Source: Macrostomum lignano (taxonomy: Eukaryota). From it: a stretch of 64,000 bases of DNA. Below the pieces are notes generated by a model. The model saw only the letters and a program-made list of their open reading frames with translations. It made no database searches and was not told the DNA's origin. Each line of letters starts with the position of its first letter. Position 1 is the first letter of the stretch. Positions 1-64,000 of the stretch are shown here, piece by piece. The stretch covers positions 70,679-134,678 of the forward strand of contig NIVC01001285.1 of the NCBI GenBank assembly GCA_002269645.1. The letters run 5' to 3'. The position numbers and the translations under genes are program-made.

Positions 1-3000
1 CTGCACCGTCCTCCAGCTCATGGATTTTGCCGCACCTATGAAAATTAAAGCGTTTTTTTATTTATCCTGGTGGGTTGACGTTCTATTTTAACTTAAGCTG
101 GTTGACCGTTATGGATGAAAATCGTATGATGACACCCAGGGAACTTGTTAAGGCACGAGACTAAATCGATATAGTCAGATCCAAAGACGTCAAAAACGCA
201 CATCTGCTATGTCCTATTTTAAAATCTACTTTCCCAGTAAATCGTACGTACGGTAATATATAAAATTTTACCTGGCAAAATTCGAACTAGTGACCGATAG
301 CTGTCTGGTTGAAAAAGCAGCTCCGCTGGCTCTGCCGCCTCTTGACTCAATCCATGACCCAACGTCGTTAATTTCATCTTCGTCGTCATTGATACCCGCA
401 TGAACAGCCAATCCTTCAGAATTGACGACTGATGTAGATTCACCAGCTTCAGGGCCAGCGTCTGGTTCTTCAACCACATCCGCATTTTCAGCTCCCAGCT
501 TCATTTCTTTGCATAAGCCGAGATTGTTGTAGGCTAAGGCGCAGTCTTCATCGCCCGGGGATGCGGAACTGCCAATGGGGTGTCCAACTTCCAGCTGAGC
601 ATCGGGGCATTGGTTAGCAAAGCACTGCGGCTGTAGAAAGTTGTGCTCGCAAAGAATAGTCAATATGCTCATGTGATTGCCACTCACAGCCAGTTGAATC
701 ACGTTGGCCCCATGCTTATTTACTGCATCCCATTTGCACCCGTTAGCTAGGAGGTATCGAACTACATCCGCATGGCCACGGGCTGCGGCCATCAACAGGC
801 CAGTTGATCCCTCTAAATCAGCTGCGTCCAGAGCAGCTCCAGCTGTTGCCAGAACTTCAAGCAGGTCTTGACGGCCCGCCTGACATGCCAGATGCACACC
901 GGTAGTACCATGAAGCCCTCCGCAGCTGTTTGGATTGACGCTGTTTTGCTTTAGCAGCAACGCAACTATTTCTTTACTGCCCTGGCTGCAAGCGTGCAGT
1001 AATGCAGAGCATTTGTCTCCATCTTCAGCTGCTATGAACTCGTCAGTAGCATTTGATAGCAGCAGCCGAACTACAGACTCCTGACCACCGATGCAGGCTA
1101 GATGAAGGAGCGTTCGCCGACGGCCATTTAGTGGGGCCGAGTGCAGCTCACCGCAGACCAAGCTTGGCAGCAGAGACGCGTGGCTTCTGAGAGCAGCAAC
1201 GTGACAAGGCATGTTCTGCCTATCGTCCATCTGGTCAGCTGAAATTTTCTGATCCAACATGTAACGCACAATGTGCGAATGCCCTTGAGCAACAGCAGCA
1301 ATAAGAATGTCGTTTCTGTTATTGTTTTCTGGGAATGTTGTTAGCAGATAATCCACCACAGATAGCTTTCCGTGACGCCCCGCAGCCTGAAATACGCTGC
1401 GCGAGGGGTCTACAGAGCCGTCTTTAAGCAATTCGATCAAAACCTGCAGATGACCGCCAGCGCAAGCAGCTGCAATATAAGGCGACATCTCTGTAACTGG
1501 CGGGCTGTGACCTAGGGCTATCAATTTCTTGACAATATTTGTCCAGCCACGGTAACACGCGATGCCAAACGTTGACGGCTTTCCAGGCGTGGTCTTGAGA
1601 AGATTTCGATGGATAGAATTCCCTATTTCTAATAGCAATCGGCCGTTGCCTCGACGTGCGGCTAAATGCGCCATGGTTAGACCGTGCTTATTTTCAACTA
1701 GGCCTGCCACTTTCTCACTGCATTCCAACAGCAAGGTTTTGAACATTGGACGGCTTCCTTGCTTAGCAACATGGTGTAAGGCTGAGTAACCATATTTGTC
1801 CTGCAATCCAACCTTTAGGTTCAAGCAAAGCAGCCAATCAAAAAGTGCGTGGTTCCGATTTATACTGGCAAGCATTAAAGCATCTCGACCTTCTACGTCG
1901 ACGACATAAATTTTGCACCCCTTTTTGCGCAGAAATTTGGCCATGTCAGTTCGATTCTTAGCTACGGCTCGAAGAAATGGCGTCTGATTCTGCCTATCAA
2001 GACATTCGATGTCTGCGCCTTCCTTCAGCAGCTTGCTGGCTGCAGAAGTAAGATTCATCTCGGAGCAAGCATGCAGCAGGTAGGAGCCGTCGCTGCATGG
2101 CTGAGTCAGATCCGTCATTCTGTCTGCGAAGAAGAGTAGAAACTTATCTAAAAAGGCCTGCTTCTTTTGCAACAAAGCTTTTTGAAAAACATCCAAAACA
2201 AACTTAGAGTTTCCTATTAGGTTTGAAACGTTCAGCAACAATTCAAGCGTCTCTGGAGGATGTCCTTTCTCTTTCAGGAAGCTCAAAAAATCAAGACGAT
2301 GACTTGAAAAGGCATACGTCCACGCAGAGTAACCCTGATTGTTTGCGATATCCCAACGGGCTCCTTTGCGAATTAGTGTGCGCACAAGACCTGATAGACC
2401 GGAGCGAACTGCGTTAATAAGTGCCGTGTCGCCATGCTTGTCTTTCCAGTCAACAAAAGACTCTTCTACGCCCTCGTTTTCGGAAGCATCGAGTAGAAAA
2501 TCAGCGCAAAGTCGTTTTCCATTGGCGCAGCAGAGATGAAGCGCGGTTGCTCCATTGTTGTTTCGGCGCTTGAGATCAAGTCCAGAGTCAAGTAGTTGAC
2601 ACACGCATGTGTGATGACCCTCTCTGGCAGACAGCATCAATGCTGAGTTACCTTCACTGTCTACAGCGTCTTTGTTGCAGCAAGGATGGCTTAGAATGAC
2701 TTTCAGAGTGGCTTTATGACCGAACCTGGCAGCAATCAGCAGCTCTTTTTGACCACAGGAGTCAGGGTATTTCGCATGAAATTTAGTCAGTAATAAGACA
2801 GCCAGATCCGGACAATCCCGCGACTTCAATAGCAAGGTAAGACAGCTTTCTCCTTCAGTTGTAAACGATTCGACAAGATCCTGTCTGTCTTTAAGTCTTT
2901 CTATGATAGTCGTATGACCACCTATCGCCGCCAAATGCAAAATGTTCTCGTTTCGTTCGCGACAGACTATTGTATCAATACAGCGTTTATCCTGCAAAAA

Positions 3001-5718
3001 GTTTACAATGCTATCAAAACCGCGACTTGCGGCTAGCAGCAAAGGGGTCCGTCCGCAGCTGTCAGGCCTGTCCATTTCTGCTCCGTTGGTCTCGAGCAGT
3101 TGAACCACAGGCAAGTGCCCTTTCAACGCCGCCTTATGAACTGCAGACTGACCTTTATTGTCTACAGCCGATACTGAAGCACTGCATTTCGTAATCAAGA
3201 ATTCAACACTTTTCCTATACCGCCCTTTAGCGGCTATGATGAGTGGTGTTTCGCCGTCTCGGTTCGGCTCATCCATTCGCAATCCAAGATTGTGTAGCTC
3301 TTCTAGAATACGGTACTGACCGACTTCAGCTGCGTAGTGAACGCAGGTTTGCATCCTGTTGTCATAGAAGAACAATGATCGGCGTCCATCGGTCGCCGAA
3401 AACTCGCAAAGCATTTTAAAGGCCTCATTCGAATTTTTGTCCTCTGGTTTGCTACTTTGGCAGGAGAGCATCAGAGGTGTAGCACCTGCATTGTCAGTCT
3501 GCATAGGGTTGCAGCCCGCAATGAGTAACAGCTGTATGCTTCGAGTGTTGTTTCCTAGGCTGGCGAAGTGCAACGCAGTTTTACCCACTTTGTTGTGCAA
3601 GTGCACGTCGCATTCTTTCTGATTGAGAAGCTGAATAATTTTATCGAAGCCTTTTTCAGCGGCTAGCATCAGCGGAGTGTTGCCCAGCTTGTCGCGGGAG
3701 TTGCAATTGACTTCCTTTTCAAGAAGAAAATTCGCGATTTTGATGAACCCGAATTCGGCTGCTAAGTGCAACCCACTTCTGCTTTCGTAGTTCTTGGCGT
3801 CCAGAGGGCAAGCTTGCTTCGACAGAATTTCCAAAACCTCTAGTCTGCCATATCGGCAGGCGTCAATTACTGCAGTGTTTCCCGACGTTTCGCGTACGAG
3901 AAGATCGGCTTTGTTTTCTATTGCCATATTTAGCATTTCCACATTGCCGTTGATTGCGGAAAATGAGACGATATTTCGGCCTTCAGAGTTGACTTGTTCC
4001 ACTCGGCAATTCGATCTCAACAATATTTTGACTGACTCTGTGTGGTCTGCCTTAGCTGCTACTAGCAAGGGTGTCATTCCATCGGTCGTCTCGTCATCAA
4101 CAGGCGCTTTTTGTTCCACCAGGAAGCGCAGCAATTTTTTCTTTGCATGTCTGGCTGAGAAAAAGGCTGGGGTTTGCCCCAGATAGTTCGCACAGTCCAT
4201 CGTGCACCCATGATCGCTTAAGAACTTGACCACGCTAAAGTGATTGTATCGACAAGCCATCAGAATAGGAGTATCGCCCTTCCAATTTGGATGGTCTAAG
4301 TCTCCACCAGCTTTATGAACAATCTGCAGCAGTTCCAGGTTTCCTATAGCACTGAGCAATAGCGCCGGTGTGTTGCCTTTCTGATTGGCATGGCTAAAGT
4401 CCGCGCCTAGTTTCTGCAACAGTGTCAGCAACTGTTTTGATCCTCGTTGACAGGCCAGTAAAAGTGGAGTATTTCCATCGAAATCTTCCTTCTCAATCAG
4501 GTCTCGGTCTTCAGATAGTTCGGCCTCTAGTATATCCGTTCGGAGTTTTTCCGCAGCTCTGTGCGCCAAGGTGGCGCGCGAATTCGCAGGTCTTTGCACA
4601 CGTTCTCTAAGATAAACGAATAGCTCGAAATTGCCGCTGTCAATAGCAGCTTCAAGTAGGGAATCACCAGATTTGGTAATCACGTTTAGGTCACATTCTT
4701 GCTCTTCTAAGTGCTGCAGGATTTGAAGATGTCCACCCGCTGCAGCCATAAAAGCGGGTGAGCGACCCTGCGAGTCCTGCGCATTGATGTCGGCGTGCTT
4801 TTCACACAGAAGCTTCACCATATTGAACGAGCCATTGTAGCAAGCGTGAAACAATGGCCGCATGCCCTCGTGCTCTGGTTGGTCAAGAGGTACATCGCGT
4901 GCAACTAAAAAGTGTAGAACTTCCTCTTGCATATAGACGCAGGAGGTTAAAACAAGATCGGCGGCTGATTCTGACTGAATCTTCAGAGAAACTCCGTGAT
5001 TTTCCAGCAAAGCCAATATATCAGTCCAGCTGTTTTTGCTAGCTTCGAAGCAGCAAGCTTTATAAAAGTTTCTTTTCTCTTCCAGATTGGTTGCATCAAG
5101 TGGATTCCACTTTTCCATTAACATTTTGAGTACTTTAATTCGACCGTTGGCCAACGCAACGTCGAACGCTGTGTATCCTTTGTTGTTGCGGGCCGTATAG
5201 TCCGCCGAATGGTTTAGAAGCGGCACTACCAAAGCGTGAAAGCCTGATTGAGCCGCGCACATCAAAGGCGTGTTTCCTGCAGCATCGGTGGCGTTCACGT
5301 TAATAGAGGGAACGGACAGCAATGTCTGAGTAGTGCTAACGTGCCCACCGAGAGTAGTCAAGTGCAACGGTGTGAGCTTGCTAGATTCGTGCTCACAGTT
5401 AGGGTCTGCGTCGTTATGCAGCAGTTTTGAAACCAATGGCCATTTGCCAAGTGCGGATGCGAGCAATAGCACTTGATTTTTTACGTTCCCGCGTTCGTGG
5501 TCAGGCAGCTGCTGAAGGTGATGCAGCTGCTCCATCACTGGTTCAGCACCTTCAAGCCATTTTTCGCAATGCTTAACGGCGTCCTTGAACTGCTGGATCG
5601 GAGCCTCGATGCGCGGCAACACGTATGGCGACTCTTGGGCGATGCTTTTGAATTTTGTCTCCATTTTTGCGCAGACCGCTCCTTGTAATAGTTTGTGATT
5701 AAAAACGGTTTTGTGCAT
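1..5718 (-). CDS. Large ankyrin-repeat protein (roughly 45 repeats by eye); giant exon 5718-272, probable intron 271-36, next exon from 35 running off the window
   Basis: The 1816-aa ORF is full of G.TPLH.AA..G / TPLLLA repeats. The ORF stop overlaps a donor (AG|GTAAAA at 272/271). An acceptor (tttaattttcatag|G) at 36/35 continues in the correct phase as RCGKIHELEDGA. Confidence 0.9.
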
Positions 5719-6242
5719 GCATAAAAGTTGTCAACATCATGGAGCATTAAAAAGACGGCGGAAAGACGCGTAACTAGACTTTGAAAAGTCTGTAAAACCT
5801 TTTAGAACTCTATAATTTCTTTCAATATTCTCTCAAATGTTCATTTACCTTTTCAAAATTTTATACGGTCCTTAGATTTTTTATCCTACGAGTAGTACGA
5901 GAAACAATCAATAAAACAAGAAACCGTCTGAAATGAATCAGAGATTTTACCTGGTAAACTGGATCTTATGAAGCTAACTTTAAAATTTTATTTTTATTGT
6001 TTCTTACTGAAAAGCTTAACTGGGTGTCCTTCCCGCCGGGGAATAGAGTCGTTTCTTTAGACGATTCCGCTGGGAAACGCATTCGTTTCTCCTTAAAAAA
6101 ACGGCCAAACAAAAAAACGTCTTTGGAAGTCGATTCTTTGGATAAGAATCGCCACTCAGAGCAGTATTTCTTGGCATTGTTTGGAAACGGCCAGGAAACA
6201 GCCGAAGCGATGGAATCGAATAAAGAATCGAAAGAATCGTCG

Positions 6243-6497
6243 TTCGATTCCTGGGTCGATTCCAAAATTTCTTTCGATTCTGTTCTCGCACAGAAACGAA
6301 GCAAGATTTTACTTCGATTCCTGGGTCGATTCCAACCTTTCTTTCGATTCTGTTCTCGCACAGAAACGAAGCAAGATTTTACTTCGATTCCTGGGTCGAT
6401 TCCAACCTTTCTTTCGATTCTGTTCTCGCACAGAAACGAAGCAAGATTTTACTTCGATTCCTGGGTCGATTCCAACCATTCCTTTGATTCTGTTCTG
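6243..6497. repeat. 70-bp tandem repeat, about 3.6 copies, rich in TCGATTC
   Basis: ttcgattcctgggtcgattcc recurs at 6243, 6313, 6383 and 6453. Confidence 0.9.
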
Positions 6498-8513
6498 TAC
6501 ATTAAATATACAGGTTAATTATTTTCCTGCCCTTTTGGCTTGATTCTTTTGCTAGTTTGGCATGCTATTGCGTGCATCGATACCATAATTGGAAAGTTCT
6601 AATCGTTGTCGCTGGTGTCGTTTCAATTTTCTGTTCTGAAAATGAGTGTTTGTGTTGTGTATTTGTCTGTACTGAGTGTATGAACTGTATAGAGCCTGGC
6701 ATGCAGTAAGGGTGATCCTGTGTGTACCGTTGTTACAGTGTCGTTAGATAGAATTACGTGTATAATCCCACCTGTTTAAATTCTGTCGCTCAGAAGCTCG
6801 TCAAATCGAACAGTGCGTGAGAAATCGTCGACTCAGTCCGTTTCCCTCCACTTACTCATGCATATACATGTAAATACTACGCACGAAACGAAGCAATGGG
6901 CCAATCCGGCCCAAAGTCCTGCGTAGGAAGCGGAGAAACTGAATCGCCATAAAAAGCAGTTTCCTGTGGTTGGAAACTGCGTAGCTAGGAAACGACTCAA
7001 TATTTTAATTCGTTTCTTTCTTCGTTTCCGCACATTTAGCGTGACGAAACTGCCGAATTAAGCAGTTTCCTCTAGCACTGCGGAGACCACAGAATTTTGG
7101 TCTGCTTTAGTCCGTTTCCAGCAAAAAATGCTGCCGAAGAAACGTCCCAATTATCCACAGGGTAAGTAGTTGCTTGAAAAAATTAACGAATAAGACAACT
7201 ACATGTATAGTTCAAACTTATGAGACTAAGACTAACTACGAGCTACATTGTAGCTATGACCCATAATTTTAACGTTGTACTCAGCAAACCATTTTAGTTG
7301 TTGGTCCATTAGCAAAAAAACGAATTCAGTAATTTTATCGCAAGTTATATCATAATTATATGGCAGTTAGCAACACTAAAATTATCAGGCAAAATTCAAA
7401 CCAAATGTCACTTACGATCGAGCGCAGGAGATATATAGCTCAAGTTAGCGAACTTACAATCTGTTGTTATTTTCTTGAGACGTTTAAACTTTTTGGTTCA
7501 ATCTAAACGACAAGGCTTGTTTACGGCCCGCGGTGAGTTTACCATACTTATAGTCATTTGAAGTATCAGGTACTACCTATAGTAGAGACAATTCCAGCAA
7601 AAATATAAATTCGGTCATATGACGTTCAGACAAGCAGCCCCGTCCTTGAGAAGGAGTAAAAATATATATGAAAAATTACAGCGCGTGAACTTGCATTAAA
7701 GACGGAGCACTGCTGTACCCCATTAAGTTCAGTACGGCAATAAAATAGAGAAAATGAAGAAAGAATAGAGGCTTTTTTACCCAGATTGGTCTCACTCATT
7801 GAGACGAGCTTGCATCTTTAGGGGGTTAGTAAAGCACAGAAAGTTGGCGTAAAATAAGGAACGTTTGCGAACTCGCATTTTTAGAGACGCTTTTCGCATC
7901 GTGTATGAATATCTATTTCGTCATCAACAACCAACATTTATCTACCCGAGGATCTGAGTCATAAACATTTTTTTTACTAGCACTCTGCACCCTTCTGGAA
8001 TGGCACAGAGGCTAAAGCAAATTATAGTTCACAACAACATTTTATTTTCCAGCACTAAAAATGACAGAAGCATTGAGATAAGATTAATAAAGTATAAACT
8101 TGCTTATTCTAAAGTCTTATCGAATCAAATAAAATTTCTTTAGTCAACTTTTTTTTCAGTTTATTAATTGTTTGAAAGCAAATCACGCCTTTCTTTGCTC
8201 ACGAATCATTTAAATTAATAATATGTACTGCACGCTTACTTGCAAAGCTTTTAGTTTTGTGCCTAAAATCATAGGATAGAAAAAATGACAGCCTAATCTT
8301 CGCAGTCAACTAAAATATTTTACTTTAAAGGCACGAAAAACTGCGTTTTACTGTGTAATAGTGACACAATAAACTGGACTAGCATTGACTTTTGTTTCGT
8401 CCAACCAGCATTTGTTGCTTGTATCATCAAGCTATTTCTTCGTGAATTCGATCATTGACTAAAGGTTGCTCTGCCGATATTTTTATCATAGATGCAGCGT
8501 GTAACGTAGAATG

Positions 8514-9767
8514 TCAAGACAAGCCCCGCTGACAGCTGGTCAAGCCCAGCATCCCAAGTGCTGCAATGCAAGCCAGCTTGATAACGAATGTTCGCCTGCT
8601 GCCACCACTGTTGCCTGCAGAGTCGAATGGCCGTCCGCACACAACGTACCAGTGCTGATCGATGCTTCTCGTCGGGTCGCAGGTCGGATCCAGGACATCC
8701 CTTGTGGCTGCTGATAATTCGTTTGGACAAAGGTATATTTGACGCTGACGACCGCTTGCAGACAGGTCGGTAATGTCGCCCAAGCACGGGCCGATCGGCG
8801 AAAGAGGCTGATGAAATCCGACGCTTTTCTGGCCGGCTGGATCAGCCAGAATTGAAACTGAAAGCAGCACTAAATAATAGATGAACCCCACCAGCGGTAT
8901 AGTCAAGTCTGCAGTCGTCTTTGAACTTTCTGGCGAGCCGGACGTGAAGGATGCTGCTACAACAACAATTGACGTCATGCCGACTAACAGGGCGATCAGG
9001 CTGGTTTGCGTAGGTACACCGTCGCCTACGAACTGATCCAGCGGCAGGGTGAGCAGCACCATACTCGGAGTGCTCAGCAAGCAGGCAATAGCTGGACCAA
9101 AACGTCTACTGGAAGCAGTCAGCGCGGCAAAGCAGAAAGGAAAAGCTACAGCAAACATGCCATTACCGGCTGCCACGCCCATGACTCGGTCTGCCAGCAG
9201 CGGATCGGAGTCGTGCCAGGTGTAAGCCACAAACCGGACACAGACGGCGTCCATGGGGAACAGGAGCAGGAAGGCTAAAATGCCTGCGACAGCCGCACGA
9301 CCGATTCGACTGTTCCAGCCAAAACTGCGTAAAATGTCGGCGGACTGACAGGCTACGTAGATGAATAGGCCGTACAGAGCTGGCTGCCAAGCTGGCAAGC
9401 GAGGACCGAGCATCAGCCATGCCTGGGCGTGCCAGAAGTTATTCACAATCGGCAGGCTGGTGAATACAACCTCATTGACTGCGCCAGAGATGGTGGCAAC
9501 AAGTAGGACCGATAGTTTGCGTCGCCGAATGGCGTGTAGGATTAGCAACGAGTAGAGACCGAGAGTGGTCAGCTCGAGGCTTAGTAGCACCGGAGAGTCC
9601 TTGAAAGAAGTTATAGATAAAAAGCATGAATTTTAATTGGTAAAATTTTAATTCGATTGTACTTTAATCAGAATAGAACCTACGTAAAAAACCTGGTGGA
9701 TGCTGTTGACGTGTCGCCATGGATACTGATTGTAATCGGGGGCGATGTTGATGCTGGACTTTGCCAT
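8514..9767 (-). CDS. DUF7802-like multi-pass membrane protein, paralogue B (exons 9767-9693 and 9599-8514)
   Basis: Motifs PIVNNFWHAQ, PRLP, YTWHDSDP and WYVVCGR match paralogue A. Exon 1 (MAKSS...YPWRHVNSIHQ) aligns with exon 1 of A. 93-nt phase-0 intron, CAG|GT...ttcaag|GAC. Confidence 0.8.
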
Positions 9768-10512
9768 TGCTGTTATTTTAACATTAGTGATTACGATCGA
9801 GTGCACCAGTGGTGTTGAACTATCTTGAACAAAACCTTGTTTCCAGACTTTCAGAAGGCTATGAAAAGTAAGCGACCGGAATGACTGAGTAGGAACAAAA
9901 AACCTGAGCAAATAAAAGCACAGATTTTTTGTTTAAGTATGCATGTAAGTCAGGTAAGCTTCTTCCACTATGCAGCCCGATGGAATTTACTCGACAAGTG
10001 GGCAAATGGAATTTATTCGACAGGTAGTCAGACGGAATTTACTCGCTAGAAAGGCGAATTTCAAGTATCTGTCGTACGTGACCTTGACTTGACTGCCAAC
10101 TGGAGCCTGAATTGCTGCTCGCTTATCTTGGAGCTGCCCAGGCCACACAGCGGAACAATTGAGTGATAGAGCAAGGTTAAAGGTTGTGTGTGAGCGCATA
10201 GTGGAGCTAGCTAGTGAGCTACAGACACTCAGTGAGGGTCGCTATACAGTGACAGTCCGTGCAAGACTGCGCGAGATTTTCTTCTCTCTCTCTTTCTCTC
10301 TTCTCGCATTTGAGCAGAGCTCAGCTGTACTAGTGCTATCGCTCTCGCGCCACATTTTTTAAAAAATCGGCACACTAACAAATTTACACGTAGAGAGTCG
10401 ATAAAGATTATATTTTGGATCTTTTAAAGTAAGCTTCCAGCTACACTTGGTTAATATTCAGACTACCGATCTATAGAAATCTGTTATAGGTCCACCAAGA
10501 CTTAACAAAACT

Positions 10513-12936
10513 ATGGATTTAATAAAAACTTGGTACTCGAAATGGGATCATATCCCTTGGAAGCACATTTCGTCGCCGAAAGAACAGTGGCAGGTAATTT
10601 TAACAAACTTTAATTCGTATTATTTTGTTAGTTTTAGCTCGTATTGTGCACAGATCCGAGATTTAAACAAATCTTTTTTTCAGGTTCTGCCAACGTTTCT
10701 GATCGGCGAGTATCTGTTTATCTTCCTTGCCGCTTTAGCGCTAATCCACGCTATTCGACAAGACCGTCGGCACGTCTTTGCCTGGTTCGCCAGCTTTCTT
10801 GCCGGCTCATCAAACGACATATTTTTTATGTACCTGCCTCTGGTTGACAACTTCTGGCAGGCTCAAGCAACAATAATGCTCACGCCTAGGCTGCCGCTGT
10901 ACATCTGTTGCGTTTATTGCACGTTCATGTACTTTGCTACGGTAAGCGCTTGGCGACTGGGCCTACCGACTCTGGCGGAAGCTTGTCTCAGCGGTCTCAT
11001 GGGCATCATGATCTACATGCCGTACGACATCATCGGTATCAAGTTTCTTTGGTGAGTTTGTGTTTGACTAATGAAACAGTGACCCCCCATCTGGGTGCAG
11101 GGACTTTTTAAGCCTAATTACATTTACATCATAACTGATTACACCTGCGCTCAATTGGGCCAGATGTGCAACCGACAGCTCAGCCGCAGCTATTGCGCGG
11201 CGTATCTGAAGGCTGCGTACGGCTGTTCAGTCCAAGGACTGGGGGGTCGCCACACACTCTCAATTACCCCAGCTAATGCTGGCACTCCATTTTACAGCTG
11301 GGTGAACCGAAGCAATGCAGAGTTAAGTGACTTGCTGAAGGACACAAATTGTTCCAGTGGGATCGGGAGTCGAACCACGGACCTTCAAGTCATGAATCTG
11401 ACACTCTAACCTCTGGGCTATAACCCCTATTGTTATTACACAACAATTTATGATTATGGGCCCCTTGATACACGACTCACGACCCCTAACCCAAAACTGC
11501 TGCTCCCGTACAGGAAATATTACGGGAAATAACGACGAACACCAATGAACATGATAAAAATTAACCATTCATACTATCAAGCATGATAATATCATTGGAT
11601 GCAATCCCAATAAATCAGCCGTTTATTCAGTATTCAGTACTCAAAACTAAATGTTAAATGATTAGATCCAGTAACGATGCATTGATAAGTATTTGCTTAA
11701 AACGTGCTTCACCAGTGAGAATGTATTGAACCTGTTGAGTGATCGGTCAATCAATCTTTCTACTATTCCGAAAGCATCTGATAGCAGACATAGTCAGCAA
11801 CACGCGAAATTCACCAACTGATTCATCAGGTGGACCTGGCATGACACGGACCCGCCAATCAGCTATCGAATGCTCGGCGTTCCGGTAGGCAGCACCCTAT
11901 GGGTGATCACCTTCACCGGGACCTTCAGCTTCCTGATTAGAACGGTCTATTTGAACTGGCGTCGATCTGAAGCCGTTGCCATGGTTGCTGTTTGTCTCTT
12001 GTCGACGCCGCTAATGATGGTGCAAATGGCGCTGCTACAGCTGATCAGTTGGGATCGCCAAGGTGTGCCGACACTGTCCAGCCTGATGGTCGGTGTGGGT
12101 CTCTACCTGGTAGCCATTGCTCGACAGTCGCCAAGACGCTCGCTGTTGAAGCATCCGTGCGGTCCATTCATTCGTGCTGCTCCAGATTTCTCTATCAACC
12201 TGGCTCTCTGCTGTTACTATGCCGCTCTGTTTTGCATCATGTTCTTTGGCCGGCCGGAGGATCACGTGAGCGACGGCATCCACCAGACCTACGGGCCGTG
12301 CAGAGTTGAGCAAAAGGACTTCTCTGGACAGGTGAGTTCAACAGTCTTTATAGATAGCGGATGACAATTCATGGAGTATCAGTCACGGACAGGTCATAAG
12401 AAGCAGTCGTGTAGGTAGCAGAGACACGAGTATTAGACGAATCGGTTGTGCGAAGCAGTGGGTAGGTCGCCTATCAAAATAAGATTAAAATTCCGGACGA
12501 AAACTCTAAGGGTGTACATCCTTGATCGTAGAGTAAAAGGCATATTATAAATTATCAATTAAATTACAGATAATTACAGGTAGGTAACACATTATACGTC
12601 ATCTTTGTATCATTTGAGCTTGCTGGAATTGAGCTTGCTTTCAAGTAATTGTATTTTTCGATGGCCTTACCGTAGGTTCGGCACCGCTACGTCTGCGAGA
12701 GGGACATGGACGAAGACTGGGATTTCTCCTGTCCGGCCGCCAAAGGCGAGCTGCCAGCAGACTATAGCGACTGGTACGTGGTGTGCGGCCGGGCCCATCG
12801 CAACCGGCCCCTGTGGGTTGCCGCGCTGGCTTTCTACGCTCTGCTCGGCTCGTTCACCTATTCGCGCATTCTACGCTTCGGCAAGAGGCGGTCGTATTCA
12901 ACTAGTCCTACTGGCAGTAGGCTGCACGGGGAGTGA
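10513..12936 (+). CDS. DUF7802-like multi-pass membrane protein, paralogue A (exons 10513-10593, 10684-11051, 11830-12331, 12676-12936)
   Basis: Four exons join in frame through canonical GT-AG sites. Motifs PLVDNFWQAQ..PRLPLYI and PYDIIGIKFLWWTWHDTDP match the invertebrate DUF7802 family as I recall it. Confidence 0.85.
11113..11427 (-). mobile_element. tRNA-derived SINE (family A), in intron 2 of paralogue A
   Basis: Minus-strand head has an A box (TAGCCCAGAGG) and a B box (GGTTCGACTCC). It is followed by a CORE/Meta-like segment (gtgtccttcagcaagtcacttaactct...ctgtaaatgg) and a short TGTAA-repeat tail. The 3' part recurs at 63751-63870. Confidence 0.75.
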
Positions 12937-13729
12937 AGCATGAACTGTAGTAAACGATATTTATCTAAAAATTTTACACTGAATAGTTAATCATTTTAAC
13001 TGAAATAACGAAACGCTAGTGATTTTAAATTTGTTATGTGCAATACTATCGTTTATTTAAACAAAATATATATAAACTACTTCTAGAATTAATCAAATAA
13101 TGTACTAGATTGAATTTATACTATAAAAATCATGCTAAAAAGAGCCCTGCAGGAAGTGAAGGTTGCATATATATCGTCAGGTAGCTTTGAGGTGTAGCGG
13201 ATTTTAGTTCGAGTACAGAGGGCTAATTTTATTACGATTATATTTATTTTTAATAATTTAACAGTTTAACAAACACTAACTAAAGGAGTAAAAATATGAC
13301 TAATAGAAATACAGCTTGAACCGATCAGGAGGGCGGCGCGAGACGAGGTATAACAATTGAATTCTACACGCGGTTTAAATACCATACAAATTCTTGGAAG
13401 CATACGGTATGGCAAAAATTAAAGAATCATTTTAAATACACATACCTTTTGTTGAAATTAAATACAGCTAATCATAACAAAAAATAAATAAACAAAAATA
13501 TATCATCTAGTAAACTACGGTAATTAAATCTACAACGTTATAGAAGAGGCTAGCTTCCTGGATATAATCTCGGTAGGTTCTTGGACATAGTTTTGGGAAG
13601 ATCCACTGGTAGTTTCCAGGCTATTTATCAGTAGGTTTTTAGGCACATCTTCCAGTAGTTTCCATAGTGTTTTCTCAGTAGGTTTTTGGAGAGATCCTTC
13701 TGTAGTTTGCCGGTATGTTCACGGTAGAT

Positions 13730-14160
13730 TCGAGTAGATTCGGGTAGATTCTTAAATTCTTCGGGCAGATCCTTTGTTGATTTCATGAGAATTCTTTTCG
13801 GTTAGGCTTTTAGATTTTCGGATAAATCATGCTGTTAGGTCTGTTGACACACTATCGAATAGTTATAATGGTCAGGGTCTCTTGGTGTGGGTCTTGCCTG
13901 AGGTGTGGTAGAATTCTGGACGTTTCTCTGATTCGATTCTGGATTAGGACTTAGGGGAATTAGGCTGGCCCTTCAGACAGAATTATCTGCGTGCGAATGC
14001 CTAGAGCAAATTCCTGCAACAGCTCGTACTCGGTTGTGCAGGATTAAGGCAATCATTTTTCTACTCCGTCAGCCAGTCGTGGAAGAAGCGTGAGAAAGAA
14101 GAAATTCATATTTGTCTCTGGAAATTTGCCCTTTTATTAGGTAGCTTAGGTAGTTTGTTG
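13730..14160 (-). mobile_element. Decayed Penelope-like retroelement RT fragment
   Basis: Broken minus-strand peptides LIKGQISRDKYEFL, KRPEFYHTSGKTH and MKSTKDLPEEFKNL resemble the PLE RT N-terminal motifs (P.FY.LPK.HK, IK.T.DF...L), with many stops and frameshifts. Confidence 0.4.
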
Positions 14161-14718
14161 CATGGTCAACAGCCGCTCGAAAATCGAGGAAGGCAACTCG
14201 ACTCGCTCATCCTTGCCTACTAAACTGCATGGTGGAAGTGAGACGATAATAAAGATTTCTATGCTGCATATGCACTGCAGTCACGCGTGAAGAAAGGGCC
14301 TTGTCAATAGCTGAGAATCTTTCAGCCTGTTTCGCAGGGTCGGCCCAACTTTGACAGCTGTGCCAGGCTGGCTCCTACCCCCGCTTCTGTTTCTATCTGC
14401 CTGCTTCTGCTGCTGCATTTTCCTGACAGACTGTCTTGTTTGCACACAATGGCCATCTCCAGTGCCGCTTTGGGTAAGGGATTTGCGTCTGCTGCTGCTA
14501 TAATTGCTTTAACCTGGCTGGAATGTACTTTCTAATTAATAGGATGGCATGGTGGGCGCGTTGAAAAGAATCAGTAAGGAATTTGGCTCGTAAATATGCA
14601 CTTGTCTTGCGTCGATTTGGGTGAAAAGCGCCAGTTTTGATCGACAAAAACTGCGGCGGGATGCTGTATAGACGTTTGCAATAATACTCGACGATTGATG
14701 AAAGCTGGAGTCCTTGTT

Positions 14719-15050
14719 GCTGGCGCCCCTGGTGCTGGCGCCCCTGGTGCTGGCGCCCCTGGTGCTGGCGCCCCTGGTGCTGGCGCCCCTGGTGCTGGCG
14801 CCCCTGGTGCTGGCGCCCCTGGTGCTGGCGCCCCTGGTGCTGGCGCCCCTGGTGCTGGTGCCCCTGGTGCTGGCGCCCCTGGTGCTGGCGCCCCTGGTGC
14901 TGGCGCCCCTGGTGCTGGCGCCCCTGGTGCTGGCGCCCCTGGTGCTGGCGCCCCTGGTGCTGGCGCCCCTGGTGCTGGCGCCCCTGGTGCTGGCGCCCCT
15001 GGTGCTGGCGCCCCTGGTGCTGGCGCACTAGTGCTAAAGCGCCTGGTGCT
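14719..15050. repeat. 15-bp minisatellite (GGTGCTGGCGCCCCT)n, about 20 copies
   Basis: Nearly perfect tandem array, seen directly. Confidence 0.97.
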
Positions 15051-15517
15051 AAAGCGTCTTTCAAGGCAAGGTAATTCACACAGCCAGCACAATTTTAAGA
15101 TATAAATTCTCCGTAAATAAAATACTATAATATTCTTTAGAACCAAGCAATGTATCTAAGGGAAGTAGAGAGCCACCGTCTCCAGCACTTCCCCTCGGTC
15201 ACGCCCCCATTTGCATTCATATAGTTACCATGTAGCAATGCTCTTACCAGCCTTTTCACATCCCGGTGACCTCAAGCTGCAGTTTCCTCTGCTATACTCG
15301 TTACTTTCCTTCGCTTTCCTTCGCTTCCTTCTCTGCATCCATCTTTGCGTTGCTTTCTAGAAATCACTTTTTACTTTCTATTGGAGAACGGAGATCCTGA
15401 CGGCCTGCCAATCATGCGCTGCACAAAAAAGGCACACAAATTTGATGCACTTATTGAAAAATTTACGATGCGATTAATGAACGATAAAGATTTCTATTTT
15501 TATTCAATATACTGGAG

Positions 15518-17100
15518 TAGCAATCCATTCTATTCCAATTGATTTGTGATTGGCTAGATTAGCAATCCATTCTATTCCAATTGATCCGTGATTGGATAGA
15601 TTAGCAATCCATTCTATTCCAATTGAGTTGTGATTGGCTAGATTAGCAATCCATTCTATTCCAATTGATCTGTGATTGGCTAGATTAGCAATCCATTCTA
15701 TTTCAATTGATTTGTGATTAGCTAGATTAGCAATCCATTCTATTCCAATTGATCTGTGATTGGCTAGATTAGCAATCCATTCTATTCCAATTGATTTGTG
15801 ATTGGCTAGATTAGCAATCCATTCTATTCCAAATAATCCGTGATTGGCTAGATTAGCAATCCATTCTATTCCAATTGATTTGTGATTGGCTAGATTAGCA
15901 ATCCATTCTATTCCAATTGATCTGTGATTGGCTAGATTAGCAATCCATTCTATTCCAATTGATTTGTGATTGGCTAGATTAGCAATCCATTCTATTCCAA
16001 TTGATCTGTGATTGGCTAGATTAGCAATCCATTCTATTCCAATTGATCTGTGATTGGCTAGATTAGCAATCCATTCTATTCCAATTGATCTGTGATTGGC
16101 TAGATTAGCAATCCATTCTATTCCAATTGATTTGTGATTGGCTAGATTAGCAATCCATTCTATTCCAAATAATCCGTGATTGGCTAGATTAGCAATCCAT
16201 TCTATTCCAATTGATTTGTGATTGGCTAGATTAGCAATCCATTCTATTCCAATTGATCTGTGATTGGCTAGATTAGCAATCCATTCTATTCCAATTGATT
16301 TGTGATTGGCTAGATTAGCAATCCATTCTATTCCAATTGATCTGTGATTGGCTAGATTAGCAATCCATTCTATTCCAATTGATCTGTGATTGGCTAGATT
16401 AGCAATCCATTCTATTCCAATTGATTTGTGATTGGCTAGATTAGCAATCCATTCTATTCCAATTGATCTGTGATTGGCTAGATTAGCAATCCATTCTATT
16501 CCAATTGATCTGTGATTGGCTAGATTAGCAATCCATTCTATTCCAATTGATTTGTGATTGGCTAGATTAGCAATCCATTCTATTCCAATTGATCTGTGAT
16601 TGGCTAGATTAGCAATCCATTCTATTCCAATTGATTTGTGATTGGCTAGATTAGCAATCCATTCTATTCCAATTGATCTGTGATTGGCTAGATTAGCAAT
16701 CCATTCTATTCCAATTGATCTGTGATTGGCTAGATTAGCAATCCATTCTATTCCAATTGATTTGTGATTAGCTAGATTAGCAATCCATTCTATTCCAATT
16801 GATCTGTGATTGGCTAGATTAGCAATCCATTCTATTACAATTGATTTGTGATTGGCTAGATTAGCAATCCATTCTATTCCAATTGATCTGTGATTGGCTA
16901 GATTAGCAATCCGTTCTATTCCGATTGATCTGTGATTGGCTAGATTAGCAATCCATTCTATTCCAATTGATTTGTGATTGGCTAGATTAGCAATCCATTC
17001 TATTCCAATTGATTTGTGATTGGCTAGATTAGCAATCCATACTGCTCTAATTGGCTAGATTAGCAATCCATACTGCTCTAATTGGCTAGATTAGCAATCC
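15518..17100. repeat. 42-bp minisatellite, about 36 copies plus shortened terminal units
   Basis: Unit tagcaatccattctattccaattgat(t/c)tgtgattggctagat; period 42 (15518 to 15560). Confidence 0.97.
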
Positions 17101-17638
17101 ATTCCCATTTCTTCATTAGTAATCCAACTCACGTATTCATTCAACACACGTGCTTGTACGGTAAAATCAAGTTTGACACAGGTCTTATCAGCACTATTCT
17201 ACAATATTTGATGAAGAATAGAATGGACGATGCAGAGCAGCCATTGCAGTGCCAATGCGGGCTCGCACAGAGGGGTGCAGAAGCCCTAACTCTCCATCCA
17301 GACAGACTGACAGCTCGAAGTCCCGCAACTGATTGAGTTATTCTGCTTGGAAGGGTCGCATATTTTTGGGAATTAGATATCGACTCACTGATGTAGGACG
17401 AAGCTGGAAGACGAATACAAATGAGGACTTCTAGAACAGAACTGGCTGGTTTGAAGTCTGCTTCAATTATTGATTTTAGTGCAAATAAGGTAGGAAACTG
17501 GACTTTTATAAATAGTTTACAACATATTCACCACTTTATTGAAGCTCCTTGTACAGTGCAGACGTTCTTAGTCCTATTCAACATTGGTATTTTTCTGAAA
17601 GGATTTCTCTTTCTATTGAAAGAAAATGCTCACAGGGA

Positions 17639-18140
17639 AGTTGCTGAGATGCCATGGCTCAACTGGGGGGAGGGGGGTTGCTGAGATGCCATGGCTCAAC
17701 TGGGGGAGGGGGTTGCTGAGATGCCATGGCTCAAGTGGGGGAGTTGCTGAGAAGCCATGGCTCAAGTGCGGGAGTTGCTGAGATGCCATGGCTCAAGTGG
17801 GGGAGTTGCTGAGATGCCATGGCTCAAGTGGGGGAGTTGCTGAGATGCCATGGCTCAAGTGGGGGAGTTGCTGAGATGCCATGGCTCAAGTGGGGAGTTG
17901 CTGAGATGCCATGGCTCAAGTGGGGGAGTTGCTGAGATGCCATGGCTCAAGTGGGAGAGTTGCTGAGATGCCATGGCTCAAGTGCGGGAGTTGCTGAGAT
18001 GCCATGGCTCAAGTGGGGGAGTTGCTGAGATGCCATGGCTCAAGTGGGGGAGTTGCTGAGATGCCATGGCTCAAGTGGGGGGAGGGAGTTGCTGAGATGC
18101 CATGGCTCAAATTGGGGGGGGGTTGTTGAGATGCCATGGT
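17639..18140. repeat. About 31-bp minisatellite (gttgctgagatgccatggctcaagtggggga), about 15 copies
   Basis: Tandem array with an internal GCCATGGC palindrome and a variable G-run. Confidence 0.95.
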
Positions 18141-18589
18141 ATCTGGCTTAAGTAGCGCTTAGTTTCCAATTCAGATACAATATTTGGTGATCCATGAATA
18201 GGAACTCGATATTTGAGCTTGTGTGCGCGGGGGGATTTGAGAGCTGACACAGCAAGCTGCGCCTTAATGCTGTTTGAGTACATCAGACAAGATTAGGCTG
18301 GGGAATAACATTCTGCAACAAGATTGAGCTGGATTGACTTTGCGACTTTGTCACGACAACCAGATAAGAGTCCTGTTATCCGGGTATGTTAATTAACTCT
18401 CGAGAGGCATTCTAATCTCGTACTAAGTAGGAATTGTACTAGCAACAAGGGTGGGGGTGACTGGCTTGTCCGACAAATTAAGCTCTGCTTTTGGTGGGAG
18501 TTGATCAATTCTCTGGTCAGCTGAGGAATGTTTTTGAGAAACATTAGTCTGGCACAATCTGATGTATTCATATTTTTGTTAATCTCCCC

Positions 18590-19700
18590 ATCTCCCCATC
18601 TCACCCTCTATTTCCTTATCTCACCGCCTCTCTCCCTATTTCACCCTCTCCTCACTTATCTCATCCCTCTCTCTCTCTCACCCTATCTCACCCTTCTTTC
18701 TCCCATCTCACCTTCTCCTACATTATCTCACCGCCTCTCTCCCATCTCACCTTCTCCTACATTATCTCACCGCCTCTCTCCCATCTCACCTTCTCCTACA
18801 TTATCTCACCGCCTCTCACCCTATCCCCCCTCTCCTACATTATCTCACGGCCTCTCTCCCTATCCCCCCTCTCTAGATTATCTCACCGCCTCTCTCCCTA
18901 TCCCCCCTCTCTACATTATCTCATCGCCTCTCTCCCTATCCCCCCTCTCCTACATTATCTCACGGCCTCTCTCCCTATCCCCCCTCTCCTACATTATCTC
19001 ACGGCCTCTCTCCCTATCTCACCCTCTCCTACATTATCTCACGGCCTCTCTCCCTATCTCACCCTCTCCTACATTATCTCACGGTCTCTCTCCCTATCCC
19101 CCTCTCTACATTATCTCACCGCCTCTCTCCTTATCCCCCTCTCTACATTATCTCACCGCCTCTCTCCCTATCTCACCCTCTCTAGATTATCTCACGGCCT
19201 CTCTCCCTATCTCACCCTCTCCTACATTATCTCACCGCCTCTCTCCCTATCCCCCCTCTATACATTATCTCACCGCCTCTCTCCCTATCTCACCCTCTCT
19301 AGATTATCTCACGGCCTCTCTCCCTATCTCACCCTCTCCTACATTATCTCACCGCCTCTCTCCCTATCCCCCCTCTCTAGATTATCTCACCGCCTCTCTC
19401 TCTATCCCCCCTCTCTAGATTATCTCACCCGCCTCTCTCTCTATCTCACCGTCTCCCCACTTATCTCACCCCTCTCTCTCTCTCACCGTCTCCCCACTTA
19501 TCTCACCCCTCTCTCTCTCTCACCCTATCTCACCCGTCTTTCTCCCTATCTCAACATCTGTCCCTATCCCACACCCCTCTCCTTTTCTGTCTCTCCCCCT
19601 CTCTTCTACCATCTGCATAACTATCTTTTCTGTCTCTACCCTTCTCCTCTCTCTCACACTTCCTTCCCACTCTGCCCCCCTCTTTCTCTCTCTGCAGCCT
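18590..19700. repeat. Pyrimidine-rich minisatellite, about 36-38-bp unit (tctcaccgcctctctccctatccccctctcctacatta), grading into CT-rich sequence
   Basis: Tandem array, seen directly. Confidence 0.9.
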
Positions 19701-20391
19701 TTGCACATCTCATCCACTTTCTAGCGATTTCTCTTTGACCTTCGTTTCTTTGAAATTCTATATCTGATCTTTTTATCTTCCCTCAGTGTCCCTCCGTGTC
19801 CCCAAGTGCACTTCACAGCTCAATCATTTTGTCAAGCAATTCACACGAAGTCACGTATTTAAAGAATTCTACAAGCAAAGATGATCGACTGTCGATCTCA
19901 AATGATGACTTTTAGCAGCTTGAAGCAGATTCCACATATTAAGGCCCTACAAATTACAGTTACAGTTCTCCTATTCGAAAATCTTTTCATTTTTTTCTGA
20001 CATTCATGCATCCTAGCTCTTTTCATCTAGCCAGGAGGTCAAGTTTTCTTTCCCAAATCCCACTAGAACTGCCTCTCCAGGACAGAAATGGGATGTGCCG
20101 GCTGACACAACCTCTTCCCCAATGACAGAGAAATCTCCCTTTGCTTCTAAGGCCCAATGGCGAGGCTATTGGAGGTTCTGGTCAAACTCCCAAACCTTCC
20201 CCTTAAATACTAGTTCCGATTGCACAAGTCCACTTCAATGGACACGGGCCCACTGTATAAGTAAGTAAAGTGAAACACGGAAAAGTTCCTAGTCGAAATA
20301 CAACTCGAAGGATAAGAAGTCAAATTCAGGTGAGCTTCTTTACTTGACTGCAGTAAAATTTTCTATGGTTATTAGAAAGATAGCAAGATTC

Positions 20392-23300
20392 TAGTAACCT
20401 CAAACTGGCGCTTCTAGTAACCTTAAACTGGCGCTTCTAGTAACCTCAAACTGGCGCTTCTAGTAAACTTAAAGTGGCGCTTCTAGTAACCTCAAAGTGG
20501 CGCTTCTAGTAACCTCAAAGTGGCGCTTCTAGTAACCTTAAAGTGGCGCTTCTAGTAACCTTAAAGTGGCGCTTCTAGTAACTTCAAACTGGCGCTTCTA
20601 GTAAACTTAAAGTGGCGCTTCTAGTAACCTCAAAGTGGCGCTTCTAGTAACCTTAAAGTGGCGCTTCTAGTAACCTTAAAGTGGCGCTTCTAGTAACCTT
20701 AAAGTGGCTCTTCTAGTAACTTCAAACTGGCGCTTCTAGTAAACTTAAAGTGGCGCTTCTAGTAATCTCAAAGTGGCGCTTCTAGTAACCTCAAAGTGGC
20801 GCTTCTAGTAACCTTAAAATGGCGCTTCTAGTAACCTTAAAGTGGCGCTTCTAGTAACCTCAAAGTGGCGCTTCTAGTAAACTCAAACTGGCGCTTCTAG
20901 TAACCTCAAACTGGCGCTTCTAGTAACCTCAAACTGGCGCTTCTAGTAACCTCAAACTGGCGCTTCTAGTAACCTCAAACTGGCGCTTCTAGTAACCTCA
21001 AAGTGGCGCTTCTAGTAACCTCAAACTGGCGCTTCTAGTAACCTCAAACTGGCGCTTCTAGTAACCTCAAACTGGCGCTTCTAGTAACCTCAAACTGGCG
21101 CTTCTAGTAACCTCAAACTGGCGCTTCTAGTAACCTCAAAGTGGCGCTTCTAGTAACCTCAAAGTGGCGCTTCTAGTAACCTTAAAATGGCGCTTCTAGT
21201 AACCTTAAACTGGCGCTTCTAGTAACCTCAAACTGGCGCTTCTAGTAACCTCAAAGTGGCGCTTCTAGTAACCATAAAGTGGCGCTTCTAGTAACCTTAA
21301 AGTGGCGCTTCTAGTAACCTTAAACTGGCGCTTCTAGTAACCTCAAACTGGCGCTTCTAGTAACCTTAAAGTGGAGCTTCTAGTAACCTCAAAGTGGCGC
21401 TTCTAGTAACCTCAAAGTGGCGCTTCTAGTAACCTCAAACTGGCGCTTCTAGTAACCTCAAACTGGCGCTTCTAGTAACCTCAAACTGGCGCTTCTAGTA
21501 AACTTAAAGTGGCGCTTCTAGTAACCTCAAACTGGCGCTTCTAGTAAACTTAAAGTGGCGCTTCTAGTAACCTCAAACTGGCGCTTCTAGTAAACTTAAA
21601 GTGGCGCTTCTAGTAACCTCAAACTGGCGCTTCTAGTAAACTTAAAGTGGCGCTTCTAGTAAACTTAAAGTGGCGCTTCCAGTAACCTTAAAGTGGCGCT
21701 TCTAGTAACCTCAAAGTGGCGCTTCTAGTAACCTTAAAATGGCGCTTCTAGTAACCTCAAACTGGCGCTTCTAGTAACCTCAAACTGGCGCTTCTAGTAA
21801 CCTCAAAGTGGCGCTTCTAGTAACCATAAAGTGGCGCTTCTAGTAACCTTAAAGTGGCGCTTCTAGTAACCTTAAACTGGCGCTTCTAGTAACCTCAAAC
21901 TGGCGCTTCTAGTAACCTTAAAGTGGAGCTTCTAGTAACCTCAAAGTGGCGCTTCTAGTAACCTCAAAGTGGCGCTTCTAGTAACCTCAAACTGGCGCTT
22001 CTAGAACCTCAAACTGGCGCTTCTAGTAAACTTAAAGTGGCGCTTCTAGTAACCTCAAACTGGCGCTTCTAGTAAACTTAAAGTGGCGCTTCTAGTAACC
22101 TCAAACTGGCGCTTCTAGTAAACTTAAAGTGGCGCTTCTAGTAACCTCAAACTGGCGCTTCTAGTAAACTTAAAGTGGCGCTTCTAGTAACCTCAAACTG
22201 GCGCTTCTAGTAAACTTAAAGTGGCGCTTCTAGTAAACTTAAAGTGGCGCTTCCAGTAACCTTAAAGTGGCGCTTCTAGTAACCTCAAAGTGGTGCTTCT
22301 AGTAACCTCAAACTGGCGCTTCTAGTAACCTCAAACTGGCGCTTCTAGTAACCTCAAAGTGGCGCTTCTAGTAACCTCAAACTGGCGCTTCTAGTAACCT
22401 CAAACTGGCGCTTCTAGTAACCTCAAACTGGCGCTTCTAGTAACCTCAAAGTGGCGCTTCTAGTAACCTCAAACTGGCGCTTCTAGTAACCTCAAAGTGG
22501 CGCTTCTAGTAACCTCAAAGTGGCGCTTCTAGTAACCTTAAAATGGCGCTTCTAGTAACCTTAAACTGGCGCTTCTAGTAACCTCAAACTGGCGCTTCTA
22601 GTAACCTTAAAATGGCGCTTCTAGTAACCTTAAAGTGGCGCTTCTAGTAACCTTAAAAAGGCGCTTCCAATAACCTCAAACTGGCGCTTCTAGTAACCTC
22701 AAAGTGGCGCTTCTAGTAAACTTAAAGTGGCGCTTCTAGTAACCTCAAAGTGGTGCTTCTAGTAACCTCAAAGTGGTGCTTCTAGTAACCTCAAAGTGGT
22801 GCTTCTAGTAACCTCAAAGTGGCGCTTCTAGTAAACTTAAAGTGGCGCTTCTAGTAACCTCAAAGTGGTGCTTCTAGTAACCTCAAAGTGGCGCTTCCAG
22901 TAACGTCAAAGTGGCGCTTCTAGTAATCTCAAAGTGGTGCTTCTAGTAACCTCAAAGTGGCGCTTCTAGTAACCTCAAAGTGGTGCCTCTAGTAACCTCA
23001 AAGTGGCGCTTCCAGTAACCTCAAAGTGGCGCTTCTAGTAACCTCAAACTGGCGCTTCCAGTAACCTCAAAGTGGAGCTTCTAGTAACCTCAAAGTGGCG
23101 TTTCTAGTAACCTCAAACTGGCGCTTCTAGTAACCTTAAAGTGGCGCTTCTAGTAACCATAAAGTGGCGCTTCTAGTAACCTTAAAGTGGCGCTTCTAGT
23201 AACCTTAAAGTGGCGCTTCCAGTAACCTCAAACTGGCGCTTCTAGTAACCTCAAAGTGGCGCTTCTAGTAACCATAAAGTGGCGCTTCTAGTAACCTTAA

Positions 23301-24045
23301 AGTGGCGCTTCTAGTAACCTTAAACTGGCGCTTCTAGTAACCTCAAACTGGCGCTTCTAGTAACCTTAAAGTGGAGCTTCTAGTAACCTCAAAGTGGCGC
23401 TTCTAGTAACCTCAAAGTGGCGCTTCTAGTAACCTCAAACTGGCGCTTCTAGTAACCTCAAACTGGCGCTTCTAGTAAACTTAAAGTGGCGCTTCTAGTA
23501 ACCTCAAACTGGCGCTTCTAGTAAACTTAAAGTGGCGCTTCTAGTAACCTCAAACTGGCGCTTCTAGTAAACTTAAAGTGGCGCTTCTAGTAACCTCAAA
23601 GTGGCGCTTCTAGTAACCTCAAAGTGGCGCTTCTAGTAACCTCAAAGTGGCGCTTCTAGTAACCTCAAAGTGGCGCTTCTAGTAACCTCAAAGTGGCGCT
23701 TCTAGTAACCTCAAAGTGGCGCTTCTAGTAACCTCAAAGTGGCGCTTCTAGTAACCTCAAAGTGGCGCTTCTAGTAACCTCAAAGTGGCGCTTCTAGTAA
23801 CCTCAAAGTGGCGCTTCTAGTAACCTCAAACTGGCGCTTCTAGTAACCTCAAATTGGCGCTTCTAGTAAACTTAAAGTGGCGCTTCTAGTAACCTCAAAC
23901 TGGCGCTTCTAGTAACCTCAAACTGGCGCTTCTAGTAACCTCAAACTGGCGCTTCTAGTAAACTTAAAGTGGCGCTTCTAGTAACCTCAAACTGGCGCTT
24001 CTAGTAACCTTAAAGTGGCGCTTCTAGTAACCTCAAATTGGCACC
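20392..24045. repeat. 23-bp minisatellite (ctagtaacctcaaagtggcgctt)n, about 155-160 copies
   Basis: Tandem array with a few recurring variant units. Confidence 0.97.
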
Positions 24046-24514
24046 TCTCGTAACTCGAAAGTGGTACCTTTAGTAAGAAAAATAGCGCCCGCTTGTACTC
24101 AAAGTAGCGCCGAAAGTACTAAGTTTTCCATGTTAGCAGACGAAGAAATTGGACTCAATCGCAGATTCCCTTGAGATTTGTTTCTTGACAAAAACATCAG
24201 TCTTTTTATCACGTCTAAGCCATTTTTGTGAGAGAAGATATTTTAATTCTAAGCACGATCTTGTCGATTTTAATAATTTAATGCCAACTGGAAAAGCGCC
24301 ACTCTTTGCGGCGCAATTTAAATGAAGCGAATTGAATCCAGAATTTTTTTTCTGCTTTCTGTTATCTGCAGCTTGTGTTTTGTAGAATGTCTGGGTGACT
24401 TTTAAATTCTTTTAAATGGGAGACTTTTTAACGCTTAATCACTGAAGTACGAGTATAACTTTTTTTCAATATTTAAAGTACACGTAGATTTTACCACGTC
24501 TGTTCAAAATGGAT

Positions 24515-25470
24515 CTTTCTTCTCTTCTCTCTCTCCTCTCCTCTCCCCATTCTCTCTCCTCTTTTCTCCCCATTCTCTCTCCTCTTTTCTCCCCATTCTC
24601 TCTCCTCTTTTCTCCCCATTCTCTCTCCTCTTTTCTCCCCATTCTCTCTCCTCTCCTCTCCCCATTCTCTCTCCTCTCCTCTCCCCATTCTCTCTCCTCT
24701 TTTCTCCCCATTCTCTCTCCTCTCCTCTCCCCATTCTCTCTCCTCTTTTCTCCCCATTCTCTCTCCTCTTTTCTCCCCATTCTCTCTCCTCTTTTCTCCC
24801 CATTCTCTCTCCTCTTTTCTCCCCATTCTCTCTCCTCTCCTCTCCCCATTCTCTCTCCTCTCCTCTCCCCATTCTCTCTCCTCTCCTCTCCCCATTCTCT
24901 CTCCTCTCCTCTCCCCATTCTCTCTCCTCTTTTCTCCCCATTCTCTCTCCTCTTTTCTCCCCATTCTCTCTCCTCTTTTCTCCCCATTCTCTCTCCTCTC
25001 CTCTCCCCATTCTCTCTCCTCTCCTCTCCCCATTCTCTCTCCTCTTTTCTCCCCATTCTCTCTCCTCTCCTCTCCCCATTCTCTCTCCTCTCCTCTCCCC
25101 ATTCTCTCTCCTCTTTTCTCCCCATTCTCTCTCCTCTTTTCTCCCCATTCTCTCTCCTCTTCTCTCCCCATTCTCTCTCCTCTTCTCTCCCCATTCTCTC
25201 TCCTCTTTTCTCCCCATTCTCTCTCCTCTCCTCTCCCCATTCTCTCTCCTCTTTTCTCCCCATTCTCTCTCCTCTTTTCTCCCCATTCTCTCTCCTCTCC
25301 TCTCCCCATTCTCTCTCCTCTTTTCTCTCCTCCCCTCTCTCCCCTTTCCTGTCTCTCCTCTCCTCTCCTCTCCTCTTCCCATTTTTCTCATCTCTCTCTT
25401 CGCTTCTCTCATTTCCTCTCTTCTCTCCATTACTATGCTGTCTTAAATTCTCTCTCTTCTGCCTTCTCCT
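24515..25470. repeat. 23-bp polypyrimidine minisatellite (tctctcctcttttctccccattc)n
   Basis: Tandem array; the + strand is almost purely pyrimidine. Confidence 0.95.
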
Positions 25471-25804
25471 TTAAAAAGTACATTTCCAGCCTATTTTAAA
25501 CCCAATAATTTTATCCTCAATCGCACTTATAGACAGGACTAGCAATCTAGTGCGGCCCCCCTTCGGGGCGCCCAATAAGAAAGGAGCAAAAATAGTTCAT
25601 GGAAAACAAAAAAAAAACACATTTTCTTAAACACTAATTCCTTCTTCACATTTTAAAAATCACCTTATTCGTGTAAAATTGTCACGGACTAAGATGTTTG
25701 CAAAATTAAAAAATCACATTTTCTCTAAAATTAACAAACAGTCAACAAAATATCGTTTCCCTAAATAGAAAATATTCCCAAGACAGCAAGCAACCCCCTC
25801 CAAA

Positions 25805-26190
25805 AGTGAACAATCGCAGATAGCAAGCATCCTCTAATGCTCATAGCAAGAATCACCACAGATAGCAAGCATCTGCAGATTAGCAAGCACCCCCCAGATA
25901 TTATAGAAGCATCCACCCAGATAGCAAGCATTCTGCAGATAGCAAGCACCCCCAGATATTATAGAAGCATTCTGCAGATAGCAAGCACCCCCCAGATATT
26001 ATAGAAGCATCCACCCAGATAGCAAGCATCCTGCAGATAGCAAGAATCCCTAAATAGCAAGCATCCTGCAGATAGCAAGAATCCCTGAATAGCAAGCATC
26101 CCTGGATAGAAAGAATCCCATGCATGTAGCCAGTACCCCCTCTCCCAAATAGCAAGTATCCCCCCTCGAGAGCAAGCATCCACGAGACAG
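25805..26190. repeat. 18-bp-based minisatellite (agatagcaagcatccccc), degenerate; inside Helitron copy 1
   Basis: Same unit as at 33758-34085; ends at the shared anchor aagtagctagtgcaa. Confidence 0.9.
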
Positions 26191-26199
26191 CAAGTAGCT

Positions 26200-29100
26200 A
26201 GTGCAAATGTTACTTCCGCTAATGCAATAATCGCTTTCTCAGGTTGTGCAACAATCCAAGTCTCAGCGAGCGCAATAATCTCTTTTTTAGACAGCGCAGT
26301 AATCAGCTTCTCAGCTAGTGCAATAATGCTTGGTTTATTAATAGCAATAATCCTTGATTAATCAAGTGCAATAATCCTTGGTTTATCAAGTGCAATAATC
26401 CTTGGTTTATCAAGTGCAGTAATCTTTGGCTTATAAAGTGCAATAATCCTTGGTTTATCAAGTGCAATAATCCTTTGTTTATCAAGTGCAATAATCCTTG
26501 GTTTATCAAGTGCAATAATCCTTGGTTTATTAAGTGCAATAATCCTTGGTTTATTAAGTGCAATAATCCTTGGTTTATCTAGCGCAGTAATCCTTGGCTT
26601 ATCAGGTGCAATAATCCTTGGTTTATCAAGTGCAATATTTGTTTATCAAGTGCAATAATCCTTGGTTTATCAAGTGAAATAATCCTTGGTTTATCAAGTG
26701 CAATAATCCTTGGCTTATCAACTGCAATAATCCTTGGTTTATCAAGCGCAGTAATCTTTGGCCTATCAAGTGCAATAATCCTTGGTTTATCAAGTGCAGT
26801 AATCCTTGGCCTATCAAGTGCAATAATCCTTGGTTTATCAAGTGCAATAATCCTTGGTTTATCAAGTGTAATAATCCTTGGTTTATCAAGTGCAATAATC
26901 CTTGGCTTATCAACTGCAATAATCCTTGGCTTATCAACTGCAATAATCCTTGGTTTATCAAGTGCAATAATCCTTGGTTTATCAAGCGCAGTAATCCTTG
27001 GCCTATCAAGTGCAATAATCCTTGGCTTATCAAGTGCAATAATCCTTGGTTTATCAAGTGCAATAATCCTTGGTTTATCAAGTGCAGTAATCCTTGGCCT
27101 ATCAAGTGCAATAATCCTTGGTTTGCCAAGAGCAATAATCCTTAGTTTATCGAGTGCAGTAATCCTTAGTTTTCCAAGTGCAGTAATCCTTGGTTTATTA
27201 AGAGCAATAATCCTTGGCTTATCGAGTGCAGTAATCCTTGGTTTGCCAAGAGCAATAATCCTTGGTTTATCAAGTGCAATAATCCTTGGTTTATCAAGTG
27301 CAATAATCCTTGGTTTATCAAGTGCAATAATCCTTGGTTTATCAGATGCAATAATCCTTGGCTTATCAACTGCAATAATCCTTGGTTTATCAAGTGCAAT
27401 AATCCTTGGCTTATCAAGTGCAATAATCCTTGGTTTATCAAGTGCAATAATCCTTGGTTTATCAAGCGCAGTAATCTTTGGCCTATCAAGTGCAATAATC
27501 CTTTGTTTATCAAGTGCAATAATCCTTGGTTTATCAAGTGCAATAATCTTTGGTTTATCAGATGCAATAATCCTTGGCTTATCAACTGCAATAATCATTG
27601 GTTTATCAAGTGCAATAATCCTTGGCTTATCAAGTGCAATAATCCTTGGTTTATCAAGTGCAATAATCCTTGGTTTATCAAGCGCAGTAATTTTTGGCCT
27701 ATCAAGTGCAATAATCCTTGGTTTATCAAGTGCAGTAATCCTTGGCCTATCAAGTGCAATAATCCTTGGTTTATCAAGTGCAATAGTCTTTGGTTTATCG
27801 AGTGCAGTAATCCTTAGTTTTCCAAGTGCAGTAATCCTTGGTTTATTAAGAGCAATAATCCTTGGTTTATCGAGTGGAGTAGTCCTTGGTTTATTAATAT
27901 CAATAATCCTTGAATAATCCAGTGCATTAATCCTTGGCTTATCAAGTGCAACATTCTTTACTATCAAGTGCAATAATCCATGGCTTATCAAGTGCAATAA
28001 TCCTTGGCTTATCAAGTGCAATAATCCTTGGTTTATCAAGTGCAATAATCCTTTGTTTATCAAGTGCAATAATCCTTTGTTTATCAAGTGCAATAATCCT
28101 TTGTTTATCAAGTGCAATAATCCTTGGTTTATCAAGCGCAGTAATCCTTGGCTTATCAAGTGCAATAATCCTTGGTTTATCAAGTGCAATAATCCTTGGT
28201 TTATCAAGTGCAATAATCCTTGGTTTATCAGATGCAATAATCCTTGGCTTATCAACTGCAATAATCCTTGGTTTATCAAGTGCAATAATCCTTGGCTTAT
28301 CAAGTGCAATAATCCTTGGTTTATCAAGTGCAATAATCCTTGGTTTATCAAGCGCAGTAATCTTTGGCCTATCAAGTGCAATAATCCTTTGTTTATCAAG
28401 TGCAATAATCCTTGGTTTATCAAGTGCAATAATCTTTGGTTTATCAGATGCAATAATCCTTGGCTTATCAACTGCAATAATCATTGGTTTATCAAGTGCA
28501 ATAATCCTTGGCTTATCAAGTGCAATAATCCTTGGTTTATCAAGTGCAATAATCCTTGGTTTATCAAGCGCAGTAATTTTTGGCCTATCAAGTGCAATAA
28601 TCCTTGGTTTATCAAGTGCAGTAATCCTTGGCCTATCAAGTGCAATAATCCTTGGTTTATCAAGTGCAATAGTCTTTGGTTTATCGAGTGCAGTAATCCT
28701 TAGTTTTCCAAGTGCAGTAATCCTTGGTTTATTAAGAGCAATAATCCTTGGTTTATCGAGTGGAGTAGTCCTTGGTTTATTAATATCAATAATCCTTGAA
28801 TAATCCAGTGCATTAATCCTTGGCTTATCAAGTGCAACATTCTTTACTATCAAGTGCAATAATCCATGGCTTATCAAGTGCAATAATCCTTGGCTTATCA
28901 AGTGCAATAATCCTTGGTTTATCAAGTGCAATAATCCTTTGTTTATCAAGTGCAATAATCCTTTGTTTATCAAGTGCAATAATCCTTTGTTTATCAAGTG
29001 CAATAATCCTTGGTTTATCAAGCGCAGTAATCCTTGGCTTATCAAGTGCAATAATCCTTGGTTTATCAAGTGCAATAATCCTTGGTTTATCAAGCGCAGT

Positions 29101-31071
29101 AATCTTTGGCCTATCAAGTGCAATAATCCTTGGTTTATCAAGTGCTGTAATCCTTGGCCTATCAAGTGCAATAATCCTTGGTTTATCAAGTGCAATAATC
29201 CTTGGCTTATCAAGTGCAATAATCCTTGGTTTATCAAGTGCAATAATCCTTGGCTTATCAACTGCAATAATCCTTGGCTTATCAACTGCAATAATCCTTG
29301 GTTTATCAAGTGCAATAATCCTTGGTTTATCAAGCGCAGTAATCCTTGGCCTATCAAGTGCAATAATCCTTGGCTTATCAAGTGCAATAATCCTTGGTTT
29401 ATCAAGTGCAATAATCCTTGGTTTATCAAGTGCAGTAATCCTTGGCCTATCAAGTGCAATAATTCTTGGTTTGCCAAGAGCAATAATCCTTAGTTTATCG
29501 AGTGCAGTAATCCTTAGTTTTCCAAGTGCAGTAATCCTTGGTTTATTAAGAGCAATAATCCTTGGCTTATCGAGTGCAGTAATCCTTGGTTTGCCAAGAG
29601 CAATAATCCTTGGTTTATCAAGTGCAATAATCCTTGGTTTATCAAGTGCAATAATCCTTGGTTTATCAAGTGCAATAATCCTTGGTTTATCAGATGCAAT
29701 AATCCTTGGCTTATCAACTGCAATAATCCTTGGTTTATCAAGTGCAATAATCCTTGGCTTATCAAGTGCAATAATCCTTGGTTTATCAAGTGCAATAATC
29801 CTTGGTTTATCAAGCGCAGTAATCTTTGGCCTATCAAGTGCAATAATCCTTTGTTTATCAAGTGCAATAATCCTTGGTTTATCAAGTGCAATAATCTTTG
29901 GTTTATCAGATGCAATAATCCTTGGCTTATCAACTGCAATAATCATTGGTTTATCAAGTGCAATAATCCTTGGCTTATCAAGTGCAATAATCCTTGGTTT
30001 ATCAAGTGCAATAATCCTTGGTTTATCAAGCGCAGTAATTTTTGGCCTATCAAGTGCAATAATCCTTGGTTTATCAAGTGCAGTAATCCTTGGCCTATCA
30101 AGTGCAATAATCCTTGGTTTATCAAGTGCAATAGTCTTTGGTTTATCGAGTGCAGTAATCCTTAGTTTTCCAAGTGCAGTAATCCTTGGTTTATTAAGAG
30201 CAATAATCCTTGGTTTATCGAGTGGAGTAGTCCTTGGTTTATTAATATCAATAATCCTTGAATAATCCAGTGCATTAATCCTTGGCTTATCAAGTGCAAC
30301 ATTCTTTACTATCAAGTGCAATAATCCATGGCTTATCAAGTGCAATAATCCTTGGCTTATCAAGTGCAATAATCCTTGGTTTATCAAGTGCAATAATCCT
30401 TTGTTTATCAAGTGCAATAATCCTTTGTTTATCAAGTGCAATAATCCTTTGTTTATCAAGTGCAATAATCCTTGGTTTATCAAGCGCAGTAATCCTTGGC
30501 TTATCAAGTGCAATAATCCTTGGTTTATCAAGTGCAATAATCCTTGGTTTATCAAGCGCAGTAATCTTTGGCCTATCAAGTGCAATAATCCTTGGTTTAT
30601 CAAGTGCTGTAATCCTTGGCCTATCAAGTGCAATATTCCTTGGTTTATCAAGTGCAATAGTCCTTGGTTTATCGAGTGCAGTAATCCTTGGTTTTCCAAG
30701 TGCAATAATCCTTGGCTTCTTGAGTGCAGTAATCCTTGGTTTGCCAAGAGCAATAGTCCTTGGTTTATCGAGTGCAGTAATCCTTGGTTTTCCAAGTGCA
30801 ATAATCCTTGGTTTATTAATAGCAATAATCCTTGGCTTCTTGAGTGCAGTAATCCTTGGTTTGCCAAGAGCAATAGTCCTTGGTTTATCGAGTGCAGTAA
30901 TCCTTGGTTTTCCAAGTGCAATAATCCTTGGCTTCCTGAGTGCAGTAATCCTTGGTTTGCCAAGAGCAATAGTCCTTGGTTTATCGAGTGCAGTAATCCT
31001 TGGTTTTCCAAGTGCAGTAATCCTTGGTTTATTAATAGCAATAATCCTTGGCTTATCGAGTGCAGTAATCT
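26200..31071. repeat. 24-bp minisatellite (tgcaataatccttggtttatcaag)n, about 200 copies, with higher-order duplications
   Basis: Tandem array; a marker variant block recurs at about 27912, 28798 and 30260. Confidence 0.97.
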
Positions 31072-31138
31072 AAGTGTTTTTATTTAGTCCTTTAATAAAA
31101 CCTTTTAATAAAAAATTTTACACTACTACTTTTAAACT

Positions 31139-31240
31139 ACTTAGATTCGAACCTAGGTCGCTGCATTAGCAGTCTGGTCTGTTCAGCTCTAGGCTAGCTC
31201 TCATCGAAGTTATCAGTGATGTTGTACCACTTATATAATT
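31139..31240 (-). promoter_or_regulatory. tRNA-Ser(GCU)-like Pol III module (TATA, A box, B box) in Helitron copy 1
   Basis: Minus strand: TATATAAG about 30 nt upstream of GAGAGCTAGCCTAGAGC...AGACTGCTAATG...AGGTTCGAATCT, followed by T-runs. The stems are imperfect, so this is not an intact tRNA. Confidence 0.6.
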
Positions 31241-31293
31241 CAACACTCACACCAAGTCAGGTAGAGTAAAAAGTCACACGAAGCAGTTATGAC

Positions 31294-33140
31294 CACAGAT
31301 ACTATAAACACTAGATAGGCCACTCAGGCTAATTTTCTGGGCAAGTTTTTTATTCTACTTTCTGCTTAGTAGCAATGAAAGGAAGCAACAGTATTATTTG
31401 CTAAATTAGACAAATCAAGTGACTGTTTTTGAGACATCGTTTTGCTAACGCCATAAACAACTAACTTGTTTTGTGCAGTAATGGTGTACATTAAGACGCG
31501 ACAGACAGTGTACAATGCCGCTATCTTTCAAAGTGGAGGAAGGGGGGTAGTCTGGAATAGGGTTAATATCAGTTTCGTATAAGGAAGGGTGAGTGGATCG
31601 ATAATTTAGGCCCACTGGTGGTGGGATAGAAAATAAAGGACTGCAAATAGCTAGCCTGGGTTAGGGGTGGGGGTTTAGAGGTTGTGGGTTAGAAAATTTG
31701 GGGTGGCGAATCGTGCTTAAATACAAGCTTATATATAGATGAACAGGACAAGATTCAGAGTTAAAGAAAGTTCGAGTGCATACTAGCTTTTCTATCTAAT
31801 CTCGTACTCGAGAAATGTTTTGATTCGAACCACTGCTGTGCTCCCACTTGCACGAGCTCTGTACTAGTGCTATTAACATCCGAGAAAGAAAATCCGTTGC
31901 GAATGCATAAATTACCAAAAGATGACACTGGCAAAGCGCTGGCAGCAGCTACTGCAGGAGCGTGGATATTGACCTTTATAAACAATTAAATCACGGGGCC
32001 TACGTGTGTTCAGCTTGCACTTTATGGACGAGGCCTACTGCTGCCTTACAAAGTGCCACGGATGTGCAAGACGTCTGTTTTCGCTGGGACGCAATCCCAC
32101 ACCAAGAGTTGATGCTGCCTCGGCTCGTTCAAATAGACCAGCTACCAGCTCTGTGCAAAGGACTGATAAACGACGAAGAGGCAGACGACATGTACCCTCC
32201 AGTGCTGGGGCCTATTAGCAATCTATTTGCAGCCGAGCCTGCGACTTGCCTGCTGCCAGTGCTGTGGCAGAGCAACCTTCGGCTACCAGATTCTGCGCCG
32301 AGAACAGCTGTTGCGGCTGAAAGCTCTCACCTCTGCAGCCGATTCGCGGGTTCCAAGCGCTAGAGGCAACGATCAAGCGGCTGCAGCAACGATCCCGAAA
32401 GCGACAGGCAAATCAAGCGGCTGCAGCAGCAACTCTCGATGGTCAAGGCAAGTGCAGCGCAGTCGTGCATCCATGGACTGTGGAGGCGTGGCTAGCGCAG
32501 CTTCCAGCGGTCGACTGGGCGGCAGGGCGCTCGCAGTCAGGGGTGCTCTGGTCAAAGGATGTCATCTCATCAGCAGCTCATTGCAGCTGCACCACAAAAG
32601 TCCTGCTGCTTATCGGCTGCCTGTTACGAAACCACTGAGGATTGGCTCTCCATAGGATACATCCCTGGACTTAGAAGAGGCGCATTCGCCAGTTTTTTTA
32701 ATCTGTTGGGCCGTGCTGAATGCTGCCTCTGAACAAGGGCGACTGGCGACCCCCTGTTCTTCGACAGCACGCTGCGAGTTTCATAAACAGATGAGCTGAT
32801 TAAGATGAGAAATCTTTCTATTTTGCTACACGAATATGGATTATGGAGTATATGATATAGCTCGTATTTGCTAAATATACAATAGTTGACTGCAATAATA
32901 TAGCCTTCAATGCAATCTAAAGCATTCACAACGTTGCTTTGAATTGTAGAAAGTATAATTATAAGTTTCTTTTTGCAAATAAAATCAATATAATTGCTGC
33001 ATTGCATTCATCTGTTTTTTATTTAAAAAAAATATAAATAACGCTAAAATGTTTTTACTACTACTAAGCAGAAAGTAGAGTAAACTGTCGTGTTGTGAAA
33101 ATTAGCTGGAGTGGCCTATCTAGTGTTTATAGTATCTGTG
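31294..33140 (+). mobile_element. P-element-superfamily non-autonomous derivative (1847 bp) with decayed THAP domain and transposase N-terminus
   Basis: Perfect 32-bp TIR CACAGATACTATAAACACTAGATAGGCCACTC, extending imperfectly further in. 8-bp TSD GTTATGAC at 31286-31293 and 33141-33148; the site is single in Helitron copy 2. Frameshifted THAP motifs HCCAPTC..MHKLPKDD..KRWQQLL..YVCS.LHF..DAIP, and a P-transposase-like WSKDVISS.LQLHHKSPAAYRL. Confidence 0.88.
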
Positions 33141-33757
33141 GTTATGACATAATCAATTTCTTAGGCAAGTCAGTACCAGTGTCTATGAAAGTTTACAATA
33201 TGGTTACGTAATATAAATTCAGTACTGCGCTATGCTTTCACACTCAAAGCTGTGACGCAATTCAATTGAGTGTCAAATTCAGCCAGTACACAGACGATAA
33301 ATAAAGTGTATTGTGATGCAATCTATTTCAGAATCAGAATTCAACCAGTCAGTTTTTCTGCTAGCATTCTTACGATGCATTTCAAGTCGAAAGAGCTGCT
33401 TGACCTTTGCAAAAAAGCATGTTTTTCGAATATTTAATCCCTTTAGCATCAAGCAATTTCTTAGCCACGATGCATGTACTGTCACGGGAAAATTTCTGAT
33501 CGAACAGTGCAAGTTCGAAGAAAATCGGTTGAGCCGTTTTTGCTAAAATCGATCACACACACACACATACACACACACACATACCGACAGACCATTTTTA
33601 GTATATTGGACTAGCAATCTTCGCCCCCCGTTGGGGGACATCTGGATAGAATCTCTGCTCTCTACAGGCAACAAAAAGACAGCCAGATAAAGCCTTCTCA
33701 AAGACAACAGACAAACTGCTCAAATAAAGTGCAATGCAAGATGAAATCATCCCAAAA

Positions 33758-34085
33758 CAGCAAGCATCCCCCAGATAGCAAGCATCCCCCAGATTGCAAG
33801 CATCCCCCGGATAGCAAGCATCCCCCAGATAGCAAGCATCCCCCAAATAGCAAGCATCCCCCAGATAGCAAGCATCCCCCAGATAGCAAGCATCCCCCGG
33901 ATAGCAAGCATCCCCCAAATAGCAAGCATCCCCCAGATAGCAAGCATCCCCCAAATAGCAAGCATCCCCCAGATAGCAAGCATCCCCCAAATAGCAAGCA
34001 TCCCCCAGATAGCAAGCATTCCCCAAATAGCAAGCATCCCCGAGATAGCAAGCATCCCCAAATAGTAAGCATCCACCAGACAATA
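33758..34085. repeat. 18-bp minisatellite (agatagcaagcatccccc)n; a second short block lies at about 34779-34895
   Basis: Tandem array, seen directly. Confidence 0.95.
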
Positions 34086-34159
34086 AGTAGCTAGTGCAAC
34101 AATTTCCTTAGCTCTATAGTGGCTCCTTTAAAATTGGCATGACGCTTACTTTTAAGTTT

Positions 34160-37100
34160 GGAATTGTGTATCTTTTATGTTTGACATGGTGGCTCTTTAA
34201 TGTTTGACATGGTGGCTCTTTTATGTTTGACATTGTGGCTCTTTTATGTTTTGACATTGTGGCTCTTTAGTGTTCGACATGGTGGCTCTTTAATGTTCTT
34301 CATGGTGGCTCTTTTATGTTTTACATGGTGGCTTTTTATGTTTGACATGGTGGCTCTTTAATGTTCTTCATGGTGACTATTTTATGTTCTACATGGTGGC
34401 TCTTTTATGTTCGACATGGTGGCTCTTTTATGTTTGATTCGGGGATTTTTATGTCTGACATGGTGTCTCTTTAATGTTTGACATGGTGGCTCTTTAATGT
34501 TTGACATGGTGGCTCTTTTATGTTTTGACATTGTGGCTCTTTAGTGTTCGACATGGTGGCTCTTTAATGTTCTTCATGGTGGCTCTTTTATGTTTTACAT
34601 GGTGGCTTTTTATGTTCTACATGGTGGCTCTTTTATGTTTGACATGGTGGCTCTTTTATGTTTGATTCGGGGTTTTTTTATGTCTGACATGGTGTCTCCT
34701 TAATGTTTGACATAGTGGCTCTTTAATGTTTGACATGGTGGCTCTTTAATGTTCGACATAGTGGCTCTTTAATATTCCCCCAGATAGCAAGCATCCCCCA
34801 GATAGTAAGCATCCCCCAAATAGGAAGCATTCCCCCTCCCAGATAGCAAGCATCCCCGAGATAGCAAGCATCCCCAAATAGTAAGCATCCACCAGACAAT
34901 AAGTAGCTAGTACAACAATTTCCTTAGCTCTATAGTGGCTCCTTTAAAATTGGCATGACGCTTACTTTTAAGTTTGGAATTGTGTATCTTTTATGTTTGA
35001 CATGGTGGCTCTTTAATGTTTGACATGGTGGCTCTTTTATGTTTGACATTGTGGCTCTTTTATGTTTTGACATTGTGGCTCTTTAGTGTTCGACATGGTG
35101 GCTCTTTAATGTTCTTCATGGTGACTATTTTATGTTTTACATGGTGGCTTTTTATGTTTGACATGGTGGCTCTTTAATGTTCTTCATGGTGACTATTTTA
35201 TGTTCTACATGGTGGCTCTTTTATGTTTTACATGGTGGCTCTTTTATGTTTGATTCGGGGATTTTTATGTCTGACATGGTGTCTCTTTAATGTTTGACAT
35301 GGTGGCTCTTTAATGTTTGACATGGTGGCTCTTTTATGTTTTGACATTGTGGCTCTTTAGTGTTCGACATGGTGGCTCTTTAATGTTCTTCATGGTGGCT
35401 CTTTTATGTTTTACATGGTGGCTTTTTATGTTCTACATGGTGGCTCTTTTATGTTTGACATGGTGGCTCTTTTATGTTTGATTCGGGGTTTTTTTATGTC
35501 TGACATGGTGTCTCCTTAATGTTTGACATAGTGGCTCTTTTATATTTGACATGGTGGCTCTTTAGTGTTTGACATAGTGGCTCTTTTATGTTTGACATGG
35601 TGGCTCTTTAGTGTTTGACATGGTGGCTCGTTAATGTTCGACATGGTGGCTCTTTAATGTTTGACATGGTGGCTCTTTAATGTTCGACATGGTGGCTCTT
35701 TTAGGTTTAACATGGTGGCTCTTTTAGGTTTAACATGGTGGCTCTTTTAGGTTTAACATGGTGGCTCTTAAATGTTCGACATGGTGGCTCTTTAATGTTC
35801 GACATGGTGGCTCTTTAATATTCTTCATGTTATAGCTCTTTCATGTTTGACATGGTGGCTCTTTAATGTTCGAAATGGTGGCTCTTTAATGTTCGAAATG
35901 GTGGCTCTTTAATGTTCGAAATGGTGGCTCTTTAATGTTTGACACAAAGTCACATATATGTTTGACATGGTGGCTCTTTATGTTTGACATGTTGGCTCTT
36001 TTATGTTCGAAATGGTGGCTCTTTTTTGTTCTACATGTTAACTCTTTTTATTTGATACGGTGGCTTTTTTAATGTCTGACATGTTGGCTCTTTTATGTTT
36101 GACATGGTGGCTCTTTAATGTTCGACAAAGTGGCTCCTAAATGTTTGACATAGTGGCTCTTCAATGTTTGACAATGTGGCTTTTGAATGTTTGACATGGT
36201 GGCTCTTTAATGTTTGACATGGTAGCTCTGTTATGTTCGACATGGTGGCTCTTCTAGGTTTGACACGAAGGCTCTTAAATGTTTAACATGGTGGCTCTTT
36301 AATGTTTCACATGGTGGCTCTTTAATGTTTTACATGGTGGCTCTTTTATGTTTAACTTGGTAGCTCTTTGTTATTTTACATGGCAGCTCTTTTATGTTCG
36401 ACATGGTGGCTCTTTAATATTCTTCATGTTATAGCTCTTTCATGTTTGACATGGTGGCTCTTTAATGTTCGAAATGGTGGCTCTTTAATGTTTAACACAA
36501 AGTCACATATATGTTTGACATGGTGGCTCTTAAATGTTTGACATGGTGGCTCTTTATGTTTGACATGTTGGCTCTTTTATGTTTGACATGGTGGCTCTTT
36601 AATGTTTGACATAAAGTCACTTATATGTTTTACATGGTGCCTCCTAAATATTAGACATGGTGGCTCGTTTAGGTTTGACGTGGTAGCTCTTTAATGTTCG
36701 ACATGGTGGCTCTTTAATATTCGATATGTTGGCTCTTTTATGTTTGACATGGTGGCTCGTTTTCGTTCGAAATGGTGGCTCTTTTTTGTTCTACATGGTA
36801 ACTCTTTTATATTTGATACGGTGGCTTTTTTAAAGTCTGACGTGTTGGCTCTTTTATGTTTGACATGGTGGCTCTTTAATGTTCGACAAAGTGGCTCCTA
36901 AATGTTTGACATAGTGGCTCTTTAATGTTTGACAATGTGGCTTTTGAATTTTTGACATGGTGGCTCTTTAATGATAGACATGGTGGCTCTTTTATGTTCG
37001 AAATGGTGGCTCTTTAATGTATAAAATAGTGGCTCTTTTATGTTCGATATGGTGGCTCTTTAATGTTCGAAAAAGTGGCTCCTAAATGTTTGACATAGTG

Positions 37101-37435
37101 GCTCTTTGATGTTCGAAATAGTGGCTCTTTTATGGTCGACATGGTGGCTCTTTAATGTTCGAAATGGTGGCTCTTTAATGGTCGAAATAGTGGCTCTTTT
37201 ATTTTCGACATGGTGGCTCTTTAATTTCGAAATGGTGGCTGTTTAATGTTCGAAATGGTGGCTCTTTTATGTTTGACATAAAGTCACTTATATGTTTTAT
37301 ATGGTGCCTCTTAAATATTAGACATGGTGGCTCGTTTAGGTTTGACATGGTGGCTCTTTAATATTCGATATGTTAGCTCTTTTATGTTCGACATGGTGGC
37401 TCTTCTATGTTTGACATTGCGCTTCTTTTATGTTT
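34160..37435. repeat. 23/24-bp minisatellite (atgtttgacatggtggctcttt[t]a)n, heterogeneous
   Basis: Tandem array inside Helitron copy 2. Confidence 0.95.
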
Positions 37436-37487
37436 AGAAGTTTTGTGTTTTTAAGGTGTTTTAATAAAAAAAAATCTTTTTTGCCCT

Positions 37488-37590
37488 ACTAAGATTCGAA
37501 CCCAAGTCGCTACATTAGCAGTCCAGTCTGTTCGCATCTGGGCTATCTTTTTCAATTGGAGAACATAAATTGTGGCCCTTATATAATTCA
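37488..37590 (-). promoter_or_regulatory. tRNA-Ser(GCU)-like Pol III module in Helitron copy 2
   Basis: Homologous to 31139-31240: TATATAAG, TAGCCCAGATG (A box), GGACTGCTAAT, GGGTTCGAATC (B box), then a T-run. Confidence 0.6.
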
Positions 37591-38141
37591 ATTCTTACAG
37601 CAAGTCAATTGGAGTAAAAAGTTATGACATAATCAATTTCTCAGTCAGCCAGAATCAGTCTCAATTTAAGTTGCCAATATGGTTACGCAATTTCATTCAA
37701 GTCGTGTGTGCATTTCTTTGACACTGTTTTCAACTTGTTGTGATGCAATCTTTATCACAATCAGAATTCAGTCAGTCAGTTTTTTCTCTAGCATTCTTAC
37801 AATGCAATTCAAGTCAAAAATTTGGCTTGACCTTTGCAAAAAAGCATGTTTTTCGAATATTTAATCCCTTTATCATTGAGCAATTTCTTAGCCCAGATGC
37901 ATGTACCGTCCCAGGAAAATTTCTGATCGAATGGTGCAAGTTTGAAGAAAATCGGTTGAGCCAATTTTTCTGAAATCTATCGCATACCTACCCACATACA
38001 TACAGACAACTCATTTTTAGTATATAGGATGTAAATACTGCTTTTAAAACGAAATTATTCCGCCTGTTTTCAAATGCTCATGCTTTCTTATCAACTCACC
38101 TGTAAAAAGAGTCACATGTCTAACCCTCAAGCCAGGTTAGC

Positions 38142-40534
38142 ATGAATCGTCGCGTAACGTGCTCGACTGAAGATTCAGCTGAAGAGAATACAGAGCAGCA
38201 AGGTCACAGCGATGATGGAGAACAGATGCTGCAGCCGAGTCGGCTGAGCTTTCGAGCTGTCATCTGTCGGTGAGTCAGGAATGATTGCAATGGCTAAGGA
38301 CTAGCTAGGACTGCTGACCCACAGGGTATCTGCGAACGGGAGTCAATTGACCCCCACCGTAAGCATCTACTGGTAGGAGGGGTCAATTGACTCCCAGCAT
38401 AAGCATCTGAGAGGAGGGGTCAAACCATAAGAATCTGCGAGGGGGCACTTGACCCCCATCCTAGACATCTTCGAGCAGAGGTCAGTTGACCCCCATCATA
38501 AGAATCTGGGAGGAGAGGTCACTTGACCCCATCCTAAGAATCTGCGAGGAGAGGTCACTTGATCCCAACACAAGCATATTTGAGTAGAGGTCAGTTGACC
38601 CCATCCTACGCTCGTAAGCATCTGCGAGGTTTCTAGATTCCTAGGTTTCTAGGAAAGGTCAGTTGACACCACCCTAGGTAATCTGAGATCTAGGCCGCCA
38701 GTTGACCATCACAAAATCAAGAAACAGACACAGAGCACCAGTTAACCTCTCATTGAAGAAATTTAAGTTGAATCGATTTAGGAAATGCTGAAATTTAAAA
38801 GTCCTTGTAAATTTAGCGAATCTTTAAAAGCTGTCTACTGTCACATCTGAGCCCCATTACTTTTTTTTACACTCACCCCCCTCACTGCGTGTGTTTCGTG
38901 CAATAGCTAATGTTAAAATTTCAGTTTAAATGAAACAGCTGGCGTGACAGGCTGATTTCAATACTAAAGTCTTCTCGCCGGCTTTACAAAAGTACATCTG
39001 ACCAATTTAATGCAATTTCGTCTTCCAAAATAAAACTAAATATTCTTAAATGGCAATTCACACTCAAAATGGCAATTTACACCCAAAATTGGACCTTTGC
39101 ACCTAAAATTGGACCTTTGCTCTCAAAAATGGCACTTTGCACCCAAAATGGCACTTTACACCCATAAATGGCACTATATACGCTTAATTTCCAGCCGCTG
39201 GTCCGCCCTCTGCTGCTACTGCGTCGATCGGATCCTAAAACTACCGCCAGAAGTTGCCGGCCGACCGCAGATCGCGCGCTACAGAAGGCACTGGCACCGA
39301 CTGGCCGGTCTCATCGCCTTCTTGGTCACCCTGACCCTCGCCCAGACCTGCTCAAGCGGAATCACCTTTGCCTACTGCCTCAAGCATCTCGGCGGCTGCT
39401 CAGCATTTCTCGATCGCGACCCCTGCCTGAAAACCATGGTGCCGTTTTTCGTAGTGTCGCTAATTTGGCTCAGCATCTTCTGCTCCTGCTGCTGCCAGAG
39501 CCCCAAAGCTCTGAGCGTGTTCCTGCTGGTCGGCCTGTGCGGAGAGGCCATCCTAGCCAGCTACATGGTAGCGTTCGATCGATACATTAGAATCGATGAT
39601 CACCTCACTGAGCACTTGACCGTGTCGTTGGAGGCCAGAAGCGGCTGCCGACCTGTCGTCGGCGGTAGCTACAGCGGCGACGAGGTGGAGAGTCGGAGCG
39701 ACGCGGCGGGCTGTTTCCAGCCGTTCCGCAATGCTGCAGAGAGTTGTCAACGCTTTGACAGGGGTAGCCTCGCCAGGTGTAACTCCTCTGGTAGTGGCAC
39801 CAAGGTGCGTTATGGCTGCCTTTTACAGAGAGTTAACATAATGACCTCGCATTGGAAATAGTGGCCTCACATTGGATAGAATGGCCTCACATTGGATAGA
39901 ATGGCCTCACATTGGAAATAGTGGCCTCACATTGGATAGAATGGCCTCCCATTGGATAGAATGGCCTCCCATTGGATAGAATGGCCTCCCATTGGATAGA
40001 ATGGCCTCCCATTGGATAGAATGGCCTCACATTGGATAGAATGCCCTCACATTGAATAGAATTCCCTCACATTGAATATGATGGCCTCACAGGATAAAAT
40101 GGCCCCAACACCAGCCCTCAGAGCGTTACAATCGACAGAAAATCGCCGAATGCATTGCTGAAGTTCTCCGCGGTATCGAATCCAAGAAGCAACTCTATCA
40201 AACCGCGACCTACTCGCTGCTCTACCTGTTCGCTTCGGCACACCTACTCATCGCCCTGGCCGTCTGCATTTACGACGTACGTCGGAAACGAGCAGAGAAA
40301 CGCCTGGGCACCAACTGCGGAATCGAAGATGTTGACCAGCATCTGCTAGCAAAGACGGCAGCTACCGAAGCTGCACAAAAGAAGCCGGTCTTGAAAAGGC
40401 CGTCAGCATCGGCAAAGATCAACAACAACGGATCGCAGACGATGGACTCGGAGCTGGTGCTGATCAATCCAAACGCAACGACGCCCAGCGGGAGCACCGA
40501 AGTGAAGCTCAATTATATGGCTGGACGAGTTTGA
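38142..40534 (+). CDS. Tetraspanin-like four-TM protein (exons 38142-38269, 39195-39804, 40115 or 40124-40534)
   Basis: Exons join in frame through GT-AG sites. Three hydrophobic helices, a Cys-containing loop, a fourth helix (YSLLYLFASAHLLIALAVCIY) and a cytoplasmic tail. No CCG motif. Exon 3 is not in the ORF track. Confidence 0.6.
38335..38710. repeat. Degenerate ~36-bp minisatellite with the palindrome RGGTCA-NN-TGACCC, about 9 copies; intron 1
   Basis: ggggtcaattgactccc, aggtcagttgacccc and aggtcacttgacccc units. Confidence 0.85.
39850..40100. repeat. 20-bp minisatellite (attggatagaatggcctcac)n, about 11 copies; intron 2
   Basis: Tandem array, seen directly. Confidence 0.95.
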
Positions 40535-40839
40535 CTCTCGATAATTAAACCAATTTGTTTTTACTAGCTTGAGAAATTGTTGATTAAAGAAACTCTACGT
40601 TTTTAAGTTTGTACTATTAAGGCGTTTCTGATGACATAATTTAAATTGAATGCATGATGTACTTTGGAGGCAACGATTTGACTTTTTCTATGAGAATACT
40701 ATTGAGCAGAAATATGGAATGTAAAGTACTGGAAATGCTTCGATTAGGTACTCATTAGTAGGCACATTTAGATGGAGTAATAGTTATTGATCAATCGGCA
40801 CTCGGAAATCGATTGAAGATCAACACAACTTCAGGATTA

Positions 40840-41015
40840 GAGGCGCCACAACTTCCAGATTGGGGGCGCCACAACTTCCAGATTGGGGGCGCCACAACTT
40901 ACAGGTTGAATGCACCACAACTTACAGATTGGAGGCGCCACAACTTACAGATTGGATGCACCACAACTTACAGATTGGATGCGCCACAACTTACAGGTTG
41001 GAGGCGCCACAACTT
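40840..41015. repeat. 23-bp minisatellite (ggcgccacaacttacagattgga), about 7 copies
   Basis: Tandem array between the convergent 3' ends of two genes. Confidence 0.9.
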
Positions 41016-41327
41016 TGTATTTGTTAATGAATGACAACAAATCTTCAAGTCAAAGGATTCATTTCAATTAAGGTATTTATTATATTATTAATAGTGTTAA
41101 TTTTATTACGAGTATATAAAAATTCAAAACAAATTAGACTTTATTCGCTTTCAAATGGCTAACAATAAGGCACAATTTTTGCTAGCATCAAACAGTCAGA
41201 AAATTTTACTTTTTTAAACTACGCAAGTGCTGCAAGTCATTTATTATTAAGTGGTTTCTAAGAAAATCACGACGCCTGCATCAAAATTAACAACTAAAAA
41301 GTCAGTCAGTCAGCTGTTGTCAACTGC

Positions 41328-44300
41328 TTAAAATTGGCCGTTGCCAAACCGATGGTGCAGCACAAATGCCAGGCGTTTCAACGGGTCGATGATCAGGTAG
41401 GCGAAAGTGTTGAGGTGCTGCTGCTGACCGCTGTCGGGGTAAAATGCCCGACCTTTATCGTCCTGCCGGGTGGGGACAGGAGTGTATTGGGTGTGCGAAT
41501 CCTGACCACTACGAGCGTAGAAAGAGTGTGTGTCTGCGTACAGTATTGGCACCGTTGGTTGTGAGACCATTTCGTCGAAGGCGTTACGTCAGGGTGTGTT
41601 GAAACTTCACAATAGCAATCCGGTCTGCTAGAGGTCGGTGTCTCGTTTCTCTCCTCTCTTCTTCATTCTCCTTCTTTCCCCTTCTCTGGCCCACAGTCTA
41701 GCGCTGGGGTTCGCTATCTGACCCTGGCTTAAGGTAAAAAAAGCTTGCTTAAAGCTTGATTTCCCCTAAGTGTCTTAGGTGTCTCTGAGAAATCCACCAA
41801 ATCAACCCTCTTTCTAATTAAGATAGGCAATTGAGAAAACTTGCAAACTCTTCAGAGAAGCAGCGACATTCGCTTACCTTAGCAACCACTTTGTAGACGT
41901 GAGAAATAACCTGCAGCTTCCGTGTTTCAGGGTCTTTCTGAACGCTGAATTCGTTTTAAAAGAACGTAGAGAACATTGTCAGTTTTATGATTTTTATCAA
42001 AATATAAATAGTCAATAAAACTCACGTAATCAGGTCCTTGTACAGAGCCTTGACAATATCCAGATAAGGATGAATTGAATCTTCGAATTGGCACAGCCGG
42101 CCACCGATGGCAAAATGCAGCAACAGGCGGAAGAGAAACTCGTTGCGCTCCGGTTCGTCGTACAGCAGATACGCTTCGCTGTCCTCGTTCAGGAGCATCT
42201 GCAAGGTTTGTTTTAAATAGCCGCTGTCATTTTTTAAAATTAAAGTTCACTCTAATTACAAAACCTTGTGCAAATTTTACTAAAGAGATATATGCCCGCA
42301 AATATTTTTGTTTTTTCGAAGTTTTACCATAAGCACACATGATCGATTTTTTTTATTAGAGGCAGGGGGGTTGTGCACTTTAAGCGACATTGGCACACAA
42401 CCGGCGAGAGGCATTACTGCCCATTCCGCCGACTCCCCTGAGCAGGCATACAAGCGCGCGGATACGTACGCAGGCACACACTCACACAGGAGTGTACAGC
42501 GGCCCTAACTTTATATTATCGTTAGGCATGTACACTTCACTGCGCTTTGGGGGGTTGGCTCTCAAGGCCGTTAATTGCACGAGCCGAGCCAAGCCGAGAT
42601 TCCAATTCAGCCCCAAATTAATGTGACTGCACTTGGAATCGAGCCTGGGTCGCTGGCACACCAGAGCAGCTGCGCTACCGCTGGGCTACGGCCCCCTACA
42701 CTTGATCGATAGAAATGCGTCTAAAAATACTTTAATGTGCTTCGCGGAATTCTTCACCCAACCAGCCACCCAACGAGAGTCAATCTCGGCTTGGCTCTGC
42801 TCGTGAAATTAACGGCCTTGAAGGCCAACCCCCAAGGCACAGTGAAGTGTACATGCCTAATGGTAAATAAAGCTAGGGTCCCTGTACACTTCTGTGTGAG
42901 TGTGCCTGTGCGTATGACTGCGTACGTAGCCGCAAGCCGGTTGTGAGTGACAATGTCGCACAGCCTCCTGCCTTTAATAATAAAAAACAAGGGTCAATCG
43001 GATGAGAAAGTCGGGCAGATGTACATTTTTGGTAGAGTGACATGTTTAAGGGGCCAGCTAAACCGGTAAATCTTAATGACCTTTCTTTTTCGCTGGCTTC
43101 AGGGAGAAAAAATCGTTGAGACCTCTATAGAATTTGTGCATGATTGGTCTGCTCTGCTCTGAATACACATGTCCTAGTAATACTACTGACAAGTACGCGA
43201 GTAGTAAAGTGCACTGAAAATGAAAATATTTTTTAATTTGAAAACCGAAAACATAAGTAATAAGCGAACCCACCTGTCGCAGGTTGTCCGAAATCTGCAC
43301 TTCGTCGATCCATTCGTCGAAACATCGCTTGATTTGGCCGTCGTCGCGAATGACTTCATCGGCGAGTCGGCCAAACAGGTCCATGGTGGTGTGCGTGCAG
43401 GGCACCGGCTCCAGGGACACGCTCGACGCTTTTTCGCCTTCCAAGGTTTTTTGTGGTTTTTTGAAAGCTCTGTGACTGTCTAGAATCTCAAAGATCCCAG
43501 ATTAGAATCTCAAAGATTCCAGATTAGAATCTCAAAGATCCCAGATTAGAATCTCAAAGATCCCAGATTAGAATCTCAAAGATCCCAGATTAGAATCTCA
43601 AAGATCCCAGATTAGAATCTCAAAGATTCCAGATTAGAATCTCAAAGATTCCAGATTAGAATCTCAAAGATTCCAGATTAGAATCTCAAAGATTCCAGAT
43701 TAGAATCTCAAAGATCGTCAGATTAGAATCTCAAAGATCGTCAGATTAGAATCTCAAAGATTCCAGATTAGAATCTCAAAGATTACAGATTAGAATCTCA
43801 ATTTGAAGATCCTATATTAGAATCTCAAATATCCCAGATTAGAATCTCAATTTGAAAATCCTATATTAGAATCTCAAAGATCCCAGATTAGAGTCTCATT
43901 TAGGATTCTATATTAGAATCTTAAAGATCCTAGACTAGAGCAAAGATCCCAGCTAGAGTCTTAAAAATAATAAATAAGAATCTCAAATACATTATAAAAG
44001 GCTTCTAAATATACACCTGTATACTAAATTATAAATGTTAAAATCCTTTAAAAATTCTAGAAAATTTTTTTAAAAATGCTAAAAAATCCAAAAAGTCAAT
44101 ACTTTTTTACTTTACAAATCTTTGGTATAAAGAAATAGTTTAAAATTAAATACCTGGCTTGATAGAAAAATTAAAACAGATAGACAAAAATATGGCTGAC
44201 TCACACAGTGCAACAGGCTCTCCAGTATTATCCGACACTGTCTGCAGGTTTGACACAATAACATTGTCTTTAAAAAAGTCCTCGATAAACTCCTGGGCTG

Positions 44301-45234
44301 AATGGACCTTGAACTGGCAGTCAAAGGAGAAGCACTGGCAGAATATTCGGCCTTTCATGGACCTGAAGTTTTTTAAATGTGCAATTGGAATTAAACATTA
44401 AAAATTTAGAAGAACTCTATTTCTTTATTACTATAAGAGAATTAATAGTAATCATTATAGTTTATATGGCATTCTTAGATAGACTTTACTAAGGATTTAC
44501 AAATGCAATCAGAAATATTTGAATAAATTTTAAATGCCTTCTTGGGCTTATTATAGACATATAGTTATAGGCCTAGAAATCAATAAATAGGCCTAATATT
44601 TTTATTTTATATACAAAGGTCAGTGAATCCTAAATAAGATAAAAGGAACTAATATGCTATTAATATACTGTAGTAGTAAAAAAACTTTGATACAGTTCAT
44701 ACTTTATGTATCCAAGTTATTTCGATATCAAAAAATAAGAAAACATAATATAAATATTTTGGCTTAATTGTTTAACTGCATGGACTTGATGACATAAACC
44801 AATCCAAATCTACCAAATTATACACTTAAGTTTAGACTAAAAAGTGAATTTTGGCTTACTGAAATTTAGAAAAGAAGCCTATATGCTTAGCAGGGGCGTA
44901 GCCAAGGGGGGGCACACTGGGACATGTCCCCTGAAGGGTGAAAACTTTTTTACTGCCTTTAGGCCTATATTTTGCTTGCATCGGTTCATTGGAGATAAAT
45001 TTATGTCTCTGTCCCCCTCCTGACACGAATCGTGGCTACGCACCGGATGCTTAGAACATTAAACACAGTTATAATATAATCTCGTATGATCTCGATCTCC
45101 GTCAGAAGAACTTACCATTTCATAAGATAATCCTTGAATTCTTTATTTTGCGTCAGACAGGTGGCTTTTCCTGCCAAGTATTGAAAATTGCGCTGTTGTG
45201 AATCATTGGAGCTATTGATTTTTACATCCTGCAT
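41328..45234 (-). CDS. CFAP300: Cilia- and flagella-associated protein 300 (C11orf70/DUF4498); exons 45234-45116, 44362-44205, 43437 (or 43479)-43274, 42198-42026, 41944-41878, 41462-41328
   Basis: The spliced product (KWSMKGRIFCQCFSFD..VPC..IRDDGQIKRCFD..LLNEDSEAY..EFLFRLLLHFAIGGRLCQFED..YKDLITVQKDPET..TFAYLIIDPLKR) is colinear with CFAP300 as I recall it. All junctions are GT-AG and in phase. Confidence 0.92.
42347..42696 (-). mobile_element. Full-length tRNA-derived SINE (family B), in CFAP300 intron 3
   Basis: Head GGGGGCCGTAGCCCAGCGGTAG...GGCTCGATTCC, poly-A tail, and imperfect flanking repeat atcgatca.gtg. Homologous to 42782-42990 and 48881-49247. Confidence 0.85.
42782..42990 (+). 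mobile_element. 5'-truncated SINE family B copy, inverted relative to 42347-42696
   Basis: aatctcggcttggctctgctcgtg...cagtgaagtgtacatgcct...taataataaaaaa matches the other copies. Confidence 0.85.
43481..43960. repeat. 22-bp minisatellite (tagaatctcaaagatcccagat)n, about 20 copies; CFAP300 intron 2
   Basis: Tandem array, degenerating to the right. Confidence 0.95.
44891..45046. mobile_element. hAT-like MITE (156 bp), in CFAP300 intron 1
   Basis: Imperfect TIRs CAGGGGCGTAGCCA / TGGCTACGCACCGG; 8-bp TSD ATGCTTAG at 44883-44890 and 45047-45054. Confidence 0.75.
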
Positions 45235-46119
45235 TTTTAAAATGAAATTATAGACAGTTATCAAATAACTTTATATAAGCAAACTTTTAAATCTGTAGAT
45301 TGGGCTTAAAACGTATTAAATATCCAGTTACTTTGGTTATGTTGAATTTGCACGTAGTGAATGAAAATATGCCAAGTTAAAAGCAAGCGTTCATTTAAAC
45401 AACTATAGTGAGTAGAACAGCTCTACCTACGGGCTTTTAAGGATCATTATATTCGGCACAGACAACTCTTTTGTTGCTTTTGAGTTTGATTTATTTCATA
45501 GCCAATTATCTGGTGCATTATTTTTACTGCGTCTGCGTCAGTTTGACATAGCCATATTATCCCAAGACCATAAACTCAAATTATCCCATTATCTCAGGGC
45601 GTGGGATAGCTAAATATCCCAGGACCGTTACCTTAAATTGGTTTTAGTGAGGAAAAATTTAACATTTTAGTAAATAATTAATACTAATTATTAATTCAAC
45701 TTTTACTAGTTGCGCTCAAAAAGCAATACTTTTAAACGCCTGTTTGGCGATAACAGCTAGATTTCAGTCATAACGTAGTCCATACTGTATAGCCTCTTTA
45801 AAAGATAAATTTAGATGTATTTTGGTCTTGAAAGTTTTCCTAAGCACTTTAAATGATATACATGTACCTCAAGATAGAAGAGATGCAGTTGTTTCAGTCC
45901 AGCTCCCTAGCATAATTGTCTGTCAAAATTATAGCATCTCGTTTGGAGCAGTGGCGACGTTCTTCTTGCTAGCTGATTTGGAGCCTTTTCAACACCAGTT
46001 GCGATCTTTCCTGGCACGGGAGGCTTAGCACCATATGTTCCAATAAATTATATCTGTTTCCCAACAATAACAACTATATTACTCTGGTCTATTGCGCCTC
46101 GGATTTCAGGTGCCTCATT

Positions 46120-46368
46120 GGCGCCCTTTGGTACTGTCAGGCGCCCTTAATTTATTTGGTGTTGTGGCATGGCGCCCTTTATTTGGTGCTGTGGCATGGC
46201 GCCCTTTATTTGGTGTTGTGGCATGGCGCCCTTTATTTGGTGCTGTGGCATGGCGCCCTTTATTTGGTGCTGTGGCATGGCGCCCTTTATTTGGTGTTGT
46301 GGCATGGCGCCCTTTATTTGGTGCTGTGGCATGGCGCCCTTTATTTGGTGCTGTGGCATGGCGCCTTT
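46120..46368. repeat. 27-bp minisatellite (tttatttggtgctgtggcatggcgccc), about 8 copies
   Basis: Tandem array, seen directly. Confidence 0.95.
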
Positions 46369-46384
46369 AATAGGTGCTAGTGTT

Positions 46385-46585
46385 TTAATTGGTGCTCCTT
46401 TGGTGCTGGTGCCCCTTTGGTGCTGGCGCCCCTTTGGTGCTGGCGCCCCTTTGGTGCTGGCGCCCCTTTGGTGCTGGCGCCCCTTTGGTGCTGGCGCCCC
46501 TTTGGTGCTGGCGCCCCTTTGGTGCTGGCGCCCCTTTGGTGCTGGCGCCCCTTTGGTGCTGGCGCCCCTTTGGTGCTGGTGCCCT
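46385..46585. repeat. 17-bp minisatellite (ggtgctggcgccccttt), about 11 copies; the 15-bp unit at 14719 plus TT
   Basis: Tandem array, seen directly. Confidence 0.95.
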
Positions 46586-47313
46586 GCTCCACTGAAATTT
46601 TGTCATTTTTCGCGCATTCACCTACCTGCGTTTGAATCTGGCTGTAGCCTTTGCCAAGTAAAACAAAACTTGCACGTGGCATATCTGTCGATCTGTATTT
46701 CAGCACAAATCTGCTAATACGTTATATTTAGGCTATATAATTATTAGCAATTTCAGAGTGAAGTTTCGGGTATTTGTTTTATTGAATACCTCGTAATACC
46801 TAGGTGCTAATTAAGCTGAATACTCGCCTTGCAGAACTTATTAGAAGACGTCTGTATCCAATGCGGTGACGCAAACTTTTGCCCTAAGACTGTACCTGCT
46901 AAATTTGTCTAGAAGCTGTGAGTGGGGCGCGTTTGCGCTTTTCAAACCTCGATAACGACTTGGAAATAATGCGTAACAGCTTCAGTCTTCTAGTTTCTTC
47001 TTCTGTATTTACCTTCCCCTTCCGTAGAGGTGAATTGAAAACTGTGAATATTGCAAACTGTGGCAAATATTTACTAATCTTGGAAACAATTGAAGCCAAA
47101 TCTAAATTTTTATGATAAGGATAAAGATGTATGAATTGACTTTAAATTCGCATTATCATCTAATCTCAATTATTTATTTTATCAGTTAGGCTAAACAAGG
47201 AGCTGAGATCCAGGATGCTTGCAGCATGAGCTATTATATAGAAAATATCGATTCATATTTTATATCACTCTAAGTTTTGACGCCAAATGAGAATGAATTG
47301 AAACATAGAATTG

Positions 47314-48045
<732 letters not shown>

Positions 48046-48779
48046 CATTTTAGCAGACTGAAATGAAGTACGTAAAAGTCGCTACAAATTTTAATAATTT
48101 ACACACAGATCACAATTTCTGAAATTTGTTTATTCAATTTAGCAGTCGAATGCGATGCCATTTGTTAAATAACAGAAGGACAATAAACTACGGGATGTTA
48201 AAACAAACAAAAGTGTTAATCATGTAGGCATTGTGAACGCGAAATCGGTTAATCTATCACAAACTACTACATGAAGTTATTAAATAACAAAGGAAATGTA
48301 TTAAAAATCCCTTTGCAGCCAATAACAACTTAAATGTAGTATGAATATAGTACAAAACTTTAAACGCTATTGCTGAGAACAGCAAGTCATGGCGATATTG
48401 TTAAATAACAGATAAATTTATTCTTTTCCGGGGGAAATTAAAACAAAAAAGGAAACAATTGACGGATACAATTGTTATAATTTACTGTATGGAATTAAAA
48501 GCTTAAATACGTGTGACATAATTAAAACTTGGCAACCATTATGTCTCTCAGCCCTTAAGGACTCGATCACAGCAGATCTTTGCAGCAATTGCACTGGCTA
48601 GAGATACTGAAGGTATCCTGCAGTGTTTCCCAATGGATCTGGAAGGTGAAAGTTGATGAGAAAGAATGTGATCGTTTTTTGTCATCTTTTATTCGCAAAA
48701 TAAGTCATGTCATTTAGATTCACCGATTAGCTAAGACACATACTCAACGAATCATTGATTCACTAAATCACTAAAAAGG

Positions 48780-48870
48780 TCACTCACTGATTCGCTGACT
48801 CACTGACTCACTGACTCACTGACTCACTGACTCACTGATTCAGTGATTCATTGAATCATTGATTCACTAG
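48780..48870. repeat. 8-bp repeat (TGACTCAC)n, with degenerate flanks
   Basis: Five consecutive TGACTCA heptamers. Confidence 0.9.
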
Positions 48871-48880
48871 TTACAAATTT

Positions 48881-49247
48881 GTAGCCTCAGTGGTCTGGCG
48901 AGGCGCTCTGATGTGCCAGCGGCCCAGGCTCGATTCCAAGTGCAGTCGCATTAATTTGGGGCTAAATTGGAATCTCGGCTTGGCTCTGCTCGTGCAATTA
49001 ACGCCCAGCTTGAGGACCAACCCCCAAGGCACAGTGAAGTGTACATGCCTGACGATAAATAAAGTTAGGACCGCTGTACACTCGTGTGTGAGTGAGTGCC
49101 TGTGCGTATGACTGCGTACGTAGTCACGCGCTTGTGTGCCTGCTCAGGGGAGTCGGCAAAATGCGCAGTAATGCCTCTCGCCGGTTATGTGACAATGTCG
49201 CTTAAAGAGCATCATGATACACACAGCCTCTGTCTCCATTGAAAAAA
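48881..49247 (+). mobile_element. SINE family B copy, next to the 3' end of the ASCL gene
   Basis: A box and B box (ggctcgattcc); body matches 42347-42696. Confidence 0.85.
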
Positions 49248-49299
49248 TCACTCCAGTTAGAATTCCAGTTGTCACTGCATGCAATAATCTAAGATTAAA

Positions 49300-50181
49300 T
49301 CAATATAGCTCACCGCTAATTGAAAGCAGATGCACCTGCGATGCACCGCCGCAGGTGAACTGACCACCAGTCGTGACGAACTCCGGAGCAACCAGGTAAT
49401 ACGACGGACCGGCCGCGGTGGTAGGCAGCTCTTGCTGGCATTGAGTCACTGGCTTTATCGGAGTGGACATATTGAAGCAGTCGGCAGTGTAGGCACTTGA
49501 GAAATGAATCTGATGTTGCGGATCGTTCTGCTGCTGCTGCTGCTGCTGCTGCTGCACTTCGTTAGGTGAACAGCTGACACTTGAGATATCAATCCCTTCG
49601 GTTGAAAACTGAAGCAGAGCAGAATCGTCAATATTATCGACAGACAATGAAGCTGCTGCTGTTGCTGCTGCTGTTGCACCAGCAGCTGTCCCGTCGTCTT
49701 CGTCGCTTAAAAGCAGATCGGAGAGGTCGCACATCCCAGATGAAGACTCGACAACTGGTCGAGCAGCCGTCATGTTTGATGGTTGAGCCCGCTGTTGAAC
49801 TTGATCGAAGCTGAACTCGCCAACCTCAGCAGCACTATCCGACTCCAGAAGCTTAACAAGATAGGCTATGTAAGTAGAAGCAGTTTTGAGCACTTCAACT
49901 TTGCTCAACTTTCTAGCCTTCTTGCCGTTGTATCGTTTCGGCAGTCGGTCGCGCAGCGTTGCAAAAGTTCGGTTGATGAGCTTCACCCGGTTCCGTTCCC
50001 GTTCGTTGCGCTTCTGCACGGTGCTGGTCTGCGGCTTCTGCACGGCGAACTTGCCGTTGATGAATTGCAGTTTTCTCCGACAGGGCTGGTTGGTGTACGC
50101 CACAGTGATCCTCTGCGATGAACTGCCCGCTTCTCTGCTTGGACTGTCCGTCATAGTAGGCTGACCAAGCTGCTCAGACAT
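49300..50181 (-). CDS. ASCL: Achaete-scute family bHLH transcription factor (ASCa-type basic region); start at 50181 or 50154
   Basis: KRNERERNRVKLINRTFATLRDRLP...KLSKVEVLKTASTYIAYL; single coding exon with a polyQ tail. Confidence 0.93.
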   Translation of the reverse strand: MSEQLGQPTMTDSPSREAGSSSQRITVAYTNQPCRRKLQFINGKFAVQKPQTSTVQKRNERERNRVKLINRTFATLRDRLPKRYNGKKARKLSKVEVLKTASTYIAYLVKLLESDSAAEVGEFSFDQVQQRAQPSNMTAARPVVESSSGMCDLSDLLLSDEDDGTAAGATAAATAAASLSVDNIDDSALLQFSTEGIDISSVSCSPNEVQQQQQQQQQNDPQHQIHFSSAYTADCFNMSTPIKPVTQCQQELPTTAAGPSYYLVAPEFVTTGGQFTCGGASQVHLLSISGELY

Positions 50182-50235
50182 GACAGATCGAAAGTATTCT
50201 ATTTCTTTTGTTGAGGCTCTTTGACACTCCACGAA

Positions 50236-50325
50236 ACTTACTTGTGATTGCGTGCTGGATACGACCTCACGCTCTCTTATTTAACTTCCAGAGCACTCTG
50301 CCCCGCTCGCGCGCTGATTGGCTAA
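50236..50325 (-). promoter_or_regulatory. Probable ASCL core promoter (CCAAT box, GC element, TATA-like) and a 5'UTR splice donor
   Basis: On the minus strand: AGCCAATCAG (50317-50321), GAGCGGGGC, TTAAATAAG (about 50277-50284), then GTAAGT at 50241. Confidence 0.45.
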
Positions 50326-50431
50326 TAAGGAATATGGGGGGGGGTTGAGTTTCTCAACTCTTCAAATCTGCGTCAACCGTTCCTTTCTCTCTACCACTGC
50401 CTCTGTAGTATCTAAATTTAGACATAGTTAA

Positions 50432-51809
50432 TTAGCAATATAACCCGCGAACCCCTCCTCGCGACTCGCGAAATAAAGAATTCACCTGAAGTGAAAGCGT
50501 CGTGATCATTTTTTTAATTCGCGTTCTTTTAATATTTTTTTCTGTTTGATGTCCGCCGACGCCTGAAATTATCGGGTCACTCAGTTGCAGCGGTCGAAAC
50601 TCCTTTGAAGTTTCGATATTCGATGTTCCATTGTAGTGCAATTGCAGTCATAATTTAAGATCGCGATGATACAATTTCCTTACCTGTGCTCATTTACACT
50701 TTGATCTGTTGCCCATCATTATATAACCAGTGAATTATTTGCAAAATTATCAACTGAATTCAGTAATTCCTAACTCTTTGAGCAATGAGCTAATCCTATT
50801 CTCAGTAATCATCTCTATGACCAAAATGACTTCATTTTATCAGCAATGAATCCAAGGCAAAACCAACTGTATGACCAATGAATCCATTCTGCAGTGTGCA
50901 ACGAAAATATTATATGACCAATAAAACACTTTCATATCAATCCCACATTTATTTTACAATTTTAACATCCACGCCATGACAAATGGTTCCTATCCATGAC
51001 CAAACGATTTATTCCTAGGCTAAGTTAAGTTAATCTTCTGTATGACTAACAAACCTACACTATATGAAATGTTAATGAGCCCAATAAGCTGTGTTAATGT
51101 TCTCTATATGACCAATGTAAGCAATATGACGAATATATCGTGACTGTTAATCACTGAACTACTTCAGTTCAGGGACGTCGCCACGAGGGGGACAGGGGGA
51201 CATGTCCTCCCTGAGGCTGGCAGGCGCCAAATGAATCCCAAAAAGAGTGCTAACAACACCCATTCCCAAAATAATGCAGAAATTTTTGACGTGTAGAATT
51301 ATTAAACTTGAACTCCGACTTTTACAGTCCGTCAGTTTATACGTTCGAAGCTAGAAGAGTAGTTACGCAATGAAAACAGACACCAGATTCTTAAAAAAAG
51401 AGACTTGCACTCGTAGATTCGCAAACGAATACAGTGAATACACAGCTATAGATATATTTCATTTTTGTTGCGCAATCCATTTAAGGCAAGACATTTAAAG
51501 CCTTCGTTTTCGCTTGCACGTTGCAATAAAGATTTATAAAATTGCAACTGTCGGTTTTGTTATTCTATTCTAATTCACTAGCCAATTAAAATAATTGTGA
51601 CGAAATGGACAATTAAACTTGAAGGTACGCTGAAATCTCGAATCCTCCACAATTAAAGCTTTGCAGCATGTTTATCAAGCTAATGTACTTATATATTTTT
51701 GTAGGAAGGGTCTGGACAGTCCGCTGACACACACACAGACAGGCAGACAAGCAAAGAAAAAATACCATATATCATGCGAAATCTACGTGTACTCGTATGG
51801 TATGATAGA
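50432..51809 (-). mobile_element. Probable non-autonomous Helitron of a different family, upstream of ASCL
   Basis: 3' end CTAA|T with hairpin CGCGA-acccctcc-TCGCG about 13 nt inside. Candidate 5' end A|TCTATCATAC at 51809, followed by a (GT)n/CAGAC microsatellite as in the other Helitrons. Confidence 0.45.
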
Positions 51810-52029
51810 TATAAAGAGGTTGTAAATTTCCTCTAAAACTACGAGTAGTAAAGAAATGTAGGAGACTTGAAAATCAGTATCCAAAAGGTGACAAAGGCAA
51901 TAAATAAAAATGTAGAAGCTGCTAACATTGCTACTGACAGTAATGGATAGAGTAGATCAGGGAAGAATATGTACCAGCACATCAGTGCGAAATCCTGATC
52001 TTCTTCACTCTCCACTCCTTTACCTTCTC

Positions 52030-52670
52030 CTATACCCTTCCCTGCACCCTCCCCTTCGCCCTCCCCTACACCATAGTCTTCACCCTCTCTGTACCCTTCC
52101 CCTGCACCCTCCCCTGCACCCTCTCCTGCACTCTTGCTTCAACCTTCTCTGCACCCTCCCCTGCGCCCTCCCCTACACCCTAGCCTTCACCTTCTCTGCA
52201 CCCTCCCCTGCGCCCTCCCCTACACCCTAGCCTTCACCTTCTCTGCACCCTCCCCTACGCCCTCTCCTGCATCCTTTGCTTCAACCTCCTTTGCACCCTC
52301 CCTTGCCCCCTCTCCTGCACCCTTTGCTTCAACCTCCTTTGCACCCTCCCTTGCCCCCTCTCCTGCACCCTTTGCTTCAACCTCCTTTGCACCCTCCCTT
52401 GCCCCCTCTCCTGCACCCTTTGCTTCAACCTCCTTTGCACCCTCCCTTGCCCCCTCTCCTGCACCCTTTGCTTCAACCTCCTTTGCACCCTCCCTTGCCC
52501 CTTCTCCTGCACCCTTTGCTTCAACCTTCTCTGCAGCCTCCCCTACTCCCTCTCCTGCATCCCCTCTTGCACCCTCTGCTTCAACCTCCTTTGCACCCTA
52601 CCTTGCCCCTTCTCCTGCACCCTCTCCTACACCTTCTTCTGCACCCTCCCCTGAACCCGCCCCTTACGCT
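52030..52670. repeat. C/T-rich minisatellite with a 48-bp core (tgcaccctcccttgccccctctcctgcaccctttgcttcaacctcctt)
   Basis: Tandem array with degenerate flanks. Confidence 0.9.
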
Positions 52671-53309
52671 TCAAACTCTATTCTGTCACGAGTAGTTGAA
52701 AAATAGTTTTTTCTTAACGAAAAATTCAGCGATAAAACACAACAATAAAAAACCCAGAATGCGCCTAAGCTAAGTAGTGTCAGAAGAAAATTAAGTTAAT
52801 ACGAGATGTTTAAAGTTACTTAGGCGAGCGAGACTGCAGGCTGGGTAAAGCTCCTATAGGCATAAAGCAAGATGGCATTAGTTAGTACTAGAAAGATAAA
52901 TAAACTATTTCTGTGAGAGTACAGTACGCATGCGCCTGCGCATACACGCACGCAGACAGGCAGATAGCTAGATAGTTGATGCACCAGCTACTCCATAATC
53001 ACAATGCACATTTCTCCTAGTTAGCAAGCAGGTAAGAGAGAAATATGCTTAACCCAGGTAAAAGCCAACACGCAAAGGCTGCAGCAAATTTTGCCAAGAT
53101 ATTATAATAGAACGACACTAAACTAGATTATCTGTCAGTGAATCAGCTGGCTAAAAACCATTAGCAAGCGCACATACCATATATATAATTATCTGAATCC
53201 CCGTTAGAGCTTTGCTTCAGAAACAGTGGATGAAAATTGGAAACAAGTACTCGCATACCCGGTTGACAACTGCAAAAAAACGACTTTTCTAAAAAAAACA
53301 AAATTAAAA

Positions 53310-56300
53310 ATGGCCGAATCTGCAGAAGGAGAAGGTAATTATTCTTTTATCAATGCTGCTTTGGCTTTCTAGAATAAATATTAAAACCAATCTAGATCAA
53401 GAGTGCAGTTGTTAGCTCAAGTTTGTTCCAAAATATTTGGCGCGAAAAGTTACACTCTGTTTTTGGCGCCACTTTGCAAACTGAAAACGGTGCCCCATAT
53501 TACATTCTGTTTTTGGCGCCACTTTGCAAACTGAAATTGGCACCCCATATTACACTCTGTTTTTGGCGCCACTTTGCAAACTGAAATTGGCGCCCCATAT
53601 TACACTCTGTTTTTGGCGCCACTTTACAAACTGAAATCGGCGCCCCATATTACATTCTGTTTTTGGCGCCACTTTGCAAACTGAAATCTGCACCCCATAT
53701 TATATTCTGTTTTTGGCGCCACTTTGCAAACTGAAATCTGCACCCCATATTATATTCTGTTTTTGGCGCCACTTTGCAAACTGAAATCTGCACCCCATAT
53801 TACATTCTTTTTTTGGCGCCACTTTGCAAACTGAAATTGGCGCCCCATATTACACTCTGTTTTTGGCGCCACTTTGCAAACTGAAAACGGCGCCCCATAT
53901 TACATTCTTTTTTTGGCGCCACTTTGCAAACTGAAATCGGCGCCCCATATTACACTCTGTTTTTGGCGCCACTTTGCAAACTGAAATCTGCGCCCCATAT
54001 TACATTCTTTTTTGGCGCCACTTTGCAAACTGAAATCTGCACCCCATATTACATTTTGCTTTTGGCGCCACTTTGCAAACTGAAATCTGCACCCCATATT
54101 ACACTCTGTTTTTGGCGCCACTTTGCAAACTGAAATCTGCACCCCATATTACATTTTGCTTTTGGCGCCACTTTGCAAACTGAAATCTGCACCCCATATT
54201 ACACTCTGTTTGGCGCTGTCACCAACTTCACAAGTTGGGGACGATAAATCTCGGTAGTGTGACCTACACGTAGTTATCAATAAATCTAACTGTCGGTGCC
54301 AATAGTTGCTCTTTCCTGATGCTTCGATTCAGACGTTCTCGAGACGCCCGCCGAAATTGATCAGCCGCTGTTGTACGAGTCCTTCAATCTGCCCGACATT
54401 CAATGCTCAGTGCCCCAGTCTGCGTCTTCTTCGACCGGCGTTGAGCGTGAAAACACCGAATCTGCTGACATCGCGCCGCGGCGCCGATTCCAGTCAGAGT
54501 TTCAGCGCCACGCCAGCCTGCGCGCCGTCATCGAGGCCACGCATCGTCGACTGGCCGACGGCTTCGACGAGATGCAGCTGGCGATGAGCTCTGCCGACGA
54601 GATGCCGATGCCGGTGCCTTGGAGACTCGGGGACGTCGACATCGGAGCTCAATTTGAGTCGACAGCGACGCTTCGAGCTGAGCAGCGCCTGCTGGTGTTC
54701 GGCGGCCCCACCAGCGGGAAATCCGGTCTGATCAATCGTCTCCTAGGAGAAGACATCATGCCAATTGGAGTTGGCAGCCTGCTGCTATGCCAGGCCGGCT
54801 TGACGCATCTGCACTTCAGCGAGCGGCCGTTTGTCCGATTCTCGGGCTCAGCGTTCCCGAACCAGCCGCCTGTCGAGCTGGACCCAAGCAGACCGTTGGC
54901 CGGCCAGGTTCGAACCTTCTTGCTTAGCGACGACTTCGAGCCGCAACGGTCGGCTTGGGCATCGATGGACGGCTGCGCGCTGGAGATCGGTGCACCAATG
55001 GAGCTCATGAGGTGCCAGCTGGCTTTCGTGGAGGTGCCTAGCGATTGCGTTGATCATCTAGTCAGGGAGAGGCTGCTTCGAGAGCTGGCTAGATCGAAGA
55101 ATCACACTGTGGTGTACGTTATCGACAGTCAGAAGGGATTTTGCAATCAGGTGAGGTTTCTGGGATTGTTGTCCATTTTAAATTGATGCTTTAGGTGTAT
55201 ATTGGCAATCCGCTGGCTTCCGCTGGGTGATGACATTCATCGAGGCCTTTACTGTATAATCCGAAGAAATTCAAGCTTGGTTATAGTGCTATAGTATATA
55301 GTGCTTGGTTTTCTGTGGGCAAAATAACCGCGCTAAAACCAGTTTTGTTGCGTGGATCTCAGATACTTGGAATCCAAACTTTTTTCTATACGAAACACTT
55401 CCCAGGACCGAGAATTCTTGTTATTCCTTCGGGCTAATCGACCAGAGGATCGAGTCATCTACATAGTAAACAAAGTCGACTACGATCCAGAAGCCGAGTT
55501 CATGGACTGCAACACGGACGATGAAGATTCGAACGACGAAGATGAGCAATCCGACGAGATCTGCTCGGTGCATCGCAGCGGCGAGGAGACTCAGCAGCGG
55601 AAACTTCGTCTGGTGAATGACCAACTTCTGCGCTACAGGCTGGTGGATCCACGATCCGGTGTCGACGGTCGAGCTCGAAGCGTCTTCCCAATTTCTTTGA
55701 TTCGTCTCCGTGTACCCCTGACCGCTTCTGGCTCTAAAAGTCTAGTGCACAGGCTGAATAGGCAGTACCGAGTTCAGTACGGCGAGCTGCAGGAGGCTCT
55801 GTTCTCCAACCTGTTGGAGACGAGCAGTGCAGGCGTCGACGGCGCTATCGGGCTGTTGTTCCTCAAGGCCTCGTTGGCTTTCGATGCTTTTGCCAGGGAC
55901 CCAGCTAAGGAGGAAGCGGAGTCCAGAGGACCTGCGGCCAAGGATTTGGTCCGAATTGCGGTGTCCGAGGCGAGGGACGCCATCGAGCAGCTGAAGAGGA
56001 AGCTGAAGAACGACATAACAAAGCTGCATCAGGTAATAAATTCGTTTTTGATATTTCCTGATTTTAAGACCTGGTTTGTTTTGTAAATGACTTGTCCGTT
56101 GAATGAAACAACGTTGTTTTGGGGGTGACTTGTTGATAGCATATTCTGTCTCGGATGCCTACACACCGTATATTTATTTTAAGACAGAAACATCCCTTTT
56201 GGAGTTGAGCACACCCTTTTCTGAAGGTAAGCGAGTCTTGGAGAGGTCAGATATACACCCTTAACTTAGACAAAATCCCCTATAGTTCTTAAGGTTAACA

Positions 56301-59248
56301 GACTCTACATAAGGTGGGCACCATTTAATCCAGCAGAAAGGTTTGCAATCCCATCAATAATCCACTCCTAATCGCAGGCCTGCGAAGAGTCGATCATCTC
56401 CGAATGCGGCAATCTGGAGTTCGGACCTCTCCGACTTCACAATCGCATTAGAAATAACGAAGTTGAACAACAGTACCGAACTCAGTTGCACAATTTCGCT
56501 CTCCATCTGCTCAATAGCGAGGTGTCCTCAAGATTAGTGGATTGCTTAGCAAATCTCAGGTCCAGCCTGGCTCTGCTAATTGGCAAAATGCAGAGCCAGT
56601 TGACTAAAGAGTCCACTGAGGCTGGCGGCTTCGTTGACAGTCAGTGGAACGAAGTGGTCAGGCTGCAGACTCAGGAGGCTCAGTGCGTGGCTGCCAGGAT
56701 GGATCAGCTGTCCATCGAGTGGGAGGGCGATTTCAAGTTTTTCACCTGGATGCGGAGACTGGTGGCCAAGAAAGGTCAAGCCAGTGGCGGAGCAGTCTTC
56801 AGCACCTCCGAGTGGAAGGTTTGTCAATTAGCTTTATTGTTTCGTTAAGCCTGTTAATCCCTTTCATATTGCTGAAAGATCTATCAACTTATATCGACAT
56901 GTCAGAAGATTTAACCGATCACGTAGCAGGATTATGTGCCATTGGGGATAGAACGAAGAGTCAAAAGAGAGATAAATTGAGGAAGAATAGAATCAAGTTT
57001 CAGAAAATAGAATGAAATGTCAGATGATATAATTAATAATCAGATAGTAGACTAAAGTGTTAGAAGATGTGCAAAGTCAGAGAATCTGACGATTGAATAA
57101 AGGTTTTATAGAATACAATGAATTTTTAGAGATTAGATAGAACGACATTTCACAAAAAATAAAGACAAAAATTAAAGGACAGAATAAGATTTAGTGAACA
57201 AAGACTTTAGCCATCTTCAAATTTGATTCACGCAGGAATCGGTGGCGAAGGACTTTTACCAGCATATCAACCTGTCTGCGGTAGTGAAGAAGTTCTTCGC
57301 TAATCTCGAAGCAAAACTGCTACAAACCGAGCGCCGTCTCCAAGGCCTGGCCGCATCAAGACAGCGCTGCGGCACTCGCCTTCGACGACTGCTTCGCAAA
57401 AATCATCCGGGCGCTTGCGCAGCCTGGCGCGCGGCCCAGCGTTGCCTGGCAACGGCTGATGCATTGCGCAACGCTCAACGCTTCGGCCTAGTCGATTTGG
57501 GAGAAGTCCTCTACGACGGGCGTCTGGGATGTCAGCGGGCTTTGGTCAGAGAAGACTTCGGGGGCAGCTGCGTGCCGGGACTTCAAGCGGCAACGGTGCT
57601 TCGACCGGACGGTCATCTTGGTAGCATCTGCAGCTTGTACCTCGGTCAGCGACGACAAAGGCGCTGGCTGCTGCCTAATGAGTGGACTGTCGCTCCGATT
57701 TTGGTGTCACTAACCAGAGAAGCCTGTCGAATGTGCGTTTTGCATAACGCTTACACTTGCTCGCTGGCGGATGCCTTGCAAAATGGCAAATACTCGAATA
57801 AGCAGGCTTTCTGGCTGTTGCAGAGTCTGCTTCAACTGTGCCAGATATGCGCAGCAGCGGCGGCCGCGGAGAGCGGAACCAACGGCGACGATGAAGGTGG
57901 CTGCGAGCAGTGCAGCTGGTTGACCTGCGACACTGTGCGGGTGAGTCACTATTTGGTCATTCACACTCCGAAATCATCTTCAAGTTCTTTCTGTTTTTTT
58001 TTCAGCACGAGCTATTCGTACTTACTCTGCTGTGATTTTCCGGGTTGTGTTTACTTTAGCTAAGATAGATTTTTTAGTATTATGCCTCTACTGCTACGGC
58101 GTGTAAGAAAGTAGTATTATTAGGAAAAATAATTGTAATTTAAAAGAAAATTTCAAACTGTTTATCATCGGTACGGCTAAAAGAAAAAGCAGCACAGTTG
58201 TGTAACAACACAGCTGCTGTCTGTCAGGCTTCCATGTTCGGCCTGAATAATTTGAAGCTTGGCTTGAACCCCCAAAGCACAGATAGTGTACATTCCTGAC
58301 GATTAGTATGTCTGGACCGCTGTACACCCCGTTTGAGCGCGTGTAAGATTGCGTGCCAGTGGTACATGTACATTATTGGGGCTCTTGCGTGTGCTCAAGA
58401 GTCAGCGGAGTGGACGGAAATGCCATCAGCGCTGGTTGTGAGATGACTTTCGCAAGTGTTGCGCCAGGGTATCGAAAACCTTTCTGCAATTATTTTTTCC
58501 TAATTAAATATCTATTCAACTAAAAACATTCCAGGTGCGATTCGAAGCAGGCTTCGCCACGGCCATGATCGACTGCCTCGACGAGCCGCTTCAGGTGACG
58601 AGATCGAAAAAGCGCCAACAGCAACAGCAGCAGCAGCAACAGCCGCAACAGCACCAGCATGCGTTGAACCGCCCGACTTTAGTAGCTCAACAATCCACCA
58701 CTGTTCAGCACTCACCATTCCGTCAGATCAAGGAAGCCTACAAGCGGTCTCGATCGGTAGACGCCCTCGGAGATGGACCGTCATCGGCTGGTGCGACGTC
58801 CGCTGTAGCGACAGAGCCGGGCATCGGGGTGGAGACTCCGTGGGAACGACGCGAACTGGATAACTTCCTGCTTCTGGCTCTGATGATTCTGTGTCGTCGA
58901 AGGTTGGACTACATCGATGGGCAGTTAATTGACTGGTTCAGCGTGTCATCGTCTGGAATTTCGCAACAACAACAACAACATCAGCTAGTTTCTGAAGTAG
59001 CATTGCAAGAGCATCAGGTCGGATCGCTTAGTGAGCTGCTCGCAGGCGTCGTGAAGGGTCAGGAGCGTTCGGGCCACAACTATTCGACGGCCCTGGTGAT
59101 ACCGGAGCCGTGGGAGACCGTCTCCAGGCTGCTTCTCGGTTGCTCTGACCAACAGGCGGAGACAGCAACTGCTGAGGCCGGTGAAAGTCGATGGGATCTG
59201 ATTTCCGCCTTTGTTGAAAACGGGCTGAAGAATGAGCTGGCAAAGTAG
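53310..59248 (+). CDS. DSTYK-like protein: dynamin-type G domain, helical region and degenerate kinase (exons 53310-53334, 54333-55150, 55406-56032, 56378-56818, 57236-57940, unresolved 57941-58534, 58535-59248)
   Basis: Exons 1-5 join in frame. P-loop GGPTSGKS and G4 NKVD are present. LRRLLRKNHP...DLGEVLYDGRLG aligns with DSTYK RVRKDHAP...KLGQELGRGQYG, from memory. Confidence 0.75.
53450..54212. repeat. 50-bp minisatellite (ttttggcgccactttgcaaactgaaatctgcaccccatattacattctgt), about 15 copies; intron 1
   Basis: Period 50 (53465, 53515, 53565). Confidence 0.96.
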
Positions 59249-59867
59249 ATCTCCTGTTGATGTTTAAGCGTTACTGCGACTGAAGAATATCGGTTGACTT
59301 TGGCTAAGTCATTTCAGTTTGGTCTCCGTTTGGTCTGGCCACTTCAACTACAAAGTAAACTTGAACTTATGTTTACTTTTTTATCATTCAATTGTTCTCA
59401 ATATTTGCAACTTTTTACTCTTTTTTTCTGACCTTATCTGTGTTTAAAGCCCAAAAGAGTACCTAAACTACATTTCTGCTCTCTCTCCAACCGCTCTGCA
59501 ACCTCTCTCCCGCCTGTATCCAGTCTCTATCCAGCCTCTCTCCAGCCTCTCTCCAGCCTCTCTCCAGCCTCTCTCCAGCCTCTCCCTAACCCAGTTGTAG
59601 TTTTGCAAAAGTGATTTGCTCAATAAAAATGCTAATGCATCACATCAGTAAATTTCGTATTAATTAAACATAAGGTTCCAAAAACGTGTATGGAATTTAT
59701 TTTGTACATTTTTATCCACGATATATTATTGACTAATAAAGAATCAATCTACGAGCGTAATAATACTTCGTTAAAAATAAACTTCCCGAAAGTGTTCTTT
59801 TAACGTATCAGGAGATACTTCTGTTTAATAGAACTATTGGGCTCGTAGCACTTTAGATAACTACGGT

Positions 59868-60300
59868 CAAATCTGCTGTAGATCTACTGAGCTCTCAAGC
59901 TAGCTGTAAGATCCACTATCGAATCTGCTGTAGATCTACTGAGCTTTCGGGCTAGCTGTAAGATCTGCTATCGAATCTGCTGTAGGTCTACTGAGCTCTC
60001 GGGCTAGCTGTAAGATCTGCCATCAAATCTGCTGTAGGTCTACTGAGCTCTCAAGCTAGCTGTAAGATCTACTATCGAATCTGCTGTAGATCTACTGAGC
60101 TCTCGGGCTAGCTGTAAGATCTGCCATCAAATCTGCTGTAGGTCTACTGAGCTCTCGGGCTAGCTGTAAGATCTGCTATCGAATCTGCTGTAGATCTACT
60201 GAGCTCTCTGGCTAGCTGTAAGATCTGCTATCGAATCTGCTGTAGATCTACTGAGCTCTCTGGCTAGCTGTAAGATCTGCTATCGAATCTGCTGTAGATA
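59868..60300. repeat. 52-bp minisatellite, about 8 copies, rich in short palindromes (AGATCT, GAGCTC, GCTAGC)
   Basis: Period 52 (59921 to 59973). Confidence 0.95.
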
Positions 60301-60626
60301 TTTTTTCAAGGATGCTGTCATACTAACTGCTATAAAATTTCCAAATTCTGAGGGAATGCTTCTGATCGCTTACTATGCAGGCTCGACATTTTAGCCAGCC
60401 AACCAAATTGCAGCTCACCATAGGGGCCATTCAATCTTGTATCTCTTTGGAAACAAAAGCAAAAACCAATCGGCGGAACCAGCCAATGTTCTAGTAGTTG
60501 GTTTAGATAGCAAAAAGCTAATATCACTATTCTTACATGGCGGCAAGAGCCTCTTAATACTGCTTTGAATAGTTATAACAAACATTTTCCCAGATAAGGT
60601 TAAAGTTTCACAATAGCCACAACGCC

Positions 60627-63600
60627 ATGTCGACTCTCAGCAGAGACAAGCAGATCTGGTGGGCCCTGTTGCTGCTTGCTGTGACTTTCCTTACTCAACA
60701 ATGTGCGGCGATTAAATGGCTGTAAGTAGACTGACTGAATCATGCATTAATTTATTTCTACATGATCTGCATCAAACAGATGGCATCGTATTTAGAGCTG
60801 GTACCTAGGGAATACCAAAGGAAATTACAAGTAACTTGGTGCGCGTACTGAGAAGTGCTTAAGCATTAAAGGAAAAACCATGTCGTCTAGAGATGTTTCC
60901 GGGTGTTTATAGAGCACTATTGAAGTGTGCAGAACAATGCCAAGGGTAACTAGAGCAGTACCAATGTTTTTAAAGTAGTAGGTGCCAAGTAAAGTCACTC
61001 CAAAGTTGTCAATTAAAGTGCCGTGTTGCCTATAGCGGTATCCAGGTGTTCACATAAGTATCGTCTCAAGATGCCTGGAGAAGAAGTTTAAAGATGTCTA
61101 GAGAAGTCTGATGATGCTTAGAGAAGTCTGAAGATGTCTATAGAAGTCTGAAGATGTCTATAGAAGTCTGAAAATGTCTAGAGAAGTCTGAAGATGTATA
61201 GAGAAATCTGATGATGTCTAAAGGAGTCTGAAGATGTCTAGAGAAGTTTTAAGATGTCTAGAAAAGTCTAAATATGTCTAGAGAAGTCTAAATATGTCTA
61301 GAGAAGACTGAATATGTCTAGAGAAGTCTAAGGATGTCTAGAGACGTCTGAGAATGTCTAGAGAAGACTGAAGATGTCTACAAAAGTTGGAAGATGTCTA
61401 GAGAAGTTTAAAGATGTCTAATACAGTCTAAAGATGTCTAGAGAAGTCTAGAGATGTCTATAGTAGCCTGAAAATGTCTAGAGAAGCCTGACTATGTCTA
61501 GAGATGTCTGAAGATGTCGTGAGAAGTCCAAATGTGGTTTCAAAAGTGCTAACTTGCTTGGCCGTGCTTTGAAGAGACTCAAGTTGGTCTCTAAAAAGAT
61601 TATATATCGAGTATTTACCAACTTTCTTAAAAATTCTTAGGCAGACGTCGAAAGCGAAAATGGCATTTTGGGGTCATCAAACAGTGGCACAACAATTAAA
61701 AAAGCCTGAAAGAGGCTGCTTAACTCATATAAAATACTTTATGTCCTGGTCATGAAATATAACTATTTGTTAACTAATTGATGCCAACTGAGGACATTGA
61801 AATAACCACAATCTTCTTTTGGCGGCACTCGTTCGCCAGCCAGCTAGCTACAAGAAAAAGGTATCTGCAGAAAGAATTTCTTCTAGAAGAGAGGAGAATT
61901 CGGATTCAGAATGGATTTCTATTTTTTATTATCGGCACTCAATGCTTGCGACTTTCAACCAGAGTGGACCCTCAGTCCATTGCATTGCATAGCGCAGCTT
62001 TATGGGACCTAGACAGACCGAAATCTGTTATTTACAACAATCCATAGGAGTTTGACCCTCACCAGTATTTTACCGAAAAATCCCCGATCTGCGCTCTCAG
62101 CTCGCAGTCCCCCAAGGCCCCCCAAGTATTATTGCTTTGTTTGCGGCGAGAGAAACGCGCAAGTTTTTGTTGCCAAGAGTCAAGAGAGAGAGGGACAGCG
62201 GCAGAGCCAGACTGGGAACGGATACTAAAATTTAATGACCCCTCGGCTCGGGTACAATACGAATACGACACGCCGAAAAAAGAGGAGAGGAGAGTGAACG
62301 GACCAGCGCGGCGTTTTTATAAGAAGCCTCTACCTGTGCCATCTGTTCCCAAATCGGGGGTGGAGGCATGCGCGGTGTCTGGCAAACCTGGTAATGGGAG
62401 GAAGCTAAGGGAAGAAGGACAGACCCGCAGACACCAATATCCCACCCTGTGTCATAAAGTCTCAGACCCCTTTAGTGTCGAGTTCGATGTTTAGAGGTGG
62501 GCAATAAATCCCAAACACGAGGGTGCCTCCCAGTTCCAACTTGGATGGTTTTTGGTACAACTTACGCTCGCGCACATCCTGAACTGATGCGATTCAGGAA
62601 TTCAGCCTTGGCTGCACCCGGGCAATAAGCATTAAATGTTGATTTACAATCCCAATTTAAGTTCTATAATAGGCTGTCTATATTTGTAGCAGCCTTTTAG
62701 AGATACAACGCATCGACTTGTTTTGTTTTGAGAGCGAAAGCTATAATATTCTTTGGGCTTTTCCTTGGACTTGGACTGTCTGGTCGGTCCCTCCCAGTTT
62801 CTAGTGCAACGGAAACAGACGCGCCGCATCGGCAAGGAATTTACAGCCTTTCTCTTTGTTGTTCGGGCGGCTTTTCATGTGGTGGTAGAGTTTTAGTTTT
62901 TTTTAAAAAGAAAGCTTCATGCTGCGTGTAGTCAAACTGTTCGTAATAAACGCTAGTACTGTAGACGTCTGGGTTCCTGAAAACAACTGGGTTACTGCAA
63001 ATTCAGGCTCAATCAAGTTCCAATAGGAATATGCGGAACTATGGCTGGCAAGAAAATGATACTTTTAAATCCTTAGTAGATTTGTTATTAATTAAAGTGT
63101 AACAAAGCAGATCGATGTGCCAATTCAAAAAGGTAGATCAAAGTCTTCTGGCAACACAAGCAAGCCCGTGCAACGCTCCGATTAGGAAATGACGTTATCC
63201 ATCGGTGCAATGTAAAAGCACCCTTTTGCCATCGAAATCTCAAGTCTCAACAATTAAAATAGATCGATGTTAACTTTCAGGGGCTAGTGCATTAATGTAC
63301 TTTTAATAACGCCAATGAAAATATAATTTTAACACAAAAATTTGTACCATTCTAGTTAATACCATTGAAAGTTAAAAGGTAGTTAAAAAAACTTTTTTAC
63401 TCACTTCTTCAGCGGGCTAAACAACTACAGCCAGCTCACGGAAGGCCGACTCCAAGCCGAGTTCTTCTGCAACCGGATGCGTCAGCTGGACGTGCTGAAC
63501 CGGAAGCAGTTCAAATTCTGCAAAAAATTCGCCGTAGAAAGGTCAGACGCTGGGCGCGTGAGTGCCGTGATCAAGTCGCGCACATCACGGTGGAAACTTG

Positions 63601-63679
63601 CCAAAAGCAGTTTCGACACTTCGATGGGACTGCAGCGTGCTCAGACACGTGCCTGAGCTGGCGCCCGAGCTCAAGTCGC
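60627..63679 (+). CDS. WNT11: Wnt11-like ligand, 5' part (exons 60627-60721 and 63413-63679); continues beyond the window; two apparent 1-nt deletions in exon 2
   Basis: Signal peptide ending CAAIKWL at a phase-2 intron. Then FCNRMRQLDVLNRKQFKFC..., TVETCQKQFRH and RWDCSVLRHVPELAPELKS in successive frames, ending at a phase-1 donor typical of Wnt genes. Confidence 0.8.
61070..61520. repeat. 20-bp minisatellite (tctagagaagtctgaagatg), about 22 diverged copies; Wnt intron 1
   Basis: Tandem array, seen directly. Confidence 0.92.
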
Positions 63680-63750
63680 GTGAGTTAAAGCGTTACGGGG
63701 ATCAAAAATATCACCATTTTGACATTTTGATAATTTGATCCTAACTTTGT

Positions 63751-63870
63751 GGCGACTCCATAGTCATTGGATTGAACAGTGGTACGCAGCCTTCAGATGC
63801 GCTGGGCAATAGCTGCGGCTGAGCTGTTGGTTTCACATCTGGCCCAATTGGGGCAGGTGTAATCAATAAT
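63751..63870 (+). mobile_element. 3' fragment of SINE family A; Wnt intron 2
   Basis: tacgcagccttcagat...gcaatagctgcggctgagctg...cacatctggcccaattg matches the reverse complement of 11130-11250. Confidence 0.8.
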
Positions 63871-64000
63871 TCATATTATTATTTTGTTAGGAAGTCAGTT
63901 GGACCGCTTTGTCTGCGATGTTTCCGTGTCATAAATAGATCGCTAGGTTTTAGCACCATGAAGTCATGCATACATCAACAGATTGTTAAAAACAACAGTA

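Follow-up and report, generated by a model that had tools for sequence, protein, structure and literature searches.

A probable, highly divergent DSTYK-family protein of Macrostomum lignano with an altered dynamin-like GTPase domain

A gene in the 64,000-nucleotide stretch of Macrostomum lignano DNA analysed here (the window) appears to encode a lineage-specific, highly divergent animal member of the DSTYK family, in which a hydrolysis-impaired dynamin-like scaffold would be joined to an eroded former kinase domain. On balance, I consider this composite reading somewhat probable. The link to DSTYK is supported by the sequence of the N-terminal two thirds of the protein (GTPase domain and stalk) only.

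Gene structure and selection

The gene lies on the + strand at 53310-59248, and its six exons, all bordered by GT-AG, encode a protein of 1109 aa in an unbroken 1109-codon frame. The coordinates in the first-pass annotation were exact, with the ATG at 53310 and the stop codon ending at 59248, and the strings it had quoted (GGPTSGKS, EVPS, NKVD, VLYDGRLG and AATVL) were all found where it had placed them. The product shares 97% identity with BOX15_Mlig014929g3, the M. lignano model at NCBI (P0001).

53310..53334, + strand: exon 1, start codon and aa 1-8 plus one base; GT donor at 53335
53450..54211, no strand: 50-bp tandem repeat, 15 copies, non-coding, within intron 1 (TRF score 1265)
54333..55150, + strand: exon 2, aa 9-281; AG acceptor and GT donor, in frame
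55406..56032, + strand: exon 3, aa 282-490; rest of the GTPase domain with G4, an acidic loop and the stalk's first helices
56378..56818, + strand: exon 4, aa 491-637; helices of the stalk/trunk and a low-confidence tip
57236..57940, + strand: exon 5, aa 638-872; completes the stalk helices and enters the C-terminal region of unproven fold, covering its first half
58535..59248, + strand: exon 6, aa 873-1109; poly-Q/low-complexity insert, conserved C-terminal helices and stop codon
58616..58660, + strand: poly-Q run, aa 900-914

Exon 1 agrees with the N-terminus of P0001 and matches a second genomic copy (L001) at 100%; intron 1, whose tandem repeat gives rise to spurious ORFs, has 222 bp less in that copy. 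Exon 2 codes for the N-terminal helix and, of the dynamin-like GTPase domain, the initial two thirds with G1, switch I and G3; AF2 pLDDT there is 65-91. For exon 3, P0001 uses the same acceptor, at 55406, and this choice yields 'NQDREFLLFL', which aligns without gaps to the family and to Der/EngA; an alternative acceptor at 55343 would insert 21 aa more. In exon 6, the Macrostomum protein shares the last helix and the blocks ELDNFLLLALMIL with its paralogue P0003.

Comparison with the second genomic copy revealed the sequence signature of purifying selection, with 18 synonymous against 8 non-synonymous differences and a dN/dS of 0.14 (p 1e-6), and the gene is therefore taken to be functional. 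Taken separately, aa 1-720 gave 0.07 and aa 721-1064 gave 0.31, the latter value not significantly below 1 (p 0.067). Several near-identical copies of the gene occur in the M. lignano genome, the second copy carries a 1-bp frameshift near its 3' end, and the window is rich in satellites.

DSTYK relationship and the dynamin-like part

Searched exhaustively with phmmer, 1.84 billion representatives yielded 35 matches. Behind two groups of Macrostomum paralogues, the top match was Nematostella DSTYK (E 3e-18 over query aa 125-656), and next came proteins labelled DSTYK or DSTYK-like from hemichordates, amphioxus, Lingula and nemerteans. The best matches outside Macrostomum (Nematostella, hemichordate, amphioxus and Lingula, E 3e-18 to 1e-5) extended through the helical stalk, and DSTYK or DSTYK-like proteins outranked every prokaryote-type DLP among the 35. 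About 250 stalk residues were matched in DSTYK proteins but not in prokaryote-type DLPs, and the stalk alone (aa 409-655) reached 29.9 bits against aa 320-569 of Nematostella DSTYK. A scan of the query and 34 matches found Dynamin_N in 33 of these 35 proteins and a C-terminal Pkinase in 13. Membership of the DSTYK family, as first annotated, is borne out by these GTPase and stalk matches and by the phylogeny with DSTYK and bacterial dynamin-like proteins that had been proposed as a check: in an NJ tree, the three Macrostomum paralogues clustered (100%), and their clade, on a long branch, was placed within metazoan DSTYK and apart from prokaryote-type DLPs (74%).

56810..57247, + strand: stalk motif EWK|ESVA, aa 635-641, across the exon 4/5 junction

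This EWKxxVA-type motif was spotted by eye and is not curated; it recurs in P0003, Nematostella, Lingula, amphioxus and Glandiceps (alignment) and in human DSTYK (EWKRKVA). The DSTYKs of Nematostella, hemichordates, amphioxus and Lingula have a homologous N-terminal GTPase and stalk and agree with the Macrostomum protein in overall length and domain order, and GxxNxGKS, YVIDG, NKVD and EWKxxVA are common to both. Most invertebrate DSTYKs have canonical G motifs, including G2 (PCT[S/A]R) and G3 (DxPG), whereas the Macrostomum protein has neither of these two; G2 or G3 is also altered in some hemichordate paralogues. They also carry a C-terminal kinase or kinase-like domain, often catalytically degenerate, which Pfam or hhalign can recognise in most of them but not in Macrostomum, whose protein differs further by its poly-Q and low-complexity inserts.

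54701..54724, + strand: G1/P-loop GGPTSGKS, aa 132-139, intact; fits GxxxxGK[ST]
54791..54793, + strand: G2/switch I, Gln162 in place of the family's catalytic Thr; PCT[S/A]R changed to CQAG
55031..55042, + strand: G3/switch II EVPS, aa 242-245; DxPG in the family
55469..55480, + strand: G4 NKVD, aa 303-306, intact

In the 19-sequence family alignment, G132, G137 and K138 of the P-loop were invariant. The GTPase segment alone scored 50-72 bits against DSTYK-like proteins from other phyla, so the resemblance at the P-loop is no coincidence; Pfam Dynamin_N gave 21-27 bits, just under the 27-bit gathering score (exon 2: 23.4). The three Macrostomum paralogues, at 21-38% mutual identity, all keep G1 and G4 (the latter as NK[V/I]D), and G2 and G3 are changed in every one of them. 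The G2 Thr is likewise absent from the other two (Asn in Mlig003289, CNG; EDKG in Mlig031520), the G3 Asp is Glu in all three (EVPS, EIPG, EVPE), and in the 1109-aa protein the G3 Gly is Ser. An intact GTPase P-loop with an altered G3 had been annotated at first: G1 and G4 are indeed intact and G3 does depart from DxPG, but the GTPase as a whole is not, with the G2 Thr and the G3 Asp and Gly all replaced. The loss in switch I had been missed.

In the dynamin superfamily, the G2 Thr and the G3 Gly are both required for hydrolysis. With the Thr of G2 and the two key residues of G3 (Asp and Gly) replaced here, canonical GTP hydrolysis is unlikely. The G3 Glu, conserved in all three paralogues, might nevertheless coordinate Mg2+ and permit some hydrolysis.

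Structure prediction gave a dynamin-like N-terminus. In an AF2 model built with an alignment (pTM 0.62; aa 52-735 mostly at pLDDT 65-92), aa 52-735 matched BDLP 2j69 in Foldseek at E 4.6e-16, with IniA and MFN1 at about 1e-10 and mitofusin 1/2 among the matches; the P-loop also has weak sequence similarity to the BDLP/IniA/mitofusin group. Residues ~52-735 are thus predicted to form a BDLP/mitofusin-type module of GTPase domain and long helical stalk. BDLP (PDB 2j68/2j69), IniA and the mitofusins, the best structural matches, are active GTPases that have canonical G2/G3 and bear TM segments or a membrane paddle, whereas the Macrostomum protein has altered G2/G3, an extra C-terminal region of ~390 residues and no TM segment in its whole 1109-aa length (maximum Kyte-Doolittle 19-residue mean 1.48). 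Between confident helices, AF2 pLDDT fell under 50 at aa 568-581 and 586-628.

56729..56776, + strand: aromatic/basic patch DFKFFTWMRRLVAKKG, aa 608-623, in a stretch modelled with low confidence that separates stalk helices

The patch is a candidate membrane-contact loop if its position at the trunk tip, assumed from the BDLP paddle, is correct, and the protein may associate with membranes.

The C-terminal region and the kinase question

The catalytic motifs of a kinase are absent, as first annotated: the C-terminal part contains neither an HRD nor a DFG string. Pfam gave no Pkinase match in the Macrostomum protein and PDB sequences gave no kinase match (single sequences or Macrostomum profile), both at E <= 10; the best 25 scores of a DSTYK-kinase HMM all belonged to shuffled sequences, with no real C-terminus among them; Foldseek returned no kinase among its best 50 matches; and a six-frame scan of 52700-64000 found no kinase-like exon in any frame. 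The AF2 model was confident to about aa 735, with pLDDT below 50 beyond. For Nematostella and Tubulanus DSTYK, whose C-termini Pfam missed as well, hhalign did recognise the region, at 99.6-99.8%.

57506..57529, + strand: VLYDGRLG, aa 728-735; opposite beta1-beta2 of DSTYK kinases (hhalign, MAFFT), without significance
57587-57601, + strand: AATVL, aa 755-759
57683..57853, + strand: aa 787-843 (TVAPILVSL...CVLHNAYTCSLADALQ...LLQSLLQLCQICAA); weak profile match to a kinase (beta4 to alphaE), confined to this segment

No alignment of this region with kinases was statistically reliable. The idea that VLYDGRLG is a lost Gly-rich loop agrees with its placement by hhalign and MAFFT but gains no significance from it; AF2 modelled a beta-hairpin at aa 723-742 (pLDDT about 50-60). 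Placing the VAIK lysine at AATVL found no support, as MAFFT puts the kinase beta3 position at RALVRED. For aa 787-843, stalk-trimmed hhalign scored 17.9 against 12.6 +/- 2.1 for shuffles, 4 of 150 of which reached the score (empirical p about 0.03), at a probability of 0.3%, and it was this segment again that ranked first, without significance, in the six-frame kinase scan. A greedy hhalign alignment of the C-terminus to kinase was collinear over 313 columns, the AF2 secondary-structure order has the beta-hairpin first and long helices last, and C-terminal blocks are conserved between the Macrostomum protein and P0003. With a kinase fold undemonstrated by Pfam, PDB, family HMM, hhalign (p about 0.03) or AF2 (pLDDT <50), the label 'pseudokinase' or dead kinase expresses position, not a finding.

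Human DSTYK, alternative readings and proposed function

Human DSTYK (NP_056190, Q6XUX3) conforms to the earlier description of vertebrate DSTYK as a degenerate dynamin-like N-terminus with a kinase: G1-G4 are all degenerate (GQDCNVKC, CKLR, VAPC, PKLG), Pfam found no Dynamin_N, and Pkinase scored 126 bits. Its kinase is reported to be active, e.g. on STING Ser366 (PMC11933320). Direct BLASTP against the Macrostomum protein gave E 0.16 at the P-loop, which is not significant, but human aa 100-630 matched aa 57-616 of Nematostella DSTYK at 58 bits, which places both in the same family by transitive homology. In each protein one of two ancestral enzymatic modules has degenerated, the G motifs in human DSTYK beside a strong kinase, in Macrostomum probably the kinase, no longer recognisable, beside a retained G1/G4. 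The first-pass idea of a mirror-image DSTYK captured this reversal, but the GTPase is not intact and the dead kinase is not demonstrated. Because invertebrate DSTYKs mostly combine canonical G motifs with a kinase(-like) domain, the Macrostomum and vertebrate proteins would therefore represent two different degenerations of one two-domain ancestor.

A true mirror image, with a working membrane-acting dynamin-like GTPase at the N-terminus and a folded pseudokinase scaffold at the C-terminus, is rather unlikely. It draws on the human pattern, the intact G1/G4, the confidently predicted BDLP/mitofusin-like fold, the conserved G3 Glu that could coordinate Mg2+ and the weak collinear match to kinase beta4-alphaE; however, the residue at G2 (Gln here) is different in each of the three paralogues, which speaks against a conserved substitution, Ser stands in place of the G3 Gly, no TM segment or clear paddle is present, and no method demonstrates a kinase fold. 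A more serious contender, plausible if short of probable, is that the kinase was lost outright and that an unrelated, partly disordered extension specific to Macrostomum, ~390 residues long, now forms the C-terminus behind a DSTYK-type dynamin-like module. That no sequence method detected a kinase in this region, at an hhalign probability of 0.3% and with low pLDDT, when hhalign recognised the Nematostella and Tubulanus C-termini, fits such a loss, as do the poly-Q, poly-A and other low-complexity stretches and the dN/dS of 0.31. Yet the region occupies the position of the relatives' kinase at a similar core length once inserts are subtracted, its greedy alignment is collinear, its beta4-alphaE segment beats 146 of 150 shuffles, and the blocks common to paralogues coincide with expected kinase core elements.

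It is improbable that the protein is a generic eukaryotic BDLP-like protein resembling DSTYK only through Dynamin_N in both. Similarity is indeed strongest in the GTPase domain, prokaryote-type DLPs are among the 35 matches, and the metazoan clade has 74% in a simple NJ tree with a long Macrostomum branch; against this stand the rank order of the matches, the stalk residues matched in DSTYK alone, and the shared YVIDG and EWKxxVA motifs. A functionless, decaying copy in a repeat-rich, recently duplicated genome is less credible still: the satellites, the near-identical copies and the frameshift in the other copy would suit it, but the frame is unbroken over six exons with canonical splice sites, dN/dS is low, and G1 and G4 are retained across old paralogues.

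For the favoured hydrolysis-impaired scaffold with an eroded kinase domain, the retained G1 (P-loop) and G4 (guanine specificity), these two motifs only, suggest that guanine nucleotide would still be bound, and loss of the G2 Thr and the G3 Asp/Gly would keep the canonical GTP-hydrolysis/switch cycle from running. The protein may then be a nucleotide-loaded, possibly self-assembling scaffold instead of a mechanochemical enzyme. Its C-terminal ~390 residues, where the family's TKL-type kinase domain would be placed, may be a heavily eroded, non-catalytic kinase remnant, at most an interaction domain; position and the hhalign p of about 0.03 point to kinase ancestry, and replacement of the kinase is equally possible. 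A precedent for this proposed function is fission-yeast Mmc1, a dynamin-like pseudoenzyme in which the dynamin-related fold is kept as a non-enzymatic, self-associating scaffold, reportedly without the residues for GTP binding and for hydrolysis (bioRxiv 10.1101/2023.10.03.560745). The Macrostomum protein differs in keeping G1 and G4.

Gene model, second copy and affiliation

Judged by the front two thirds of its 1109-residue product, the six-exon gene at 53310-59248 (plus strand) belongs to the DSTYK lineage; the product is without a recognisable kinase, the feature that gives the family its name, and it departs from an active dynamin-like GTPase at two of the four G motifs. The surrounding region is eukaryotic in character, with several plus-strand open frames and stop-rich stretches between them, and the exons join at GT-AG sites.

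Exons of the gene, all on the plus strand
53310-53334, exon 1
54333-55150, exon 2
55406-56032, exon 3
56378-56818, exon 4
57236-57940, exon 5
58535-59248, exon 6

The first-pass annotation had the gene coordinates exactly right, and all peptides it quoted were recovered by splicing and translation. For exon 3, P0001 and the family alignment favour the acceptor at 55406; the alternative at 55343 would add 21 residues and disrupt the match to all relatives. P0001, the NCBI entry "hypothetical protein BOX15_Mlig014929g3" from M. lignano, is 97% identical to the product, which marks the window as M. lignano DNA, and stood in for the near-identical spliced protein of the window in part of the analyses.

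A second genomic copy, L001 (GenBank NIVC01000410.1), has the six exons in common with this gene at ~99% nucleotide identity. Over codons 1-1064, Nei-Gojobori counts gave 18 synonymous and 8 non-synonymous changes, which corresponds to an overall dN/dS of 0.14 (p 1.3e-6 against neutrality), a value that speaks against a pseudogene. By part, dN/dS was 0.07 for aa 1-720 and 0.31 for aa 721-1064 (p 0.067), and purifying selection is clear over the first two thirds of the protein and less so at the C-terminus. At about position 59112 in exon 6 the window reads GGG and L001 (about 9900) GG, a 1-bp difference that shifts the last 45 codons of L001 and of the public model P0001. Since the C-terminal helix in the frame of the window resembles that of P0003, a product of the paralogue Mlig003289, the C-terminus of the public P0001 probably stems either from a frameshift in that copy or from an indel in the assembly.

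Copy-specific insertions or changes in repeat number set the two loci apart: intron 5 (57941-58534) measures 594 bp here versus 1914 bp in L001 (7408-9321), and intron 1 998 bp versus 776 bp. A bHLH transcription-factor gene (49300-50232, minus strand; HLH 47 bits) lies upstream and is a neighbour in L001 too, so that the duplication spans at least these two genes.

Word-indexed searches with the full protein, a low-complexity-free piece and the family alignment returned, among the matches listed, only Macrostomum copies and, in the third search, one unrelated kinase. Phmmer run exhaustively against 1.84 billion representatives found 35 matches, with no other flatworm among them. These comprised the Macrostomum paralogue groups Mlig003289 (P0003, 38% identity over aa 66-843) and Mlig031520 (P0004/P0046), the DSTYK of Nematostella (E 3e-18 over query aa 125-656), proteins of 850-960 residues from hemichordates, amphioxus, Lingula and nemerteans, and a few prokaryote-type dynamin-like proteins from metagenomes. 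All matches fell inside aa ~60-840 of the query, and those outside Macrostomum stopped by about aa 656. Among 35 proteins scanned with Pfam, namely the query and 34 phmmer matches, 33 have Dynamin_N and 13 carry a C-terminal Pkinase as well.

Searched alone, the GTPase segment scored 50-72 bits against DSTYK-like relatives and the stalk, the helical part that follows it, 29.9 bits against Nematostella DSTYK; for the last 410 residues the paralogue P0003 was the only match (24 bits). A simple neighbour-joining tree over 579 columns placed the three Macrostomum paralogues together with 100% bootstrap. It joined them to the metazoan DSTYKs, the human one among them, in a clade separated from the prokaryote-type dynamin-like proteins at 74%, on a long Macrostomum branch and with a sparse outgroup. 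By the phmmer and stalk matches, the proposed relationship to DSTYK is borne out as homology of the N-terminal dynamin-like and stalk region.

A dynamin-like module with altered switch regions

An AlphaFold (AF2) model built on the 35-sequence alignment reached a pTM of 0.62 (AF2 on the single sequence gave pLDDT 37), with aa 52-735 mostly at pLDDT 65-92, and this part is predicted to fold into a GTPase domain followed by long helical bundles. The Foldseek search of the model against the PDB returned the bacterial dynamin-like protein BDLP (2j69; E 4.6e-16, target-normalised TM-score 0.57, 745 columns), and further IniA, mitofusin 1 and 2, SynDLP, Fzo1, EHD proteins and dynamins. Pfam Dynamin_N scored 21.4-26.8 bits on the protein, under the gathering cut-off of 27, which the paralogue P0003 passes with 35.4 bits.

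GTPase motifs G1 to G4, taken from the N-terminal alignment
G1: invertebrate DSTYK GxxN[S/C]GKS; this protein GGPTSGKS (aa 132-139); Mlig003289 GGKGSGKS; Mlig031520 GAPTSGKS; human GQDCNVKC
G2: invertebrate DSTYK PCT[S/A]R; this protein CQAG; Mlig003289 CNG; Mlig031520 EDKG; human CKLR
G3: invertebrate DSTYK DxPG; this protein EVPS; Mlig003289 EIPG; Mlig031520 EVPE; human VAPC
G4: invertebrate DSTYK NK[V/I][D/E]; this protein NKVD (aa 303-306); Mlig003289 NKVD; Mlig031520 NKID; human PKLG

The protein keeps the G1 P-loop (GxxxxGK[ST]) and G4 ([N/T]KxD). It has lost the switch I threonine of G2, with Gln162 aligning to the family Thr, and the other Macrostomum paralogues are without this Thr too; the DxxG of G3 is changed from Asp to Glu and from Gly to Ser. 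The first-pass annotation had correctly described G1 and G4 as kept and G3 as altered, but overlooked that the switch I Thr is also gone. In the dynamin superfamily, sensing of Mg2+ and the gamma-phosphate is coupled to hydrolysis by three residues, the Thr of switch I and the Asp and Gly of switch II. Because G1 and G4 are retained throughout the three Macrostomum paralogue groups, which also have Glu in common where G3 normally has Asp, the motif pattern points to selection for nucleotide binding and not for the canonical hydrolysis machinery.

The N-terminal module is a conserved and selected dynamin-like domain of the BDLP/mitofusin type that retains its phosphate-binding and guanine-specificity motifs, and the protein would most likely, judging from these motifs, be a nucleotide-binding, hydrolysis-impaired pseudo-GTPase that works as a scaffold. 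Mmc1, a dynamin-like pseudoenzyme of fission yeast, is a precedent for such a scaffold role, and the protein is a probable addition to the few dynamin-like pseudoenzymes. Within the stalk, aa 568-628 are of low confidence in the AF2 model and are flanked by confident helices; this segment contains an aromatic/basic patch, DFKFFTWMRRLVAKKG (aa 608-623), a candidate membrane-binding element. As the patch sits in a low-confidence segment and no transmembrane segment was found anywhere in the protein, membrane contact is no more than a conjecture drawn from the BDLP paddle by analogy.

The C-terminal region

The region from about aa 720 to 1109 had been described as a dead kinase. The absence of catalytic motifs stood up, as the beta3 Lys, the HRD Asp, the catalytic-loop Asn and the DFG Asp are all missing from aa 720-1109; the kinase itself was not detected by Pfam, by phmmer against the PDB or by a family HMM. 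No Pfam kinase family (Pkinase, PK_Tyr_Ser-Thr) matched the protein even at E <= 10, and two C-terminal pieces searched by phmmer against all PDB sequences, thousands of kinases included, found no kinase at E <= 10. A profile of the Macrostomum paralogues found no PDB kinase either; the family-wide profile matches FGFR, RIPK1 and BRAF at about 1e-18, a signal contributed by the other species. With an HMM of the DSTYK-like kinase region, the top 25 scores all went to shuffled sequences and the real Macrostomum C-termini were absent from them, and a six-frame HMM scan of 52700-64000 gave no hidden or downstream kinase exon.

Profile-profile alignment gave a weak signal. Using hhalign and an improved kinase profile, the region with the last stalk helix included scored 26.4 against 13.3 +/- 2.2 for column shuffles (0 of 150 reached it), a value set aside as kinase evidence because the helix it contains was already known to be homologous. 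With this helix trimmed, the score was 17.9 against 12.6 +/- 2.1, which 4 of 150 shuffles reached, and only aa 787-843 aligned, opposite kinase beta4 to alphaE. In two positive controls, the DSTYKs of Nematostella and Tubulanus, the C-terminus escapes Pfam and was recognised by hhalign at 99.6-99.8% probability, so that the method is sensitive enough for moderate degeneration. In the AF2 model aa 741-1093 are below pLDDT 50, and no kinase was among the top 50 Foldseek matches; the low-confidence element order past aa 740 (beta-hairpin, short helices, long helix, two short strands, long helices) would fit a kinase but is no proof of one.

The C-terminal region is non-catalytic. I lean slightly towards an eroded kinase rather than a replacement, for which the position of the region, a weak but collinear alignment and paralogue-conserved blocks speak; no other part of the interpretation is as weak. 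In a tentative alignment, CSWLTCDTVRV stands at the catalytic loop and IDC at the DFG position; a kinase remnant here would certainly be dead. The earlier placement of the VAIK motif at AATVL is not what the alignments suggest, though every assignment in this region is unreliable. All three Macrostomum paralogue groups are without a recognisable kinase, and the exhaustive phmmer search returned no kinase-bearing DSTYK from M. lignano; on both grounds, the loss probably predates the paralogue expansion.

The DSTYK family and further observations

The human DSTYK sequence was confirmed by exact look-up (NP_056190.1 / Q6XUX3). It has a Pkinase of 126 bits, no Dynamin_N and degenerate G1-G4 motifs, in line with the degenerate N-terminus and active kinase that the first-pass annotation gave for vertebrates. 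Its N-terminal 640 residues align to Nematostella DSTYK over aa 100-630 with 58 bits, and are on this basis a diverged copy of the dynamin-like module; the G motifs are canonical in most invertebrate DSTYKs examined. The data show the poorly described N-terminal ~600 residues of DSTYK to be a dynamin-like module of the BDLP/mitofusin type. The fusion of a dynamin-like GTPase with a kinase in DSTYK can be read from automatic domain annotations. Full-text literature searches gave no paper whose title or abstract ties DSTYK to dynamin or GTPase; DSTYK and dynamin occur together in the text of eight papers, and none of the 15 best-ranked papers of a further search on GTPase-type terms mentions DSTYK.

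Kinase activity of human DSTYK has been reported (PMC11933320) and its kinase residues discussed (PMC9573974). Roles at endolysosomal membranes are described (PMC11933320, PMC6981171), DSTYK figures in the literature on hereditary spastic paraplegia, and its mutation in zebrafish leads to vertebral malformations (PMC6981171). The suggestion that the flatworm protein is a mirror image of the vertebrate one was half earned: the human protein does combine a dead GTPase with a live kinase, but the flatworm GTPase is half-dead and its kinase unrecognisable or absent.

A joint reading, which I regard as rather unlikely as a whole, would have an ancestral animal DSTYK with a working BDLP/mitofusin-type GTPase and a TKL kinase, of which vertebrates and Macrostomum degenerated opposite halves, leaving in Macrostomum a GTP-binding, hydrolysis-dead scaffold with a structurally preserved pseudokinase. 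The proposed ancestral design, a membrane-associated G domain plus kinase, would be comparable in its logic to ROCO/LRRK proteins. If this reading were true, the flatworm genes would serve as natural separation-of-function alleles with which to ask what DSTYK does through its non-kinase half. Taken alone, the gene carries modest stakes, since it represents a branch of a known family that is specific to one flatworm lineage and uncharacterised. The DSTYKs of most invertebrates examined, of human and of Macrostomum offer three natural states of one two-domain protein, which could test the need for nucleotide binding, hydrolysis or kinase activity in the reported endolysosomal roles.

Degeneration, of one half or the other, seems to be a repeated event in the family. 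In several invertebrate proteins annotated DSTYK or DSTYK-like, among them those of Nematostella (P0005) and Tubulanus (P0065), the kinase is under or barely at Pfam detection and without DFG (e.g. INTCKG). The numerous hemichordate paralogues (P0009-P0021) lie on one scaffold and have accession numbers that nearly follow one another, as tandem arrays would, and some have an altered G2 or G3 (DVPS, DLPA, DLPS). Outside the window, P0046 of M. lignano (Mlig031520g1, 1953 aa) has two tandem DSTYK-like modules, the first with the P-loop GAPTSGKS; a pattern search found no P-loop motif in the second, where GCSRRLQFGVINRLL stands at the expected place by eye. This arrangement recalls fused or paired bacterial dynamin-like proteins, and could also be a merged gene model.

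Elsewhere in the window, one uninterrupted open reading frame of 1816 aa (268-5718, minus strand) corresponds to a giant protein of ankyrin repeats (Ank_2 616 bits, 25 stretches), and DUF7802 occurs in two divergently oriented genes at 8514-9590 (minus) and 10513-12364 (plus). Rfam had no match within the window. Satellite content is very high, with many arrays in 14718-48037 and others at 52034-52664, 53450-54211, 59870-60299 and 61082-61528.

Individual satellite arrays
15518-17040, 42-bp unit, 36 copies
20389-24064, 23-bp unit, 160 copies
26317-31070, 24-bp unit, 198 copies
34171-37435, 23-bp unit, 141 copies
47310-48037, (ATTG), 182 copies

A C-rich 12/48/96-bp repeat just upstream of the DSTYK-lineage gene and a 50-bp repeat of 15 copies in its intron 1 both yield long spurious open reading frames.
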